NCBI GenBank assembly: GCA_035717985.1
Contig: DASTHW010000016.1
Span: 65,859-129,858, forward strand
Length of the DNA stretch: 64,000 nt
Direction of reading: 5' to 3'
Source of the DNA: Candidatus Saccharimonadales bacterium
GTDB taxonomy: Bacteria; Patescibacteriota; Saccharimonadia; Saccharimonadales; UBA10212
Shown one piece after another: positions 1 to 64,000 of this stretch. Each line of letters begins with the position of its first letter. The first letter of the stretch is position 1. The notes beneath the pieces were generated by a model. It was not told the DNA's origin. It saw nothing but the letters and a program-made list of their open reading frames with translations, and made no database searches. A program made the position numbers and the translations under genes.

Positions 1-1167
1 CAGAAGACTCCAATGGAAATAGCCAATCAGCTGAACCCCTTCGCTGATCGCTCTCTCCATGGCTATAATGGTCTCCTCTATCCACCAGCGGCGGTACTGG
101 TCTTTACGGTCGGCTACGCCGTTTTCGGTAATAATAATCGGCTTTTTGTAATGCGCCCAGACCCTTAGCAGAAGCGGGTATATGCCTTCCGGCTCCATAT
201 ACCAGCCTAGATCATTTAGCGGCAGTTTAGGGTCAACCGGCTTAAACGGTAGCTTCAGCCGGTAATAATCCGTAAAATAGTAATTTACACCTATAAAGTC
301 CTGCTCTTTTCTGATCTTTTGTAAAAACCACCAGTTCCAAAAATAGCGCATCCACTCGGTAATGAACTCATCCAGCACACTGTGAGCCCGCTTGGCCTGA
401 ATATTAGCCAGCTGGGAGGCAATGCCCACCTGCAGGCTGGGTTTTCGGGCTTTTAAAAGATAATAGGATTGGCGGTGGGCCCGAGCTAAGTTGGCGTAAA
501 CCCGGTTAAAGGCTATAAAATTGCGCTTCTGCGGCGGATACTCGCCCATCAGATAGCCAAAACTGGTATAGACATTTGGCTCGTTGATGGTGATGACGTA
601 GCGTACATCATCGGTCAGTTCGTGGGCCACTTTGTGAACGAAGCGCTCAAAGTAAAAGACATTGCGCCGCTTTTCAAAGCCGCCGCGCTTGGTAAACCAG
701 ACCGGCATAGTCCAGTGCCAAATATTTAAAACCGGCTCTAAATTCCGCTTTTTTAGCTCGGCAATGTAGTTTTTGTAGTGCTCGAGAGCTTCTTTGTTCC
801 AGTGCCCTTCTTCGGGCTCGATCCTGGACCACTCGATGGTAAATCGGAAGGCGTTGAGGTTCATTGATTTAGCGATGTCAAAATCGTGCTTATAAAGGTT
901 GTAGTGGTCGACGCCGCGGCCGGAGATATAATTTGACGGGCTCCGGGCCTCACGAGCAATATCCTTCCAAACCGGCAGTTGATCTATGCGGCTATAGGCG
1001 CCGCTATTGGGTGACTTGGCCCCGGTAATTTTGGCCAGCTTCTTGGCACTAGCTTTCTCCCACTCGGTCCATTGATTGTGGTTTCCGCCCTCCACCTGGT
1101 GAGCGGCCGTGCTGACGCCCCACATAAAATCCGGCGGGAACGCCGATTTATCTATCTCTTCAGGCAT
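1..1167 (-). CDS. Glycoside hydrolase family 1 beta-glucosidase (C-terminus runs off the window start)
   Basis: Absent from the ORF track because there is no stop in the window. Hand translation of the minus strand from ATG at 1167-1165 gives MPEEIDKSAFPPDFMWGVSTAAHQVEGG...FRFTIEWSRIEP...VITINEPNVY...IIITENGVAD. It shows the GH1 N-terminal signature, the NEP acid/base motif and the TENG nucleophile motif. The frame stays open to base 1. Confidence 0.85.
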   Translation of the reverse strand, partial: MPEEIDKSAFPPDFMWGVSTAAHQVEGGNHNQWTEWEKASAKKLAKITGAKSPNSGAYSRIDQLPVWKDIAREARSPSNYISGRGVDHYNLYKHDFDIAKSMNLNAFRFTIEWSRIEPEEGHWNKEALEHYKNYIAELKKRNLEPVLNIWHWTMPVWFTKRGGFEKRRNVFYFERFVHKVAHELTDDVRYVITINEPNVYTSFGYLMGEYPPQKRNFIAFNRVYANLARAHRQSYYLLKARKPSLQVGIASQLANIQAKRAHSVLDEFITEWMRYFWNWWFLQKIRKEQDFIGVNYYFTDYYRLKLPFKPVDPKLPLNDLGWYMEPEGIYPLLLRVWAHYKKPIIITENGVADRKDQYRRWWIEETIIAMERAISEGVQLIGYFHWSLL

Positions 1168-1334
1168 AGAATAACTCTCTTCGGGCTTATAGACATTTAT
1201 TCTTATTTTAGCAAAAGCGGTTTTAGAATCGGCTGTCGATAAAATCACTACTAACTAAACCTTTACATCTTAGAGATTCGTTAGTTTAATTAAGGTAAAT
1301 ATTAGGGATCTTTTCTAGATAGAAAGGAGGGGTT

Positions 1335-2870
1335 TTGCTTTCGTTCAAAGAGCCGCCTCTCCAAGAGCGCTCTGAAAATCCCAATTCTCTTTTCCAGGAC
1401 GTAAAAAATTTGTTTGTTGAGTACGGGCTGGCAAGCGGCGGTCTAATGCCTAGCCGGGGCAATTTAGCCGCGCTCCATCGGCACGGCTATCTTTCTCTAT
1501 CGCCGGCGGAGGCGCTAAAAGCCTGCCAGTGCGATGACTATGATGAACTGGCGGAGCTTATGCGGCCGTGGTACGAAGACGAAGTGGCTAGCCGGCAGGC
1601 TGAGGAATCAGCAATTTTATTAGAAATCGAACAGGCTCGAGTCGACAAATTAGTGCCTGAAATCCTATTTAAAAAAATTCTGAAACAAAAGAGCCCCGAG
1701 CGGCAGGCCATTATCGATTCCGGCGGTAAGGATAAAAACGACATTGGGCTAATCACCGAAGAGGAAGTATCACCTCTGGAAAAAATTGAACGCTATAAGA
1801 AATACCAGCTGGTCCAGCGTCTGTTGGCCGACGTAGAAACTAATGAGACCTCTACTAGCTGGACCGAACGAAGAAAGCTCGGCATCGTACTGGGCTTATA
1901 TTTGGACGACAGTTTGGCCCAGGGAAAACTACAGGAGAGAAGCTTCACTAAAGAGCTATGTAAGGCAAACGCCAGCATTGACGACGGCTTTGTTGAATTT
2001 GAGGCTGGTAACGACTTTGACTACATATTTCCGCAGGTTGTCCGAGAAGGCTGTGACCAGTTACTGTCGTCGGCCAATGATAAAGAATATTTTTACGACA
2101 AAATTGACAAGGTAGCGCTAGTCGGCAAGCTGGCCGTAAAGGAATATAAAGAAGCCAGCGGACGACAAAAAGGTATAACCAAGCTTGGCGAACTGCTGGT
2201 TAAGAAAAGTGTTGATATCAATATCGCCTTTAAGAACAGGGCTAAATACCGGCATTGGGAGCGTGAAGATTTCATCGACTACGGCTACTGGTTATTAGAA
2301 ATGCTAACACCTGGTCACAAGCTTGATTTAGCCGTCTTAACCCGCGCCAGCCAACTGGGAATCGGACCGGGGCCAACTGTAATTCGCGGAGCCTTTAACG
2401 GGCTAGCCAACTTTTATCAGCAGTTACCAATGGAGGGTAGCCACCATGGGCTGTTTGCCGACTGGTCATTCAAAGATTATGTGGTCCACGTGGCTAAAAT
2501 TGCCGCTGAGAATGGCGGTAAAGTGTCTCGAGAGATTATAGAACAGCGAATCGCAGACGGAGCGGTTGAGCCGTCTTTTAGCCACATATGCCGGGAGGCT
2601 GGCCCACTGGAAGTACTGTTACCTGCGGCAAGCCTAGAGCCGCCCGCCAATACAAAAATGACGCGCCAGCAGTGCCTGGAAATAGGCCTCAGATACGCCA
2701 ATGAGCACGGCGTTCCCTCTTACGCAGATATAGAGGCTTCCCCGGACCTGCCTAGCGAGACCCCGATAAGGCGGTGTTTTGGCACTACGGCCGAATACCA
2801 AAGACTGTTAAGGGCTATTTTGGACGCCAGAGCTCAAATTGACGCCTTGCCGCTGGAACTGGCGGCTTAA
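1335..2870 (+). CDS. Hypothetical 511-aa soluble protein with three C-terminal ~55-aa tandem repeats
   Basis: Long ORF with a TTG start directly after AAAGGAGGGG (1323-1332). No TM or signal peptide, and no family recognised. The repeat pattern is described in the findings. Confidence 0.65.
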   Translation: MLSFKEPPLQERSENPNSLFQDVKNLFVEYGLASGGLMPSRGNLAALHRHGYLSLSPAEALKACQCDDYDELAELMRPWYEDEVASRQAEESAILLEIEQARVDKLVPEILFKKILKQKSPERQAIIDSGGKDKNDIGLITEEEVSPLEKIERYKKYQLVQRLLADVETNETSTSWTERRKLGIVLGLYLDDSLAQGKLQERSFTKELCKANASIDDGFVEFEAGNDFDYIFPQVVREGCDQLLSSANDKEYFYDKIDKVALVGKLAVKEYKEASGRQKGITKLGELLVKKSVDINIAFKNRAKYRHWEREDFIDYGYWLLEMLTPGHKLDLAVLTRASQLGIGPGPTVIRGAFNGLANFYQQLPMEGSHHGLFADWSFKDYVVHVAKIAAENGGKVSREIIEQRIADGAVEPSFSHICREAGPLEVLLPAASLEPPANTKMTRQQCLEIGLRYANEHGVPSYADIEASPDLPSETPIRRCFGTTAEYQRLLRAILDARAQIDALPLELAA

Positions 2871-2960
2871 AAACTTGCCCGCCCTACCTTTTTTTGGTTA
2901 AATTGAGTCTAAGCGTGAAAAGTGGAAAGACACCAACTGCTAGCTTAAAAACGGATCAAA

Positions 2961-2986
2961 AGAGCTCCGCCAGGAGCTCTTTTTTT
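2961..2986 (+). terminator. Rho-independent terminator / possible carA attenuator
   Basis: Perfect 8-bp stem AGAGCTCC (2961-2968) / GGAGCTCT (2973-2980) with a GCCA loop and a T-run at 2981-2986 that abuts the carA ATG at 2987. The 3' arm contains the only SD-like AGGAG (2972-2976). Confidence 0.7.
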
Positions 2987-4009
2987 ATGAGAAAAAAAGC
3001 CTACTTAACTTTAGCCGGCGGCCAGGTTTTTCCCGGCTGGGGTGAAGTGAGTCAACTAGCCGCCGGTGAAGTAGTCTTCAATACCGGCATGACTGGCTAC
3101 GTAGAGTCGTTAACAGACCCTAGCTATGCCGGCCAGATCTTAGTATTCACCTATCCGTTAATCGGCAATTACGGTGTTCAGCTAGAAGCTAGTGAGTCTA
3201 AAAAAATCCAGGTTAGCGGCGCCGTAGTCTCTGAGAGTGCCCCGCATTTCAGCCACAGCCGGGCTGAACTGTCTCTAGCTGATTGGCTAGCTAGCCAAAA
3301 TGTGCCTTTACTGTCAGGAGTAGATACCCGTGCGCTGACTAAATATCTACGTACCCGCGGCACTACGCCGGGCGCTATTACCAGCCAGCCCATGACCGAT
3401 GTGCCGGGCTTTAGCCTCCAGCTATTCTCAGCTAATCCACCAAAAGTCTATAACCGCCAGCACTCAAAAAAAGTAATTCTGGTAGACTGCGGCGCTAAAG
3501 CCAATATCTTGCGCAGTCTTTTGACCCTGCCCGTGCAAGTAAAATTAGTGCCCTATGACTATGACTACACCACCGAGCCCTACGACGCCGTTTTAATATC
3601 TAACGGCCCCGGCGACCCGGTGGACTATAAAAAGACCATTGCGGTTACGGCCAAAGCTCTAAAGCGAGGTAAGCCGGTATTTGGCATATGCCTAGGTAAT
3701 CAAATTATGGCCCTAGCCGCCGAAGCTAAAACTTATAAATTGCTGTTCGGCCACCGCGGCCATAACCAGCCGTGCCAGGAAACTGCCAGCGGTAAGTGTT
3801 TTATTACCAGCCAAAATCATGGCTATGCCATTACCGAAAAAAGTCTGCCGGCCGACTGGCAAATAACATTTCGTAATCTCAATGACGGCTCGGTAGAGGG
3901 TATAGCCCATAAAACTAAGCCGTTTTTCTCTGTCCAATTCCACCCCGAGGCCTGCCCAGGCCCCACCGACACCGCCTGGCTATTTAAAAAATTTTATCAA
4001 CTGATATGA
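2987..4009 (+). CDS. carA: Carbamoyl-phosphate synthase small (glutaminase) subunit
   Basis: Same frame as track ORF 2894..4009. I moved the start to ATG 2987 (MRKKAYLTLAGGQVFPG), which matches CarA N-termini. Motifs: EVVFNTGMTGYVESLTDPSY, GICLGNQ, FHPE. The TGA stop overlaps the carB ATG (ATGA at 4006-4009). Confidence 0.93.
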   Translation: MRKKAYLTLAGGQVFPGWGEVSQLAAGEVVFNTGMTGYVESLTDPSYAGQILVFTYPLIGNYGVQLEASESKKIQVSGAVVSESAPHFSHSRAELSLADWLASQNVPLLSGVDTRALTKYLRTRGTTPGAITSQPMTDVPGFSLQLFSANPPKVYNRQHSKKVILVDCGAKANILRSLLTLPVQVKLVPYDYDYTTEPYDAVLISNGPGDPVDYKKTIAVTAKALKRGKPVFGICLGNQIMALAAEAKTYKLLFGHRGHNQPCQETASGKCFITSQNHGYAITEKSLPADWQITFRNLNDGSVEGIAHKTKPFFSVQFHPEACPGPTDTAWLFKKFYQLI

Positions 4010-7000
4010 CAAAGTCTATTAAAGTACGCAAAGTTGTTCTGCTGGGCTCGGGCGGACTGCGGATTGGCCAGGCTGGCGAGTTTGATTATTCTGGTTCGCA
4101 GGCCATCAAAGCTCTGCGCGAAGCCGGCGTTTACACGGTGCTTGTTAATCCGAATATTGCTACCGTCCAAACAGATACCGACATGGCCGATAAGGTCTAC
4201 TTTCAGCCGCTCAGCTTAACTAGCGTCACTAAAATTTTGCAAAAAGAGCGGCCGGATAGTATTTTGCTGAGCTTTGGCGGACAGACGGCCTTGAATTTGG
4301 GATTAGAACTTAACGATAAGGGCATCCTTGAAAAACTGGGTATTAGGGTGCTGGGCACACCGGTGCGCTCTATTAAATTAACTGAAGACCGCGAGCTATT
4401 TAAGCACACTCTTACTAAAATCGATGTCAAGACCGCCAAAAGCCAGGCTGTCTATGATTTAAAGTCAGCCCTACGCGCGGCTAACAAAATTGGCTATCCG
4501 GTCATGATGCGCTCCGGCTTCTCTCTGGGCGGACTGGGCTCTGGGCGGATCGATAATCCAGCTATGCTCAAAAAACGGGCCAGCGAGGCACTATCGGCCG
4601 TACCGCAGATTTTAATCGAAGAGTTCTTAGCCGGCTGGAAGGAAGTTGAGTATGAAGTGGTCCGCGATGGCAGTGGCAATGCTATCACCGTTTGCAATAT
4701 GGAGAATCTCGATCCTATGGGTATCCACACCGGCGAAAGCATTGTGGTGGCGCCCAGCCAGACGCTGACCAACGAGGAATATCACCGCCTGCGCGAAATC
4801 GCCATCAAAACTATTAGCCATCTAGGTATTATCGGTGAGTGCAATATCCAATACGCCTTGAACCCGGCTAACGGCGACTACCGCGTGATCGAGGTCAATG
4901 CCCGCCTGAGCCGCTCCAGTGCTTTGGCCTCCAAGGCCACCGGCTATCCCCTGGCTTACGTAGCCGCCAAGCTGGCCCTGGGAGCTAGTCTAAATGAACT
5001 AAAAAATTCGGTTACCGGCACTACGCCAGCCTTTTTCGAGCCGGCCCTTGATTATATAGCCGTTAAAATCCCCCGCTGGGATTTAAGTAAGCTAAAATCT
5101 AGCGACCACCAAATCGGTTCGGAAATGAAAAGTGTCGGCGAGGTGATGGCCCTGGGCCGGTCCTTCCCTGAGGCTCTGCAAAAAGGCCTGAGGATGTGCA
5201 ATATAGGGGCCCAAGGCTTAACCGACCATCCTTTCACCTTCGGCGACCCCTTGAGCGAAGTGGCCGACGCCACCGATAGACGAATCTTTGCGCTTTATGA
5301 AGCGCTGGCTCAAGGCGCCAGCGTTGAGCGCCTGCACCGGCTATCGGGCATTGATAGCTGGTTTTTGCAACACCTAGCCTTAATTACTGATTTTTATAGC
5401 TTTTTGTCAGCTAAACCTTTGAGTAAAGAGTTGTTAGCTGAGGCGAAAGAGCTGGGCTTTTCAGACAGTGTGATAGCTAAAGCTAAAAATCTCAGTGAGA
5501 CCGCCGTCAAAAGTAAACGTCTGGCCTGGGGTATACGCCCGGTGGTTAAGCAAATTGATACGCTAGCCGGCGAATTTGAGGCCGCTACCAACTACCTTTA
5601 TATGACTTACCACGGCCAGCAGGACGACGTAAAACCACTGAGCAAGAAAGCCATCACCGTAGTCGGCTCGGGGCCATACTGTATCGGCTCGTCGGTAGAG
5701 TTTGACTGGTGTGCCGTAAATACGGCCAAGACACTGAGCGAAAACGGCTGGCAGACCATTATGGTCAACTCTAACCCAGAGACCGTGTCTACGGATTTTG
5801 ACCGTTCTAGCCGGCTTTATTTTGAAGAACTAACCCTGGAGCGGCTACTTGATATTGCTGAGTTTGAAAAACCCCATGGCCTAATCGTATCGGTCGGCGG
5901 ACAGATTGCTAACAATTTAGCTTTGCCTCTAGCCCGTGCCGGCCAGAACATTCTGGGCACGCCGGCCGAGCAAATAGACCGCGCCGAGGACCGCCAAAAA
6001 TTCTCCAGTCTGCTAAATAAGCTTGGTATTGATCAACCGCTTTGGCAAGAAGTTACCAGCCTGGCTAGTGCTAAAAAGTTTGCCGCCCGGGTAGGCTACC
6101 CGGTATTAATTAGACCATCATATGTGCTGTCCGGTGGCGCTATGAATGTGGTGGCCGGTGAGGAGGATCTCGAAATTTATCTGCAGGCGGCCGCTAAATT
6201 ATCACCAGAACATCCGGTAGTAATATCGCAGTTTATCAGTCATTCCAAAGAACTAGAAATTGACGGCGTCGCCGAGAACGGCCAGCTGGTTATTTACGCT
6301 ATTTCCGAGCATGTTGAGAATGCCGGCGTGCACTCCGGCGACGCTACAGTAGTTTTCCCGGCTCAGACGCTTTATTTAGAGACGGTCCGCCGGGCAAAGC
6401 AAATTACCCGCCAAATTGTCAAAAATCTAAATATCACTGGACCATTTAACATCCAGTTCATTGCCAAAGATAACGAACTAAAAGTTATTGAATGCAATGT
6501 GCGGGCTTCGCGGTCCTTCCCTTTTGTTTCTAAAGTCTCTGGCCATAATTTTATCCAGATTGCCGCCGAGGCCATGCTGGGAATCAAAAACGAGCGCCAT
6601 TATCAGACCTTGGAATACGACTACGTGGGCGTAAAGAGCCCGCAGTTTTCCTATAATCGGCTTAAGGGTGCCGACCCGGTGGCCGGCGTAGAAATGGCAA
6701 GCACCGGCGAAGTGGCCTGTTTTGGCGATAATTTGCAGGAGGCTTTTTATGCTTCATGGCTGGCTACCGAGCAAAAAGTCAGGGGTAAAAACCTACTCAT
6801 TAGTCTACCGGCCGAACAACAGCCCCGCTTCATCGACGAACTTGCTCAGCTAATTAAACAGGGCTGGCAAGTCTTTGCCACCCCAGGTACCCATAAATTT
6901 ATGGCCGAGTTTAACCTAGCGACTAAGCCGCTTTATAAAATCAGTGAGAAGAAAGAGCCCAGTGTGCTGAGCGCCATCATCGGCCAAAAGCTGGATTTGA

Positions 7001-7194
7001 TTATCAATGTGCCCTCCACGGCTACCCTTAATAGTGACGGCTATAAAATCCGCCGGGCTGGAATAGATAATCACATTCCGCTAATGACCAACCCGGAGAC
7101 TGCCCGGCTTTTGTTACGATGCCTCGCTGAAAACACACAAGCCAGCGCCGAGCCGCATTCTTGGCAGGAATATTTAAGTTTAAATAATGCCTAA
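4006..7194 (+). CDS. carB: Carbamoyl-phosphate synthase large subunit
   Basis: 1062 aa with LGSGGLRIGQAGEFDYSG at the N-terminus, duplicated ATP-grasp halves (second half VGSGPYCIGSSVEFDW) and a C-terminal MGS-like allosteric domain. Confidence 0.97.
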   Translation: MTKSIKVRKVVLLGSGGLRIGQAGEFDYSGSQAIKALREAGVYTVLVNPNIATVQTDTDMADKVYFQPLSLTSVTKILQKERPDSILLSFGGQTALNLGLELNDKGILEKLGIRVLGTPVRSIKLTEDRELFKHTLTKIDVKTAKSQAVYDLKSALRAANKIGYPVMMRSGFSLGGLGSGRIDNPAMLKKRASEALSAVPQILIEEFLAGWKEVEYEVVRDGSGNAITVCNMENLDPMGIHTGESIVVAPSQTLTNEEYHRLREIAIKTISHLGIIGECNIQYALNPANGDYRVIEVNARLSRSSALASKATGYPLAYVAAKLALGASLNELKNSVTGTTPAFFEPALDYIAVKIPRWDLSKLKSSDHQIGSEMKSVGEVMALGRSFPEALQKGLRMCNIGAQGLTDHPFTFGDPLSEVADATDRRIFALYEALAQGASVERLHRLSGIDSWFLQHLALITDFYSFLSAKPLSKELLAEAKELGFSDSVIAKAKNLSETAVKSKRLAWGIRPVVKQIDTLAGEFEAATNYLYMTYHGQQDDVKPLSKKAITVVGSGPYCIGSSVEFDWCAVNTAKTLSENGWQTIMVNSNPETVSTDFDRSSRLYFEELTLERLLDIAEFEKPHGLIVSVGGQIANNLALPLARAGQNILGTPAEQIDRAEDRQKFSSLLNKLGIDQPLWQEVTSLASAKKFAARVGYPVLIRPSYVLSGGAMNVVAGEEDLEIYLQAAAKLSPEHPVVISQFISHSKELEIDGVAENGQLVIYAISEHVENAGVHSGDATVVFPAQTLYLETVRRAKQITRQIVKNLNITGPFNIQFIAKDNELKVIECNVRASRSFPFVSKVSGHNFIQIAAEAMLGIKNERHYQTLEYDYVGVKSPQFSYNRLKGADPVAGVEMASTGEVACFGDNLQEAFYASWLATEQKVRGKNLLISLPAEQQPRFIDELAQLIKQGWQVFATPGTHKFMAEFNLATKPLYKISEKKEPSVLSAIIGQKLDLIINVPSTATLNSDGYKIRRAGIDNHIPLMTNPETARLLLRCLAENTQASAEPHSWQEYLSLNNA

Positions 7195-7218
7195 AACTAG
7201 TATGCTGATGGAGTAATT

Positions 7219-8316
7219 ATGGCAAACAAGAATCTAGTCAAACCGTTTTATGATCCGGCCAAATCTTATGATGATAATTTCGATAACGGTCCGTTTGGTG
7301 CCAGCAAGGTAGAGCCTTATGTTAATCAGGGCGAGCCGCAGTTTAGCTTTCTAGGCATTCCGTTATATGCGCCTTTTGGTATTGCCGCCGGCCCCTTGCT
7401 TAACAGCCGGTTCGTAAAATTTGCGCTGGAAGCCGGCTTTGACGTACCGGTTTATAAAACTCAAAGGAGCATTCAGTTCCCGGCTAACCAATTTCCTAAT
7501 GTTCTTTATATCAATATTGACGGCGACCTAACGCTCGATAGGGCGGCTAAGCCGCTAATCGGCAGACGCTCAGCGAGTAAGCCGGTCAAAGAGTTAACTA
7601 TAACCAATTCTTTTGGTAATCCGTCGCGCGGGCCGGATTTTTGGACAACCGATTTAAAAAAAGTCCGGGCCTGTCAGGGCAAAGGTCAATTAGTTATTGG
7701 CAGTGCCGTAGGCAGTATTAAAGAGGGGTTCTCTAGCGAAGATTATTTTGACGACTTTGCCCTGGCGGCTGAAATGGTAACCAAAACCGGTGTGGATGTA
7801 GTCGAAATCAATCTATCTTGCCCTAATGTAGCCACCGAGGGCGTTCTCTGCTATACGCTAAACTCGGTAGTAGCAATCTGCCAGAAGGTTAGAGCCAAAA
7901 TCGGCAATAAGCCGCTAGTCATTAAGCTAGGCTATTTTTCGCCTGAGCAGGAGCCACTATTGGTGAAGGTTCTAAAAGAGGCAGCCGACTATATAAATGC
8001 CATTTCGGCTATCAATACCATACCGGCGCCGGTGGTTGATGAATCGGGTCGGCAGGCTCTGCCCGGCCCCAACCGGCTGAGCTCGGGTATTTGCGGCCAC
8101 GCCATTAAATGGGCTGGTCTGGATATGGTCAGCCGGCTGGCCGCTATCCGCAAAAAGCTAGGTCTTAAATTTGAGATTATTGGCGTGGGCGGCGTTATGA
8201 CGCCGGCAGATTTTAAAGACTACCGCGGTGCCGGCGCTGATCTAGTTCAGACTGCTACCGGCGCCATGTGGAACCCCGGGCTAGCCGCCGAAATTAAGAA
8301 AAGCCTGAAAGTTTAA
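7219..8316 (+). CDS. pyrD: Dihydroorotate dehydrogenase, class 1-like
   Basis: EINLSCPNV (class 1 catalytic Cys context), PLVIKLGYF and IIGVGGV are TIM-barrel DHOD motifs. There is an unusual ~45-aa N-terminal extension. A GGAG SD lies before the ATG. Confidence 0.85.
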   Translation: MANKNLVKPFYDPAKSYDDNFDNGPFGASKVEPYVNQGEPQFSFLGIPLYAPFGIAAGPLLNSRFVKFALEAGFDVPVYKTQRSIQFPANQFPNVLYINIDGDLTLDRAAKPLIGRRSASKPVKELTITNSFGNPSRGPDFWTTDLKKVRACQGKGQLVIGSAVGSIKEGFSSEDYFDDFALAAEMVTKTGVDVVEINLSCPNVATEGVLCYTLNSVVAICQKVRAKIGNKPLVIKLGYFSPEQEPLLVKVLKEAADYINAISAINTIPAPVVDESGRQALPGPNRLSSGICGHAIKWAGLDMVSRLAAIRKKLGLKFEIIGVGGVMTPADFKDYRGAGADLVQTATGAMWNPGLAAEIKKSLKV

Positions 8317-8322
8317 GATTCT

Positions 8323-9429
8323 CTAAAGCTGGTCCCCCCGGTTAATAAGTCGGCCAGTTTTAGCCATAATTTTGCCGTCAGCGACTAGCACCTGCTTGCC
8401 GATAACCACTTTTTTAACTTTGCCGGCGGCTAGCTTGCCAAGATACGGTGTCCAGCCGGAGCCAGACAGTCTAGTTTTTTCGTCGCCGATGCGGTGAATC
8501 TCCATCTGCCAAGTGACTTTAGTCGAGCCAGACAATTTCAAACCTATAATCTTCGCTGGTTTAGTAGATGTAATCTCGATAAGACGCTCCCGGCTAATGC
8601 GGCCTTTTACCATCTGGTAAAGCAGTAGCGGCAAAGCAAATTCGATACCTGGCACACCCCAGCAGGAACCGCCGGCATTTTCGGCTGTCCACTTAGCGCC
8701 AGCGCTGTGTGGTGCATGATCGGTCTCGACTATGTCTATAGCACCATTTACCAGCAGTTCGAAAAGCTTCTCGGCCTCTTCCTGGCGGGCCAGCGGCGGT
8801 TTCATGCGGGCAAACCAGCCCTCGCTCAGTGGGTCATGAGAAGTTTTAAATAAATGGTGCGGACAGACGCCGCAGGTTACCGGCAGGCCGTCGGCTTTGG
8901 CCTTTTCCACTAGCTCTACTTCTCGGCTGGCATTAACATGGCAGACATGGAGATGGTGACCAAATTTCCCCGCTATCAGTTCGATCAGGCCCGGCAGGTT
9001 GGTCTGCCCGGCGTGAAGCATGATGGGTTTAGCCGGCGCCGACTCGTGCCAAGCGCTAACAATTTTAGTGAAGTCTTTGGCGGTGTAATCTTTATCACTG
9101 CCAGTGGTGGGCGCACTATAAAGCTTTAGGCCAATGGCAGGCTTAGCCATAGCCGGCAGTTGGTCTAAATTATTTGATTCCGGCTGAGCGCCGGCGTAAA
9201 GGCCAACCGGCACATACGCGCTCTTTCTAATAAGCCTTTGTTTTTCGATCAATCTATGGGCGCTCCAGGTGGGCCGGCCTGGGTTATTTGGCATGTCGCA
9301 AATTGCTGTAAACCCGCCCAGCAGAGCCGCCCGCGTGCCGCTGGCAATAGTCTCGGCTTTATTGTCGCCAGGCTGACGCAAGTGCACGTGTATATCCACC
9401 GCTCCGGGAATTTCCAAAATCTCGGTCAT
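8323..9429 (-). CDS. pyrC: Dihydroorotase
   Basis: VDIHVHLRQPG metal-binding motif and amidohydrolase-fold histidines (HVCHV, DHAPH). Its start overlaps the pyrB stop by 1 nt. Confidence 0.88.
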   Translation of the reverse strand: MTEILEIPGAVDIHVHLRQPGDNKAETIASGTRAALLGGFTAICDMPNNPGRPTWSAHRLIEKQRLIRKSAYVPVGLYAGAQPESNNLDQLPAMAKPAIGLKLYSAPTTGSDKDYTAKDFTKIVSAWHESAPAKPIMLHAGQTNLPGLIELIAGKFGHHLHVCHVNASREVELVEKAKADGLPVTCGVCPHHLFKTSHDPLSEGWFARMKPPLARQEEAEKLFELLVNGAIDIVETDHAPHSAGAKWTAENAGGSCWGVPGIEFALPLLLYQMVKGRISRERLIEITSTKPAKIIGLKLSGSTKVTWQMEIHRIGDEKTRLSGSGWTPYLGKLAAGKVKKVVIGKQVLVADGKIMAKTGRLINRGDQL

Positions 9430-10352
9430 TAATTACTGCTTAAAACGTAATCTATCAGAGCCATCCGCACAAACAGGCCGTTGGCCGCCTGCTGAAAATA
9501 AATGGCCCGCGGGTCGCTGTCCGTTTCAGGGGTGATTTCATCAATCCTCGGTAGCGGATGCATAATCACAGCTGATTTTTTAAGGCTTTTTAGAGACTGC
9601 TTATTGATGGTAAAGCCAGCCGGAATAGAGTTAGGGTCTCTTAAATATTCTTTTTGTAGACGAGTCCAGTAAACTACGTCGGCGCCGGCTAGGGCACTAG
9701 GCACATCGGTCGTCTCGCTATAGCTGGTTCCCTTTTGGTCTAAATATTTTTTGATGTCGGCTGTCACTTTAAGTTCTGGTATAGACACAAAAGTTATCCT
9801 GTTATTCGGGTAAAGCGCCAGGATTTTTGATAGCGAGCGCACCGTCCGGCCAAAGCGTAAATCACCGCCAAAAGTTATATCTAGATTATCAAGCCGACCG
9901 TGAGCTTTATATATAGTGTAAGCATCCAACAGCGACTGAGAGGGGTGCTCGCCCATGCCATCGCCGGCGTTAATTATCGGCGTCTTGCAGACGGCCGCCG
10001 CCCGGGCGGCGGCACCAGCCTCGTAATGACGCATAACAATAACATCGTATTTATAGCCGTCGAGTATTTTAAAGGTATCATCTATGGTTTCGCCTTTGGC
10101 GGAGCTGGAGTGCTCGCGGGCGTTCTCGGTACTAATAACGCCCATACCTAGTCTGACGGCGGCCGTCTCGAAGCTAAGACGAGTGCGCGTTGATGGCTGG
10201 AAAAAGATGCTGGCCAGCTGATGGTAGGCATAGAGCTGGGCTGTTTTTTTGCGCCCAGCCTTATAATCCGCCTGGGACTTAAAATAATCGGCCCGCTCAA
10301 AAATTTTTTCTAATTGCTTTTTGTCAATTTGACTGGCCGATATCAAATGCAT
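9429..10352 (-). CDS. pyrB: Aspartate carbamoyltransferase catalytic subunit
   Basis: STRTRLSFE, HPSQ and HPLPR motifs. I moved the start to ATG 10352 (MHLISASQIDK), preceded by GGGAG. The track's longer ORF would overlap the NYN gene. Confidence 0.95.
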   Translation of the reverse strand: MHLISASQIDKKQLEKIFERADYFKSQADYKAGRKKTAQLYAYHQLASIFFQPSTRTRLSFETAAVRLGMGVISTENAREHSSSAKGETIDDTFKILDGYKYDVIVMRHYEAGAAARAAAVCKTPIINAGDGMGEHPSQSLLDAYTIYKAHGRLDNLDITFGGDLRFGRTVRSLSKILALYPNNRITFVSIPELKVTADIKKYLDQKGTSYSETTDVPSALAGADVVYWTRLQKEYLRDPNSIPAGFTINKQSLKSLKKSAVIMHPLPRIDEITPETDSDPRAIYFQQAANGLFVRMALIDYVLSSN

Positions 10353-10362
10353 TGCTCGCTCC

Positions 10363-11013
10363 CTACTTTTTGTCGTCAGGTTTTCTGAATCGTTTATAAT
10401 AGGCCAGCTGGCGACGCTTTTGATCGAGGCGGATAATATATTTATCAAACTGCCTCAGCAAAGTTGAATACTGGCGATTAGGCACCAGCAGGTGGGCCAG
10501 CTTATTTTTATCGATCAAATACTCGATTAAGCCGTAAAAGTCACCGTCGCCCGAAATAATGACAGCCTTAGAATACCTAGGCATTTCTTTAACCGCCCAG
10601 AGCACCAGCTCTACATCAACATTACCCTTCACTGTCCGCTGGGCGGCGGCTGAGTGGCCGTTTTCCGGATCTGCCGATGTTGGCACTAGCGACTCGGCGG
10701 CCCGTTCACCAAAAGTCTTAAAAGGTTCGTGTCCGTTACTGCTAGCATTCTCGGCCGGCTCCGGCGCCGGCACCTTAAACATCTCTAGCGTCGGCTTTAG
10801 AACCACCAGATAGCCGGCGTCATGCATCTGGTTATACAAATCCTCGTTTTCCGGCATATAGCCGATAAACATGTAGGCCTTTTCTACTCCCAGCTCTTTA
10901 CGCAGGTAAGATCGGAATTTGCGCCAATCCATCTTCCAGCCCAGCTTCTGGATGCCCAGATTCAAGTTTTGATTGTCTATAAAAGCGTAGTTATGCTTTG
11001 ATTTTTGATTCAT
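10363..11013 (-). CDS. NYN/LabA-like domain protein with a ~50-aa low-complexity insertion
   Basis: N-terminal AFIDNQNLNL and C-terminal KGNVDVELVLWA...VIISGDGDFYGLIEYL match NYN (PIN-like) motifs. They are separated by the insert PAPEPAENASSNGHEP...ENGHSAAAQ. Confidence 0.7.
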   Translation of the reverse strand: MNQKSKHNYAFIDNQNLNLGIQKLGWKMDWRKFRSYLRKELGVEKAYMFIGYMPENEDLYNQMHDAGYLVVLKPTLEMFKVPAPEPAENASSNGHEPFKTFGERAAESLVPTSADPENGHSAAAQRTVKGNVDVELVLWAVKEMPRYSKAVIISGDGDFYGLIEYLIDKNKLAHLLVPNRQYSTLLRQFDKYIIRLDQKRRQLAYYKRFRKPDDKK

Positions 11014-11116
11014 AAAATATTTAAAATTGTAAAAAGTGCGTTTTTGCCCGCCGGCCTGCCACTCTAGACTATTGTATCAGTGTTTTTATGTTTTTATTAC
11101 GTCAAACCAGCTTGCT

Positions 11117-11557
11117 TTAGTCCACTGCGTTAGAGCTATCTAGGATATTGTGCTTGCTGGTAAAGCGTAAGTAGTAGCCAAACGGATCGGCTGTCCGAAA
11201 GTCTTGACTGCCCCAAGGCCGCAGAACCAGCGGCTCCACCACGTTAGCAAAATATTTCATTTTTTTATAATAGGCTTCGACATCTTCTACCATGATTACC
11301 AGCTCCACGCCGTAACCCCGAGGAGTGTCTTTAGGAAACCTTTTAAAATATGTTTGTTCGTAAACATGGCCGGTGCCGGGCCAGAAGCAAATGATGGTTT
11401 TGTCCATTTCCATAACAAGATATCCCTTATCTGCTTCATATGGCCGCTCCCATACAACTTTAAAACCAAGCTTTCCATAATAATCTTTTACCGGGCCAAA
11501 GTCCGGCACGTGTAGTTCTAACTGCAGATGGTTGTTAGCTGGGGATTTATCTCTCAT
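11117..11557 (-). CDS. VOC (glyoxalase/bleomycin-resistance) family protein
   Basis: The size and the LELHVPDFGPVKDYYGKLGFKVVWE beta-alpha-beta-beta-beta module are typical of the VOC fold. Confidence 0.6.
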   Translation of the reverse strand: MRDKSPANNHLQLELHVPDFGPVKDYYGKLGFKVVWERPYEADKGYLVMEMDKTIICFWPGTGHVYEQTYFKRFPKDTPRGYGVELVIMVEDVEAYYKKMKYFANVVEPLVLRPWGSQDFRTADPFGYYLRFTSKHNILDSSNAVD

Positions 11558-11586
11558 TTTGTTTTAGTGTTTCGAGCTTGATATTA

Positions 11587-12009
11587 CTATAAATCTTTCC
11601 AAAAAGCTGTAAAGTCATGGCCTTTATTCATACCCAGTTTCTGCCAACGCTCATTTAATTTTTGATTGCCTGCTGGACTGTAGACTAGGACCTGGCTATG
11701 GCCGCGCTGTTTAAAAATGGCGGCCGCTTTCCGATATAACGCCTCGGCTACTAGCTGGTCGTTGTCTTTGACAGCAAAGCGGAAAAGCCAGGCCACCCGG
11801 CCGTCTTCAATTAATGAAACGCTGGCTAGCAGACGGCCGTCTTTTTCATATAACCAAATGCTCTCGGGGTCTTGGGCAATTTTATCCGCCAGCCTCTGCC
11901 GGCCGTCCCGCGCCTTATCAAACTGGCCGCCGTACCACTCGCTGTGCTCATAAAGCTGTTTGAGATTTTCGTAGTCGGCGTCTTTATAAGGTCTAATTTG
12001 GCCGTTCAT
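11587..12009 (-). CDS. GNAT family N-acetyltransferase
   Basis: 140 aa with an acetyl-CoA-binding-like segment (FAVKDNDQLVAEALYRKAAAIFKQRGHSQVLVY). Its start overlaps the upstream stop by 1 nt. Confidence 0.6.
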   Translation of the reverse strand: MNGQIRPYKDADYENLKQLYEHSEWYGGQFDKARDGRQRLADKIAQDPESIWLYEKDGRLLASVSLIEDGRVAWLFRFAVKDNDQLVAEALYRKAAAIFKQRGHSQVLVYSPAGNQKLNERWQKLGMNKGHDFTAFWKDL

Positions 12010-12422
12010 TAAAATTTAAACTCCTCAATTTGCCAGGGTCTCTTACTGACGTCTGAATATCTAAGCCAACTGGGCTTGATGGCAAAGTAGGCAATCTCTG
12101 GCCGGTCTGCCCACTTTTTAGCCCGCGGGTTTTTAGTGAAATAAGCCTGCTTAGCCCGCTCTAGCTCGGCACCAGACAGCTCTGTGGCCATGCCGTCCAG
12201 CTGGAGAGTTTTATCCTCATCCCAGCCAATGACTACTGCTGTTTTAGGGTTGGCCCGCCAGTTTTGATACTTCCTAGACGTCTTTAAGGTATCAATGATG
12301 ACTGTTAGGTCGTCCAGCTGGCCAAATTCCACTACGGCGGCCTGCGGTTTGTCGCCGTCTACTGTAGCTACAACCGCCAAGTTGTGCGATTTTAAAAACT
12401 CTAAAATATCACCTTTTGTCAT
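12009..12422 (-). CDS. Pyridoxamine 5'-phosphate oxidase-like FMN-binding protein
   Basis: Split-barrel pattern: LAVVATVDGDKPQAAVVEF...TAVVIGWDE. Confidence 0.6.
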   Translation of the reverse strand: MTKGDILEFLKSHNLAVVATVDGDKPQAAVVEFGQLDDLTVIIDTLKTSRKYQNWRANPKTAVVIGWDEDKTLQLDGMATELSGAELERAKQAYFTKNPRAKKWADRPEIAYFAIKPSWLRYSDVSKRPWQIEEFKF

Positions 12423-12489
12423 TATTTTTATTTTAGCCTGTTTTGCTAATTGTTAGCGAGCATGTCTGGGACTTCGGCTTGTCGGCACT

Positions 12490-13089
12490 TCACAATACTT
12501 CAGCTTTTCTAGTCAACTTTAGACCGGCTTTATATTGAATCAAGGCCACAAAGATAACATTCACTAGAAATATATAGATAGGAAAACCGTAGTGGGCCAC
12601 TGTCCAGTTCTTGATTGCCAGCAGTGTTATTCCGGCGTTGATGATGGCTACCCAGTAGGCCTCTACGCTCTCGGTCTCTGGGTGTCTAAACGATTTTATA
12701 AGTGTAGGTGCACCAGCCGCTAGATCGGCCGCTATGTTTAGGATAATGGCAATGTTGCCGTCACTATAAACCAGCCAAAGTACTAAGCCTAAGATTGATA
12801 AAAATCCGCAAATATAGTCCGTCCTGCGCAGGCGCCAGTAGGACTTTTTATTGACAAAAGAAACAGCTAAAACCATAAGCGGGCCTAAGCCCACCGACAA
12901 GGTCATTAAAGACACAAGCCCAACACCTTTGTTGATTTCGGCCGCAAAGGCTACCGCCGGGGCCAAAAACCACAAAAACCAAGTAACCCGGTTAGGCTTG
13001 GCTTTACCCGAAAGGGTATCTTTAGCATAAACAAAACAACCCCATAGCTGGATAATTGCGCCAATAATTACAAACTTATCACTAATCAT
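12490..13089 (-). CDS. Integral membrane protein (about 6 TM), unknown function
   Basis: Uniformly hydrophobic 199-aa ORF. It overlaps the upstream gene end by 8 nt. Confidence 0.6.
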   Translation of the reverse strand: MISDKFVIIGAIIQLWGCFVYAKDTLSGKAKPNRVTWFLWFLAPAVAFAAEINKGVGLVSLMTLSVGLGPLMVLAVSFVNKKSYWRLRRTDYICGFLSILGLVLWLVYSDGNIAIILNIAADLAAGAPTLIKSFRHPETESVEAYWVAIINAGITLLAIKNWTVAHYGFPIYIFLVNVIFVALIQYKAGLKLTRKAEVL

Positions 13090-13777
13090 TGGGGTCCAGG
13101 CACAGCCATTCGCCCTCTGTAACTACTTCTACATTGCCGTCAACAATTTTTAGTGCTGACATGTCATCAAGGGCATAAACTGGATATCTTAAGCCCAGCC
13201 CCCTTACTTTTTCCTCAAGAATGTCTTTTCTGACCATAGAGAAATATCTTGAGTTTAAGTGCGGCCGGAAAATTAAATCAACTAACTTTAGGGCCTGGCC
13301 GGCTGACTGGCCTTTGGGGCCCAGCTCATCATAATAATCATCCTTGAAAGCCCGATCATTATTAAGTGCTTGTGAGGACAAAACTAGGCTTTGGCCGGCC
13401 ACCATGCTTCCGGCGCTGATGCCGGCATAGACCGTGGTATTTAAAAGCTCGGATAAAATATCAAAAAGACCTGCCTTCTGCATCCAGTAACTAAGATAAA
13501 ATGTATTGCCGCCGCCAACAAAAACAGCATCAACTGCCTGTAAAACTCTGATTTCTTCCGGCTTTAGAGCGGTTAACTCAACAACGTCCACCTCGTAACC
13601 GCGGTCTAAAATTCTCTTCATGTCATTTATCAGCCAATCTTTGTTCCCGCGCTCTGGGTTAGCGGCTGTGGGAATAAAAGCTACTTTTGAGTCTTTAGGC
13701 TCTTTGCCAATAAGCTCCGCAAAAGCCTGAGCAATCGAATCGTTTGAAAGCCCATTAGAAGTAAGCAGAAGTTTCAT
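13082..13777 (-). CDS. Peptidase S51 (dipeptidase E-like) family protein
   Basis: VFVGGGNTFYL and the YAGISAGSMV nucleophile-elbow motif are typical of S51 / class-I GATase-like peptidase E. Confidence 0.6.
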   Translation of the reverse strand: MKLLLTSNGLSNDSIAQAFAELIGKEPKDSKVAFIPTAANPERGNKDWLINDMKRILDRGYEVDVVELTALKPEEIRVLQAVDAVFVGGGNTFYLSYWMQKAGLFDILSELLNTTVYAGISAGSMVAGQSLVLSSQALNNDRAFKDDYYDELGPKGQSAGQALKLVDLIFRPHLNSRYFSMVRKDILEEKVRGLGLRYPVYALDDMSALKIVDGNVEVVTEGEWLCLDPND

Positions 13778-13783
13778 AAAAAT

Positions 13784-14527
13784 TTAGCCGTTCAGGAAAA
13801 AGCCGCCGTTAACACTAACCACCTCGCCGGTCATGGCCTCGTTATTGATTATCGCCATAACCATTTGAGCGATTTCATCTGGCTGGATGAATCGCCCGAT
13901 TTTATTGGGTCTTTTCATTTCATCTTGTTCCGCCGGGCTCATCTTTTCGTAGGGTAAAGTAAAAGTCCTGCCGGGAGAAACGGAGTTTACTAGAATTTTA
14001 GGGGCGACTTGTTTTGCTAAGGTCTGCGTAAAGCTGATAACAGCCGCTTTCGAAGCAGAATACGCAATTATGCCCGGCCGGCCTCCCCGTAGTTCGCCTA
14101 GCACAGAGCTAATATTAATAATTTTTCCGATCCCCTTTTGCATATTCATAATTTTTACCACTTCTTGAGCGCATAAAACTGTAGAGAAAAAATTAGCGTC
14201 AAAATTCTTAAGCCAATAATCATAGGTGGTATCCGGTACAGACCGCTCGCCGATAACTCCGCCGGCTACATTAACCAAAACATCTAGCCGGCCGAGCTCA
14301 GATTTGATTTTAGAAAAAATGTCAGCAACTAGCTTTTCATCGGCTAGATTACCGTTAAAGCACAAAGCCTTGCGGCCGGTTTCATTGACCTCGTTAATAG
14401 TCTTTTCAAATTCTTCTTTATTTTGGTAATAGCTAAGTGCCAGATCGTACCCTTCTTGAGCCATCGCTATAGCCACTGCTCTGCCAATGCCACTGGAGGC
14501 ACCAGTCACAAAGGCCGTCTTACTCAT
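13784..14527 (-). CDS. Short-chain dehydrogenase/reductase (SDR)
   Basis: TGASSGIGRAVA cofactor motif and YSASKAAV catalytic motif. I moved the start to ATG 14527 (MSKTAFVTGASSGIG). It overlaps the upstream stop (ATGAGTAA). Confidence 0.85.
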   Translation of the reverse strand: MSKTAFVTGASSGIGRAVAIAMAQEGYDLALSYYQNKEEFEKTINEVNETGRKALCFNGNLADEKLVADIFSKIKSELGRLDVLVNVAGGVIGERSVPDTTYDYWLKNFDANFFSTVLCAQEVVKIMNMQKGIGKIINISSVLGELRGGRPGIIAYSASKAAVISFTQTLAKQVAPKILVNSVSPGRTFTLPYEKMSPAEQDEMKRPNKIGRFIQPDEIAQMVMAIINNEAMTGEVVSVNGGFFLNG

Positions 14528-14987
14528 TTTTACCTGGCTTCCATTCCTGGCGGGTTTCGTCGGGAAAATTAATAGGGTCAAACAATACAAAAAGATTTGG
14601 CTTAAGCCTGTAGAATTTATGCGGCTTATCAGGGTTAGCCATTAAGCCATCGATTGTTTTAGCGTCAAAAATCCGGCCTTCGTAAACCGAGCGGGCCGCG
14701 GCTATATCTTCTTGGTCATTCAATTGTTCAGCTACGCCCTGAATCTGCAAGCCCACACCAGTTTCACCTGCCGGATCGTGCTGAGTGACGATGGCCGCCG
14801 CTACATTTGGATTTTTAGCTACCTCTTGACTATGGCGGCGAGTGGTCGAGCTAAACCAGTAAATATTAAGGCTGTCATCGGCCGCAAACCACACATTGCA
14901 GACCCAAGGCTGATTATCGGCTGAGGTCGCCAATTGTAGCATCTTGGCTTCAGCTAGATATTTTTTGATTAAATCGCTAATTTCCAT
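14520..14987 (-). CDS. Pyridoxamine 5'-phosphate oxidase-like / general-stress-protein-26-like FMN-binding protein
   Basis: MLQLATSADNQPWVCNVWFA...NVAAAIV split-barrel pattern. It is a paralog-like counterpart of 12009..12422. Confidence 0.6.
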   Translation of the reverse strand: MEISDLIKKYLAEAKMLQLATSADNQPWVCNVWFAADDSLNIYWFSSTTRRHSQEVAKNPNVAAAIVTQHDPAGETGVGLQIQGVAEQLNDQEDIAAARSVYEGRIFDAKTIDGLMANPDKPHKFYRLKPNLFVLFDPINFPDETRQEWKPGKNE

Positions 14988-14988
14988 C

Positions 14989-16350
14989 TTATTTTAAGCG
15001 GGCCGGTAGGTCGGATTTTTTAACTCTTGTCTGCTCGGTGGTGTCGCGATTGCGGACGGTGACGGTGTCGTCTTCCAGAGTTTGAAAATCAATGGTTACG
15101 CATTGCGGGGTGCCGATTTCATCTTGGCGGCGGTAGCGCTTGCCTATGTTGCCGTTGTCGTCCCACATCACCTCGCCGCTTTCCTGCTTTTGCAAAGATT
15201 TATAAACTTCGCGGGCTTTAGCTACCAATTCCGGTTTGTTTTTAAGTAGCGGAAAGACAGCCACCTTAACCGGCGCCAGGTGAGCTGGCAGTTTTAGAAA
15301 GACCCGTTCCTCCCCTCCCTGCTCGTCCTTACTGTAGGCGTTAGAAAGTACCGCCATGATATGCCTATCTAGCCCAAAAGTCGGCTCGATAACATGCGGG
15401 GTAAATGGCTTGCTACCATCTTTGGGCCGGTACTCCAGGTTTTTGCCGGACTTTTCTTGATGATTTTTCAGGTCAAAGTCGGTCCGGTAGGCTAGCCCTC
15501 CAATCTCGTCAAAGCCAAGGCTTGGAAAATCAAAATAAAAATCGACCGTGCGTTTTGAGTAGTGCGCCCTATCCTGCTCCGGCACCTCATGAACTTTAAT
15601 CTTAGCCTCATCTAGTCCCAGCTTTTTAAACCAGCTGAGCATATCTTTTTGCCATTTTTCAAAGTACTTTTCCCAATCTTCCGGCCGAATAAACCACTCA
15701 AACTCCATAATCTCAAGCTCCCGAACACGAAAAATAAAGTCCCGCGGGCTAATCTCGTTACGGAAAGATTTACCAACCTGGGCGATGCCAAACGGAATAT
15801 CCGGATAAAAACTATCAACTACGTTTTTAAAATTAGTAAACATGCCTTGAGCGGTCTCACCGCGTAGGTAAGTGTATGATTCATCGTCCTCAACCGCGCC
15901 GACTGACGTTTTAAACAGCATATTAAACTGCGCCGGGTTACCCAGTTCATTGCCGTCGGGGCTTTTAATATTTTTATCTTTGAGGGTTTGGACCATTTGC
16001 TCAAAGCTGAGCTTATCTACGTCTTCGACGCCATTTTCTGCCAGCAGGTGGTCCAGACGGTAGCGTTTTTTAGTCTTTATATCTTCGATTAGCGGATCGT
16101 TGAATGTCTCGGTGTGCCCAGAGGCCTGCCAGACTTTAGGATTCATTAAGATAGCGGAGTCTATCTGGTACATGTCTTCCCAGCCGTCCACAAAAAACTT
16201 TAACCACTCTTTAACGATATTGCGCTTGAGCAGTGTACCTAGCGGGCCGTAGTCCCAAGTGCCGGCTAGACCGCCGTAAATATCACTGCCCTGATAGATA
16301 AACCCCCGGCGTTTACATAGGCTAACAACGTCCTCTAAAGAAGTGCTCAT
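14989..16350 (-). CDS. glyQS: Glycine--tRNA ligase (homodimeric class II type)
   Basis: 453 aa beginning MSTSLEDVVSLCKRRGFIYQGSDIYGGLAGTWDYGPLG. Class II motifs are present (FRNEISPR, GLDR), followed by an anticodon-binding domain. Confidence 0.95.
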   Translation of the reverse strand: MSTSLEDVVSLCKRRGFIYQGSDIYGGLAGTWDYGPLGTLLKRNIVKEWLKFFVDGWEDMYQIDSAILMNPKVWQASGHTETFNDPLIEDIKTKKRYRLDHLLAENGVEDVDKLSFEQMVQTLKDKNIKSPDGNELGNPAQFNMLFKTSVGAVEDDESYTYLRGETAQGMFTNFKNVVDSFYPDIPFGIAQVGKSFRNEISPRDFIFRVRELEIMEFEWFIRPEDWEKYFEKWQKDMLSWFKKLGLDEAKIKVHEVPEQDRAHYSKRTVDFYFDFPSLGFDEIGGLAYRTDFDLKNHQEKSGKNLEYRPKDGSKPFTPHVIEPTFGLDRHIMAVLSNAYSKDEQGGEERVFLKLPAHLAPVKVAVFPLLKNKPELVAKAREVYKSLQKQESGEVMWDDNGNIGKRYRRQDEIGTPQCVTIDFQTLEDDTVTVRNRDTTEQTRVKKSDLPARLK

Positions 16351-16358
16351 TGTTAACG

Positions 16359-16364
16359 ATTATA
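16359..16364 (-). promoter_or_regulatory. -10 box (TATAAT) 8 nt upstream of the glyQS ATG; candidate leaderless promoter
   Basis: The minus strand reads ggcTATAATcgttaacaATG. There is no SD and no good -35. Confidence 0.4.
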
Positions 16365-16412
16365 GCCGAAAGGTAGCAAGGGGCATAGATAGATGGTGGT
16401 CAGAGGTGTATA

Positions 16413-16826
16413 ATGGCGAAGCTTATGAGAGGTGTAGAAAATACCGGTTATACCGGCGAATTTGACGACTGGCCGAATCAGTACGAAGATTTTCGGCTGG
16501 CTCAGGCTAAATTTTATCAAAACACTGGCCGACCAGACGAGGCTTTTGCCGTCTATAACGAGGCCATTTATGAGGCCAGCAGTGATGTGCGCCTGCAAGC
16601 CAGACTGCTGTATGAGCGAGCCAAATTGTTTATAGAAAGTCAGGCTTACCGCCAAGCCATTGAAGATTTAAACGCCAGCTGGCAGAGGCTGGATAAAAGT
16701 GACCCAGAGGAAACAGAGGCCATGGCCGGCCTCTTTCAGTCGCAGTACAGCCGGGCGGCCCACGGCCTAGCTAGGCACCTAGCCAGCCAGCTAAAAATGC
16801 CCGGTGACCAGAAACTATCGGCCTAA
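16413..16826 (+). CDS. TPR-like repeat protein (hypothetical)
   Basis: GAGGTG SD 4 nt before the ATG. Helical-repeat pattern (AQAKFYQNTGRPDEAFAVYNEAI / YERAKLFIESQAYRQAIEDL). Confidence 0.45.
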   Translation: MAKLMRGVENTGYTGEFDDWPNQYEDFRLAQAKFYQNTGRPDEAFAVYNEAIYEASSDVRLQARLLYERAKLFIESQAYRQAIEDLNASWQRLDKSDPEETEAMAGLFQSQYSRAAHGLARHLASQLKMPGDQKLSA

Positions 16827-16829
16827 ATA

Positions 16830-17474
16830 TTAGATTTTATAAGCTCTAAGCTCTTCGATAACCGGCGCGGTAGATTCATCTGTAATGTCAGTCGGTTTAA
16901 TTTTACAATTTTCAAAAATTTGCGATTCTAAATCGTGGCAGGCCTGACTCAATTCTTGCCACTTCTCCGGCGATATCCATCTTTCAGGCCGGTCTTTGTA
17001 GCGGCGGCGGCCATCTTCTAGCCTTTGCTCTATAGAAACAATCCCGTGCGGCCCTACCCGCAGGTCGGCGTGGTCGCAAATTTTTGGTTCGATATCCGAG
17101 CGGCTAATATTATTAAGAGCTTGGCCGAAATCAACACTATCAATACAGTCTAAAACTTTTTGGCTAGCCCCTAACTCTTTAGCTATATCCAGGCTGGCCT
17201 GATGCTCGTCCGGGCCGTATTCATTAATGAACTCTTGCTGAACTTTCCTCCAGTAATCCACGCCTTCCGGCTCGTAAAACTCCGGAAACTGCGATAGGTC
17301 AAACTTAATGATATTGCCCATGTCGTGCAAGAGACAGGCGGTGATTACCGATGAACTATCTACCGGCACGGTCAGGTTATCGCAAATTTGTCTAGCTACA
17401 GCGGCGACCCGCAGTTGATGCTCCTGCAGGTTGGGCATAATTTTATACTGTTTATAAATTTCCTGAATCGTCAT
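16830..17474 (-). CDS. HD-domain phosphohydrolase
   Basis: H...HD signature (EHQLRVAAVA...LLHDMGN...D). Confidence 0.7.
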   Translation of the reverse strand: MTIQEIYKQYKIMPNLQEHQLRVAAVARQICDNLTVPVDSSSVITACLLHDMGNIIKFDLSQFPEFYEPEGVDYWRKVQQEFINEYGPDEHQASLDIAKELGASQKVLDCIDSVDFGQALNNISRSDIEPKICDHADLRVGPHGIVSIEQRLEDGRRRYKDRPERWISPEKWQELSQACHDLESQIFENCKIKPTDITDESTAPVIEELRAYKI

Positions 17475-17494
17475 TCAAAAATTAGAATAGCAAT

Positions 17495-18196
17495 TTAAAG
17501 GCGAACGAAGCTAGCCAGCATAGCGCCGACCAAGGGCTGGACGGGAACAGTCAGCTGGGGTGCCGCACTAACCCGCTGGATAACGTTAGGGCTAGCCGAT
17601 GAAAAACCTAGCCGCAAAAACTTAATATGGTCAGCCCCAAAGTCGCCTTGCCTCTCGGGCGAAGTCCGAAAACGCATGTGCTCAATCTCGAAATAATATT
17701 TTCTATCGACGCTCAGTTTCTTACCTGAGGCGTCAGTCTCTAAGTTGGGCATGTGGCCGGCTAGTCTAAGTAGGCGCATATCAAACCAAAGCTTGGTAAT
17801 TCCCGGTGAAATAGCAAAATCATCTAGCGCCTGCAGGGCTAATTCCAGCAGATCAAAATAAGCCGGCTCGGTGTTATCTTCAGTAGCTTTATTTAAAATC
17901 CTGATAAGCTCATAAGCCATTTGGGTGCGCTCCAAGTCTTTAACTATATTGCCGAAATGCTTGATTAGCCGGCTGGACGTCAGAGTATTAATGTCTCCCT
18001 TGCCAAGCACATAACAAATTTCGCTAACGCTAAACAGCTCTACACCGCCGGCTAGTTTGCTGGTACTTTTACGCACCGCCTTGGCGATGGTTTTAATCTT
18101 GCCGTTATCGAGAGTCAGCCAAGTTAAAATCCGGTCTGCCTCACCAAAGTCAACGCGGCTAATAATAATTCCTTTGGTCTTAACTTGGCGGGCCAT
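17495..18196 (-). CDS. recO: DNA repair protein RecO
   Basis: N-terminal OB-fold pattern (GIIISRVDFGEADRILTWLT), and the length and architecture are typical of RecO. Confidence 0.8.
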   Translation of the reverse strand: MARQVKTKGIIISRVDFGEADRILTWLTLDNGKIKTIAKAVRKSTSKLAGGVELFSVSEICYVLGKGDINTLTSSRLIKHFGNIVKDLERTQMAYELIRILNKATEDNTEPAYFDLLELALQALDDFAISPGITKLWFDMRLLRLAGHMPNLETDASGKKLSVDRKYYFEIEHMRFRTSPERQGDFGADHIKFLRLGFSSASPNVIQRVSAAPQLTVPVQPLVGAMLASFVRL

Positions 18197-18205
18197 AGCT
18201 ATATT

Positions 18206-18592
18206 TTAAACTGCCGTAGCGGCCAAACAGTCTAAAACCGAAAAACTAAGCCCGGCCAGCGTGGTAGCCGGCTTATAAAGATAGGCGCTAACTCCTAGCT
18301 GGCCCAGGCTATCAGCGCAGTCGGCCAGCTGGCCGGGAGGCACGCTGGTGTAAATAATAACCGGCAGATTTTGCCAGTCGGGGTAGCTTCTAAATTCGTA
18401 CAGAAATTCAATGCCGGAGCGGTTGGCTAGAACCAAATCCATAATGACTAAGTCCACTGGGCGCTCATCTACAGCCGTAACGGCGGCCTGGGGCTCCACC
18501 TGCCAATCTACCTCTAGCCCTTTAGCGCGTAGTGCTTTAGATACGTTTTTGGCGAGCAAATTGTCGGTTTCTAGTAGGAGTACTCTTGGCAT
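18206..18592 (-). CDS. Stand-alone response-regulator receiver domain
   Basis: I moved the start to ATG 18592 (MPRVLLLETD). It has the phospho-acceptor context DLVIMDLVL, then IIYTS and LYKP (conserved T and K). There is no output domain. Confidence 0.75.
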   Translation of the reverse strand: MPRVLLLETDNLLAKNVSKALRAKGLEVDWQVEPQAAVTAVDERPVDLVIMDLVLANRSGIEFLYEFRSYPDWQNLPVIIYTSVPPGQLADCADSLGQLGVSAYLYKPATTLAGLSFSVLDCLAATAV

Positions 18593-18596
18593 AATT

Positions 18597-19346
18597 TTAG
18601 ACAAACTGTAGCTGTTTACTGGCCGGAACACCCACTACTAAACCGGACATATGCCGATGGGCGGCAGACCTCAGTGGCTTCCACATGGCCGCACAAAGCA
18701 CATCGGCAATCAGCACGCCGCTGACGGCACCATCCGGCAAAGCCGGCAAAGGCTGGCGGGCTTGCCCTGCCAGCGAGCGGGCGGCCCGCAGGGTGCGGTC
18801 GCTTAATCCCTGCATATTAGTGAACACACCGGCGGCAATTTCATTACCGCGGGCCCGGTGGGCACCTAGTATCAAGCGGTGACTTCCCTGTTTGGCCTGG
18901 GCGGCCTGGGCCCTGATAAGGCTGGTGCTAAGGCAATTTAAGGCGGCGTCTAGGCTGGCCCGGTTAGCTAAGACCGGAGTTAGATGGGTCTGGACGTCGA
19001 CCTCCAGCTGGGTAGAATACTCTTTGGCATAAGCATAAAGCTGGTGAGCTACTTCGTCTAAAACGGCACCGATGGCAATAGGCTCGAGCGGCAGTTCATG
19101 AAGTTTATCAACCTGCAAAACCATGCGGTAGGCCTCAGTCAACTGCAGTCCATTGTCGGCAGACAGGGCCATTAGTCTGGCCTGGTTGGCTACCATTTTT
19201 TTGGGATAATCAGCTTGAGCTAACAGCTCTAGTGAAGAGCGAATTTGAAGCAGAGGCAAAGTTAAATCGTTGGATAACGCCGTAAGGAGTGCTTTTTGCT
19301 CGGCCAAATAGGCCGAGGAGCCGCGCAAAATTTGTTTTTTCATCAC
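18597..19346 (-). CDS. Degenerate histidine-kinase-like protein (HisKA/HATPase-like, H-box His replaced by Asn)
   Basis: The H-box-like LSNDLTLPLLQI compares with canonical SHELRTPL (Asn26 in place of His). The N, G1 and G2 box equivalents are degenerate. There is no TM or sensor domain. Confidence 0.55.
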   Translation of the reverse strand: MMKKQILRGSSAYLAEQKALLTALSNDLTLPLLQIRSSLELLAQADYPKKMVANQARLMALSADNGLQLTEAYRMVLQVDKLHELPLEPIAIGAVLDEVAHQLYAYAKEYSTQLEVDVQTHLTPVLANRASLDAALNCLSTSLIRAQAAQAKQGSHRLILGAHRARGNEIAAGVFTNMQGLSDRTLRAARSLAGQARQPLPALPDGAVSGVLIADVLCAAMWKPLRSAAHRHMSGLVVGVPASKQLQFV

Positions 19347-19423
19347 CCTCTTCTAGTAAACAGTGCTTAATCAAAATTATAGCACCGAGCCGGCCGGCCG
19401 GGTCCTTAAAATCTAGTAAAAAA

Positions 19424-20101
19424 TTACGGCGCAAAGGTTAGGCTGGGTAAAATTATGTTGTCGAACTCCTGTAGGGACGACGTGGTCTGTGTATAAATCT
19501 CCAAAGTTTTATCGCGAACTTTAAGAATAACCATGGAGCCTTTTAGCGGGTTATTGTTATTATCCTGCCCTATTATGCCATCGAGCCTAACACCTGCCTG
19601 GACATTGGCAGAATTTTTTAGCTTGGCCGGCATAAAGGCCGCGGAAGTTAAACTACCCTGCGATACTTGAGGTTCAAACTGGTTAACTACATCGCTATAA
19701 TCACTATCGACTAGCTCTACCCTCAGCGGAAAGGCTGTGTCGCTTTGAATACCTGGGACTACGTCGGGTGCAAAATAGCCGTCAACCGGCTCGTTAGCAC
19801 TGGTTTCGTCCACGTAGGCGCTCCAGTTTTTTGGATAGCTAAACGTCACCGAGCCGTAGGTGGACGGCCCGCTAAAGGTCTTGTACGGCTGTTCGGCCAG
19901 CTGAGTGTAATAGGTTTTATCGGTGGCCGATTGCTGGCTTTTGGCTTGGCTGACGGCGCTGGCTACCTTGGTATTAACATTATTTTTATAATCCTGCCGG
20001 CCCGAGAAGGCCCAAAAACCAAAAATCAAACTGATGATTAAAAGCACAGCCAAAACCGCGATGATTGCGGTTTTGCGAGACCGGTTAGCCTGCGGATCCA
20101 T
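19424..20101 (-). CDS. Membrane-anchored extracytoplasmic protein, unknown function
   Basis: N-terminal TM (AIIAVLAVLLIISLIFGFWAF) followed by a beta-rich domain. Confidence 0.6.
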   Translation of the reverse strand: MDPQANRSRKTAIIAVLAVLLIISLIFGFWAFSGRQDYKNNVNTKVASAVSQAKSQQSATDKTYYTQLAEQPYKTFSGPSTYGSVTFSYPKNWSAYVDETSANEPVDGYFAPDVVPGIQSDTAFPLRVELVDSDYSDVVNQFEPQVSQGSLTSAAFMPAKLKNSANVQAGVRLDGIIGQDNNNNPLKGSMVILKVRDKTLEIYTQTTSSLQEFDNIILPSLTFAP

Positions 20102-20140
20102 ACCATGCTTATGGTAAACGAACAGCGGGCGGCGTGCAAG

Positions 20141-20641
20141 CTAAGGTAAGAGGTAAAGCAAGACGGCGTTTTGTTTTTTGAGTGGCTTTTTGCCAGGAAT
20201 CTGAAAAGCATGACTGGCAATTTTAATTTTTCTATCAGGAGCGTCTTTTTTAATCTTGGCCTCCAGCCGCTTCATAGACCGGTCCATTTGAAAAACAAAG
20301 ACGCCGTCAGCTTTGGCAAAATCAGCACTCCAAAAATTACCCCAAACCACTTTTATCTGGCCAGGATAGCGCCTGGCCCGCCAGCGGGCAATTAAGACCA
20401 AAAACGGGTTAAGTTCCCAGCCGATAGCCTTTAAACCACGCTCAGCCGCATCGATCAGTAAACTGCCGTCGCCGCTACCCAGCTCGTATAGCGTCTGGCC
20501 TTTTTTAAGATCTAATAAATCTAGTGCCGTTTGCCTTTGGGCTTTAAGCGTCGGTACATACGGCGCACCAAAAATAATCACAAAAACGAAAACGAAAAAA
20601 ATGAGTATCAAAGCGATCACTAATATGCCGATGATCACCAT
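20141..20641 (-). CDS. Class I SAM-dependent methyltransferase with an N-terminal TM anchor
   Basis: LYELGSGDGSLLIDAAERG motif I after a hydrophobic N-terminus. Confidence 0.7.
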   Translation of the reverse strand: MVIIGILVIALILIFFVFVFVIIFGAPYVPTLKAQRQTALDLLDLKKGQTLYELGSGDGSLLIDAAERGLKAIGWELNPFLVLIARWRARRYPGQIKVVWGNFWSADFAKADGVFVFQMDRSMKRLEAKIKKDAPDRKIKIASHAFQIPGKKPLKKQNAVLLYLLP

Positions 20642-20644
20642 CTG

Positions 20645-21700
20645 CTAAGATTTCCTCCGGCCGCCCAGGCCCTCGCGCACGGCTTTTTGATAAAAATAGT
20701 AGCCCGGCGTTAGCTGAATAACCATATTAATAACGCGGTACATGATTGTAACCGGGATACTCAAAGAAGCCGAGATGCCAGCAATTGCCAGCACGGCAGT
20801 CATCAGCCCTTCGTATATACCAATACCGGCCGGCAAAATTGACACTAGGCCAGCGAAGTTAGCAATGGCGTAGGCTAAAATCACAGCCCCGACATTAACC
20901 AGCCGGCCAAAAGCTATATAGACTACGTAGACGGCGGCTACCTCTGTAAGATTGGCGATTATCATGTACAAAAATGGTTTTTTAAGCTGGCGCCACTTCT
21001 CTTTCAAGACAACATAATTGTCATGTAGCTCCATAAAGGTGGACTGAGCGTTCTCAATGTTAATGGTCTCTGGGTGGCGCCGGCGGACTAGGTGTATGAG
21101 CCAGTTCAGCCAACGGGTTATGACTGTCAGTGAAGAGTTTATTCGCTGTCGACTTTCCAGCACATAAAGAGCCACGAAAGTTCCAACAATCATTAGGGTG
21201 ATTAGCGAACCAGCCACTAGAATCACCAGATTATTAACGTGCCCGCGCAGAGCCAGCAGAAAAATACCAACCACTAAAATCGGCTGAAAACTAAGATATA
21301 GCAAAAACAGCTTTAGAAATTGTGCCAATGTAGCTTTGGCGCCACTAACGCCTTGGCTTCTCATTCTCACCGTAAAGTAGCTGATACCGCTGACGCCACC
21401 GCTGGGCAAAATATGATTAACAAAGTTAAGCTCCAGCGTTAGCCTAAACATTGGTTTATAGGGTACCTTTTCGCCCAAGATGCGGAAAACTTCCCGGTAG
21501 AGACGAGCATAAGAGTCATAATTGATAATCTCAATCGGGATTATTAAAAGAAGTGCCCAGGCGTTAACCTTACCTAGATTAGTAATGACCGAGCCGATTT
21601 GCCGGCGCAGGCTGTAGATTAAAATTATTAACGCCACGAAGGTGGCCAGCGTTAATACCAGCTTCCAGCGGGACTGCCGAGGGGCCGACTCTTGATTCAT
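20645..21700 (-). CDS. Flippase-like / lysylphosphatidylglycerol-synthase TM-region (UPF0104) family membrane protein
   Basis: About 8 TM, 351 aa, with conserved-looking PSGGVSGISYF and ILPAGIGIYE segments. Confidence 0.5.
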   Translation of the reverse strand: MNQESAPRQSRWKLVLTLATFVALIILIYSLRRQIGSVITNLGKVNAWALLLIIPIEIINYDSYARLYREVFRILGEKVPYKPMFRLTLELNFVNHILPSGGVSGISYFTVRMRSQGVSGAKATLAQFLKLFLLYLSFQPILVVGIFLLALRGHVNNLVILVAGSLITLMIVGTFVALYVLESRQRINSSLTVITRWLNWLIHLVRRRHPETINIENAQSTFMELHDNYVVLKEKWRQLKKPFLYMIIANLTEVAAVYVVYIAFGRLVNVGAVILAYAIANFAGLVSILPAGIGIYEGLMTAVLAIAGISASLSIPVTIMYRVINMVIQLTPGYYFYQKAVREGLGGRRKS

Positions 21701-21736
21701 ACTTTATGGCCTATTATAGCCTATACTAACAGTCAG

Positions 21737-22969
21737 ATGAGTGAGGCCGATTTTAAGACAATTTGCATTTTAGGCCGCCAGCCAGCGCTAGGCCTAGCTG
21801 AGCTAGAGAGGTTGTACGGTGCCGAGGCCGTGCGGCCAGCCGGCTCATCGGCTCTGCTAGCGCTGGAGCCGGAAACCGTTGAATTTAAGCGGCTAGGCGG
21901 GGTTATTAAAACCGGCCGGGTTTTAGCTATCTTACCGACTACCAAATGGCCCGACCTACTAGCCTATCTACGCCAAAATATACCGAACCACTTAAAGCAA
22001 TTGCCGGCGGGTAAATTTACTTTAGGAGTGAGCTTTTACGGGTTGAGCCTGCCCACGGCCCAGTTAAATAAAGATGTTCTTGGCCTGAAAAAAATCATTC
22101 AAGCTTCCGGCCGGCCGGCACGGATAGTGCCCAATAAGACACTAGAGCTTAACAGCGCTCAGGTTCTGCATAATAAGCTCACCAGCCGCGGAGGCTGGGA
22201 GCTATTACTCGTCAAAGACGGCCAGCGGACCATCCTAGCCCAGACACTATTTGTTCAAGATATTGAGGCCTACGCCGCCCGCGACCAGGCCCGCCCAGCC
22301 CGCGACGCCCGGGTTGGCATGCTCCCGCCCAAACTGGCCCAAATTATGGTTAATTTAGCCGTCGGCCCGCTTGAGCAAAAACTGGTGAGTGAGAATAAAG
22401 ATAACCTATCTTCGGCCCGATTAAGAGTTAGAGTTCTCGATCCATTCTGCGGCACGGGAGTAATTTTGCAGGAAGCTCTGCTGGCCGGCTATAGCGCGCT
22501 TGGTACCGATATTGAACCGCGGATGGTGCAGTACAGTAAAACCAACATCGACTGGCTGGTTAAGGAGAATCCTCAGATACAAGGCATGGCGGTTATCGAA
22601 CAGGCCGACGCCACACGCGCCCGCTGGCCGGGTTTTAGCGCTATAGCCAGCGAAGCCTACCTGGGCCGGCCACTGGCTACCCTGCCCCCGCCGGAGAAGC
22701 TAGGGCCAATTGTTAACGACGTTAATACCATTATCAGTAAATTTCTTCGTAGCTTAGCCGGGCAAATTAAGCCTGGACGCCAGATTTGTCTGGCTGTGCC
22801 GGCTTGGCGGGCTCCAGGCGGCCAGCTTACCAACCTGCCCCTACTTGCTAAATTAACAGATATGGGCTACAATATTTTGGATCTAAAACATGTGCGGCAC
22901 CAAGATTTAATCTACTTTAGAGAAAATCAGGTAGTCGCCCGACAATTATTAATTCTGGAGAAGCGATAA
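21737..22969 (+). CDS. Putative RNA methyltransferase (UPF0020/Trm11-like; class I SAM MTase domain)
   Basis: I moved the start to ATG 21737. It has LDPFCGTGVILQEA motif I and an N-terminal THUMP-like region. Its stop overlaps the rpmA ATG. Confidence 0.5.
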   Translation: MSEADFKTICILGRQPALGLAELERLYGAEAVRPAGSSALLALEPETVEFKRLGGVIKTGRVLAILPTTKWPDLLAYLRQNIPNHLKQLPAGKFTLGVSFYGLSLPTAQLNKDVLGLKKIIQASGRPARIVPNKTLELNSAQVLHNKLTSRGGWELLLVKDGQRTILAQTLFVQDIEAYAARDQARPARDARVGMLPPKLAQIMVNLAVGPLEQKLVSENKDNLSSARLRVRVLDPFCGTGVILQEALLAGYSALGTDIEPRMVQYSKTNIDWLVKENPQIQGMAVIEQADATRARWPGFSAIASEAYLGRPLATLPPPEKLGPIVNDVNTIISKFLRSLAGQIKPGRQICLAVPAWRAPGGQLTNLPLLAKLTDMGYNILDLKHVRHQDLIYFRENQVVARQLLILEKR

Positions 22970-23241
22970 TGAGTCATGTTAAGGCTGGCGGAACCAGCAA
23001 AAATAACCACGACAGCCCAGGTCAGCGCCTAGGCGTTAAGATATTTGGCGGCGCAAAAGTTAAGACCGGCCAGATAATTGTCCGCCAAATTGGCATGACC
23101 AAGCGCGCCGGCGACGGTACCTTTATGAGCCGTAATTTTTCAATTCATGCCGCCCGTGACGGCGTAGTTAAATTCAACAAGCGCCGTGTCAAAAGCTTTA
23201 GCGGCCGTAGCATCCCCCGCACCGAAGTCACCGTAGAATAA
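22969..23241 (+). CDS. rpmA: 50S ribosomal protein L27
   Basis: MSHVKAGGTSKNNHDSPGQRLGVKIFGG.... Confidence 0.97.
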   Translation: MSHVKAGGTSKNNHDSPGQRLGVKIFGGAKVKTGQIIVRQIGMTKRAGDGTFMSRNFSIHAARDGVVKFNKRRVKSFSGRSIPRTEVTVE

Positions 23242-23248
23242 TAAATTT

Positions 23249-23803
23249 ATGGAGCCAAAGCCCGGTAACCATGGCTTAAGAACTGCCCGCCAGGAAGCCG
23301 TGCGCGGCAATGCTGACATAGCGAACGTCCTAGCCGGATGGCAAATTGTACCAAAGGCCGAATTTACTGTAGAGCCATCCCGGCTATTAGAAAAACCGGC
23401 ACTAGCTACTGAGGAGGAGCAAGTCGGGGCGGTAGCTCAGGCTCTAAATAGGGCTGTTAATCATATATACGAAGCCGAGGAGCATCGATCTCAGCCTTTG
23501 GCCGGCATGAAGACTTTCGGTGTGGCAATATTGGTCGAAACTTTTGGCTTAACGCCGGAGGATATAGCTCAAGACACGGGCGCCCTGTCCGACCTAGTTG
23601 AGTATCTCTCAGAGATGGTCTATAAGGAAAGAGGAATTGACGTCAGAAAAGACGTTTTAGGTGACGCTGAGCTTGCAGAACCCAGCGTGGGCCTCATTAT
23701 GAAAATCCGCCATACCTGGAACTTACCGGACAATGAATTCGGCCGCCCAGCAATGTACGAGCGGGTTGACTGGCGCAAGGTCAATCCTGCTGAGGGTAAT
23801 TAG
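23249..23803 (+). CDS. Hypothetical protein (184 aa, acidic, no recognised domain)
   Basis: ORF beginning 7 nt after rpmA. No SD, no TM. Confidence 0.5.
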   Translation: MEPKPGNHGLRTARQEAVRGNADIANVLAGWQIVPKAEFTVEPSRLLEKPALATEEEQVGAVAQALNRAVNHIYEAEEHRSQPLAGMKTFGVAILVETFGLTPEDIAQDTGALSDLVEYLSEMVYKERGIDVRKDVLGDAELAEPSVGLIMKIRHTWNLPDNEFGRPAMYERVDWRKVNPAEGN

Positions 23804-23813
23804 AGACTAAGTA

Positions 23814-24086
23814 TTAGCGTTGAGGCTGAACATCACCTCGGGAAGGTGACTTGCCGAGCTTAGCACGTAGTTCGTGCCATTCTGTAGTCGTCAGGCCCAG
23901 CTCACCAGCGGCTTTAGCAATATTACCCCTTCCAGCCGCATAGAGATCAATCTGACGATGACTTTCATTAGCGTAGTGCCTCTCGTGCGCAAACGGAAGC
24001 GGAGCCGCTTCGATACGCCGATCGACCTCCCAGGCGGCGGCGCGCGCCGGATCGCCTAAATTTGCTGGGTATTGTTCATCTTTCAT
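23814..24086 (-). CDS. Small protein with a C-terminal Fis-type helix-turn-helix
   Basis: GNIAKAAGELGLTTTEWHELRAKLG resembles the GN..AA..LGI.R.TL..KL HTH_8 motif. It is convergent with 23249..23803 across a 10-nt gap. Confidence 0.45.
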   Translation of the reverse strand: MKDEQYPANLGDPARAAAWEVDRRIEAAPLPFAHERHYANESHRQIDLYAAGRGNIAKAAGELGLTTTEWHELRAKLGKSPSRGDVQPQR

Positions 24087-24156
24087 ATTTTTCTTTCTTT
24101 ATTTTTTGATTAACTAGAATCACTATATCACAAGTTTTGCCTAAAGTCAATAAGGT

Positions 24157-25770
24157 CTAGCTGTTGGCAATGGATGCCCGGATGAAGCCGCCGAACAGCG
24201 GATGCGCCCGGTTGGGCCGGGAGCGAAATTCCGGATGCGCCTGGGTGGCCAAGAAATAAGGATGATCCAGTGCCTCAATAACTTCTACCAGGTGGCCGTC
24301 AGGGCTAAGGCCGCTAGCTGTTATTCCCCAGTCGGCGTATTGGTCGCGGTAGGCGTTATTGCACTCACAGCGGTGGCGATGCCGCTCAATTATCTCGCCC
24401 TGACCGTAGGCTTTTCTGGCCTTAGTGCCGCTAGCTAAAGCCGTAGGATAGTCGCCCAGGCGCATGGTACCGCCGGTATTTTTTTTATCAGCCTGGTCGG
24501 CCATGTAATCAATAACTTTATGCGGGCTATCCGGATCCAGCTCAACAGTGGTGGCACTAGTCAGCCCTGCCCGCCGGGCGGCGGCAATAACCGCCATCTG
24601 TAGACCCAGACAAAGCCCCAGATAAGGAATTTTATTATCCAGGCAGTAACCAGCGGCCGCAATTTTGCCCTCTAGACCGCGCTCGCCAAAGCCGCCCGGC
24701 ACCACCACGCCGTCCAGTTCTTCCAGTATGCCTAGCGATTTTTGACTTTTGCCTAAATCCTCGGCGCTAATCCAAACAATATCGACATTGACGCTCGCCG
24801 ACCAGCCGGCGGCCCGCAAGGCCTCAAACACGCACATATAGGTGTCTTGATTGTCTACATACTTAGCAATAATGCCTATACGGACGGTTTTAGGATATTT
24901 TTTAATGGCGCTTTCCACCATCCGCCGCCAAGAACTAAGGCTAGCCGGCGCTCGGCGCAGATCTAATCTGTCAGTAATAATGCCGCCAATGCCGCTGTCC
25001 TCTAGCGTCAGCGGTACCTGATAAATCGTCTTAGCATTAGGCAGTAGCACAATAGCCTCCGGCTCCACGCCGCTAAAGATACTGAGTTTTTGAATAACCG
25101 AGCGCGGCGGCTTTAGTTCTGAGCGGCCAATTAAAATATCCGGCACAATCCCAAGTCCGCGCAGTTCATGCACGCTGTTTTGAGCCGGCTTGGTTTTAAA
25201 TTCCTGGCTGGTACCCAGATAAGGCAGATAAACCACGTGCACAAACAGACAGTTGTCCGGGCCTAAGCGCATAGCCATTTCGCGGATAGCCTCCAGAAAA
25301 CTGCGCGACTCAATGTCGCCGATGGTGCCGCCAATCTCGACGATATGCACGTCAAAACCTTGGCCGGTCTGAGCTATAGCTTCCTGGATGTGATTGGTGA
25401 CATGCGGGATAATTTGTACGGTCTTACCCCTATATTTGCCGGCCCGCTCGGCGCTAATCACATCACGCAGTACCCGCCCGCTCATCAGCGAGCTGGCCTG
25501 CGTCAGCTCGACATCCAAAAACCGCTCATAGTGGCCAACGTCCAGGTCGGTTTCGGCACCGTCACGGGTGACAAAACATTCACCATGCTCAGCGGGGTTT
25601 AAGAGCCCGGCGTCAACGTTTAGATAAGGATCGCACTTTTGGATGTTTACCGTCAGCCCCCGGGCTTTAAGGATAGTTCCAATAGAGGCGGCGGTGATGC
25701 CTTTACCGACACCAGACAGCACACCGCCTGTCACAAAAATATACTTAGCTGACTTGGCTTTAACCGCCAC
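24157..25770 (-). CDS. pyrG: CTP synthase
   Basis: YIFVTGGVLSGVGKG and the GATase domain GLCLGLQ...HPEF. GTG start with GGGAGG upstream. Confidence 0.97.
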   Translation of the reverse strand: MAVKAKSAKYIFVTGGVLSGVGKGITAASIGTILKARGLTVNIQKCDPYLNVDAGLLNPAEHGECFVTRDGAETDLDVGHYERFLDVELTQASSLMSGRVLRDVISAERAGKYRGKTVQIIPHVTNHIQEAIAQTGQGFDVHIVEIGGTIGDIESRSFLEAIREMAMRLGPDNCLFVHVVYLPYLGTSQEFKTKPAQNSVHELRGLGIVPDILIGRSELKPPRSVIQKLSIFSGVEPEAIVLLPNAKTIYQVPLTLEDSGIGGIITDRLDLRRAPASLSSWRRMVESAIKKYPKTVRIGIIAKYVDNQDTYMCVFEALRAAGWSASVNVDIVWISAEDLGKSQKSLGILEELDGVVVPGGFGERGLEGKIAAAGYCLDNKIPYLGLCLGLQMAVIAAARRAGLTSATTVELDPDSPHKVIDYMADQADKKNTGGTMRLGDYPTALASGTKARKAYGQGEIIERHRHRCECNNAYRDQYADWGITASGLSPDGHLVEVIEALDHPYFLATQAHPEFRSRPNRAHPLFGGFIRASIANS

Positions 25771-25876
25771 TTTTGGCTCTTTCCTCCCTAGCCGGGCACG
25801 CCGGTAGTTACTTGCTTATGATACTAACGGACAAGCGGCCCCACTGGCTATAGTTTATTCAGCAACAGTTAGCGCT

Positions 25877-27112
25877 CTAGGTACCAATTTTGCTTTGGAC
25901 TATCTGGTAGGCTTTACCTTTTTGCGGATCTTTGCCGGCTTTAACATCGCTGTCGCTGATTGAGACCGGCACATCCGGTGTAATACCCTGTTTATCAATA
26001 TTCTTGCCGGCCGGCGTATACCAGTGGGCGATTGTTACTTTCATCTCACTGCCATCCGGCAAATTCACTACCTGCTGGACGCTACCTTTACCAAAACTTT
26101 TAGCGCCTACCAGCGTAGCGTCGCCATTGTCGTGTAGGGCACCGGAGGTAATTTCGCTAGCACTGGCGCTCCCGCCGTCAATCAGCACAGCCGTCGGTAA
26201 GCCTTTAAGGATGTCATTGCCGGTGGCATATTCGGTGCTGGTGATGGTACTGCCTCGGCGCTCTGAGACTACAGTTTGGCCTTGATTTAGCCACAAACTG
26301 GATACGTTAACAGCCGCCGTTAGATAGCCGCCGGGGTTACCGCGTAGATCAAGAACAACCCCTTTTACACCTTTGGCCTTAAACTCTTGGGCCGCCTTTT
26401 GGGCAAGATCGGAAGTATCGTTAGTGAATTGGCTGATCTTCATATAGCCGATGTCGCCGTCCTCTTTCCAGGTTACGCTAGGGACAGTTATTTTCTCTCT
26501 AGTAATCGTTACATTAAAGGCATTGCCGCCGTTTCTAACAATTGTCAGAGTGACTTTAGTCCCCTCCTGGCCGCGGATTTTACTGACGGCTGTATCTATG
26601 CTAATGCCGGCGGTTGATTTGCCGTTGATGCCGGCAATGATATCATTAGGTTTTAGACCGGCCTTTTGTGCCGGATAGCCGTCTAGCGGCGAGACCACTA
26701 CGATATTGTTGTCGCTATCGGTGCCTAGTTCGGCGCCGATACCGGTAATGGTCCCTGACAGTTCTTGATTGAACTGCTTGGCCTGAGTTGGATTAAAGTA
26801 TTCGGTATATGGGTCACCAGTGGCACTAACCAGACCGCCCTTGGCGCCGTTAATCAAACTTGTTGAATTTAGATTGCCGTCAAAATCCTGCTTTAAGATT
26901 TTATATATCTGATTGACTGAGGCAAAATTTAAGCCGCTAGCGGCGGCGGCCTGTTTATGAATGAATAAATCGCGGTTACCGCTAACCCAGCCGGCACCAA
27001 ATAACAAAGCCGCAAAAATTACAGTCAGGACGATTTTCTTCAGCGCCCAAGTAGACCTTCTAGGCCGGCGGCCTGGGGGCTGAAACTGCATGTTTGATTG
27101 GTCTTCCACCAC
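25877..27112 (-). CDS. ctpA: S41 carboxy-terminal processing peptidase
   Basis: N-terminal TM, a PDZ domain, GVVLDLRGNPGG, GGSASASE (Ser) and SFGKGSVQ (Lys) motifs. The exact start is uncertain (GTG 27112). Confidence 0.9.
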   Translation of the reverse strand: MVEDQSNMQFQPPGRRPRRSTWALKKIVLTVIFAALLFGAGWVSGNRDLFIHKQAAAASGLNFASVNQIYKILKQDFDGNLNSTSLINGAKGGLVSATGDPYTEYFNPTQAKQFNQELSGTITGIGAELGTDSDNNIVVVSPLDGYPAQKAGLKPNDIIAGINGKSTAGISIDTAVSKIRGQEGTKVTLTIVRNGGNAFNVTITREKITVPSVTWKEDGDIGYMKISQFTNDTSDLAQKAAQEFKAKGVKGVVLDLRGNPGGYLTAAVNVSSLWLNQGQTVVSERRGSTITSTEYATGNDILKGLPTAVLIDGGSASASEITSGALHDNGDATLVGAKSFGKGSVQQVVNLPDGSEMKVTIAHWYTPAGKNIDKQGITPDVPVSISDSDVKAGKDPQKGKAYQIVQSKIGT

Positions 27113-27165
27113 TCCCTCTTTTAGTTTTGGACTTTGGCTTAAGCTTTAATTATAACTGGTTAGTC

Positions 27166-28335
27166 TTAACCACCAAAGTAGATAAAGGTATTAATTAGAC
27201 TGCTACTGATCCACATCGTGCTGTATTGGCCCGGTGCACTGAAATTGTACTGACTGACCAATATTTGACTCCCGCTGACGGCCTCTACCCACATGGCATG
27301 CCCCACTGGGCCAAAGTAGTAAGGGTTAGTACCGATGGCCACCGAGCCGACTTTAGGCGTTGAACCGGTAGGAATGTTATAGCTAGCGGCGTCGCCAGGC
27401 CATTGGTCGGCGTTACCTTCTCCGCCCCAGTAAGGCATATTGCCGTAGGCTTGGCTAACCCGCCAGGCGGTGTAGCTAACACATTCACGGTTTAACATCC
27501 CCCAGTTATCTATGGTGTTGTCCTGGGAGTAATCACAGCCCCAGTGCCCGTATGGCCCTAGAGCGTCGCCGGGATAGCCGCCGCCGCAGTTACCGGTGGA
27601 TACAATGCTGACGTTACCGCTACCAACTAGCCGGCGGTTAGCGGCAATTTGCTGGGCCCGCAAGCTGGCAATCTGAGAATTATTAGCGCTAATCTGCTGG
27701 TTGTAGGCGGCAATCTGACCCTCGGTATAAGCCAGCATACTGTTTTCCTGGCTCTGTTTGTTATAGAGATCGGACTGCTGAGCCTGTAGGCTCTTTAACT
27801 GGATAGACAAGTCATTTTGTTGTTTTACCAGCTGAACTTTAAGCGCGGTAATGGTGTCTACCGTGGTTTTTACCTTATCCTGGACAGCGTTACGGTACTC
27901 CTGCTTATTAACGAAGTCGCTAAGGTTTTGACTACTAGCTAGCACCTCTAGGGTGGACATCTGGCCCTCTAGGTACATAGCTTTAATATCTTCGCCTAAA
28001 GTCTTCTTTTCCTGGTCTATCTGGGCCTGGGCCTGAGTAATTTGGGTTTTAAGGTCGTCTACCTTTGATTGAGTGCTGACGATATTTTGCTGAAGACCAT
28101 TAATTTCGGTGGCTAGCTGGTTAATAGCGTCTTGATAACTGGTGGCCGTGGAGGCCAAAGAGTCAGACTGAGCCTGCAGGCCGCTGTTTTGGTTTTGCAG
28201 GGCCTTAATCTGATCATCATATTGGTCGGCGCGGACCTTACCATAGCCCAGACTGGCCACTGTTAAAACAGTGGCTGAAAGCAGAATTAGCGCCAATCTA
28301 TTAGCAAAAAGGACTTTTTTAAATTTTTGAGCCAT
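27166..28335 (-). CDS. Secreted coiled-coil + CHAP-domain peptidoglycan hydrolase (PcsB/CwlO/RipC-like)
   Basis: Signal peptide, then about 200 aa of Q-rich heptad-like coiled coil, then a C-terminal CHAP domain (NRECVSYTAWRV Cys ... GHAMWVEAV His). Confidence 0.85.
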   Translation of the reverse strand: MAQKFKKVLFANRLALILLSATVLTVASLGYGKVRADQYDDQIKALQNQNSGLQAQSDSLASTATSYQDAINQLATEINGLQQNIVSTQSKVDDLKTQITQAQAQIDQEKKTLGEDIKAMYLEGQMSTLEVLASSQNLSDFVNKQEYRNAVQDKVKTTVDTITALKVQLVKQQNDLSIQLKSLQAQQSDLYNKQSQENSMLAYTEGQIAAYNQQISANNSQIASLRAQQIAANRRLVGSGNVSIVSTGNCGGGYPGDALGPYGHWGCDYSQDNTIDNWGMLNRECVSYTAWRVSQAYGNMPYWGGEGNADQWPGDAASYNIPTGSTPKVGSVAIGTNPYYFGPVGHAMWVEAVSGSQILVSQYNFSAPGQYSTMWISSSLINTFIYFGG

Positions 28336-28490
28336 TTTTTGTTTTGGTAAGAACGACGTAATAATACCATACCCTCCGTTTAAACGCTAGCTTTTTAGTC
28401 CCAATTTACCGGGTCATCAAATTAGCGGAACTAGCACCGCTTTTACGAGTTTTAAGTATTTTTATTAGCTGGTTTGGTGGGCTAAAGCGC

Positions 28491-29432
28491 TTAACGGTTT
28501 AGCCTAAGATACCGCCGTGTGGCTGTCAGTGAGGAAACGGCACCAATGAGTATACCAACCAGAATCTGTAAAATCAAAATTTCGGCTAGATGCGAATTAA
28601 AGAAACTATTGGAATAGCTGATATCAAGTAGGCCCAGGCTACTGGCCTGCAAGGTCGAGCTGGCTACTTTAAACAGGGCGCCGCAAATTATTAGCGACAC
28701 CGCCGCCGCGACTGCTCCGTAAAGCATAGTCTCGACCACAAACGGCCCCCTAATATAAGAGGTGCTAGCACCCAGCAGGCGCATAATTATCAGCTCGTCG
28801 CGGCGGTTGAAAATGGCCATACGGATAGTGTTTAGAATAATCAGCATTGAGATGATGATGAAAACAATAATGCCGACTATGCCGGCTTCCTGGAAAAAGT
28901 GAGTGGCGCTGGTGATGTTATCAATCGCTTTTTTACGGTCGCCACTATAGCTGGTGGGGTCAGACTGTAGAGATTGCACCTGCGGTTTATCTAAGAAAGT
29001 TTTGATCGACTGTAGGTTATTGGGATCTTTAGGCTTAATGGTCAGTGAGGCCGGCAGAGGGTTATCGGTTTCCGAAATAGCGGCCAGCAGGTCGGAGTTG
29101 CCGGCGTTTTGGGCCTCGTATTGCTTTAGGGCCTCCTCTTTACTTAGATAGGTCACCGACTGCACATTATCTAAATGCTTGATTTGGTTTTCTAGTTTGA
29201 CCCTCTGGGTAGTGGTAACAGAATCTTTTAAATAGACTGAGACGTCAATATGGCTGGTAATATCGGCTACTGTGTGATTAAAGGTAGCGTTTGCCACTAC
29301 GGCGAATAACAAAATGGTCAGCGTTATGGCCATCATGGCAATGGCGGCGATGGCCAGCCAGATATTACGGCCAAAACTGACAAAGCCGTTTTTTATAATC
29401 CGCTCAAAGGTTATAAACTTACGGCTTTTCAT
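28491..29432 (-). CDS. ftsX: Cell-division ABC transporter permease-like protein FtsX
   Basis: 4-TM FtsX architecture with a large extracytoplasmic loop. It overlaps ftsE by 4 nt. Confidence 0.9.
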   Translation of the reverse strand: MKSRKFITFERIIKNGFVSFGRNIWLAIAAIAMMAITLTILLFAVVANATFNHTVADITSHIDVSVYLKDSVTTTQRVKLENQIKHLDNVQSVTYLSKEEALKQYEAQNAGNSDLLAAISETDNPLPASLTIKPKDPNNLQSIKTFLDKPQVQSLQSDPTSYSGDRKKAIDNITSATHFFQEAGIVGIIVFIIISMLIILNTIRMAIFNRRDELIIMRLLGASTSYIRGPFVVETMLYGAVAAAVSLIICGALFKVASSTLQASSLGLLDISYSNSFFNSHLAEILILQILVGILIGAVSSLTATRRYLRLNR

Positions 29433-30112
29433 ACGGCTTTATATTTACCTTGAGCCTTGTCACTGACGATGTGGCCGGCGCTAATAGTCACTACCCGGCG
29501 CTTGAGGGTATTAACGATATCTTGGTTATGAGTGGTTAAAAGAACGGTGGTGCCGTATTTATTAATCTTTTCCAGAACTTTAATAACGTCCCAGGCGTGC
29601 TTGGGGTCTAGGTTGCCGGTGGGCTCATCGGCTATCAAGATTTTGGGCTGACGGACTACGGCCCGGGCAATAGCCACCCGCTGGCGCTCGCCGCCGGATA
29701 GCTCCATCGGGTAATTATCGGCTTTACCTTTAAGGCCGACCATATCCAACACTCGGGGTACGGTGTGCTTAATCTCGTTATTGGAGATGCCGGCAATCTC
29801 TAGAGCAAAAGCTACATTTTCATAAACCGTTTTGTTGTTTAATAGCTTAAAGTCCTGAAAGACCACGCCAATTTTACGCCTAAGGAGCGGTATGTCTTTG
29901 TCACGCAGGTGCTCATAGTCCATGCCGCCAACGATGATTTTGCCGCTGGTAGGCTTCTCTTCTCTGGTCAGTAGCTTAAAGATGGTAGTTTTGCCCGAGC
30001 CACTGGGGCCGACAATTATAACGAACTCTTTTGGCTCAACATGAAGGCTAATGCGCTCCAGCGCCGTACCGCGGCGGTTATAATTTTTGCTTACCCTGTC
30101 GAGCAAAATCAT
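29429..30112 (-). CDS. ftsE: Cell-division ATP-binding protein FtsE
   Basis: GPSGSGKTT Walker A, LSGGERQRVAIARA signature and ILIADEPTGNLD Walker B. Confidence 0.93.
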   Translation of the reverse strand: MILLDRVSKNYNRRGTALERISLHVEPKEFVIIVGPSGSGKTTIFKLLTREEKPTSGKIIVGGMDYEHLRDKDIPLLRRKIGVVFQDFKLLNNKTVYENVAFALEIAGISNNEIKHTVPRVLDMVGLKGKADNYPMELSGGERQRVAIARAVVRQPKILIADEPTGNLDPKHAWDVIKVLEKINKYGTTVLLTTHNQDIVNTLKRRVVTISAGHIVSDKAQGKYKAV

Positions 30113-30120
30113 CGGTTTTT

Positions 30121-30126
30121 AGTATA
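30121..30126 (-). promoter_or_regulatory. -10 box (TATACT) 8 nt upstream of the ftsE ATG; candidate leaderless promoter
   Basis: The minus strand reads gaTATACTaaaaaccgATG. There is no SD. Confidence 0.35.
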
Positions 30127-30167
30127 TCAGATAGCGTTTGCGCTTATATAAGATAAGCTGGCTAAGG

Positions 30168-31259
30168 CTATTTAACCGAGACTCCATGCTCCAGCCAGGC
30201 GTTGATTAGTGCGTCGAGCGCACCGTCTAAAACTTTTTCAACCTCGCTGGATTCATAACCAGAACGCAAATCTTTTACCTGCTTATAAGGATGTAGTACG
30301 TAGTTTCTAATCTGACTTCCCCACTCCGCCGATTGACTTGGTCCTTTTAGCTCGGCCAAGGTCTCGGCGTGTTGCTCTAGGGCCAGCGAGGCTAGCCGAC
30401 CACGCAAGATATTAAGCGCCGTTTCTTTATTTTGTAACTGTGACCGCTCATTTTGGATAGCCACGCTCAGACCGGTCGGCAAGTGCGTTACCCGCACAGC
30501 TGAGTCAGTGGTATTGACGGACTGGCCGCCGTGGCCGCCAGCCCGAAAAACATCAATTTTCAAATCTTTGTCGTCCAGTTGAACTTCACTAGGCTGGTCA
30601 ATCAGCGGTAAAACGTCAACTTTAGCAAAGCTGGTCTCGCGGCTAGCGGCCGAGTTAAACGGGCTAAGACGCACCAGCCGATGCACACCGTGCTCGCCGG
30701 CTAACTTACCAAATAAATAACTGCCGCCGGTAATCTCCAGCGTGGCACTTTTAATGCCGGCCTCCTCGCCAGCAGAGCGGTCTAGGACCTTGGTTTTTAA
30801 GCCTTGGCTTTCGGCCCAACGCAGGTACATGCGCTCTAGCATCTCGGCCCAATCTTGAGCGTCAGTACCGCCGGCGCCGGCATAGATAGATAGGATAACG
30901 TCGTGGTCGTCATAGGGCCCCTTAAAGCGGTTTAGTTTTTTAATGTCTTGATATTCTTTTTCCAGCTCGTCGAGTTTAGCTGATATTTCCCCACTTAAAG
31001 AACCATCGTTTAAATCAATCAGCTCTTGGAGTTCTTTGGCACTATCTAACAACTTTTTCCAGGGTTCAGTTTCTTTACCTAACTTATCTTCCTTTTTACT
31101 GAGTTCTTGGGCCCGGCCGGTATCTGACCAAAAATCCGGGCTTTTCATCTGCTCCCTTATTTGTTCGAGTTCAGCTAGCTTTTCACTAATCTTTAAGTTT
31201 TGGCTATCCCGATTAATATCAAGGCTGAGCTGACTTATTCTGGTTTTTAGCTGTTCCAT
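30168..31259 (-). CDS. prfB: Peptide chain release factor 2 (single uninterrupted frame)
   Basis: SPF tripeptide (RLSPFNSA) and GGQ ([17 protein letters not shown]). The N-terminus is intact in the same frame. Confidence 0.95.
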   Translation of the reverse strand: MEQLKTRISQLSLDINRDSQNLKISEKLAELEQIREQMKSPDFWSDTGRAQELSKKEDKLGKETEPWKKLLDSAKELQELIDLNDGSLSGEISAKLDELEKEYQDIKKLNRFKGPYDDHDVILSIYAGAGGTDAQDWAEMLERMYLRWAESQGLKTKVLDRSAGEEAGIKSATLEITGGSYLFGKLAGEHGVHRLVRLSPFNSAASRETSFAKVDVLPLIDQPSEVQLDDKDLKIDVFRAGGHGGQSVNTTDSAVRVTHLPTGLSVAIQNERSQLQNKETALNILRGRLASLALEQHAETLAELKGPSQSAEWGSQIRNYVLHPYKQVKDLRSGYESSEVEKVLDGALDALINAWLEHGVSVK

Positions 31260-32539
31260 AACGGTTGGACCTGGGCGTACAGCTGATCAGCCAGCTCGCG
31301 GCTTCGGCCGCCGCCGCCCAGGATTCCCAGGCCGCCGACCTTCTCGTCAAACATGGCTCGGGCGCTCTCTACTATCCTCTCCCTAGTGACGGCTTTAATG
31401 CGGGCCGGGATGGCGTCGTAGTCGTTAATCACTTCATCAAAATAATAGCGGCCGCTATAGCCGGCCATAGTGCCGCTGACGGTTTGAGCGCCCCGTTGGT
31501 GACGGCCTAGCCAATAAAGCTTAGCGGCTTCCAGGTCGTGGTCGGTGATGTCGCCGGCTTTAACTCTTGTTAGTTCGCGAACCATTATCTCAAACAGGGC
31601 CGGCGCGTTTTTGGCAATAACTTGGGCGCTAAACCACCAGCCGGTAGCATTTTTCATAATGTCTATACCCGAGCCCATGCTGTAAACCAGCCCGCGCTCG
31701 CGGGCTTCGCCCAAAATCCGCGAATAAAGTGTAGCCGTCAGCATGCTGTTAACTAGCTCCAGAGCGTCCATGTCAGCGTCATTAAACCGGCGGCGGGCAA
31801 AGGTTGCCATATCAAAGTAAACGTTTTTAACCGATGGGCGGGCCACGAAAACCGGAGCGTCCAAATTTTTAGGCTGTTCGTCCGGCAAGTCAAACAAACC
31901 CCTGCCCTTAGGCAGTTGGATGCTCTCAAGTAGTTCTTTGATTTTGGCACGCCGGCCGTTTAAGTTGCCAGCAATGACAAAGCGCATATTGCTGGTAGTG
32001 TGGGTGCGCTTATAATGCTCTTCAATGTTCTTTTTGGAGACGTTTTTCATCATCTTCAGGCGCTCGCGGTCGGTCATGCCCAGCAGGCCGTGAGCCTCGC
32101 GGGCGGTGATACTGAGCGTACGGAAGTGATTATTAGATCGAGCTACCAGCTCATCACGCACATTGCCAAACTCAGCTTTAAATTCGCCCGGCAAGAATAT
32201 TGGCATACTGATAGCTACCATCATTAGCTCGAGTATGCGCTTCCACTCAAAATCTGCAGCCTCGGCCTCATAAGTAATGTAATAAAGGCCGGTGCTGGCA
32301 TTATTGGCGGCGCCGTTTTTTTCAAACTCGGCCTGAAAAGCCCGGGCCTTAGGAATCATTTGGTTGGCACCCAGTACGACGTGCTCCATCAGGTGCGGCA
32401 CTTCCCATTTTTCACGAGGGACTAGGTACTCGCCGGCCCGAAAATTAAATTCAAAGTCCATAACCGTGGCGTCTGGTACATGTATTAACAGGCCTTTAGC
32501 GCCGTTTTTTAGAGTAATCTGACTGGTTTTATGAACCAT
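31247..32539 (-). CDS. M16 (pitrilysin/insulinase) family zinc peptidase
   Basis: Inverted zinc motif HLMEH (HxxEH), 430 aa, two-domain architecture. Confidence 0.85.
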   Translation of the reverse strand: MVHKTSQITLKNGAKGLLIHVPDATVMDFEFNFRAGEYLVPREKWEVPHLMEHVVLGANQMIPKARAFQAEFEKNGAANNASTGLYYITYEAEAADFEWKRILELMMVAISMPIFLPGEFKAEFGNVRDELVARSNNHFRTLSITAREAHGLLGMTDRERLKMMKNVSKKNIEEHYKRTHTTSNMRFVIAGNLNGRRAKIKELLESIQLPKGRGLFDLPDEQPKNLDAPVFVARPSVKNVYFDMATFARRRFNDADMDALELVNSMLTATLYSRILGEARERGLVYSMGSGIDIMKNATGWWFSAQVIAKNAPALFEIMVRELTRVKAGDITDHDLEAAKLYWLGRHQRGAQTVSGTMAGYSGRYYFDEVINDYDAIPARIKAVTRERIVESARAMFDEKVGGLGILGGGGRSRELADQLYAQVQPLWNS

Positions 32540-32542
32540 AAG

Positions 32543-35164
32543 CTACCTCTTCTTCCTTTTACCTCGAGCTGGTTTTTTCTTCCTTTGGCGCTCAGCCTTG
32601 CGGGCCTTTTTAGCCTTGGCGTGGGCCCTGGCGGTTTGAGCCTCTTCGATTTGTTTTGGCTTGAAGTCAGTCTCCTCATAATTCTCAGCGCTGGTAACTT
32701 GGCCGGCATTATCTACCGAAGCCCTAGCCGCCCGGGTTAACTCAGTCTCGACTACTTTATCAGTAACTACCGAGTCCAGTGGCTGGGCGTGGGTTAGTGT
32801 GCGCACAATCTCGTGCCGCAAAAGCTCCTGCATGTCATCAAACAGCCGCTGGCCTTGGCGGCGGTACTCCACCAGTGGGTCGCGCTGGCCGACGCTTATC
32901 CAGTGAATGCCTTCGCGCAGATGATCCATATTCTCTAGGTGCTCCATCCAAAGATTGTCCAGCACCTGCAGAAATACATCGCGCTCCACTTTACGCATAA
33001 TTTCAGCGCCAAATAATTTTTCCTGCGATTCATATAGGTTCGCCGCCGCAGTTTCTAGTTCGGTTTGGAATTTGTCGGCTGGGCTGTCGAATAATTTGTC
33101 CATGGTTTTATCGCTAAACGGAAAAATCTGGTTGATGATGGCCTCATAGCTTTCGCTCAGCGATTCAGGGTGGTTGGTCAGCCACTCTACTTCTTCAGCG
33201 ATTAATTTTTTAATGCGCGGGCTAATGTCTTCAGCGCGCAGGATTTCACTGCGCATAGCATAAATTGCCCGGCGATGGCGGTTCATCACATCGTCATACT
33301 GGACAACGTTTTTACGGGCATCAAAGTTAAAGCCCTCCACTTTTTTCTGGGCGCCTTCCAGACTCTTGCTAATCATGCGGCTTTCAATCGGCGTGTTTTC
33401 GTCTACTTTGAGCCTGTCCATCAAGCCGGCTATGCGCTCGCCGCCGTAAATCCGCATCAAATCATCCTCACAGGAAACATAAAACTGAGTCCGGCCAGGG
33501 TCGCCTTGGCGGCCGGAGCGGCCTCGAAGCTGGTTGTCAATCCGCCGCGACTCGTGCCGCTCACTGCCCAGCACAAACAGGCCGCCTAATTTAGCAATAC
33601 CGTCACCCAAAATGATATCGGTACCGCGGCCGGCGATGTTGGTAGCTAGGGTAACTGCGCCCTTTTGACCGGCCCGGGCGACGATAGCGGCCTCGCGTTC
33701 GTTGTTTTTAGCGTTAAGTACCTCGTGCGGAATTTTGGCCGCTTTTAAAAGCGAGCTTAGCCGCTCATTTTTCTCAATACTGGCCGTACCAAGTAAGACC
33801 GGCTGGCCGCTAGTGTGAAGTTCCTGAACCTGCCGGATGATAGCCCGGAATTTGCCGGTCTCGGTTTTATAGATTCGGTCCGGCTCGTCGACGCGGACCA
33901 TCGGCTTATTGGTTGGCACTTCAACGACATCCATTTTATAAACCTGATGAAATTCTTCGCTTTCAGTTAGGGCGGTGCCGGTCATACCGGCCAGCTTGTC
34001 ATATAGCCTAAAGTAATTTTGAAAAGAAATAGTAGCTAGCGTCATTGATTCTTCCTGAACCTCAACGCCCTCTTTGGCCTCGATAGCTTGGTGCAGGCCC
34101 TCGTTATAACGCCGGCCGGCCAGTAGGCGGCCGGTAAACTCATCGACTATCACAATCTCGCCGCCCTTAGTCACGACATAATCTTTGTCGCGCTTAAATA
34201 GTGTCTGGGCCCGCAGGGCTTGCTCTAGGTGGTAAATAGTCCGTAGATTATCAGTGGAATAAAGGTTTTTAATGCCTAGAATTTTCTCGACCAGCTCTAC
34301 GCCGGCGTCGGTTAATATAACACTCCGGCGCTTCTCGTCCTTTTCAAAATGCTCAGTCTCGCGCAAGGAGCGGACTACCTTAGCAAACTGCTGGTAGGCG
34401 GCGGCGCTGGCCGTAGCCGGCGCGCTAATAATCAGCGGCGTGCGGGCTTCGTCAATTAAGATGGAGTCTACTTCGTCAACGATGGCGTAATTTAAATCGC
34501 GCTGGCGCAGTTGGTCTACCTCGCGCACCATGTGGTCGCGTAGGTAGTCAAAGCCAAACTCGTTATTGGTTCCATAAGTAATGTCGGCCTGGTAGGCCTC
34601 CTGCCGGCTGGCTGGCCTTAGGTGATGTAAGCGTTCATCAAAGTGTTCTTTATTGGTGTAACTTGGGTCATATATAAAAGACTCATCCGGAATAACTACG
34701 CCCACAGATAAGCCCAAAAAATGATAAATTTGGCCCATCCAACCGGCATCGCGCTGGACTAGGTAGTCGTTTACTGTAACCAGGTGAGCGCCTTTACCAG
34801 CTAAGGCATTTAAATATAGCGGCAGAGTAGCCACCAGAGTTTTACCCTCACCGGTTTTCATCTCAGCCACCTTGCCCTCATGCAAAATCATGCCGCCGAT
34901 TAGCTGAACGTCATAATGCCGCTGGCCCAGCGTCCGGCTGGCCGCCTCGCGCACTACGGCGAAAGCCTGGGGCAAAAGCTGATCCAGCGTCTTACCGTCA
35001 GCTAACTGTTTTTTAAGTTCGCCTGTTTGAGCGGCCAGCTGTTTATCGGTCATTTTTTGATACTTTTCAGCTAGGGCATTTACCTCGCGGACACGCTTTT
35101 TTAGCCGCTTGATGGTAGCGGCCTGAGGATCGCCAAGAACTCTTTTAATAAATTTCGTATTCAC
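32543..35164 (-). CDS. secA: Preprotein translocase ATPase SecA
   Basis: MKTGEGKT Walker A and a DEVDSILIDEARTPLIIS DEAD-like motif, 873 aa, GTG start. The C-terminus is a poly-basic tail (KAKKARKAERQRKKKPARGKRKKR) with no Cys-rich zinc motif. Confidence 0.97.
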   Translation of the reverse strand: MNTKFIKRVLGDPQAATIKRLKKRVREVNALAEKYQKMTDKQLAAQTGELKKQLADGKTLDQLLPQAFAVVREAASRTLGQRHYDVQLIGGMILHEGKVAEMKTGEGKTLVATLPLYLNALAGKGAHLVTVNDYLVQRDAGWMGQIYHFLGLSVGVVIPDESFIYDPSYTNKEHFDERLHHLRPASRQEAYQADITYGTNNEFGFDYLRDHMVREVDQLRQRDLNYAIVDEVDSILIDEARTPLIISAPATASAAAYQQFAKVVRSLRETEHFEKDEKRRSVILTDAGVELVEKILGIKNLYSTDNLRTIYHLEQALRAQTLFKRDKDYVVTKGGEIVIVDEFTGRLLAGRRYNEGLHQAIEAKEGVEVQEESMTLATISFQNYFRLYDKLAGMTGTALTESEEFHQVYKMDVVEVPTNKPMVRVDEPDRIYKTETGKFRAIIRQVQELHTSGQPVLLGTASIEKNERLSSLLKAAKIPHEVLNAKNNEREAAIVARAGQKGAVTLATNIAGRGTDIILGDGIAKLGGLFVLGSERHESRRIDNQLRGRSGRQGDPGRTQFYVSCEDDLMRIYGGERIAGLMDRLKVDENTPIESRMISKSLEGAQKKVEGFNFDARKNVVQYDDVMNRHRRAIYAMRSEILRAEDISPRIKKLIAEEVEWLTNHPESLSESYEAIINQIFPFSDKTMDKLFDSPADKFQTELETAAANLYESQEKLFGAEIMRKVERDVFLQVLDNLWMEHLENMDHLREGIHWISVGQRDPLVEYRRQGQRLFDDMQELLRHEIVRTLTHAQPLDSVVTDKVVETELTRAARASVDNAGQVTSAENYEETDFKPKQIEEAQTARAHAKAKKARKAERQRKKKPARGKRKKR

Positions 35165-35242
35165 TACTAATAAATGCTTAGTTTTAAGCCCTCTTTTACC
35201 AATTAAAACGTTCCTATTATTTTAGCCTAAATCGAGCTGATT

Positions 35243-36574
35243 TTAAATTTGGGTTTGACCGGACATATACGGCTGAAGAACCTTGGGTATACCAACATGG
35301 CCGTCTTTGGTTTGGTAATTTTCAATTATAGTGGCCATAGTGCGCCCCATAGCCAGAGCCGTGGCGTCATTGGTGTGAATAAAAACTGTCGGTGGATTGC
35401 CGGCGGCTGATTCAGGGGCCGATGCCGAGTTAGTTTTTATTCCCAGCCGGCGGGCTTGATAATCGGTCATAAAATCAGCCGTGTGAGTCTCCATATATTT
35501 ACCGGCGCCGGGCAGACAAGCTTCCAGATCAATGCCGCGGGCGTTGGGCTTACCGATATCAGCTGTACACTTTTGCAAAACCCGATACGGAATCTTGATT
35601 TGCTGAAGCAAGTACTCTTGGACAGCAATCAAAAATAAATGTTCGCTCAAACCATTTTGAGGTGAGCTAAAGCTCTCCATTTCTAATTTGTCGAACTGAT
35701 GCATACGGATAATACCCTCGGTATCTTTACCGTAGGTGCCGGCCTCACGGCGAAAGCTGGTGGCATAGCCTAGATAGCGAATCGGCAGTTCAGCAAGCGG
35801 CAAGAGTTCGCCGGCGTGCATTGGCCCAAGCGTATGCTCGGCACTGCCCTCCAGCCATAGTTCGTCCTCATCGGCCCCCACTCTGTAGCGATCGTCGCGG
35901 GGCTCCAGCCGGTCCATGGCGTCAAATACCTCGGTCCGTATCATAAAGGGTGGCAAAACCGGGATAAATGGTTTAGCTGATACGTCCTTCAGCCCGCTAG
36001 CTTGAATAATTTTTTTGAGCGTTTCCTCACTGGTTAAGGTGTCGATTACAAAGTTAATTAAGGCAAACTGCAGACGCACCAAGTCGCCTTTTATGTAGGC
36101 AAAGCGGCTCCCCGCCACTTTAGCCGCCCGTTTTTTATCAATCAAATTCCGGCTTTCCGCGATTTCCCAGTGAGTTTTAGGCTCAAAATCAAACTTAGGT
36201 TTTTCGCCCCACTCTTTGACTGATTTATTTTCAGCCTCGCTGGCGCCAAGCGGCACATCTTCAGCCGGCATGTTGGGCACTGCCTTTAAAAGCTTTAGGT
36301 ATTCATCTTCAATCGGCTTTAGTTTAGCTTCTAATTCCGCCAGCTGGGCTTTAAGCTCTTTGCCCCGCTCTATCTGCTGGGCAGTAGGTTTAGCCGATTT
36401 TAAACTTTCAGACAGCTGATTACGCTGAGCCCGGATGATCTCGGCTTTTGTTAACAGGTTTTTACGCTCATCGTCTAGCTGTAATAATTTCTTAATATCA
36501 ACTTCATAACCTTTTTGTTTTGACTTTTCGGCTACCAACTCGGGGTTATCCCTAATAAAGCGAATATCTAGCAT
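35243..36574 (-). CDS. serS: Serine--tRNA ligase
   Basis: N-terminal coiled-coil arm (MLDIRFIRDNPE...) and class II motifs (FRREAG, GSAL-like). Confidence 0.95.
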   Translation of the reverse strand: MLDIRFIRDNPELVAEKSKQKGYEVDIKKLLQLDDERKNLLTKAEIIRAQRNQLSESLKSAKPTAQQIERGKELKAQLAELEAKLKPIEDEYLKLLKAVPNMPAEDVPLGASEAENKSVKEWGEKPKFDFEPKTHWEIAESRNLIDKKRAAKVAGSRFAYIKGDLVRLQFALINFVIDTLTSEETLKKIIQASGLKDVSAKPFIPVLPPFMIRTEVFDAMDRLEPRDDRYRVGADEDELWLEGSAEHTLGPMHAGELLPLAELPIRYLGYATSFRREAGTYGKDTEGIIRMHQFDKLEMESFSSPQNGLSEHLFLIAVQEYLLQQIKIPYRVLQKCTADIGKPNARGIDLEACLPGAGKYMETHTADFMTDYQARRLGIKTNSASAPESAAGNPPTVFIHTNDATALAMGRTMATIIENYQTKDGHVGIPKVLQPYMSGQTQI

Positions 36575-36582
36575 TTGCTTTG

Positions 36583-36588
36583 ATTATA
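36583..36588 (-). promoter_or_regulatory. -10 box (TATAAT) 8 nt upstream of the serS ATG; candidate leaderless promoter
   Basis: The minus strand reads cgTTATAATcaaagcaaATG. There is no SD. Confidence 0.45.
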
Positions 36589-36645
36589 ACGGCGAACTAG
36601 CAGTTTTGCATTCTAAAAAAGCTGTTTATAATCAGGCGAGTAACC

Positions 36646-37263
36646 ATGAAAATAAAAAACTTTAAAAGACACCCGTATAAGATTACTACCCTTCTGCTGG
36701 CAGTTCTGGTCCTGCTCCTTCTGATTGTACTTATTGGCTATGGCTATAAAATCCGCGATTTGGACAACGAGCTTAACGGCGTTGGCAGTGACACCCAAAA
36801 ACAAGAAAACGGATTGGCCATGTTTCCGCTTAAAGTCTACATTCAAAACGCCCTTAAGGGCTTTTATCACGAGGCCGGTGTGGCCTCGGCTACCGACAAC
36901 CGGGTTTATTTCCCCGAGATGAAATTTTATTTGCCGCTGAATGATCAGACTAGGTCTCTGCGCTATCTTTATACATCCGGCGATAAAACCGCTCACCTGC
37001 CGGCCCAGGCCCAGTTCACAACGGTATTTTTCTTAAACCGCCTGGTTGATTCTTTCAACGATGTGCCGTGTCAGCAAAGATTAACTGCTGTGGGAATTAA
37101 TAATAAGATCGGCACTGACCTAACAACGGCTGGCAGTCTAAAAATGAGCGACGGCCGGACCCTATATTTTTATAAAAATACCGAGCCGGCTTGCAGGCAA
37201 TTCTATCAAGTCAGCGTCCCCCAGCAGATCATTAATCTGCTTAAAGAGGCTAAGCCTTACTAG
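36646..37263 (+). CDS. Membrane-anchored hypothetical protein
   Basis: N-terminal TM (ITTLLLAVLVLLLLIVLIGYGY) followed by a soluble domain. Its 3' end overlaps the convergent nuclease gene by 14 nt. Confidence 0.55.
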   Translation: MKIKNFKRHPYKITTLLLAVLVLLLLIVLIGYGYKIRDLDNELNGVGSDTQKQENGLAMFPLKVYIQNALKGFYHEAGVASATDNRVYFPEMKFYLPLNDQTRSLRYLYTSGDKTAHLPAQAQFTTVFFLNRLVDSFNDVPCQQRLTAVGINNKIGTDLTTAGSLKMSDGRTLYFYKNTEPACRQFYQVSVPQQIINLLKEAKPY

Positions 37264-38068
37264 CTAGTTTCGCACTCTTTGATTTAGTAGTCTTGAGAGC
37301 GTCAATTGTTAACTGGGTGCGGGACCGAGCGTAATCGCAAAATTCACAGGGCCTAGCGGGATTCATGACGTTTTTGCCGACCGGCGGAATTTCATCACTA
37401 TCCAGGCAAGCCTTAATCTTTAAGATAGTTGGCTCTACCCAGCTGTCATCACCTTTATAAGGAATTATCTTGGTTTTAAATTCCAGCACATCAGCAAAAC
37501 TTTCGGCGTCTAGCCGGGCATTGGTGTAAACAAAATAGCCGGTACTGCTGACATCAAAGCCGTTTTGGCGTAGAAGCCATTGATAGACCTCGATCTGGCG
37601 TTTATAGCCAATTTGCCAGTCGGCATCAAGGCTGACTTCACCATTTTTAGCAGTGGCCTTATAGTCCACTACCGTAAGCTCATTCTTCTTTAAATCTACC
37701 CAAACGTCGTCAATACCGCCGCGGACCAGCAGATTAGTCGGTTCATGTAAAAACTGCACGCCGCGGCTTAGAGCGTCCCGCCACTCATCAATTCTTTCAT
37801 GTTTAAAGGGCACTAAATCAAGACCGAGGCTCACGCATAGCGGATGCGGCGTCTGAGCCGAGCGGTGGACATCGAACTCCTTTTTAAACAGCTCGTCGAT
37901 GGCGCTATTGATGCGAAACGGCGGGCTGGAGGGGCGGCCTATTTTAAAGCGGGCATCCAGCCAAAAACAACGGGCGCACTGCATAAATAAATCAATCTTA
38001 CTGCGGCTAATCTTATACGGCTCGGTTTGCCCGGGACTGTATGGCTTTGACCGATAACTACGCTCCAT
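37250..38068 (-). CDS. PD-(D/E)XK nuclease with Cas4/AddB-like Fe-S cysteines
   Basis: GGIDD...VVDYKAT (D...DxK) and QIEVYQWLL (QxxxY) motifs, with CARC near the N-terminus and C...CEFC near the C-terminus. Confidence 0.7.
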   Translation of the reverse strand: MERSYRSKPYSPGQTEPYKISRSKIDLFMQCARCFWLDARFKIGRPSSPPFRINSAIDELFKKEFDVHRSAQTPHPLCVSLGLDLVPFKHERIDEWRDALSRGVQFLHEPTNLLVRGGIDDVWVDLKKNELTVVDYKATAKNGEVSLDADWQIGYKRQIEVYQWLLRQNGFDVSSTGYFVYTNARLDAESFADVLEFKTKIIPYKGDDSWVEPTILKIKACLDSDEIPPVGKNVMNPARPCEFCDYARSRTQLTIDALKTTKSKSAKLASKA

Positions 38069-38110
38069 TACCCCTATTTTAGCAAGCTCCGAGCCGCTTA
38101 GCCTACTTTA

Positions 38111-38905
38111 TCAATGCAGAGTGCCGGCAAAAATTTGCCAAGCTAGAGCCGTCTGGGCGATGAGATTTAGCACAATCGACATTTTTTCACCGAATAAATA
38201 ATTTTCCCAGTGGCCGATTTTTTGCCGCTGAAAGCCGGTATTGACTATTAAGCTGGCGAACAGCAAAACCATGGTTATTAACAGCCAGTAGATATAAACC
38301 GGCAGAGAGCTACCATAGGCGTAAGCTCCCCAAAGGTAAAGAATTATTACCACCCAAGGTAAAACGATGGCCCCTGCCCCAAACCAAAAACTTAGCCAGT
38401 TGGCCGGCCGGACCACTTCCAGCAGTAGCCCCAGCAGGGCCGCCAGCGCTGTTAAGCCGGCAATCAATATTAGGCTAGGTAAGTCATAAATGCCAACCAG
38501 TAGAGCAATGGTGGCCATCATAAGCGCCGTACTGACAGCTAAGCCTATCCAGCGCTGACGATTGTAATTTACCTGCAGGTCCTCTTTATAGGTCCGGTTA
38601 AAGATGGTGGCTGACAGGAAATAGCTGACGCCGCTAACTAATAAGAATGCCGCCACTAAATACAGCAGGTTTATTGATACTAAATGATGGCTGGCTTGAG
38701 CCAGCACGGATTGACCTTGGGCCCGGGAGGCTAGATTATCCTTAGTCAGGTAGCTGATTGTAACCGGCCTTACACCGCTTGAGCCACGACCGATAAACAG
38801 CAAAATTATCGCCTGGATAATTAGCACTAAAGAGGCAAAAACATTAAACCGTCTAAGACTGAATCTAAATATACGCCAAGCCATAAGTGGAATATTGCTC
38901 TCCAT
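38111..38905 (-). CDS. Heliorhodopsin-like 7-TM protein lacking the Schiff-base lysine
   Basis: Seven hydrophobic helices. The C-terminal GHWENYLFGEKMSIVLNLIAQTALAWQIFAGTL, LSFWFGAGAIVLPW and RQRWIGLAVS match heliorhodopsin motifs recalled from memory. Gln251 sits at the Lys position. The start could be M1 (38905) or M8 (38884). Confidence 0.65.
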   Translation of the reverse strand: MESNIPLMAWRIFRFSLRRFNVFASLVLIIQAIILLFIGRGSSGVRPVTISYLTKDNLASRAQGQSVLAQASHHLVSINLLYLVAAFLLVSGVSYFLSATIFNRTYKEDLQVNYNRQRWIGLAVSTALMMATIALLVGIYDLPSLILIAGLTALAALLGLLLEVVRPANWLSFWFGAGAIVLPWVVIILYLWGAYAYGSSLPVYIYWLLITMVLLFASLIVNTGFQRQKIGHWENYLFGEKMSIVLNLIAQTALAWQIFAGTLH

Positions 38906-38940
38906 TATACTGCACGGCTATTTGAAATTTAAAATCGGAT

Positions 38941-38970
38941 AACAAAAACGGGCCTTTTATTGGCCCGTTT
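38941..38970 (-). terminator. Rho-independent terminator downstream of the YggT-like gene
   Basis: 9-bp stem AAACGGGCC (38946-38954) / GGCCCGTTT (38962-38970). On the minus strand it is followed by TTTTTGTT. Confidence 0.7.
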
Positions 38971-38992
38971 CCTTGCTCTTTATTTTATGAGC

Positions 38993-39334
38993 TTACTTGC
39001 GAGTGCGGCCGACCCAGCCGAGCCAGCTAGCAAAGCCTACAGCGGCTAGAAAGACCACCGCGTAAGCCGCCATGGCGAACAGGGCTACCCAGTCCACAAA
39101 CCAGTGGGTGGGAGGCGTACCGCCGTTAGCAGTTTGAGGGAACAGGCCCCTAAACGGCGCTAACGCGGAGTCCGTCGTAGCGTATATCCAGTGAAAGAAA
39201 CTGCCACTGGCAACAGTAAAGAAGAATTTAAAGAACACTCTCGCGAGTAGTAGGACTTCTACTAGCACGATAAAGAGGTTCACTGAGCTCTCCACCATAG
39301 CTCGTAGATTGACCCTAGTCAAAGAGAAATTCAT
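38993..39334 (-). CDS. YggT-like small membrane protein
   Basis: I moved the start to ATG 39334, 4 nt after AAAGGAGG. LLLARVFFKFF...IYATTDSALAPFRGLFP resembles the YggT pattern. Confidence 0.5.
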   Translation of the reverse strand: MNFSLTRVNLRAMVESSVNLFIVLVEVLLLARVFFKFFFTVASGSFFHWIYATTDSALAPFRGLFPQTANGGTPPTHWFVDWVALFAMAAYAVVFLAAVGFASWLGWVGRTRK

Positions 39335-39413
39335 CTTTCCTCCTTTAGTTGTTAATAAGCTCATAATATAACCGTACTAGTAATTTAGCAAGGAATTTTC
39401 CACAGCTAAAAAG

Positions 39414-39806
39414 CTACAGCTTAGGACGGGCATTTTTATACTCCAGCTCGTGAATCCGGGCATGATCTAAACCGTAGTAATGGGCGACTTCGTGCCAAAT
39501 AGTGTGGGCGAGCTTCTTTTTGAAATCCTCCAAATTAGCGCTAGCGCGGGTTAGCGGCAGGCGAAAAAGGGTAATTTTATCAGGCAGGATTTTGGCCGCC
39601 CCGCCCCGCTGGGGTAGTGGTACGCCTTCATAAAGACCAAACAGGGTCTCGTTGACGTAGAGATTAAGCCGCCGCCGCTGGTCAGGGGTTGGCTCGTCCT
39701 CAATTAAAAAGGCCACGTTATCCAGGTGCCGTCTGTAAAGATCCGGGATATTATCTATCGCTTTAGCGACATACGCCTCAAAATCTTTCTCGCTTATGTC
39801 TACCAT
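39414..39806 (-). CDS. Minimal zincin-like metallopeptidase family protein
   Basis: HEVAHYYG (HExxH) near the C-terminus of a 130-aa protein, with the layout typical of the small metallopeptidase family. Confidence 0.65.
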   Translation of the reverse strand: MVDISEKDFEAYVAKAIDNIPDLYRRHLDNVAFLIEDEPTPDQRRRLNLYVNETLFGLYEGVPLPQRGGAAKILPDKITLFRLPLTRASANLEDFKKKLAHTIWHEVAHYYGLDHARIHELEYKNARPKL

Positions 39807-39894
39807 ATTCCCTATTTTATCAGCCGTCTGCCTGCGTTAGATTGTTAACAGAACTAACTCAGCACAGCGCGGTAGGGTTAAGATGGAGGATTTT

Positions 39895-40368
39895 ATGAAT
39901 TCAGCCGGCGACAGCGGCCTTAGATTAACTAGTACAGCGTTCAGAGAGGGGCAAACTATCCCTGAGCAATATACCTGCAAGGGTCAAAACATTAACCCGC
40001 CCTTAAATATCGTCAACCCTCCGGCTGGTACTCAAGGCTTTGCAATAATCATGCATGATCCGGACGCGCCGGTGGGTGACTACCTGCACTGGCTGATCTG
40101 GGATATCCCGCCCTCGACTGAGGGGATCAACGCTAACAGCTCGCCGGTTGGCGCAGTCGCGGGCTATAATCAATCCGATTCTCAGGGATATATGGGTCCC
40201 TGCCCGCCAGCCGGCTCCGGCACGCATCGCTATCAATTTGAACTTTATGCGCTTGATACTACCTTAGGTTTAGAGCGTAGCGCCAACCGTGAAAAGCTAG
40301 AGGCGGCCATGAGCGGCCACATCCTTGATCAAACTACTCTTACCGGTGTCTTTGCGGCCAGCTCTTAA
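39895..40368 (+). CDS. YbhB/YbcL (PEBP, Raf-kinase-inhibitor-like) family protein
   Basis: HWLIWDIP and GTHRYQFELYALD motifs. I chose the start at ATG 39895, 4 nt after GGAGGA; the track start is 39883. Confidence 0.8.
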   Translation: MNSAGDSGLRLTSTAFREGQTIPEQYTCKGQNINPPLNIVNPPAGTQGFAIIMHDPDAPVGDYLHWLIWDIPPSTEGINANSSPVGAVAGYNQSDSQGYMGPCPPAGSGTHRYQFELYALDTTLGLERSANREKLEAAMSGHILDQTTLTGVFAASS

Positions 40369-40853
40369 ACTGGCGCATAGTCTACGTGGCAAGCGCCCCG
40401 GCCAGTGCGCTCGGTAAATTTTTGATGATAAGCTTCAGCCGGCCAAAATTTACCGGCCGGTTCGAGGCTAGTTACTATTTGGCCCTTGAACTGAGACTTA
40501 TTAAGTCGGTCAATTATATCTTGAGCTGTTTGCTTTTGGCTGTCGCCCTCATAAAAGATAGCTGAGCGGTAATTGTCGCCTACGTCCGGGCCTTGCCTAT
40601 TTAGCTGGGTGGGGTCATGAAGCCTGAAAAAGTGCCTTAAAAGAGTCTGATAACTGACTTTAGCCGGATCGTATGTAATTTTGACGGCTTCAGCGTGGCC
40701 GGTAGTATGCGCACAGACTTGCTCGTAAGTAGGGTTACCGGTGTGGCCGCCGCTGTAGCCGGCTAAAGTCTCTATCACACCCGGTACTTGATCAAAATAG
40801 TATTGGACTCCCCAGAAACAGCCTGCCGCAAAAATAGCCGTAGCTTTAGCCAT
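40365..40853 (-). CDS. msrA: Peptide methionine (S)-sulfoxide reductase MsrA
   Basis: AGCFWGVQYYF active-site motif. Confidence 0.92.
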   Translation of the reverse strand: MAKATAIFAAGCFWGVQYYFDQVPGVIETLAGYSGGHTGNPTYEQVCAHTTGHAEAVKITYDPAKVSYQTLLRHFFRLHDPTQLNRQGPDVGDNYRSAIFYEGDSQKQTAQDIIDRLNKSQFKGQIVTSLEPAGKFWPAEAYHQKFTERTGRGACHVDYAPV

Positions 40854-40938
40854 TAGCTACTCCATTACGCGCTGAACCGGTTTCTTGCACTGCCAACAAG
40901 CACGAGTGCCGCTGGTTTAAGTATCGAGCAAACATATA

Positions 40939-41250
40939 TCACTCAACCTTTACGTCGCGCCAAAAAGCAATATAACCTGAAAAGTCCTTACCCGAGCTTT
41001 TTTTAACAATTTCAATGGCCGATGGTTTAGGCGACGGATAACTCCAGGCGCTGTCTTTTGACCAATTATCACCGCCACCGACATCAAAATACTGGCACTC
41101 GCCCTTCCATGGGCAGGTATAGGGTGTGTCACTTTTACGCAGAAAGTCTTCTTTAACGGATGAAGGCGAAAAGTACCAATTGCCTTCTATATAAATCAGC
41201 TCATCCTTCTGGGCTTCGGCTATAACTTCATCATTCCAAATGGCTTTCAT
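40939..41250 (-). CDS. DUF427-domain protein
   Basis: YTCPWKGECQYFDV...AWSYPSP...IAFW pattern. Confidence 0.6.
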   Translation of the reverse strand: MKAIWNDEVIAEAQKDELIYIEGNWYFSPSSVKEDFLRKSDTPYTCPWKGECQYFDVGGGDNWSKDSAWSYPSPKPSAIEIVKKSSGKDFSGYIAFWRDVKVE

Positions 41251-41681
41251 AGTTTTATCTTAGCAAGGTCGCCGCCCAACACCGTAGCCGTCAGCGCCTC
41301 TTCCCAATAGTTAGAATCTTTAGACACAGCGTTTAGGATAAAAACCGGCTTGCCCAAGTAAGCCGCCAGGCCCCACTCCATGAAACCGTTCGGCCCGATG
41401 TAGCCGGGCAGGCCGGGCTTGTCATCATTAATAAGTAAAATTGCGTCGCCCTTATCGACCTCTTTAAAATGCCCGCGCATTTTGCTGACCTTAACCGGCG
41501 CCTGACTCGGGTCTTGATACCAGGTTTTAACCTTAGAGATATCGTAATCACCGCTAGCTTTCATTTGGCGAGCCGTCGCCGGTACCACCGCTTTAAAGCC
41601 CAGCTTCTCCAGCTCGTCAGCTACCTGATTAGCGTGCTCATAAAAAGCGCCGCTTGAACAAATAACAATAACTTTGCTCAT
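41247..41681 (-). CDS. Nucleoside 2-deoxyribosyltransferase-like (Rossmann-like) protein
   Basis: The small flavodoxin-like pattern VIVICSS...ILLIND...EWGLAAYLGKPVFIL supports a tentative family call only. Confidence 0.35.
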   Translation of the reverse strand: MSKVIVICSSGAFYEHANQVADELEKLGFKAVVPATARQMKASGDYDISKVKTWYQDPSQAPVKVSKMRGHFKEVDKGDAILLINDDKPGLPGYIGPNGFMEWGLAAYLGKPVFILNAVSKDSNYWEEALTATVLGGDLAKIKL

Positions 41682-41692
41682 CTTAGCCTTAA

Positions 41693-42274
41693 TTATAGCT
41701 TGGATACGTACGGGTTGGCTCGAATATAAAAACGGGCCAAAGCTTCAGCCGCCCGGCTAACTCCGACCCGCGGGCCGATAACGATATCAGCTTTCTTAAT
41801 TGGTTCTTTTGGCGGCTCCAGCCAAATTGCAGTTTTACCTAGCGGCTGACCGGATAGTTTCGTATCCCTAATGCCTAGAGCCTGGGCTAATTTTCCCGGC
41901 CCACTGGCCAGATTTTTAGTAACTTGGGTTCCACGGTTTTTTATCATGATGTCGATTCCAGACACCGGCTCGCCGGCCCGGACTAGCACGCCTTCGCCCA
42001 CTCCCTTGGCCCCGGTGACAATATTAAGCGCATAGTGCATGCCGTAAGTAAAATAAACATAAAGGTGGCCGCCGGCCTCAAACATCGGCCAGGTCCGGCC
42101 CGTATTACCGCGGTATGAATGGCTAGCCGGGTCATCCTGATGGTAGGCCTCAGTCTCGACAATTTTTAGCTTGATAGTACCGTCTGGAGTTTGGCGGCAT
42201 AGGTGCCAGCCCAAAAGTAACGGCGCCGCCGCCAGCGACGGCAGTTTAACGATAGAAGCAGTTTTAAGATTCAA
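41693..42274 (-). CDS. mpg: DNA-3-methyladenine (alkylpurine) glycosylase, Mpg/AAG family
   Basis: IVETEAYHQDDPASHSYRGNTGRTWPMFEAGGHLYVYFTYGMHYALNIV. Confidence 0.88.
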   Translation of the reverse strand: MNLKTASIVKLPSLAAAPLLLGWHLCRQTPDGTIKLKIVETEAYHQDDPASHSYRGNTGRTWPMFEAGGHLYVYFTYGMHYALNIVTGAKGVGEGVLVRAGEPVSGIDIMIKNRGTQVTKNLASGPGKLAQALGIRDTKLSGQPLGKTAIWLEPPKEPIKKADIVIGPRVGVSRAAEALARFYIRANPYVSKL

Positions 42275-43793
42275 GTTTTAGACGCTTAACTAACCAATCC
42301 CTGGGCAAAATCGACAAAAACCAGCCAGCCCGCGGGCCTTGGTTTTTAGCTATAAGGGCCTGATAGATAGCCGAGAAAATATCCGGCGGTGGCAAGCTGT
42401 TTTGGTCTTTTAAGTCGTAGATGGCTTTATGAAACCATTCGCCGTCGGCGTCGGCTGGAGCCTCGGCGATTTTGCCGGCCAAGGCTTTTAAGAAATCTAT
42501 TTGCTTAGAGTTTAGTCCGGTCGGCGGCTTATCGGCTAGTTCAAATTTAACCTCGTCAGGCGCCCAAGCCGCCAGCCACCTGCCAATAAAGCTAAACTCC
42601 TGCTCAATCACCGCTTTTTGGCTGTTAACTTTCGAGCCGTGCTCACTGCGCCGAATAATTTCTAGTGCTCGGGCTGGGTCTTTCAAGCCAGCCTGGTAAC
42701 TACTGACCAACAGCGAGAATGGTACGGAGCTGACCACTGTTTGCTCAATCCCGTGGGTGCAGACGGCGAGTAGCTGAGCTTCATCCGGCGTTTTATCAGT
42801 TTTAGCCAAAAAGGCCGCAAACTCATCGATCAACTTAGTGACGCCGCCCACCGGATCAAAATATAGAGTCTTATCCGGCGGTGTAGACAGCACAAAATAG
42901 CGCACCACTTCCGGCGGCAAAACAGACACTACCTCGCTCATCAAAATGCCAGTACCGGCACTGGCGCTCATTTTCTTACTTTCACCTGCCCGGTTGATAA
43001 ATTCATACGGGACCGGCAAAGGCGCCGGCGCCTTAAATACTTTATCCATCAGAGCCTTGCCGGTATCATAACTGCCGCCGCGGGTAGCGTGATCCCGGCC
43101 AAACGGTTCAATACCAACTTTTAACAGCCACCAGCGGGCCGGCCAGTCCAGCCGCCAGTCTAGCTTGACCTGGCCTTTATCGTAAGCCGTTGTTTGCTGG
43201 TTACCATCTTTGTCGATGTAGCGGATCTCTTTAGAAGCTTTGTCGATACCTAAAAAGGCCCGTTTTTTTAAATATCCATCCTCATTAACCTGAATCGGCG
43301 ACCACTGCTCGTCCAGCTGGCGGCCGGAGACATCTTCCAGAACAGACTTAACCTCAGCCAAGTTATCCAGCACTCTTTCAATAGCCGGCACAAAAAAGCC
43401 TTGGCCGTATTTTTGATGGCTTCTGATAACGTCCATCTCAATACCCAGCGCTTTTACGCTATCTAAAAACGGCTCAAGCGCGTAATCGGCGTATGAGCGG
43501 CCCGAGTCATCCGGCGCCGGCATATCACAAAGCGGCCGACCCAGATATTTTTCATAAGCGGCCGGCAGGCCTTTAGGCACTTTTCTAAAACCGTCTTGGT
43601 CATCAACAAAATGCACATGCCGCGAGGCTCGGCCTTTTTGCTCTAGGCCAATGACTATTGCGTCGCAAATCAAAAGCTCACGCAGGTAGCCCATGTGGTA
43701 ACTGCCCGACGGCGAGATGCCGGACTCAACTAAAATTTCGCCTTCCGGAGCAAGCCGGCAGGCTGACTCGACTATGTCATTCAGCCACTGCAT
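42264..43793 (-). CDS. lysK: Lysine--tRNA ligase, class I
   Basis: SGISPSGSYHMGYLRE (HIGH-like), WRLDWPARW, EPFGRDH and KMSAS (KMSKS). This is the class I LysRS architecture, not class II. Confidence 0.9.
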   Translation of the reverse strand: MQWLNDIVESACRLAPEGEILVESGISPSGSYHMGYLRELLICDAIVIGLEQKGRASRHVHFVDDQDGFRKVPKGLPAAYEKYLGRPLCDMPAPDDSGRSYADYALEPFLDSVKALGIEMDVIRSHQKYGQGFFVPAIERVLDNLAEVKSVLEDVSGRQLDEQWSPIQVNEDGYLKKRAFLGIDKASKEIRYIDKDGNQQTTAYDKGQVKLDWRLDWPARWWLLKVGIEPFGRDHATRGGSYDTGKALMDKVFKAPAPLPVPYEFINRAGESKKMSASAGTGILMSEVVSVLPPEVVRYFVLSTPPDKTLYFDPVGGVTKLIDEFAAFLAKTDKTPDEAQLLAVCTHGIEQTVVSSVPFSLLVSSYQAGLKDPARALEIIRRSEHGSKVNSQKAVIEQEFSFIGRWLAAWAPDEVKFELADKPPTGLNSKQIDFLKALAGKIAEAPADADGEWFHKAIYDLKDQNSLPPPDIFSAIYQALIAKNQGPRAGWFLSILPRDWLVKRLKLES

Positions 43794-43830
43794 TACTAAA
43801 AATTATACTTTAGATTGCAGATAACTGGGT

Positions 43831-44289
43831 CTAAGAGATGTCGACGATGGTGTATTTCACTAAATCAGCCGAATTTTTGAGCTCTACCTTATCACCGGCC
43901 TTTTTGCCGATCAGAGCCATACCGATAGGCGACTCGTCGCTGATTTTACCGTCCATTGGGTCGGCTTCCATGGTGCCGACAACCTGGAACTGTTTAGTTG
44001 AACTGCCGGCCTTCAATTTAACAGTCGAACCCAGGCGGACAGAGCCGTTAGTTTTGGGCTTTTTGATAATCTGAACATTCTGCAGGATATGCTCCAGCTC
44101 ACTAATCCGGGCCTCTAGGCGGTCTTGCTCCTCACGGGCAGTCTGATACTCGGCGTTTTCACTCAAGTCACCCAGCTCACGGGCCTGTTTAATCCGCTCT
44201 GCTACGGCGCCCCGCTGGCTAGTTAAACCAGCTAGCTCCGTCTTCAGCTCATCGGCTCCCTGCTTAGTTAAATTGAATAGTTTTTTCAT
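43831..44289 (-). CDS. greA: Transcription elongation factor GreA
   Basis: N-terminal coiled coil with DLSENAEY, and a C-terminal FKBP-like domain. Confidence 0.92.
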   Translation of the reverse strand: MKKLFNLTKQGADELKTELAGLTSQRGAVAERIKQARELGDLSENAEYQTAREEQDRLEARISELEHILQNVQIIKKPKTNGSVRLGSTVKLKAGSSTKQFQVVGTMEADPMDGKISDESPIGMALIGKKAGDKVELKNSADLVKYTIVDIS

Positions 44290-44359
44290 AATTCTTCATC
44301 CGCCCGGGGCTTACTTGCCCCTGTTACATATCTCCGCAGTTAACTTGGATTTTGGTAGA

Positions 44360-45631
44360 TTATACCAGACCGCTCAGCCTGTCAACTATCAACTGCTTTA
44401 CAGAATCTGCTGGCACAATTTGGGTATCATCTTTTGTCCGGCTTTTTAGCTCCAGGCCGCCGCCGGCTATGCTTTTTTCGCTAACAATAAGCCGTAAAGG
44501 CATGCCTAAAAGGTCGGCATCGGCAAATTTTTCACCGGGCCGCTCGTCTCTATCATCATATAGCACACTAATCCCAGCAGAAGTAAGCTCTGAATAGACG
44601 GAGTCGCTTAGCTTTTTAACCTCAGGCTTATCCTCTAGGCAGGCTAGGTAAACGGCGTACGGCGCCACCGACACCGGCCAAACCAGGCCCCGCTCGTCGG
44701 CAAAGTGCTCAGCCAGCAGTCCGGCCAGGCGGCTGACGCCTATGCCGTAACAGCCCATAATCACAGACTGGCGCTGGCCGTGCTCATCAGTAAAATATAA
44801 TCCTAGCGCGTCAGAATAGCCTGAGCCCAGCGGAAAAATATTGCCGACTTCTACCGCTTTAACCTCTTCCAAACCGTCTTTTGATAGGCCCAAATCGTTT
44901 AGCACTTCGTCGCTATAAACCTCTTTGTTGACGGCTAAGCGCTTGGTCTTATCGAGATAAATAGTGTCCTCGCCAACCTCGCTCAAAGTTTGAAATTCCA
45001 GGCTGAATTTACTGAAGTAGCCGCCGCTGGCGAAAGTTTTGTAGGTAATGTCGCCCAGGTCTAGCCGCCTGTAAACTTCAAAGTAAGCGTTTGGTGCAAT
45101 ATCGTTATAGAACTTATCGTGCTCTTTTTGCGAGCGGCTAAAGCTGTAAAGATCCTTCATTAAAAATTCCCGGCCCCGCATTAGGCCGGACTTAGCCCTC
45201 AGCTCGTTTCTAAATTTGGTCTGTATTTGATAAGGGTAAATCGGCAGATCTTTATAAGAGCTGACAAAATTCTTAATAGCATTTATCAGCGGCTCTTCAT
45301 GAGTTAAGCCAACCCCAACGTCGGTGCCGTTTGCTAGCTTAGTCTTGAACCAATTATCAACTTTTTTATCATCCCAGCGGCCGGTAATTTCCCAAATTTC
45401 TTTATTTTGCAGAGTACTCATTAACACTTCTAGACCGCCAATTTTATTCATTTCCTCACGGACAATCTGGCTAATCTTCTCAATGACTATTTTGCCCAGC
45501 GGTAAATAGCTATAAACACCGGCCATTTCTTTATGGATGTAGCCGGCCCGGATGAGTAACTGGGCGTTTTTAGCCGTCTCGTCGGCCGGGGCCTGTTTTT
45601 TGGTTTTAATAAATAACTGCGATCGCCTCAT
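44360..45631 (-). CDS. proS: Proline--tRNA ligase (short form, no INS editing domain)
   Basis: I moved the start to ATG 45631 (MRRSQLFIKT). It has class II motifs and an anticodon-binding domain, 423 aa. Confidence 0.9.
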   Translation of the reverse strand: MRRSQLFIKTKKQAPADETAKNAQLLIRAGYIHKEMAGVYSYLPLGKIVIEKISQIVREEMNKIGGLEVLMSTLQNKEIWEITGRWDDKKVDNWFKTKLANGTDVGVGLTHEEPLINAIKNFVSSYKDLPIYPYQIQTKFRNELRAKSGLMRGREFLMKDLYSFSRSQKEHDKFYNDIAPNAYFEVYRRLDLGDITYKTFASGGYFSKFSLEFQTLSEVGEDTIYLDKTKRLAVNKEVYSDEVLNDLGLSKDGLEEVKAVEVGNIFPLGSGYSDALGLYFTDEHGQRQSVIMGCYGIGVSRLAGLLAEHFADERGLVWPVSVAPYAVYLACLEDKPEVKKLSDSVYSELTSAGISVLYDDRDERPGEKFADADLLGMPLRLIVSEKSIAGGGLELKSRTKDDTQIVPADSVKQLIVDRLSGLV

Positions 45632-45644
45632 AAATACTAGCCAA

Positions 45645-46454
45645 TTATAGATTAATCCCGTGGAACATAACAGCAAAGGCGATGGCATTATTAAGCGCGT
45701 GCACCATCATGCCCGCATAAAGTGCGCCGGTTTTTTCCCGAAGATAGACTAACACCAAAGATAATATAAATGTATTAACACCGGCGGCCCAAAGCAGGCC
45801 CGGCCCGGCGCCGGTCAGCAGATGGGCGGCCCCAAATAGCAGGCTGGTTATAAGGCCGGCCTGCACGAAACTTAGCCGCGCCCGCAGGCCCGAAAACAGA
45901 TAACCGCGCATTAGTGTTTCTTCGCCAATCGGCGGCAAAACGACTAGCGCGATAAAAGCTAGCACGTCGCTGGCTGGACCATGGAGATTATTAAAGCCCA
46001 GATCCTGAGTGCCATTGTTGTAACCTTTAAAAATGGCGCTGGCAATTATACTAACGATAATCAAAAGGATATAAAAAACTAAAAAGCCGACACCGGCCCG
46101 GCCAACATCGCCTAATTTTGGCCGCCGGCCAAGGCCTATAAATGGTAGCTTTAAGCCCCGCTTTTTAACTGCCCAGATGGCTAGTAGTGCCGATAAACCC
46201 TCAGCTAAAAGCACATAAAAGAACTGGGCCGTTACCGAATTATCTAAACTGCCGCTGGAAGCATGCGCCAGGCCCAGAATTATTTCTAAAATAAGGGCGG
46301 CAATAAACTGGCTGACGATGAAAATAACCACCACCACGCCAAAGACAAACCATGGACCGCCTAGGTCGCTAGGCGGCTGAGCTCGCAGTGGTTTGAACAA
46401 TTTTAGTTTTCGCTTTTGAGCGGGCGAATCTTTTTGTTTAGCGCCGGACATCAA
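45645..46454 (-). CDS. CPBP (CAAX protease/bacteriocin-processing) family intramembrane metalloprotease
   Basis: EETLMRGY, FGAAH and HALNN motifs in a polytopic membrane protein. Confidence 0.8.
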   Translation of the reverse strand: MMSGAKQKDSPAQKRKLKLFKPLRAQPPSDLGGPWFVFGVVVVIFIVSQFIAALILEIILGLAHASSGSLDNSVTAQFFYVLLAEGLSALLAIWAVKKRGLKLPFIGLGRRPKLGDVGRAGVGFLVFYILLIIVSIIASAIFKGYNNGTQDLGFNNLHGPASDVLAFIALVVLPPIGEETLMRGYLFSGLRARLSFVQAGLITSLLFGAAHLLTGAGPGLLWAAGVNTFILSLVLVYLREKTGALYAGMMVHALNNAIAFAVMFHGINL

Positions 46455-47796
46455 CTATGGTTATTAGGACAACCAGAGCCAGCAGTAAAGCCATGCCAGT
46501 GGCTACGGCTCTTTCCTCTGCCAGCTTGCTAAGTGGCCGGCGAAGGATGAGCCTGGAGAATAAAATCATGAACAATCGTCCACCGTCCAGCGCCGGAATC
46601 GGTAAAACATTGAAGACGGCTAAGCTCAGCGAGACAACGGCGATTATGGCCAGCATATATTGATAGCCAATTAGACCGGCACCCCAAAGGATTTTAACTA
46701 TAATTACCGGGCCGCCCACCTGGCTGGTGGCCTCGGCCTGACCGTTTTGACGAGCTTGACTGTTACCGGTCGTCGCCCCGGCAATTAGTGAGCCCAGGCC
46801 GGCTAGGGCGTGGCCGATCCCTAAAACTGTTAATTTAATCAACTGCCAGGTAAAGCCAATAGCTGTAATCGGCGCGCTCCAGCCGGAGCGTGTAAAAGTT
46901 AGCTGATAAGGCTCGACGCCTAAATAGCCCTCAGCATTTAGAGTAACTTTTTTAGTCAGCTCTTGACCGGCATTCTTATATTTGATGAGCACCGGCGTGC
47001 CGGAAAGATACTGCGCCGTCTTTAAAAAGTCTGACGAGTTGTTAATATGATAGATCCGCGGCTTTTGGCCCGGCACCTCAATACTGGTTACCTGAGAAGC
47101 TGATTTTAAGCCGGCCTGCTTAAGTAAATTGGCCGTAATATCGGTTTTGGAGCGCAGTTTTACTGTTTTAGATTCCGCTTTAGTGTTGTGAGTATAGTTT
47201 AGCCTCACAGTTTCGCCGGCAAATTCATCAGTGGCCTGCTTTAGCTTGTCGGCGGTATTGGTTTTTATAACTCGGCCGCCGCTATCTATAGAGGTAATCT
47301 TGTCGAGCGAACTCAGGCCGGCCCTGGCCGCGGGAGAATTCTTCTCGACATAGATGGCTAAAACATCTTGTTTACTGATGTGGGTATCGCTTTTAACACT
47401 ATACTGGCCTTGCCCAAATTCGTTTTTAGTAATCAGCTGGGGCATGCCGATTAAGGCCAAAATGGTCAATATAACCACCGCCGCCACTAAATTGGCAAAG
47501 ACTCCGGCCAGCAAAATACGGGTTTTGGCACCCAGGCTGGCCGAACCAAAACTGCCGTGAGAGCGGTCACCGTCGTGCTCCCCTTTAAGCTTGACAAAGC
47601 CGCCCACCGGAAGCCAGTTAAGACTTAAGACCATGCCGCTAGTTAGCCGCTTGGCCCAAGCCCGCGGCGGAAAGCCGAGGCCGAATTCTTCTACCGATAC
47701 ACCGCTAAGCCTGGCGGCTAAAAAATGACCGCCTTCGTGCACCAGCACCAAGCCGGCGAACAGTAAAATAGCAATGATAAATAAGAAGATTTGCAT
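46438..47796 (-). CDS. rseP: Site-2 (M50) intramembrane zinc metalloprotease RseP/RasP
   Basis: HEGGHF in TM1, PDZ region(s) and PIPALDGG in the C-terminal TM. The start is probably ATG 47796; the track start is 47814. Confidence 0.88.
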   Translation of the reverse strand: MQIFLFIIAILLFAGLVLVHEGGHFLAARLSGVSVEEFGLGFPPRAWAKRLTSGMVLSLNWLPVGGFVKLKGEHDGDRSHGSFGSASLGAKTRILLAGVFANLVAAVVILTILALIGMPQLITKNEFGQGQYSVKSDTHISKQDVLAIYVEKNSPAARAGLSSLDKITSIDSGGRVIKTNTADKLKQATDEFAGETVRLNYTHNTKAESKTVKLRSKTDITANLLKQAGLKSASQVTSIEVPGQKPRIYHINNSSDFLKTAQYLSGTPVLIKYKNAGQELTKKVTLNAEGYLGVEPYQLTFTRSGWSAPITAIGFTWQLIKLTVLGIGHALAGLGSLIAGATTGNSQARQNGQAEATSQVGGPVIIVKILWGAGLIGYQYMLAIIAVVSLSLAVFNVLPIPALDGGRLFMILFSRLILRRPLSKLAEERAVATGMALLLALVVLITIVDVRR

Positions 47797-47847
47797 TACT
47801 TTGCATTCTATCATGCCGCCTGGGCCGGACAGCTGATAATTAAGGGG

Positions 47848-48411
47848 TTAGATGGTCAGAATTTCCTGCTCTTTAGCTTTAGCCAGAGCTTCAACCTCTT
47901 GTTTTTGCTCAGCCAGCAGATCATCGACCTGTTTCTCTAGACGCAAACGGTCATCTTTGCTAATCTGTTTGTCTTTCTCGGCCTGCTCGGTGCGGCGCAT
48001 AGCCTCATGGCGGATTTGGCGGCCGCTAATTAAACATTCTTCCAGCTTCTGACCCACAATTTTCACCATCTGGCCTCTGGTCTCCTCTGTCAGAGGCGGA
48101 ATTTGGATCCGCACGACCCGGCCGTCGTCAGCCGGATTCAGTCCCAGGGACTGGTCGTCTCTAATGGCGGTTGAGATGGCTTTTAAATTAGCCGGGTCAA
48201 ACGGCGAAACCTGAATTAACTGAGCTTCGGGCGTAGTGATAGTGGCGACTGCTTTTAAGGGCATAGTTTGCCCGTAGGCCTCTACCATTACCCCGTCCAG
48301 CATTCCGGGGTGGGCCCGGCCGGTGCGGATCTTACTCAGCTCCTCACGAAGGTGGTCCGAAGTAGCGGCTAATCTACGCTTAGTCTCCTCGACTGCCTGA
48401 TTTGAATTCAT
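47848..48411 (-). CDS. frr: Ribosome recycling factor
   Basis: KIRTGRAHPGMLDGVMVEAYG...LGLNP...IRIQIPPLTEE. I chose the start at ATG 48411, giving 187 aa; the track TTG at 48426 lies inside a TATAAT box. Confidence 0.95.
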   Translation of the reverse strand: MNSNQAVEETKRRLAATSDHLREELSKIRTGRAHPGMLDGVMVEAYGQTMPLKAVATITTPEAQLIQVSPFDPANLKAISTAIRDDQSLGLNPADDGRVVRIQIPPLTEETRGQMVKIVGQKLEECLISGRQIRHEAMRRTEQAEKDKQISKDDRLRLEKQVDDLLAEQKQEVEALAKAKEQEILTI

Positions 48412-48417
48412 TTTAAA

Positions 48418-48423
48418 ATTATA
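48418..48423 (-). promoter_or_regulatory. -10 box (TATAAT) 6 nt upstream of the frr ATG; candidate leaderless promoter
   Basis: The minus strand reads ttgTATAATtttaaaATG. The -35 is poor. Confidence 0.4.
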
Positions 48424-48478
48424 CAATATTCACTACCCTTGAAGAATAAGCATTTAAATGTTATAAATTATTCTGGCC

Positions 48479-48507
48479 TTGACACTATAACCCTGCCAAC
48501 TTTAAGT
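48479..48507 (+). promoter_or_regulatory. Sigma70-like promoter of cassette module 1
   Basis: TTGACA (48479-48484), a 17-nt spacer, then TTAAGT (48502-48507). AAAGGAGA SD at 48523-48530. Confidence 0.45.
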
Positions 48508-48533
48508 CTCGCACCTATTGTCAAAGGAGAAAA

Positions 48534-48719
48534 ATGTCCTCAGCCGACTGGCTCAAGGTGGCCGGGACCTACGCCGTCTTGGCGTTGGCCGGATTCAAGA
48601 CGTACAGGTCTCTGGAGCGCGGCGAAATCGTCCGGTCCATGAGCCTGGCGAGCGTGCTGGCCTCTGTCGGGGTCTGCGTCTACTCAGCGTTGGCGGCAAT
48701 TGCCGTTACGAACTCCTAG
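48534..48719 (+). CDS. Small two-TM membrane protein (61 aa)
   Basis: ATG 4 nt after AAAGGAGA, GC3-rich codons, and two hydrophobic helices (WLKVAGTYAVLALAGF / LASVLASVGVCVYSALAAIAV) joined by a basic loop. Confidence 0.6.
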   Translation: MSSADWLKVAGTYAVLALAGFKTYRSLERGEIVRSMSLASVLASVGVCVYSALAAIAVTNS

Positions 48720-48726
48720 GGAGGGG

Positions 48727-48807
48727 ATGATGAGCCGTAGTGAAACGGCCCTCCGCTGGCTGATGGTGATGGTAGCCCTGGCTACCATCCTCGTCCTGGC
48801 CCGTTAG
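48727..48807 (+). CDS. Micro-ORF, 26-aa single-TM peptide
   Basis: Not in the ORF track (<60 aa). GGGAGGGG SD lies right before ATGATG. It translates to MMSRSETALRWLMVMVALATILVLAR and has GC3-rich codons. Confidence 0.45.
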   Translation: MMSRSETALRWLMVMVALATILVLAR

Positions 48808-48909
48808 CGGACAGGCGCTGGAGGTGTTAACCCTCCGGCAAGCGGCCGACACTTAGTCGGTCCCGGGTAAGTGCGGGGTTGAAGCGCGTCTTAGAGCGCT
48901 CCCCCGCTG

Positions 48910-48954
48910 GCGGCATGAACCGCTCGCAGTATTTTTTACTCGCGGTCATGCCGC
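48910..48954 (+). terminator. Long imperfect inverted repeat; putative terminator of cassette module 1
   Basis: GCGGCATGA-ACCGC-TCGCAGTA / TACT-CGCGG-TCATGCCGC gives about 18 bp with three bulges and a TTTTT loop, followed by CTCTTTCATT. Confidence 0.4.
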
Positions 48955-48979
48955 TCTTTCATTAAATAATCCCTGCCAT

Positions 48980-49008
48980 TTGATAATGGCTCAATAAAAT
49001 TTTATAAT
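48980..49008 (+). promoter_or_regulatory. Near-consensus sigma70 promoter of cassette module 2
   Basis: TTGATA (48980-48985), a 17-nt spacer, then TATAAT (49003-49008), within a ~30% GC spacer. Confidence 0.65.
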
Positions 49009-49075
49009 TCGCCTCAGTTTACGTCCCCGTACACCCATGCGAGCGTAGGCTCGCTCCTCAACAAGGAGGTACCTC

Positions 49076-49729
49076 TTGACGGCTATCGCCGTACCAGCTC
49101 CGCAGGAGCCGGTTGATCCGGTCAGAGCGTTCATCGACCGCACTGCCGGCCGGCTGTTCGCGGCCGCGGGCTTCACGCCCAACCAGGTGACCGTTCTGGG
49201 CACCCTGGTGGCCCTGAGCGGGTGCGCGGTCTGGACCCAGCAGACGCACTCGCCCAAGCTGTACTGGGTGGGCTGGGGCCTGACGCTCGGCGGCACGGGG
49301 CTCGACGCTCTTGACGGTTCAGTCGCGCGGGTGAGAAACATGCACACCCGGTTCGGCGGCCTGCTGGACTCGCTGACCGACCGGGTCGTCGAGACTGCCA
49401 TCTGGGCGGCTCTGTTCTGGCTCTGCTCCGCCGACTGGGGCCGGCTGGGCTGTCTGCTGGCCCTGGCTGGTTCGTTCATGGTCAGCTACACGCGGGCCAA
49501 GGCGGAGCTGGACGGCCTGCGCGGCACGGCTGGCTGGGGATCGCGCCAAGTGCGCCTGCCCCTGCTGGCTGTCTGCGTGCTGGCGGCCCACTGGACCGGC
49601 TACAACTGGGTCGGCTGGCCGGTGGCCGTGCTGGCCTGGCTGACGGTCATCCAGCGCGCCGGTTCGATCAATCGTCAACTGAGCCCGTCCGACGATCCCA
49701 CTAGCTGGGGTCACGGTGGACAGCTCTAA
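49076..49729 (+). CDS. CDP-alcohol phosphatidyltransferase (PIP-synthase/PgsA-like, ~6 TM)
   Basis: TTG start 6 nt after AAGGAGG (49063-49069). It has the full motif D77-x2-D80-G81-x2-A84-R85-x8-G94-x3-D98-x3-D102 (LDALDGSVARVRNMHTRFGGLLDSLTD, nt 49304-49381). Confidence 0.9.
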   Translation: MTAIAVPAPQEPVDPVRAFIDRTAGRLFAAAGFTPNQVTVLGTLVALSGCAVWTQQTHSPKLYWVGWGLTLGGTGLDALDGSVARVRNMHTRFGGLLDSLTDRVVETAIWAALFWLCSADWGRLGCLLALAGSFMVSYTRAKAELDGLRGTAGWGSRQVRLPLLAVCVLAAHWTGYNWVGWPVAVLAWLTVIQRAGSINRQLSPSDDPTSWGHGGQL

Positions 49730-49744
49730 CCGAGAGGAGGGCTT

Positions 49745-49942
49745 TTGAGTCCGTTCGAACGCTGGCTGATCGCCGTCAGCTTGAACCTGCTCGGTGCGGC
49801 GTCGGCCATCTTCTGGCGTCAGTGCCGAAACGGCGGCGTGGTGTCCCTTGGGCGGTTCTCCGTCAGCGGGGTGGTGCCAGCTCTGGTGGGCGCCGGCGGA
49901 GTCGCTCTCATGACGGGCGACATCCTCTACATCTACGCATAG
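49745..49942 (+). CDS. Small two-TM membrane protein (65 aa)
   Basis: TTG start 4 nt after GAGGAGG (49734-49740). Two helices (WLIAVSLNLLGAASAIFW / VVPALVGAGGVALMTGDILYIY) joined by a basic loop, with GC3-rich codons. Confidence 0.55.
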   Translation: MSPFERWLIAVSLNLLGAASAIFWRQCRNGGVVSLGRFSVSGVVPALVGAGGVALMTGDILYIYA

Positions 49943-49955
49943 AGAAGGAGGAGAC

Positions 49956-50060
49956 GTGCTGGAGTGGCTGTGGGCCAGCCTGGTGTGGTCCGGTGTCGGG
50001 CTGGCGTTTGGCGGCCCGCTCGCCGCCCACGCCCTGCTGGAAGCTCAGCCGGGGCCATGA
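49956..50060 (+). CDS. Micro-ORF, 34-aa single-TM peptide
   Basis: Not in the ORF track. GTG start 4 nt after AAGGAGGAG. It translates to MLEWLWASLVWSGVGLAFGGPLAAHALLEAQPGP, with almost every third codon position G/C. Confidence 0.45.
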   Translation: MLEWLWASLVWSGVGLAFGGPLAAHALLEAQPGP

Positions 50061-50085
50061 CGCCGGCTTTCCGGTACCTCCAAGC

Positions 50086-50152
50086 AGAACCCCGCCCGAG
50101 GCACGCCTCGGGCGGGGTTCTCCGTGCGGCCGATGGGTACGGCCGCTTTTTT
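50086..50152 (+). terminator. Tandem terminators closing the cassette
   Basis: Hairpin 1 is a perfect 16-bp stem, AGAACCCCGCCCGAGG-CACG-CCTCGGGCGGGGTTCT (50086-50121), with no U-tract. Hairpin 2 is GCGGCCG-ATGGGTA-CGGCCGC (50126-50146) followed by T6 (50147-50152). The pair lies 9 nt from the convergent tsf stop. Confidence 0.8.
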
Positions 50153-50160
50153 AATTTAGA

Positions 50161-50760
50161 TTAGCTAACTTCGCCTAAAACCATGCGCGAAAAGCGCCTT
50201 ACAACAATGTTTTCGCCCAGTTTAGCAATGTGCTCTTTAATGTAATCGCCAACCTTAATATCTGGGTTTTTGATGAAGGCCTGATCACTCAAGCACTTCT
50301 CGGCAAAATATTTGGCTAGCTGACCCTCGACTATTTTATCTATCATTTCGGATGGTTTACCCTCGGCTTTGGCCTTGTCGCTAAACTCAGCTGAGACTGT
50401 CTTTTTGACGCTGGCCGGCACGTCGCCTGCTGAAATATATTCTGGCCCAGCGGCCGCTATGTGCAGGCAAATATCTTTAACTAACTCCTTAAATTCATCA
50501 GTCTTAGCTACAAAATCGGTCTCGCAGTTTACCTCGCAGATGACACCAATGCGGCCGTCGTGCACATAGGAGCCGATTAAGCCGGCCCGGGCCTCGCGTT
50601 CGCCGCGCTTCTCGGCTTTGGTTAGGCCTTTTTTACGCATTGCTGAGAGAGCTTTGTCGAAATCACCTTTAGCCTCTACTAGGGCCTGCTTAGCGTCGGT
50701 TATGCCGACGCCGGTCAGGCTCCGCAGGCGTTTAATTTCGTCGATTGATATGTCGGCCAT
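50161..50760 (-). CDS. tsf: Elongation factor Ts (short ~200-aa form)
   Basis: N-terminal UBA-like IKRLRSLTGVGITDAKQALVEAKGDFDKALSAMRKKG and VNCETDFVAKT. Its start overlaps the rpsB stop (TAATG). Confidence 0.95.
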   Translation of the reverse strand: MADISIDEIKRLRSLTGVGITDAKQALVEAKGDFDKALSAMRKKGLTKAEKRGEREARAGLIGSYVHDGRIGVICEVNCETDFVAKTDEFKELVKDICLHIAAAGPEYISAGDVPASVKKTVSAEFSDKAKAEGKPSEMIDKIVEGQLAKYFAEKCLSDQAFIKNPDIKVGDYIKEHIAKLGENIVVRRFSRMVLGEVS

Positions 50761-51581
50761 TAGTCTTTGCCCTCTTTTACGGCTGGGGCTTTAGCTTTGG
50801 CCGCTGGTTTAGCCGGTTCTTCTTTAGTGTTTGCTTTAGCTACCGGCTTGGCTGGTTTATCGGCATCCGGCTTCTCGGCGGCTGGTTTTTTAACTTTGGC
50901 TTTGCCTTCTTCGATAGCCTGAGCCACACAGTCTAGTATTAAATTAATGGTCTTAGCGGCATCGTCATTAGCCGGAATCGGAAACTTTATAGATGTTGGG
51001 TCGGTGTTGGTATCTACTAGAGCAATTACTGGGATTTTTAGCTTATTAGCTTCACGTACAGCGTTAACATCGTTGAGTATATCCACCACGAAGACGGCTC
51101 CTGGTTTGGCAGCCATCTCTTTAATGCCCCCGTAAAGCTTGTTCATCTCATCAATTTCTTCGCTCATCCGCTGAACTTCCAGCTTGCTGTAGCGGTTAGC
51201 CAGCTCGCCGCTTATCATGCGGCTTTCCAGATCTTTTAGATGACGGATACGTGAGCCGATAGTAGTTTGGTTGGTCAGCATACCGCCTAGCCAACGCTGG
51301 GAAACATAGGGCATACCGGCGGCCTCGGCCACTTCTTTAACCTTGTCTTTAGCCTGACGCTTGGTGCTAACCAATAAAACTTGCTTCCCGGCGGCGGCTG
51401 TCTCGCGGATAAAGCTTAGAGCCTCATCTAACGCGTTCACAGTTTTGGTTAAATCAATAATGTGGCTACCGTCGCGCTTGCTGTGAATATAGGGCGCCAT
51501 TTTGGGGTGCCAGCGGCTGGTTTTGTGCCCAAAGTGAGCCCCGGCCTCTAGCAATTCTTTAATATCTACGGCATTAGCCAT
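50760..51581 (-). CDS. rpsB: 30S ribosomal protein S2 with a K/A/P-rich C-terminal tail
   Basis: LLEAGAHFGHKTSRWHPKM..., with a ~50-aa tail KVKKPAAEKPDADKPAKPVAKANTKEEPAKPAAKAKAPAVKEGKD. Confidence 0.97.
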   Translation of the reverse strand: MANAVDIKELLEAGAHFGHKTSRWHPKMAPYIHSKRDGSHIIDLTKTVNALDEALSFIRETAAAGKQVLLVSTKRQAKDKVKEVAEAAGMPYVSQRWLGGMLTNQTTIGSRIRHLKDLESRMISGELANRYSKLEVQRMSEEIDEMNKLYGGIKEMAAKPGAVFVVDILNDVNAVREANKLKIPVIALVDTNTDPTSIKFPIPANDDAAKTINLILDCVAQAIEEGKAKVKKPAAEKPDADKPAKPVAKANTKEEPAKPAAKAKAPAVKEGKD

Positions 51582-51699
51582 CTAAAATAATCCTTTCTCA
51601 CCAGACTAAGTTAACTTTTTAGGTTCGGAGCCGAGATTCTAAAAAGAGGATTCTTGCTTAGCCTTGTTTAATAATTTAGCTTGTTAATTGTACCTCTAT

Positions 51700-51728
51700 T
51701 TGACGGTGTTTTGCAATAAGCCTAGTAT
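51700..51728 (+). promoter_or_regulatory. Sigma70-like promoter upstream of ORF 51739
   Basis: TTGACG (51700-51705), 17 nt, then TAGTAT (51723-51728). The ATG is 10 nt downstream with no SD. Confidence 0.4.
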
Positions 51729-51738
51729 CTGAATTGCC

Positions 51739-52020
51739 ATGAACGCCAAAAAAGGCATAGACAGCCACTTTTGTGATTTGCGCGAAAGTTTAACTGATGA
51801 GGCCGCCCAGGCATACGTCGTTTTGGGCGGCGAGCACAACCAAGATGTTGTGCTTTGGGAAACTATGGCGATAGCGGCCGAACGTAGCCGGGCTCTAAAT
51901 AGACTGCTAAAGAACCCTGGCTGGTTCATCGGAGCCCTGTACAACACCTATGGTGAAGGCGAGTATCAACTTTGGCGCGATGAAGTTACCAGGAAAGCCA
52001 AAGACCTACAGGACGGTTGA
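51739..52020 (+). CDS. Hypothetical 93-aa protein
   Basis: ORF with its own candidate promoter. No recognised domain. Confidence 0.45.
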   Translation: MNAKKGIDSHFCDLRESLTDEAAQAYVVLGGEHNQDVVLWETMAIAAERSRALNRLLKNPGWFIGALYNTYGEGEYQLWRDEVTRKAKDLQDG

Positions 52021-52045
52021 CCAACAGAGGTAAATTAGTTACAAT
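52017..52045 (+). promoter_or_regulatory. Sigma70-like promoter of rpmE
   Basis: TTGACC (52017-52022), 17 nt, then TACAAT (52040-52045). Confidence 0.55.
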
Positions 52046-52058
52046 AGCCAGGCTATGA

Positions 52059-52138
52059 ATCCCGTTAGAAATTCCGGCTTACCTAATCAGGCAAGGAATG
52101 AATACGGGGTAATCGTAAGAAAGGATTCCTAACGGGAT
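52059..52138 (+). promoter_or_regulatory. Structured rpmE 5' leader that sequesters the SD and start codon (candidate L31 autoregulatory element)
   Basis: ATCCCGTTAG (52059-52068) pairs with CTAACGGGAT (52129-52138, which includes the AT of the ATG). AATTC (52070-52074) pairs with GGATT (52123-52127, the SD region). Confidence 0.4.
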
Positions 52139-52478
52139 GAAAAAAGGTTTACACCCCGATAATTACCGGCCAGTAGTCTTTCAGGATTTGAATGACAACA
52201 CTACTTTTCTGACCCGCTCCACCGTGTCCAGTGATGAGACTATCGAGCTAGACGGCGTTACTTACCCTTTGGTTAAAGTTCACATTAGTTCAAGCTCACA
52301 CCCGTTTTTTACCGGCGAAGAGCGCATCGTTGACGTTGAAGGCCGGGTAGATAAATTTAAAGCCCGCCAAGCCGCCGCCCGTAAAGCCCGTGAAACGCGG
52401 GCCTCGTCCAAGCCCAAATCTAAAAAGTCTAAGGCTCAGGCTCAAAAGCTGGGCACAAAGACCAGCGCTAGCCGCTAA
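52137..52478 (+). CDS. rpmE: 50S ribosomal protein L31, type B (no CxxC), with a basic C-terminal tail
   Basis: [17 protein letters not shown]...[10 protein letters not shown], with the tail [30 protein letters not shown]. Confidence 0.93.
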
Positions 52479-52491
52479 CTAGTTAACCAAA

Positions 52492-52521
52492 ACCCTTCGT
52501 TTGTTAACCAGACGAGGGGTC
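52492..52521 (+). terminator. Putative terminator after rpmE
   Basis: ACCCTTCGT (52492-52500) / ACGAGGGGT (52512-52520) form a 9-bp stem including one G-U pair, with an 11-nt loop and T-rich downstream sequence. Confidence 0.45.
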
Positions 52522-52528
52522 TTATAAT
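52501..52528 (+). promoter_or_regulatory. prfA promoter; the -10 box is 8 nt from the ATG (candidate leaderless)
   Basis: TTGTTA (52501-52506), 16 nt, then TATAAT (52523-52528), then ttaaactt and ATG 52537. There is no SD. Confidence 0.5.
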
Positions 52529-52536
52529 TTAAACTT

Positions 52537-53595
52537 ATGGACTCACAGGAAAATAATTTACGGCAAGAGTATCAAGCTCTAAGCGAAAAGCTAAAAGAGC
52601 CGTCTATTTATGCGTCTAAAGACTACCCGGCGCTAGCCCGCCGGGAAAGCGAGCTGAAAAAAATTCTCGATCTTTACAGCGAACTTGGTGCTCTCAACTC
52701 CCAACTGTCGGAAGCTAAAGTTATGGCCGGCGCCAGCGAGCTGGAGCTAGCCGAGCTAGCCCGTGCAGAAATTGAAGAGCTAGAGTCGAAAATCCCAAAC
52801 CTCAATTCACAATTGTCCGAACTGCTCCTGCCCAAAGATCCAAATGACGAGCGGGACTGTATTATGGAAATTCGAGCCGCCGCCGGCGGCGATGAAGCCA
52901 GTCTGTTTGCCGGAGAGCTTTACCGGATGTACGCCCGTTTCTGCGAGGCCCAGGGCTTTAAACTAGAGCTAGTCAGCCAAAGCCCGGCCGAGGCTGGCGG
53001 TTATAAAGAAATTATTTTTGAAGTTCACGGTCAGCAAGCTTATAAGATGCTCAAGTTTGAGGCCGGCGTGCACCGCGTACAAAGAGTCCCGGTCACCGAA
53101 AGTCAAGGCCGAATACACACTAGCACCGCTACTGTAGCGGTCTTACCAGAGGCCGAGGAGTCAGATGTCGAGATTAGACCCGAAGATATCCGGGTCGATG
53201 TGTTCCGAGCCAGTGGCCACGGCGGCCAATCGGTAAATACCACAGACAGTGCCGTACGCATTACTCACCTGCCAACCGGCATTGTAGTCAGCCAGCAGGA
53301 TGAAAAAAGTCAGATTAAAAACCGTGATAAAGCTATGAGCGTTTTGCGGGCGCGGCTTCTGCAAAGAAAAATTGAACAAGAGCAAAGCCAGATGAGCGCC
53401 GCGCGGCGGGCGCTAATTGGAAGCGGCGACCGTAGCGAGAAAATTCGCACCTATAATTTCCCGCAGGACCGCATTACCGACCACCGCGTCAATTATTCTC
53501 GCAGTAACTTGCCGTCGGCCATGGACGGGCAAATTGACGATTTGATCGAAAAACTGCAGGAGGCTGAGCTAGAGCTAATTAAAAATGAGCCATGA
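52537..53595 (+). CDS. prfA: Peptide chain release factor 1
   Basis: [12 protein letters not shown] (PxT region) and [23 protein letters not shown] (GGQ). Confidence 0.96.
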
Positions 53596-54401
53596 TGAAC
53601 GTTGGCGCCTTTTTAGCTTTAGCGACGGCTAAACTGCAAAAAGCTGGAATCGGTTCGGCGCGGCTGGATAGCTTAATACTGCTGGAGGAAGTATTGGGCA
53701 AAGACCGCTCTTACATACTAGCCCACCTCGACCAACCCCTTAGCGGCCGGCAATTAGGCCGCCTAAATCAGCGGCTGGACCGGCGCTCTAGCCATGAGCC
53801 GCTAGCCTACATCCGCGGCTGGAGCGAGTTTTACGGCCGCATTTTTAAAATAAATAAACGGGTGCTGGAACCACGGCCGGAATCAGAAACGATGATTGAT
53901 TTACTGAAAAAGCTAGCCTTGCCGGCAAAAACTAAAATAGCCGACATCGGTACTGGTTCCGGCTGTCTGGGTATTACCGCCGCCCTGGAAATTACCGCCA
54001 GCACGGTCGATCTTTACGACATTGACAGCGCCGCCCTTGCCGTCGCCCGGCATAATGCCCACCTACATGAGCTGACGGTTGGCGTACATAAAAGAGATTT
54101 ACTAAACCGGCCCGCTAGAGACTACGATGTGATTTTAGCCAACCTGCCCTATATTCCCAGCCATTGGCGTTTGCACCCCTCTATTTTGATGGAGCCCAGA
54201 ATTGCTTTTTTAGGCGGTAAGGACGGACTAGATTTATATCGCCGCATGTTCGCCCAGGCGGCCGGCCGGCCCCGCCCGCCTAAATTTATTCTGACTGAAT
54301 CTATGCCGCCACAACATAGGGGCTTAGAAAAAATTGCTAATGGAAGTAGCTACCAAAAGCAGTCATCCAAAGATTTTATCCAGGTATTTGAGTTGAGATA
54401 G
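53592..54401 (+). CDS. prmC: Release-factor glutamine N5-methyltransferase
   Basis: [10 protein letters not shown] motif I and the NLPYIP motif IV. It overlaps prfA by 4 nt. Confidence 0.9.
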
Positions 54402-54405
54402 GGCC

Positions 54406-55689
54406 TTAAGAGTTCGGGGCGGCCGCCAAAACAGCATTTAAGCTAATCGTTTTTGAGCCGCGCACTACCGTTAAATTCACCGCTTGGCCAACTTTGAACT
54501 GAGTCAGCACGCTAGTTAAACTGTTTTGGCTGTTAATCGAAATGTTATTAACTTTGGTAATTATGTCTTTTTCCTGCAGGCCGGCCTTGTCGGCTGGACT
54601 GCCGGGAATAACCGACGGCGTACCGTCAGGGCTAGGCACAATATAAGCACCTTGATCAACGTTCAAATTGTACTGATAGGCTAGATCCGGCGTCAACGAC
54701 ACGTAACGCACGCCCAGGTACGTCTGCTGGAGCTTACCGGAGGCCAAGACTGAATTTATCAAACCTTTTACGTCATTAATCGGAATGGCAAAACCAATAT
54801 TTTGAGCGCCGCTGGCCACAGCCGTATTAAGGCCAATCACCTGGCCGTTAATGTTCACCAGAGGCCCGCCGGAATTGCCCTCATTTATAGCCGCATCGGT
54901 TTGGAATAGGTCGGTCAAATTTTCCGTGCTGTCACCGGACTGATCACCAGCCTGCACATCACGGCCGTGACCAGAAATAATCCCAGAGGTCACCGTATTT
55001 TGGAACTGGCCCAGAGCATTGCCGATGGCTACCACCTCGTCACCCACCTGCATTTTGGAAGAATCACCAAGAGTTACCGGCGTTAACTTCTTGCCTTTAA
55101 GGTCCCCGATTTTTAGAAAGGCTACATCTAGCGCGCTGGAGTCGCTAGTTCTGCCGATAACCTGAACGTTAGTATATTTAGTACCGTCGGATAGGGTAAC
55201 TGTAACGCTGTCCGTGCCGTCCGGTACTACGTGACGGTTAGTAATGATAATGCCGTCAGAGCTGACGATAAAGCCGGTACCGGCACTCTGCTGAGAGACC
55301 GGCTGGCTAAAACCGAAGAAATCTTGGCTGAGGGTCTGGCTGTTGACGTCAATACTGACCACGCTCTGCCCGACGTTTTTAGCAATGCTGGCAATCAACT
55401 GGCTTTGGTTGGAAATATATTGCTTTTGAGCGGCTATGCTAGTAGGAGAATTGTGACCGCCGTCGTAAATCGACGAACCAACCAGGCCACCCAGCAGACC
55501 TACCAAAAAGCAGATAATTACAATGATAGCTACTAGACCGCCACGCCAGCGCCGCGGATTCTTATCCCTAAACCGGCCTACTTTATCCCAGCTCGGCCGC
55601 GGGATAGTGATGCTGTAATGATCGGGCTTGGTAGTATATTTAGCCGGCTTTGGCTGGGGCCCTGATTGAGGTTTAGTTTGATCTTCCAC
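54406..55689 (-). CDS. htrA: HtrA/DegP-family trypsin-like serine protease with a PDZ domain
   Basis: N-terminal TM, TNRHV (His), the GNSGGPL catalytic Ser motif and a C-terminal PDZ domain. GTG start. Confidence 0.9.
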   Translation of the reverse strand: MEDQTKPQSGPQPKPAKYTTKPDHYSITIPRPSWDKVGRFRDKNPRRWRGGLVAIIVIICFLVGLLGGLVGSSIYDGGHNSPTSIAAQKQYISNQSQLIASIAKNVGQSVVSIDVNSQTLSQDFFGFSQPVSQQSAGTGFIVSSDGIIITNRHVVPDGTDSVTVTLSDGTKYTNVQVIGRTSDSSALDVAFLKIGDLKGKKLTPVTLGDSSKMQVGDEVVAIGNALGQFQNTVTSGIISGHGRDVQAGDQSGDSTENLTDLFQTDAAINEGNSGGPLVNINGQVIGLNTAVASGAQNIGFAIPINDVKGLINSVLASGKLQQTYLGVRYVSLTPDLAYQYNLNVDQGAYIVPSPDGTPSVIPGSPADKAGLQEKDIITKVNNISINSQNSLTSVLTQFKVGQAVNLTVVRGSKTISLNAVLAAAPNS

Positions 55690-55752
55690 TGCTATCTATA
55701 ATTTACTATAAAACTGAACGCCAGCTGAAAATAACTTAAATTTCACACGCTC

Positions 55753-56514
55753 TTAAACAGTGGCGCCGGACCAATCTGATAGTGCCAAGATTACCACCAG
55801 CACAGCCAGCATAATTAGCAAAAGCTGTCTCTTCAATAAAATGGTTAGGCGGTCTTTGGCTGACAGATAATAAAGAGCCGCCAGACCATAACCGACGGCC
55901 GTTAAGATAACAATTATCTGCGGGATGGTGCCGTAATAAAGTAGCCAGTGGCCTAAAAGAAAAGCCAGCGCCGCCGAAAAATAACCCCAGCTGTGCGCCA
56001 GCAATGCCGTATACGGCTCTTCAAAACTAGTTAAGAAATGCCTAGCCGACAAATATGTCACCAGCCAGGTACCGGCCGTCAACAGCAGGAGCGAGCTGTC
56101 GCCAAACTTTAAATATAAAACGAACAGTCCTAACAGCTGGCCTATCATGGCCTGAGCCGACACACTTAAAACATCGCTTTTGGGCTTAAGCCAAATAAGC
56201 CACACCCCGTAAAGAACTGCCCACAGAATTTGCCACCAAACCACCGAGGTGCTGGCCATAAACAATACTAAGGCTAGGCCCACCATTATATCCACGCCGT
56301 TAGCGGTTAAATTGGTCAGCCAGTACCGGGGGCGCACCGCAAACATCCGCCACTTGGCCAAAAAAATCAGAAGTATAGCTAGTCCGACAAAATCAATCCG
56401 GACTAATATGTAGGCCAAAATCGGCAAGAACGCCGATAAAATAATGTGAAAGACGTGAGAAAACCCGCGGGTCGGTCTAATTCGCCAATGAAGTTTGGCT
56501 GGAATCTGCAGCAT
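55753..56514 (-). CDS. Polytopic membrane protein, unknown function
   Basis: 253 aa with about 8 hydrophobic helices. Its start overlaps the LCP gene end by 38 nt. Confidence 0.55.
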   Translation of the reverse strand: MLQIPAKLHWRIRPTRGFSHVFHIILSAFLPILAYILVRIDFVGLAILLIFLAKWRMFAVRPRYWLTNLTANGVDIMVGLALVLFMASTSVVWWQILWAVLYGVWLIWLKPKSDVLSVSAQAMIGQLLGLFVLYLKFGDSSLLLLTAGTWLVTYLSARHFLTSFEEPYTALLAHSWGYFSAALAFLLGHWLLYYGTIPQIIVILTAVGYGLAALYYLSAKDRLTILLKRQLLLIMLAVLVVILALSDWSGATV

Positions 56515-58123
56515 CTCTACCTAAAATTATAACAAAGTTGGTGCCGGCCGGTGCCGAGATACCGGTTCCGGGGGGCATAGAATCAGTAGTAGTTATCTGG
56601 AATCTCTCCTCTAAATAGTGGGCCGTGTACTTATCCTTGCCGTGAGTTAAGTCAACGATAGTAGTCAGCTCTTGGTTGGTCGTATGCGGAGCATTATCAA
56701 CAGTAGTTACTGAATAACCGTAAGATTTTAGTACGTTAGCCGAATCGGCCGCCAGCCCAGAGATAGAAGTGGCATTATAGACGGCAATCTGAGCATTTTC
56801 CTTAGCGATGAAGCTATCGCGCAAGGTGTTACGGATATAGCTGGTTATATCGCTGTAATCAAACAGACCAGCTTTGGGCTTAACAATCGACAGGCCGTTC
56901 ATACTGCCCGTGGTCAACAGATCATGCGGCGGCGTAACTAAGTCCAGCGAAGTAATTTTATTAGATGGAATCTTATTAAAAATTTCTTGCAAGCGGCCCA
57001 CGTTTGATAGCGAGAAATCGGTATAGACATTATTGCCAAAACTATCCAGCAGTGATGATATTTTCACCGGGTTGGTGAAAGTGCCAAGAGATAAAGCCTT
57101 GTTTTTAATGGCTACGATAACGGCTCTTTGCCGCTGAGCCCGGGCAAAGTCAGAGCTGGTTTCTCGTGATCGGGCATAAAGTAGGGCCTGCGCGCCGTAC
57201 ATAGTTTGGACTCCCTGTTTGGCAATATAAGGATTCCAGTGGTTCTCCCAAGCAATAGTCGGATCATAAAGAGTTTCCGGGACATTTACCGTCACACCGC
57301 CCAGGGCGTCAACGGCCTGCTTGAAGGCCGAAAAATCAACTATAACGTGGTAATGAATCGGTATACCGATAATCGGCTCTAGTGTTTTATCCAACAGCGC
57401 TAGGCCGTCCTTCGTCTGGCCGGATACCGTTTTGGCAGTAGACTCGGCCTTGCCGTCAGGATAGGCGGCATTGATTTTTTGGTAGCCATTGCCGGGAATC
57501 TTAACCCACAAATCCCGGGGGATACTAAGCAGTGAGGCATTATTATTAATCGGATCGATGCTCATTATCATCATGGTGTCGGTTAGGTCTGGCCCGTCGT
57601 GTCCGGGCCCACCAATGCCCAGTAACAGTATGTTAACCCGCCCATCACCTTCGCCCTTCAGCTGATTAATATCCACCTGGGCGGCTAAAGCCGGCGCCCC
57701 GCCGCCGCCATGAAATAAATGCTTTTCAGTGGCGTAGAGCTTAACACCAAAGTAGGCCGCACCGATTATTACAAGGCTAAATAGCGCTAGCCCTGCCCTT
57801 TTTAGACGACGCTTAGCTCTTTGATGTTTGTTGACGGAGTGCGGTTTTCGCTTAGTACCTTCTAGCTCTTCACCAAGTAAAATTGGTTCATTAAGTAAAG
57901 CTTCCTCTTCGGCCTCTTCGGGCGTGTGGCTGACGTCCCTCGGTGCTTGGCGCAGAGGGTAAAAGCCGTCTGACCTAGCTCGGTAATTACCCAGCTCACT
58001 GTTAGCTGGATTGGAAGGCTGGTAAGACCGAGGCACAACTGCACCTAGTCCCCGCCCATCGGATACAAAACCATCTATAGAGACCGGGCGCTTTGGTCTC
58101 TGAAACTTTTTGTTATCTTCCAT
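56477..58123 (-). CDS. LytR-CpsA-Psr (LCP) family cell-wall glycopolymer ligase
   Basis: N-terminal TM, then NILLLGIGG...DTMMIMSIDP...LLSIPRDL, plus a C-terminal LytR_C-like domain. Confidence 0.88.
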   Translation of the reverse strand: MEDNKKFQRPKRPVSIDGFVSDGRGLGAVVPRSYQPSNPANSELGNYRARSDGFYPLRQAPRDVSHTPEEAEEEALLNEPILLGEELEGTKRKPHSVNKHQRAKRRLKRAGLALFSLVIIGAAYFGVKLYATEKHLFHGGGGAPALAAQVDINQLKGEGDGRVNILLLGIGGPGHDGPDLTDTMMIMSIDPINNNASLLSIPRDLWVKIPGNGYQKINAAYPDGKAESTAKTVSGQTKDGLALLDKTLEPIIGIPIHYHVIVDFSAFKQAVDALGGVTVNVPETLYDPTIAWENHWNPYIAKQGVQTMYGAQALLYARSRETSSDFARAQRQRAVIVAIKNKALSLGTFTNPVKISSLLDSFGNNVYTDFSLSNVGRLQEIFNKIPSNKITSLDLVTPPHDLLTTGSMNGLSIVKPKAGLFDYSDITSYIRNTLRDSFIAKENAQIAVYNATSISGLAADSANVLKSYGYSVTTVDNAPHTTNQELTTIVDLTHGKDKYTAHYLEERFQITTTDSMPPGTGISAPAGTNFVIILGRDAADSSQTSLAN

Positions 58124-58190
58124 TACGCAAAGACCAGTATACCATCCGAGGTAGGCAAAACGCTTATAGTCAACAGCCCCTGGCCGGGTT

Positions 58191-58196
58191 TATAAT
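58191..58196 (+). promoter_or_regulatory. -10 box (TATAAT) 9 nt upstream of the lepB ATG; candidate leaderless promoter
   Basis: gggttTATAATgattaacttATG. There is no SD. Confidence 0.4.
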
Positions 58197-58205
58197 GATT
58201 AACTT

Positions 58206-58871
58206 ATGGAACAAAACAAACCCGAAGATTCTGCCGGCGAATCGTCTAATTATGACCGGCACCCGCAGTTTAATCTAGCACCCGCCGGACCCTCCAGGTG
58301 GCAGGATTTTTACGGTATTCTTGCGGCTATTTTCACTTTTATAGTCATCCCTGTCGTCATTGCGCTATTTTTAACAGCCTTCGTCATCCAGTCGTATCAG
58401 GTCGACGGCTACAGCATGGAGAAAACTCTAGATAATCATGACCGGCTTATCGTTGATAAGTTACCGCGTAGCTGGGCCCGGATCACCGGTCACCCATACG
58501 TGCCGGCGAGAGGCAATATAATTGTCTTTAATCAAACCGGTTTATCCGACACGATTTATCAAAAACAACTTATTAAGCGGGTTATTGGTCTGCCCGGCGA
58601 ACGGGTTAAGATAGCCGGCGGCACAGTCACTATTTTTAATAAATCTCATCCCAAAGGCTTTGATCCAGACACCAGCGGTCTCTATACCATCAATGCAGAA
58701 GTAACCACCGGCAACGAGGATGTAACTCTAAGCTCCAACGAGATATTCGTAATGGGCGATAACCGCGGCAATTCTGAAGACTCGCGCTACTTTGGCCCCG
58801 TCAAATTAAATAATGTGGTCGGCGAATTAATTCTTCGAATTTTACCAATCGACCATGTTAAAGCATTTTAA
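58206..58871 (+). CDS. lepB: Signal peptidase I
   Basis: VDGYSMEKTL (Ser box), KRVIGLPGE (Lys box) and GDNRGNSEDSR. Confidence 0.92.
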   Translation: MEQNKPEDSAGESSNYDRHPQFNLAPAGPSRWQDFYGILAAIFTFIVIPVVIALFLTAFVIQSYQVDGYSMEKTLDNHDRLIVDKLPRSWARITGHPYVPARGNIIVFNQTGLSDTIYQKQLIKRVIGLPGERVKIAGGTVTIFNKSHPKGFDPDTSGLYTINAEVTTGNEDVTLSSNEIFVMGDNRGNSEDSRYFGPVKLNNVVGELILRILPIDHVKAF

Positions 58872-58897
58872 ATACTGAACAAATTATATACCCGGGC

Positions 58898-59755
58898 CTA
58901 GCCGCGAAGACTGTCCGCTAGGCGACCAAGTTCGGCCTCGTCCTTAAACGAAATAATTAATTGTCCGCCCTTGGCGGTGTGCCTAATGGCCACTTTGGTC
59001 TTTAAATTCTTACTTAGGTCAGCGGCTAAGGCCTGTTCATCAGACTTCAAATCACCTTGCGAGGCCTTTCTTAATTTGATTACATACTCTTCCGCCTGCC
59101 TAACGGTCCACCCGTTGTCTAAAATATAACGCAATAATTCTTCTTGCTTATCACTTTGGCCCCTGAGGGCTAAGATTGCCCTAGCGTGTCCCTCTACAAT
59201 CTTACTCTGTCGCAATGCCTCTCTAGCTGATTCCGGTAACTGTAGTAGTCTGGTTAAATTGCTGACCGTACTCGGAGCCTTACCTAACCTTTTAGCAATC
59301 TGCTCGATGGTCAAATTAAATTGATGTTGTAATTTTAATACCGCTAATGCTTGCTCCAGCGGCGACAAGTCAACTCTTTGGATATTTTCAATTAGAGATA
59401 CCTCTAATTGTTCCAGTTCTTCGAGGCTTCTAACTATAGCCGGCAGTTCTACTAGATTTGCAAGCTGGGCCGCCCGCCAGCGGCGCTCACCAGCCACAAT
59501 TAAGTACCGGTTTGGCGCCTTAGTAGACTTGGAAACTATAATCGGCTGTATCATTCCATGGCGCGCAATTGAAGCCGCCAGATCTTCCAGTGCCCCTTTT
59601 TCAAACTCCCGCCTGGGTTGATCGGGGTTAGGAGTAATATCGGTAATGAGTATTTTTTGTATTCTATCTTTATCTGTCTCCAGAATTCTAGTATCCAAAT
59701 CCTTGGGGATTAGTGCGTCAAAGCCTTTGCCCAATGTTTGTCTCTTAGCCATCAA
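58898..59755 (-). CDS. parB: Chromosome partitioning protein ParB/Spo0J
   Basis: IVAGERRWRAA ParB box and an HTH region. Confidence 0.92.
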   Translation of the reverse strand: MMAKRQTLGKGFDALIPKDLDTRILETDKDRIQKILITDITPNPDQPRREFEKGALEDLAASIARHGMIQPIIVSKSTKAPNRYLIVAGERRWRAAQLANLVELPAIVRSLEELEQLEVSLIENIQRVDLSPLEQALAVLKLQHQFNLTIEQIAKRLGKAPSTVSNLTRLLQLPESAREALRQSKIVEGHARAILALRGQSDKQEELLRYILDNGWTVRQAEEYVIKLRKASQGDLKSDEQALAADLSKNLKTKVAIRHTAKGGQLIISFKDEAELGRLADSLRG

Positions 59756-60507
59756 ACCCTCTTTTCCACTTCTTTGGCTAAAGCTTTATAGGCTCTAGCT
59801 CCTTTACTCCATTTATCGTGTTCATCTATAGTGCGGCCAAAGCTGGGAGCCTCCGCTAGCCGCACATTTCTAGGAATAACTGTAGCAAATACTTTATCGC
59901 CAAAATAGCTTTCAAGTTCCGCTTTTACCTGTCCAGAAAGAGCGTTCCGGTTGTCATAAAGTGTTATTGTCACACCTAAAATATTCAGATCCGGATTGAG
60001 GGCCTGCTTCACTTGGGCTATTACGCTTAATAGCTGGCTCAGTCCTTCCAAAGCATAATACTCCGCCTGGACCGGAATCAGCACGTCACTAGCCGCCGAT
60101 AAGGCGTTGACTGTCAGTAGGCCCAAGGAAGGCGGACAGTCAATAAATACATAGTCATAGTTTAAGCTTCCTAAGACTTGCTTTAGGCGCAGTTCTCTTT
60201 CGGCTAGGGGCACCATTTCGACTTCGGCGCCAGATAGGTTACGATTACTCGGCAGTAAAAACAAATTTTTTTTTGGCAGTTTTTGTATAACAATACTTGC
60301 CTCGGCTCGAGAAAACAGTACGTCGTACAATGTTTGCTTTAAGGAGTTCTTGTCAATGCCCAGACCGCTGGTAGCGTTTGCCTGTGGGTCGGCATCAACT
60401 ACTAAAACCCTATGGCCGGCCCGGGCTAAAAATGAGGCTAGGTTAATGCAGGTAGTAGTTTTGCCTACCCCGCCTTTTTGATTTAAAACAGCTATAATTT
60501 TAGTCAT
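59752..60507 (-). CDS. parA: Chromosome partitioning ATPase ParA/Soj
   Basis: NQKGGVGKTT deviant Walker A. It overlaps parB by 4 nt. Confidence 0.93.
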   Translation of the reverse strand: MTKIIAVLNQKGGVGKTTTCINLASFLARAGHRVLVVDADPQANATSGLGIDKNSLKQTLYDVLFSRAEASIVIQKLPKKNLFLLPSNRNLSGAEVEMVPLAERELRLKQVLGSLNYDYVFIDCPPSLGLLTVNALSAASDVLIPVQAEYYALEGLSQLLSVIAQVKQALNPDLNILGVTITLYDNRNALSGQVKAELESYFGDKVFATVIPRNVRLAEAPSFGRTIDEHDKWSKGARAYKALAKEVEKRV

Positions 60508-60628
60508 TTTTATTATTTAAACCTAACTAAAGATTAGCAGATTTACCTTTAGGGGTAAACGAGGAACCTTCAAGGTGTTCCATCTGTATAGTTTTATCCT
60601 ATAATATGGATGGGTTATAAGAATAAAA

Positions 60629-62545
60629 ATGAAAAAGACAAAAAGGATAAAAAGGATAGCTCAGCCGCTGGCGGCCGTATTGGTTCTTAGCGTCTTTGTT
60701 TTTAGCCTTATTTTATTTATATATAGGCCTTCTGCCCACGCTCAGCTTTTCCTTACCAGCGGCACTTCTTGGACAGTCCCATCGGACTGGAGCACTCTAA
60801 ATAACTCCATTGAGGTCATCGCTGGTGGTGGTGGTGGCGGCGGCGGTTATAGCGGCGGCACTGGTGCCGGCGGTGGTGGCGGTGGTGGTGGCTATACTAA
60901 AGTAATTAATGCTAAATTATCGGCCGGTGCGACAGTCACTATTAATATTGGTGCCGGAGGCGGCGGTGGCGCCACCGCCAGCAGTGGCACTAATGGTGGC
61001 GATACCTACCTATGTAACTCAAATAGAAACTGCTCCAGCTTAACTGATAGCGCCGTTATAGTTGCCGCCCAGGGGGGCGCGGGCGGCTCGCCTGGTAGTG
61101 GTAACTCTACTGGACCGGGCGGCGCGGGTGGCACCACCACCAATGCCACCGGCACCCTAGCATACTCTGGCGGTAACGGTGCAAATGGCGGCGGTGGTGG
61201 TGGCCCGACCGGTCTAGGTGGCGGTGGTGGTGGTGGTGCGGCTGGATTAAATGGAGCCGGTAATGCTGGCTCCTCTACGAGCTCTACCTCTGGTGGCATT
61301 GGTGGTAGTGGAGACACCGGTTTCGGCGGAGCTGGCGGGGCTAGCACCGGTGCCAACGGTAGCGCCGGCACGGAGTACGACGCTAGTCATGGTTCCGGCG
61401 GCGGCGGCGCTGGCGGGCTTGGAGATAATAACAGCAATGGTACCAATGGCGGTAGTGGTGGTACTTACGGTGCCGGTGGCGGTGGCGGCGGCGGGAGTAA
61501 AAAGCGGACCGGTGGTAGTGGCGCCAGCGGCCAACCCGGCCTAATAATAATAAAGTATAGCTACACCTCTCAATCAGATTACCGCTGGCGGCGCGACGAT
61601 GGTAGTGAGACAAGTGGCACTTCCCTAGCCGCACAAGACACACCGGCCACCACTGTTGGCACCAACCCTGTCCGCCTGCGCCTTTTAATAACCCATAAGG
61701 GCGATTCGGCCACTTACTCTTACCGGCTTGAATACACTCCTTATATTAGTAGCTGTGGCGCTAGCTGGACGGCTGTACCTGTTACCGCTACTACTGAGCA
61801 CTTCAATATGTATAATACGCCTAACTATACTGACCAAAGCGCCTCCACTAACGCAACCACCGGCTCAGGCGTAATTTCTGATCCAGCTGGCTATAGTTTT
61901 ACAGCCGGCAAGTTAGTAAAACCGCCGTCCAATAGCGCTAGTTCTATCACTTTAACGACTGGGCAATTTACAGAGCTGGAATACGCTATCCAGCCCAATT
62001 CTAATGCTACTTACCAATCTTACTGCTTTAGGGTAACCAATAACGGCACGCCGCTAGAAAATTATTCTAACTATCCAATCCTTTACTTAAACTTTCCCCC
62101 CGCCGCCCCAACTATCTATAGTGTGGCTAATGGTCAGACCGGCGTATCGCTAACTCCTCAGTACGAGCTAAAAGCCACTGACTTTAACAACGATTATTTA
62201 CAGTACGATGTTGAGGTCTGCCCGACTAACAGCTGGCCGTGCGGTTCCGGCGGCCACGTATATGCCGGCACCTCTTCGTGCTGGGTTGGTCTGGACGCTA
62301 ACAGCAATACCGCCTACAACTCAACTAGCTACCTTTCGGGGTCAGATATGGCCTACTGTTTTACACCAGCTACTGACCAACTCACCTCTAATACTACTTA
62401 TTATATGAGGGCTAGGGCCATTGACCCCGGCGGCAGTGATACCTATGGCCCATATTCTTCGACAGTCAGCTTCACTACCGGTAATTTGCATTTAGATATT
62501 ACTGGGGGTGCCAATATCACTGGCGGCAGTCAACTCGGTAACTAG
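60629..62545 (+). CDS. Secreted glycine-rich-domain protein with C-terminal beta-rich (jelly-roll-like and FN3-like) domains
   Basis: Signal/anchor ending AHA-Q. WTVPSDW...IEVIAGGGGGGGGYSGG...GQPGLIIIKYSY matches the glycine-rich domain pattern seen in phage-fibre-like proteins. This is followed by a YRWRRDDGSE domain and a TYYMRARAIDPGG domain. Confidence 0.7.
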   Translation: MKKTKRIKRIAQPLAAVLVLSVFVFSLILFIYRPSAHAQLFLTSGTSWTVPSDWSTLNNSIEVIAGGGGGGGGYSGGTGAGGGGGGGGYTKVINAKLSAGATVTINIGAGGGGGATASSGTNGGDTYLCNSNRNCSSLTDSAVIVAAQGGAGGSPGSGNSTGPGGAGGTTTNATGTLAYSGGNGANGGGGGGPTGLGGGGGGGAAGLNGAGNAGSSTSSTSGGIGGSGDTGFGGAGGASTGANGSAGTEYDASHGSGGGGAGGLGDNNSNGTNGGSGGTYGAGGGGGGGSKKRTGGSGASGQPGLIIIKYSYTSQSDYRWRRDDGSETSGTSLAAQDTPATTVGTNPVRLRLLITHKGDSATYSYRLEYTPYISSCGASWTAVPVTATTEHFNMYNTPNYTDQSASTNATTGSGVISDPAGYSFTAGKLVKPPSNSASSITLTTGQFTELEYAIQPNSNATYQSYCFRVTNNGTPLENYSNYPILYLNFPPAAPTIYSVANGQTGVSLTPQYELKATDFNNDYLQYDVEVCPTNSWPCGSGGHVYAGTSSCWVGLDANSNTAYNSTSYLSGSDMAYCFTPATDQLTSNTTYYMRARAIDPGGSDTYGPYSSTVSFTTGNLHLDITGGANITGGSQLGN

Positions 62546-62600
62546 ATAGCCGGCTTTTTCAGCTTGTGGATTATAACTATAAGAGCTATCTTAATAATCA

Positions 62601-63254
62601 ATGGACTATGAAGATCTGCGCCAAAGGTACCGGCACGATTACACCGGCGAACGGATCAATACGGCTCCACCCGCTAGCTCTCCTACCCCTATAATCCCAG
62701 ATGTCGCCGAACTACCGCAGGCCACTACCGTTGGTACCCAGAAGGTAAAAGTTAATAAATTTAGCCGGCTCAGTGCTAAGTTAATGGTACTTTCTATGGC
62801 TGTCCTATTACTGATCGCCGGAGCGGGTTTTGGCGCTCATTATTTTTTAGTCAAAAAGTCATCCCCCATACCTGTTAATATCAGCCGGTCGGTAAACTTC
62901 CCCTTGCTATATCCGGCTAAATTGCCAGCCGGGTATAAGATTGATCCCTCATCCTTTTCTAGCGCTAACGACGTGGTGCTCTTTTCAGCGCGCACTACCT
63001 CTGGTCAGAAGATAGTTTTTACGGTTCAGAAAAGACCGCCTACTTTTGACTTTGGGACTTTTTATCAGCAGGGTTTAGCCAGTGCCGCCGTCTTTAATAC
63101 CGGTGCCGGTCAGGCGGCTATCGGCCGGGCCAACGGTCAATTAATCGGCAGTTTGGCCACTGATCAAAGCTGGCTAATCGTTAGCCCCTCCAGGGGTAAT
63201 ATCTCAGCCGATAGTCTTAGACTAATCTTAAACAGCGTTAAAGCCTCTCATTAA
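62601..63254 (+). CDS. Single-pass membrane protein, unknown function
   Basis: Cytoplasmic N-terminus, a TM (LMVLSMAVLLLIAGAGFGAHYFL) and an extracytoplasmic beta-rich domain. Confidence 0.55.
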   Translation: MDYEDLRQRYRHDYTGERINTAPPASSPTPIIPDVAELPQATTVGTQKVKVNKFSRLSAKLMVLSMAVLLLIAGAGFGAHYFLVKKSSPIPVNISRSVNFPLLYPAKLPAGYKIDPSSFSSANDVVLFSARTTSGQKIVFTVQKRPPTFDFGTFYQQGLASAAVFNTGAGQAAIGRANGQLIGSLATDQSWLIVSPSRGNISADSLRLILNSVKASH

Positions 63255-63258
63255 CAAA

Positions 63259-64000
63259 CTAGTCGGCGGTGCGCCAGGTCATAACGGCGCCCGCCTTGAT
63301 TACCGGGTAGGCGTTTACGCTGGTAGTCTTTTGGGCAAACTGGAAGTTTAGGCTACCAGCTGTTGAGCCGTTACGGATAAAGCCTCTGACTTGGATGAAG
63401 TTAACTGCACTTGCTGTGACAAGTGAGCAGACCTGCCCAGATGAAATTATGTTACATGTAATATTGCCAGAGAGATTACTGTAGTTAGATGTTGAAATAT
63501 TGAGTGCGGCGCCCGTCGGAACCGTGAATGTATAGTTACCTAAAGAGTTATTTACGTCAGAGTCATCAACCGGTATCCAGGCGTCTATCACGTAATTGGT
63601 ATTGGCGGCCATGCTGAAACTCAGCGTATTATCATTCTGCATAGTGGTGCTGGTGGTAGACTGATCAGCTGTCTTGGTTATCTCGTTAAAGCCGGTCATA
63701 CAATCTCGCCAGGTGCCGTCGTAGCAACGGAACTTACCTTTGGTTGAGTTATAGTACATGGCGCCGGTCAACCCTGTTGGGTCAGCGGCGCTGGAGTAGT
63801 TATCAAGCACTAGAATAATTGGATTGCTGGAATGACCGGTGGAACTACCAATTTGAACACTATTATTGGCGGTTTCTACCGATAATAGCAGGCTACCTAG
63901 GCCGCCGGCATTACTGGCCCGAACACCAAATATCTCACCGGCCAGGGAGGTATCAGCATCTTGGATATCAAAACCGCCCCGAGTGCTATCGACTTTGACT
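63259..64000 (-). CDS. C-terminal part of a larger beta-rich surface protein (N-terminus beyond the window end)
   Basis: The track starts it at GTG 63810, but my hand translation shows the frame stays open to 64000 (...VKVDSTRGGFDIQDADTSLAGEIFGVRASNAGGLGSLLLSVETANNSVQIGSSTGHSSNPIILVLDNYSS...). Confidence 0.6.
   Translation of the reverse strand, partial: VKVDSTRGGFDIQDADTSLAGEIFGVRASNAGGLGSLLLSVETANNSVQIGSSTGHSSNPIILVLDNYSSAADPTGLTGAMYYNSTKGKFRCYDGTWRDCMTGFNEITKTADQSTTSTTMQNDNTLSFSMAANTNYVIDAWIPVDDSDVNNSLGNYTFTVPTGAALNISTSNYSNLSGNITCNIISSGQVCSLVTASAVNFIQVRGFIRNGSTAGSLNFQFAQKTTSVNAYPVIKAGAVMTWRTAD

Follow-up and report, generated by a model that had tools for sequence, protein, structure and literature searches.

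A 64-kb stretch of a Saccharimonadales metagenome-assembled genome, hereafter called the window, encodes a membrane protein of the CDP-alcohol phosphotransferase family, which belongs to the inositol-phosphate branch (PIPS/AIPS/DIPPS) and not to PgsA or PssA, as judged from profile scores and a structural model. On balance, we favour the reading that this inositol-phosphate-branch membrane enzyme, likely making phosphatidylinositol-phosphate (PIP), is encoded by an accessory cassette, which is exchanged between lineages and has an old, actinomycete-like origin. In the Candidate Phyla Radiation, membranes are believed to be built from host lipids, the tailoring of which is little known, and inositol lipids are rare in Bacteria. 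A small and easily cloned enzyme of this type provides a handle on whether some epibionts make inositol lipids, and its apparent separation from the inositol-1-phosphate synthase MIPS hints at a host dependence beyond bulk lipid. Fatty-acid synthesis is missing from Saccharibacteria, which are believed to obtain their lipids by scavenging (PMC10508740). For a soil Saccharibacterium, PI synthesis has already been predicted, together with CdsA, PgsA and Cls (Starr et al. 2018, PMC6031116), and this study was the only one found on CdsA or CDP-DAG in Saccharibacteria.

Family and fold of the transferase

The transferase is encoded by an open reading frame on the plus strand (49076-49729), which starts with TTG and specifies 217 amino acids. 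The translation contains D77, D80, G81, A84, R85, G94, D98 and D102, and the catalytic motif is hence complete; its ends are encoded by nucleotides 49304-49306 (D77) and 49379-49381 (D102), and both residues and positions are exactly those given in an earlier, sequence-only reading of this DNA. Within a five-member clade, the motif residues are invariant with the sole exception of R85, which is replaced by lysine in P0005. The family assignment was confirmed with the PF01066 HMM (51.9 bits versus a cut-off of 22, E = 1.5e-13). An AlphaFold2 model of the protein (pLDDT 91.7, pTM 0.84) consists of a juxtamembrane helix followed by six long ones (residues 15-30, 35-53, 61-86, 92-116, 120-145, 157-174 and 180-202), in line with the roughly six transmembrane helices proposed before. 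Comparison of the related loci L001 and L004 revealed 13, 15 and 46 differences at codon positions 1, 2 and 3, respectively, indicating purifying selection, and the suggestion that the enzyme looks functional is upheld at the level of the sequence.

A Foldseek search with the model returned seven solved family members with a probability of 1.00; the TM scores are 0.74-0.81 to PIPS (rmsd ~2.4 A) and 0.45-0.50 to PgsA and PssA. Among the NCBIfam models, AIPS scores highest (119.7 bits), followed by PIPS (86), Bacteroides PIPS (74.5), PgsA (28.4) and PssA (27). The top match of a sequence search against the PDB is mycobacterial PIPS (63 bits, rising to 91 bits when the clade profile is used); Renibacterium PIPS, AF2299 and DIPPS come next, and PgsA and PssA reach just E ~0.01-0.08. 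HMMs, PDB search and structural model thus back the placement in the PIPS/AIPS inositol-phosphate branch, which the sequence-only reading had proposed. The narrower label of an actinobacterial-type PgsA1, however, is not supported: the AIPS model outscores the PIPS model, and the equivalog cut-offs of both are missed. For PIPS (NF045883, cut-off 170 bits), the members of the clade score 66-99 bits and an Asanoa control 218.8 bits; for AIPS (NF040950, cut-off 180 bits), archaeal controls reach 179.8-202 bits. The clade is a separate and rare sub-family, whose context is known so far in Saccharimonadales only.

Two other members of the family were considered and rejected. Ordinary PgsA (TIGR00560) has a cut-off of 109 bits, which is far above the score of the transferase, and its structures superpose poorly (TM 0.46-0.50, rmsd >5 A; profile E = 0.08). 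The transferase is not PgsA-like, and the refuting outcome named in the sequence-only reading, a placement with ordinary PgsA of the same lineage, did not occur. A DIPP synthase of the IPCT-DIPPS type does not fit a single-domain protein of this length, which reaches 48.8 of the 580 bits required (NF041135); no CTP:inositol-1-phosphate cytidylyltransferase domain is fused or adjacent to it, the neighbours being just small hydrophobic ORFs.

The acceptor of the characterised PIPS, AIPS and DIPPS enzymes is inositol-1-phosphate. In M. tuberculosis PIPS (MtPIPS), mutagenesis identified S132, K135, R155 and R195 as inositol-phosphate-binding residues (PMC4634129). All four contacts are conserved in the transferase, where they correspond to S137, R140, R160 and R194; the last of these equivalences was taken from an alignment of 172 sequences, since a pairwise profile alignment placed R195 about seven residues off. 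R160 forms an RxxR motif with R157. The clade shows no variation at S137, R140, R157, R160 or R194, and the three arginines R157, R160 and R194 are present in 172/172 aligned sequences. The acyl groove differs: P153 and M69 of MtPIPS are replaced by Q158 and A78, and both positions vary within the clade. Alanine at the P153 position is usual in AIPS and in the MIPS-linked bacterial sister group described below.

The frr-tsf cassette and its distribution

The transferase gene lies in the slot between frr and tsf, in which the following features were located:

47848-48426, minus strand: frr (ribosome recycling factor), left border of the slot; PF01765 in syntenic loci
48534-48807, plus strand: upstream GC-rich module present in this genome only; two small ORFs, each with a ribosome-binding site
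48906-48954, plus strand: long hairpin GCGGCATGAACCGCTCGCAG...ACTCGCGGTCATGCCGC, read from the sequence; inner part terminator-like by detection
48980-49008, plus strand: predicted sigma-70-type promoter TTGATA-17-TATAAT in an AT-rich patch; 11/12 matches, kept in L001 and L004
49039-49069, plus strand: 5' UTR with the stem-loop GCGAGC-GUAG-GCUCGC (49039-49054), then the ribosome-binding site AAGGAGG (49063-49069)
49076-49729, plus strand: transferase of the PIPS/AIPS-like branch, juxtamembrane helix and 6 TM; GC 0.69, GC3 0.85
49745-49942, plus strand: probable 2-TM membrane protein of 65 aa with its own ribosome-binding site; GC3 0.83
49956-50060, plus strand: 34-codon hydrophobic ORF (s34), a doubtful gene; in-frame stop in the L004 copy, absent from L001
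50081-50155, no strand assigned: convergent terminator region common to the cassette and tsf; conserved in L004
50161-50760, minus strand: tsf (EF-Ts), right border of the slot; PF00889 in syntenic loci

The transferase is encoded on the strand opposite to all its neighbours, and the cassette sits head-on in the slot. Promoter, transferase, small ORF and terminator appear to form an intact unit that looks expressed, and conservation extends to its promoter, ribosome-binding site, TTG start and terminator. The terminator region comprises a hairpin with 22-nt arms (50081-50126), followed by GCGGCCG...CGGCCGC and a T-run (50126-50155), and the hairpin at 48906-48954 is likely a terminator or insulator between the upstream module and the transferase promoter. 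The stem-loop of the 5' UTR is conserved in a DNA alignment; however, it is not claimed here as a regulator, as its local fold is no better than that of shuffled sequences (z = -0.95). An Rfam scan of positions 48300-50300 gave chance-level matches only, and no riboswitch was found in the 270-nt gap upstream.

The 65-aa ORF is homologous to small ORFs of L001 (E = 3e-4) and L004 (E = 1e-3), from which it differs by an in-frame 39-nt indel. Its first helix corresponds to a seventh helix that is fused to the C-terminus of the transferase in P0136, P0284 and P0139 and is modelled by AlphaFold2 with a pLDDT of ~70. Due to weak constraint (7, 5 and 7 differences at the three codon positions), the coding status of this ORF is probable rather than proven. 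The upstream module contains a 61-aa 2-TM ORF (s61; 48534-48719, GC3 0.86) and a 25-aa hydrophobic ORF (s25; 48730-48807). It has no homologue in any of the fetched loci, and the small hydrophobic ORFs found at this place in other lineages are unrelated to it; s61, s25 and s34 are all without convincing homologues.

In its base composition, the transferase is the sole outlier in the window, with a GC3 of 0.85 versus 0.42-0.60 for ~65 other genes, and is in this sense compositionally foreign. Its GC3 is likewise deviant in all seven other loci, and although four-fold sites are saturated between the lineages, it is high in all of them (~0.7-0.86), a small but real anomaly. High GC3 is nevertheless not a clean proof of foreign origin, because an unrelated orphan membrane gene, which occupies the same slot in the same orientation in other lineages and has neither a Pfam family nor outside relatives, is equally GC3-rich (0.83-0.88). 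The persistence of a high GC3 at saturated synonymous sites warns against the use of GC content as a clock of horizontal transfer in these genomes.

The frr-tsf slot holds the transferase in the window and in L001/L002, L004, L003, L086, L087/L088 and L091, which represent at least seven lineages. Their housekeeping and flanking proteins are just 63-76% identical, showing that these lineages are deeply diverged. An assembly artefact can be discounted, since ten further contigs, derived from nine further sequencing runs, carry the same gene in the same slot. In ~35 tsf-related loci the cassette is lacking, and in several of these tsf and frr directly abut. While a word-indexed protein search had recovered five family members, an exhaustive HMM search, with 38 hits below E = 1e-30, revealed the wider family; a scan of GTDB species returned no Saccharimonadales among the homologues. 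The transferases of the window and L001 are 71% identical and their flanks 68%, and an excess is seen at synonymous sites (0.26 in the transferase versus 0.06 in the flanks); this anomaly points to lateral movement of the cassette. Between L086 and L091, the flanks are 91% identical and the transferases only 65%. No integrase, tRNA gene or flanking direct repeats were found at the slot. Taken together, the cassette appears to be exchanged between lineages: it would be inherited within lineages and occasionally pass between them, probably via recombination through the conserved flanks, as an accessory element of a variable slot in a minority of soil Saccharimonadales lineages. Such a patchy cassette in a fixed slot provides a handle on gene exchange among these uncultured bacteria.

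Substrates, origin and competing readings

The transferase would transfer the phosphatidyl group of CDP-diacylglycerol to L-myo-inositol-1-phosphate, thereby releasing PIP and CMP, and PIP would subsequently be converted to PI by a phosphatase. In this way, a bacterium unable to make fatty acids could provide scavenged lipids with a new head group, and membrane remodelling by the transferase is plausible; host mimicry, also raised in the sequence-only reading, would be a hypothetical further role. The 65-aa membrane protein encoded downstream probably associates with the enzyme. MIPS lies within 6 kb of the transferase gene in 51/80 GTDB homologue loci; however, tblastn searches of the window and of Saccharimonadales loci related to it (~70 kb; L001-L004, L085-L087 and L091) yielded neither MIPS nor a PAP2 phosphatase, and Pfam scans of 20 window proteins revealed no CdsA, MIPS, lipid phosphatase or GT4. 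As noted in the sequence-only reading, cdsA is missing from the neighbourhood of frr, which is directly followed by rseP in the window; relatives keep uppS and likewise have no cdsA there. CarS and ether-lipid genes are also absent among the window proteins scanned, and the surrounding genes (rpsB-tsf, frr, rseP, proS) are those of a bacterium. The supply of substrates, the missed PIPS and AIPS cut-offs and the altered acyl groove weaken the reading that the enzyme makes PIP, which is nonetheless the best explanation at hand.

It is tempting to go one step further and to speculate that a Saccharimonadales-specific sub-family, whose seventh helix is either split off or fused, allows lipid-auxotrophic epibionts to turn scavenged host lipid into inositol phospholipids using inositol-1-phosphate or CDP-DAG supplied by the host. 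The self-contained cassette would travel between lineages, and the frr-tsf slot would be a hotspot that collects head-group enzymes (a PLD-family enzyme in L092) and GC-rich membrane genes, the high GC3 of which would be actively maintained and not a vanishing sign of transfer. We regard this extended version as tentative and, as a whole, rather doubtful.

In our view it is unlikely that the same fold serves another chemistry, either with a soluble donor (CDP-inositol or CDP-glycerol, as in DIPPS and AF2299) for the synthesis of a solute or the linkage of a wall polymer or lipoglycan, with an isoprenoid donor as in AIPS, or with an acceptor other than inositol-1-phosphate. The higher score of the AIPS model, the loss of P153 and M69, the lack of MIPS in the tblastn searches and of CdsA among the window proteins scanned, and the extra helix or partner protein, which is absent from characterised enzymes, are all compatible with this idea, as is the presence of uppS and a polyprenyl synthase near the transferase in relatives. 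However, the set of Ser and Arg residues that binds inositol phosphate is fully kept, the acceptor of the characterised enzymes is the same throughout the branch, and no cytidylyltransferase domain or neighbour is present, unlike in DIPPS. At the position of P153, alanine is also the norm in the MIPS-linked bacterial sister group.

Concerning the origin of the gene, neighbour-joining trees were calculated from Kimura distances. In a first tree of 172 sequences with five family members, the sister group of the transferase was not resolved, with classical PIPS in ~12% and AIPS-like proteins in ~20% of the bootstraps. In an expanded tree, the family forms a clade of 25 members (bootstrap 62%) and the resolution of the sister group improved modestly: the best tree places it next to a 37-member group of Actinomycetota (Thermoleophilia, Gaiellales and soil Actinomycetes) with a GC3 of ~0.91, which is recovered in ~30% of the replicates. 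The closest proteins outside the family are at most ~41% identical in a search space of 5.8 billion proteins and 185,579 species genomes. The ultimate origin would be most compatible with an ancient transfer out of a high-GC actinomycete of the Thermoleophilia/Gaiellales type, in which the homologues are linked to MIPS. The earlier proposal of an acquisition from an actinobacterial host therefore stands in part: the deviant composition and the weakly supported actinomycete sister group agree with it, whereas the low identity and the occurrence of the cassette in at least seven lineages do not.

Alternatively, the transferase might be an old native gene of Saccharimonadia or Patescibacteria, which did not arrive from Actinomycetota at any time, has repeatedly been lost and owes its composition to a process specific to the slot. 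The restriction of the family to Saccharimonadales-type contexts, wherever the context is known, the equally GC3-rich orphan and the weak support for the sister group fit such a history, which we nevertheless consider quite improbable: the cassette is missing from ~35 related tsf loci, many of them with abutting tsf and frr, the GTDB species scan returned no Saccharimonadales, the comparison of the window with L001 suggests lateral movement, and no known mechanism would hold a slot of 1-2 kb at a GC3 of 0.85 in a genome with 50% GC. The opposite extreme, a recent capture by this genome from its current actinobacterial host with no time for the high GC to ameliorate, could draw on composition, the inverted strand and the soil Actinomycetes among the named relatives, but it is highly improbable and effectively refuted by a cassette with conserved promoter, TTG start and terminator in the same slot of at least seven deeply diverged lineages, the distant best match outside the family, the lack of repeats, tRNA gene and integrase, and a GC3 that is high in every lineage despite saturated four-fold sites.

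Comparison with known systems

Characterised relatives are the PIPS/PgsA1 enzymes of M. tuberculosis (Rv2612c), M. kansasii and Renibacterium salmoninarum (PDB 6H53, 6WM5 and 5D91), which share the fold of the transferase as well as a length of ~200-220 aa, six TM helices with a juxtamembrane helix and the motif D1xxD2GxxAR...GxxxD3xxxD4. The contacts of PIPS, namely the Ser, the Lys/Arg, the RxxR motif and the QR arginine of TM6, are kept. However, the sequence identity is ~27-29%, the PIPS equivalog score is about half of the cut-off, which a classical Asanoa protein exceeds (219 bits), and the proline of the acyl groove is replaced. In contrast to PIPS, the transferase gene lies outside a pgsA1-acyltransferase-pimA operon with no MIPS nearby, its product has an extra helix, either encoded downstream or fused, and the organism is a fatty-acid-auxotrophic epibiont. 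AIPS (NF040950) is the top curated model, in which residues 19-201 of the transferase align with positions 11-190 of 191. Both share the segments TPNQVT and VSYTRA(K/R)AE, and AIPS, like the bacterial sister group, has Ala instead of Pro at the groove position. AIPS uses CDP-archaeol, whereas the transferase is encoded in a bacterial genome, presumably with ester lipids, and scores below the AIPS cut-off.

A biological parallel is 'Candidatus Teamsevenus rhizospherense' (PMC6031116), a soil Saccharibacterium without fatty-acid synthesis, for which a transferase of the CDP-DAG-inositol type and a possible link to Actinobacteria were reported. Its PI/PIM pathway was predicted from annotation. 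CdsA and PimA-like genes were reported for this organism, whereas none were found among the scanned window proteins.

The nearest proteins by family profile belong to the uncurated branch from Thermoleophilia, Gaiellales and soil Actinomycetes (L005-L015, L020-L031 and L089; P0144-P0152 and P0287-P0292), which reach 140-161 bits compared to at most ~135 bits for the other listed proteins. Their genes are found in PAP2-transferase-MIPS-GT4(PHP) clusters, with L005 and L089 reading PAP2-transferase-MIPS-GT4, and thus always in an inositol cluster with MIPS adjacent, whereas the Saccharimonadales cassette lost MIPS or never had one. These proteins are at most 41% identical to the transferase and are encoded without the small downstream helix ORF, but they resemble it in length, in N36 and R140, in the A/Q states of the acyl groove, in high GC3 and in their soil habitat.

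Fold and family placement of the transferase

The open reading frame at 49076-49729(+) encodes 217 residues from a TTG start, is preceded by an AAGGAGG ribosome-binding site seven bases upstream and carries the catalytic signature D77, D80, G81, A84, R85, G94, D98 and D102 (nt 49304-49381), exactly as described in the sequence-only reading. The PF01066 search proposed there returned 51.9 bits (gathering score 22), and an AlphaFold2 model based on an 82-sequence alignment (mean pLDDT 91.7) begins with a juxtamembrane helix, after which come six long ones; this bears out the estimate of about six transmembrane segments. A database entry for the identical protein comes from a Candidatus Saccharimonadales MAG, where it is encoded on a contig of 132,681 bp and annotated as a member of the CDP-alcohol phosphatidyltransferase family. 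Differences by codon position (13/15/46) reveal purifying selection. The catalytic and acceptor sites are intact and the fold resembles that of phosphatidylinositol-phosphate synthases (PIPS).

The transferase is an inositol-phosphate-type enzyme, on which NCBIfam models, PDB searches, Foldseek comparisons and functional residues all agree. It scores 119.7 bits on the AIPS model, 86 on bacterial PIPS, 74.5 on Bacteroides PIPS and 48.8 on DIPPS, compared to 28 and 27 bits for PgsA and PssA, respectively. A PDB sequence search matched only mycobacterial and Renibacterium PIPS, AF2299 and DIPPS; the profile of its clade reached up to 91 bits with the mycobacterial enzymes, and PgsA/PssA gave E=0.01-0.08. 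The model superimposes on PIPS structures with TM scores of 0.74-0.81 (rmsd about 2.4 Å), whereas PgsA/PssA yield 0.45-0.50 (rmsd above 5 Å). The inositol-phosphate site of M. tuberculosis PIPS has been defined by mutagenesis as S132, K135, R155 and R195 (Clarke et al. 2015, PMC4634129). These residues correspond to S137, R140, R160 and R194 in a 172-sequence alignment, which was used instead of a pairwise alignment to place the R195 equivalent. R157 and R160 form an RxxR motif and, together with R194, are invariant in 172/172 sequences. A PgsA or PssA identity is ruled out by these four independent tests (HMMs, PDB, Foldseek, residues). Since the inositol-phosphate residues are kept and those of the acyl groove are not (P153 is replaced by Q158 and M69 by A78), the alignment supports inositol phosphate as the probable acceptor well and the lipid donor less well.

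Control sequences show that the PIPS and AIPS models work as designed: a classical actinobacterial protein from Asanoa scores 219 bits on the PIPS model (cut-off 170), and archaeal proteins reach 180-202 bits on the AIPS model (cut-off 180). On either model, a Thermoleophilia/Actinomycetes sister group (116-147 bits) and the transferase with its clade (66-120 bits) stay under both cut-offs, and judged by these scores the transferase clade is a distinct branch outside the curated PIPS and AIPS families. The earlier placement near PgsA1 and PIPS/AIPS is thereby confirmed and sharpened as to the inositol-phosphate branch; classical PgsA1, however, is not the closest relative.

The frr-tsf slot and movement of the cassette

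The minus-strand gene order of the window is rpsB-tsf, the island, and frr-rseP-CPBP protease-proS-greA. Neither uppS nor cdsA follows frr, and the sequence-only reading was right to remark on the missing cdsA. Among the fetched loci, uppS is retained by L003 and L086, the latter with an additional polyprenyl synthase gene. The slot (window 48427-50160) of every Saccharimonadales-like locus lacks pyrH, which canonically lies between tsf and frr; a pyrH motif does occur there in more remote loci, presumably of other phyla, whose tsf is no more than 50% identical.

A word-indexed search of 5.8 billion proteins returned only four relatives above 40% identity. When 1.84 billion representatives were searched exhaustively with a profile, 38 proteins with E below 1e-30 formed a graded series. 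In the top members with retrievable context, the transferase is flanked by frr and tsf, which are on the other strand, and the surrounding synteny is of Saccharimonadales type:

Loci with a transferase in the frr-tsf slot: L001/L002, L004, L003, L086, L087/L088, L091

Because the transferase recurs on ten further contigs, assembled from nine further sequencing runs, a chimeric assembly is excluded. An AT-rich promoter, a short stem-loop in the 5' UTR, a ribosome-binding site and the TTG start are common to the window, L001 and L004, which have also kept a small downstream ORF and a terminator; the cassette is a self-contained promoter-to-terminator unit. Just upstream of the transferase, L003:6849-6965(+) encodes 38 amino acids with a type IV pilin N-terminal methylation motif (PF07963; GC3 0.97), and unrelated small hydrophobic ORFs occupy the matching position in the window, L086 and L091.

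Probing metagenome contigs with the window tsf retrieved 80 loci. None of the about 35 loci whose tsf is 55-84% identical to that of the window carries a transferase; in many of them tsf and frr are separated by 6-120 bp alone, and alternative cargo in others includes a GNAT acetyltransferase and an amino-acid kinase. Because the transferase is lacking there and the cargo differs or the two genes abut, the slot is a variable hotspot and the transferase an accessory gene. The closest relative by tsf, L092 (82% identity), holds two PLD-family genes, and four loci contain an orphan multi-TM protein of 138-148 aa that is unrelated to the transferase:

L092:3505-4677(-), PLD-family (PLDc_2) gene by Pfam, adjoining tsf on the opposite strand
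L092:~4718-5779(-), second PLD-family gene, likeness judged by eye from the translation, opposite strand to tsf
L095:3950-4366(-), orphan multi-TM gene
L096:~4094-4510(-), orphan multi-TM gene
L110:2083-2529(-), orphan multi-TM gene
L125:4864-5301(-), orphan multi-TM gene

Enzymes of the cardiolipin-synthase and transphosphatidylase types belong to the PLD family, so phospholipid head-group enzymes of two kinds occur in the slot. The orphan gene, oriented head-on towards tsf and frr, reaches a GC3 of 0.83-0.88, the loci themselves being 55-59% GC; its product belongs to no Pfam family, and only near-identical copies were found as relatives.

In the L086-L091 pair, which calibrates the rates, flanking proteins are 91% and transferases 65% identical. 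For the remaining pairs the values are 63-76% and 41-55%, and the transferase-bearing lineages are therefore deeply diverged. The exception is the window-L001 pair, with transferases 71% and flanks 68% identical and a synonymous-site excess in the transferase four times that of the flanks (0.26 versus 0.06). Since these transferases are closer than their flanks predict, the cassette has probably moved between Saccharimonadales lineages after their divergence. Repeats, a tRNA gene or an integrase were not found flanking the cassette, and recombination through the conserved flanks would be the simplest route.

Base composition and origin

With a GC3 of 0.85 versus 0.42-0.60 for the rest, the transferase is the sole gene above 0.70 among about 65 in the window, and every other locus shows the same contrast (0.70-0.86 versus 0.42-0.65 in the flanks); its composition looks foreign. 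Neutral amelioration with most of the GC3 excess retained in both lineages predicts a large identity excess. Between the window and L003, however, four-fold-degenerate sites are saturated (identity excess 0.02 in the transferase, 0.05 in the flanks), which rules out simple lack of time as the cause. Because the expected excess is missing, the high GC3 appears to be maintained or repeatedly renewed, which is an anomaly.

In a GTDB species scan, no Saccharimonadales were among the matches returned; the best of them, at 36-41% identity, came from uncultured Actinomycetes, Thermoleophilia and Gaiellales of soil, interspersed with Bathyarchaeia. The actinomycete homologues sit in a PAP2-transferase-MIPS-GT4/PHP cluster, and inositol-1-phosphate synthase (MIPS) lies within 6 kb of the homologue in 51 of 80 loci. 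In two such clusters, L005:7014-9524(+) and L089:3404-5188(+), the gene next to MIPS on its downstream side encodes a GT4 glycosyltransferase with a fused PHP phosphoesterase domain, a candidate for both the PIP phosphatase step, which is still poorly defined, and a PimA-like step. A tree with only five family members gave no resolution of the sister group; the expanded tree recovered a 25-member family clade (62% NJ bootstrap), whose sister in the best NJ tree is a 37-member actinomycete group (GC3 about 0.91), albeit in only about 30% of replicates. The origin most compatible with the data would be a putative old transfer from an actinomycete donor like this group. The proposed acquisition from an actinobacterial host thus survives as a possible old origin, but the cassette itself is resident, accessory and exchanged among Saccharimonadales.

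A putative partner helix and the proposed function

The small ORF downstream of the transferase is:

49745-49942(+), 65-aa ORF with its own ribosome-binding site and two hydrophobic helices

It has homologues in the small ORFs of L001 and L004, from which it differs by an indel of 39 nt that preserves the frame. In three family proteins of 238-245 aa (P0136, P0284 and P0139), the transferase carries a C-terminal hydrophobic extension, modelled by AlphaFold as a seventh helix (pLDDT about 70), whose start KPGERFAGLL resembles the N-termini of separate ORFs (SPFERWLIAV, QGERALIAY, NAERFILYA). This fusion/split pattern suggests that the 65-aa protein is a physical partner of the transferase; as its sequence constraint is weak, we rate it as no more than probable.

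The transferase would convert CDP-DAG and inositol-1-phosphate to PIP, which would then be dephosphorylated to PI. Saccharibacteria lack fatty-acid synthesis (PMC10508740), and for this reason we propose that the pathway might place new head groups on lipids that the cell scavenges. Substrate supply is the weak point: tblastn found neither MIPS nor a PAP2 phosphatase in the window or related loci, and among the 20 window proteins scanned with Pfam there was neither CdsA nor a lipid phosphatase nor a PimA-like GT4.

The window also encodes a 351-aa protein with an MprF-like, flippase-type LPG_synthase_TM domain (20645-21700(-)), a further lipid-related membrane protein in a genome that presumably scavenges lipids, and a heliorhodopsin (38111-38905(-); PF18761, 192 bits). 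A pyrimidine-biosynthesis block (1335-10448) comprises carA-carB-like, pyrC- and pyrB-like ORFs, judged by ORF sizes and N-termini, and a dihydroorotate dehydrogenase identified by Pfam; a CTP-synthase-like ORF, assigned by size and N-terminus, lies at 24157-25770. Saccharibacteria are usually assumed to have less nucleotide biosynthesis than this, and CTP supply bears on any CDP-activated lipid chemistry.

Taken together, the cassette represents a divergent PIPS/AIPS-like sub-family that resides, in some Saccharimonadales of soil, in the variable slot between frr and tsf; it has been exchanged among them and is possibly of old actinomycete origin. A CDP-DAG route in Saccharibacteria is plausible, since CdsA, PgsA, Cls and a PI synthase have been predicted in another soil Saccharibacterium (Starr et al. 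2018, PMC6031116). The general idea of PI synthesis in Saccharibacteria is therefore already known at the level of annotation, and the transferase is a testable candidate enzyme for lipid remodelling in CPR bacteria.
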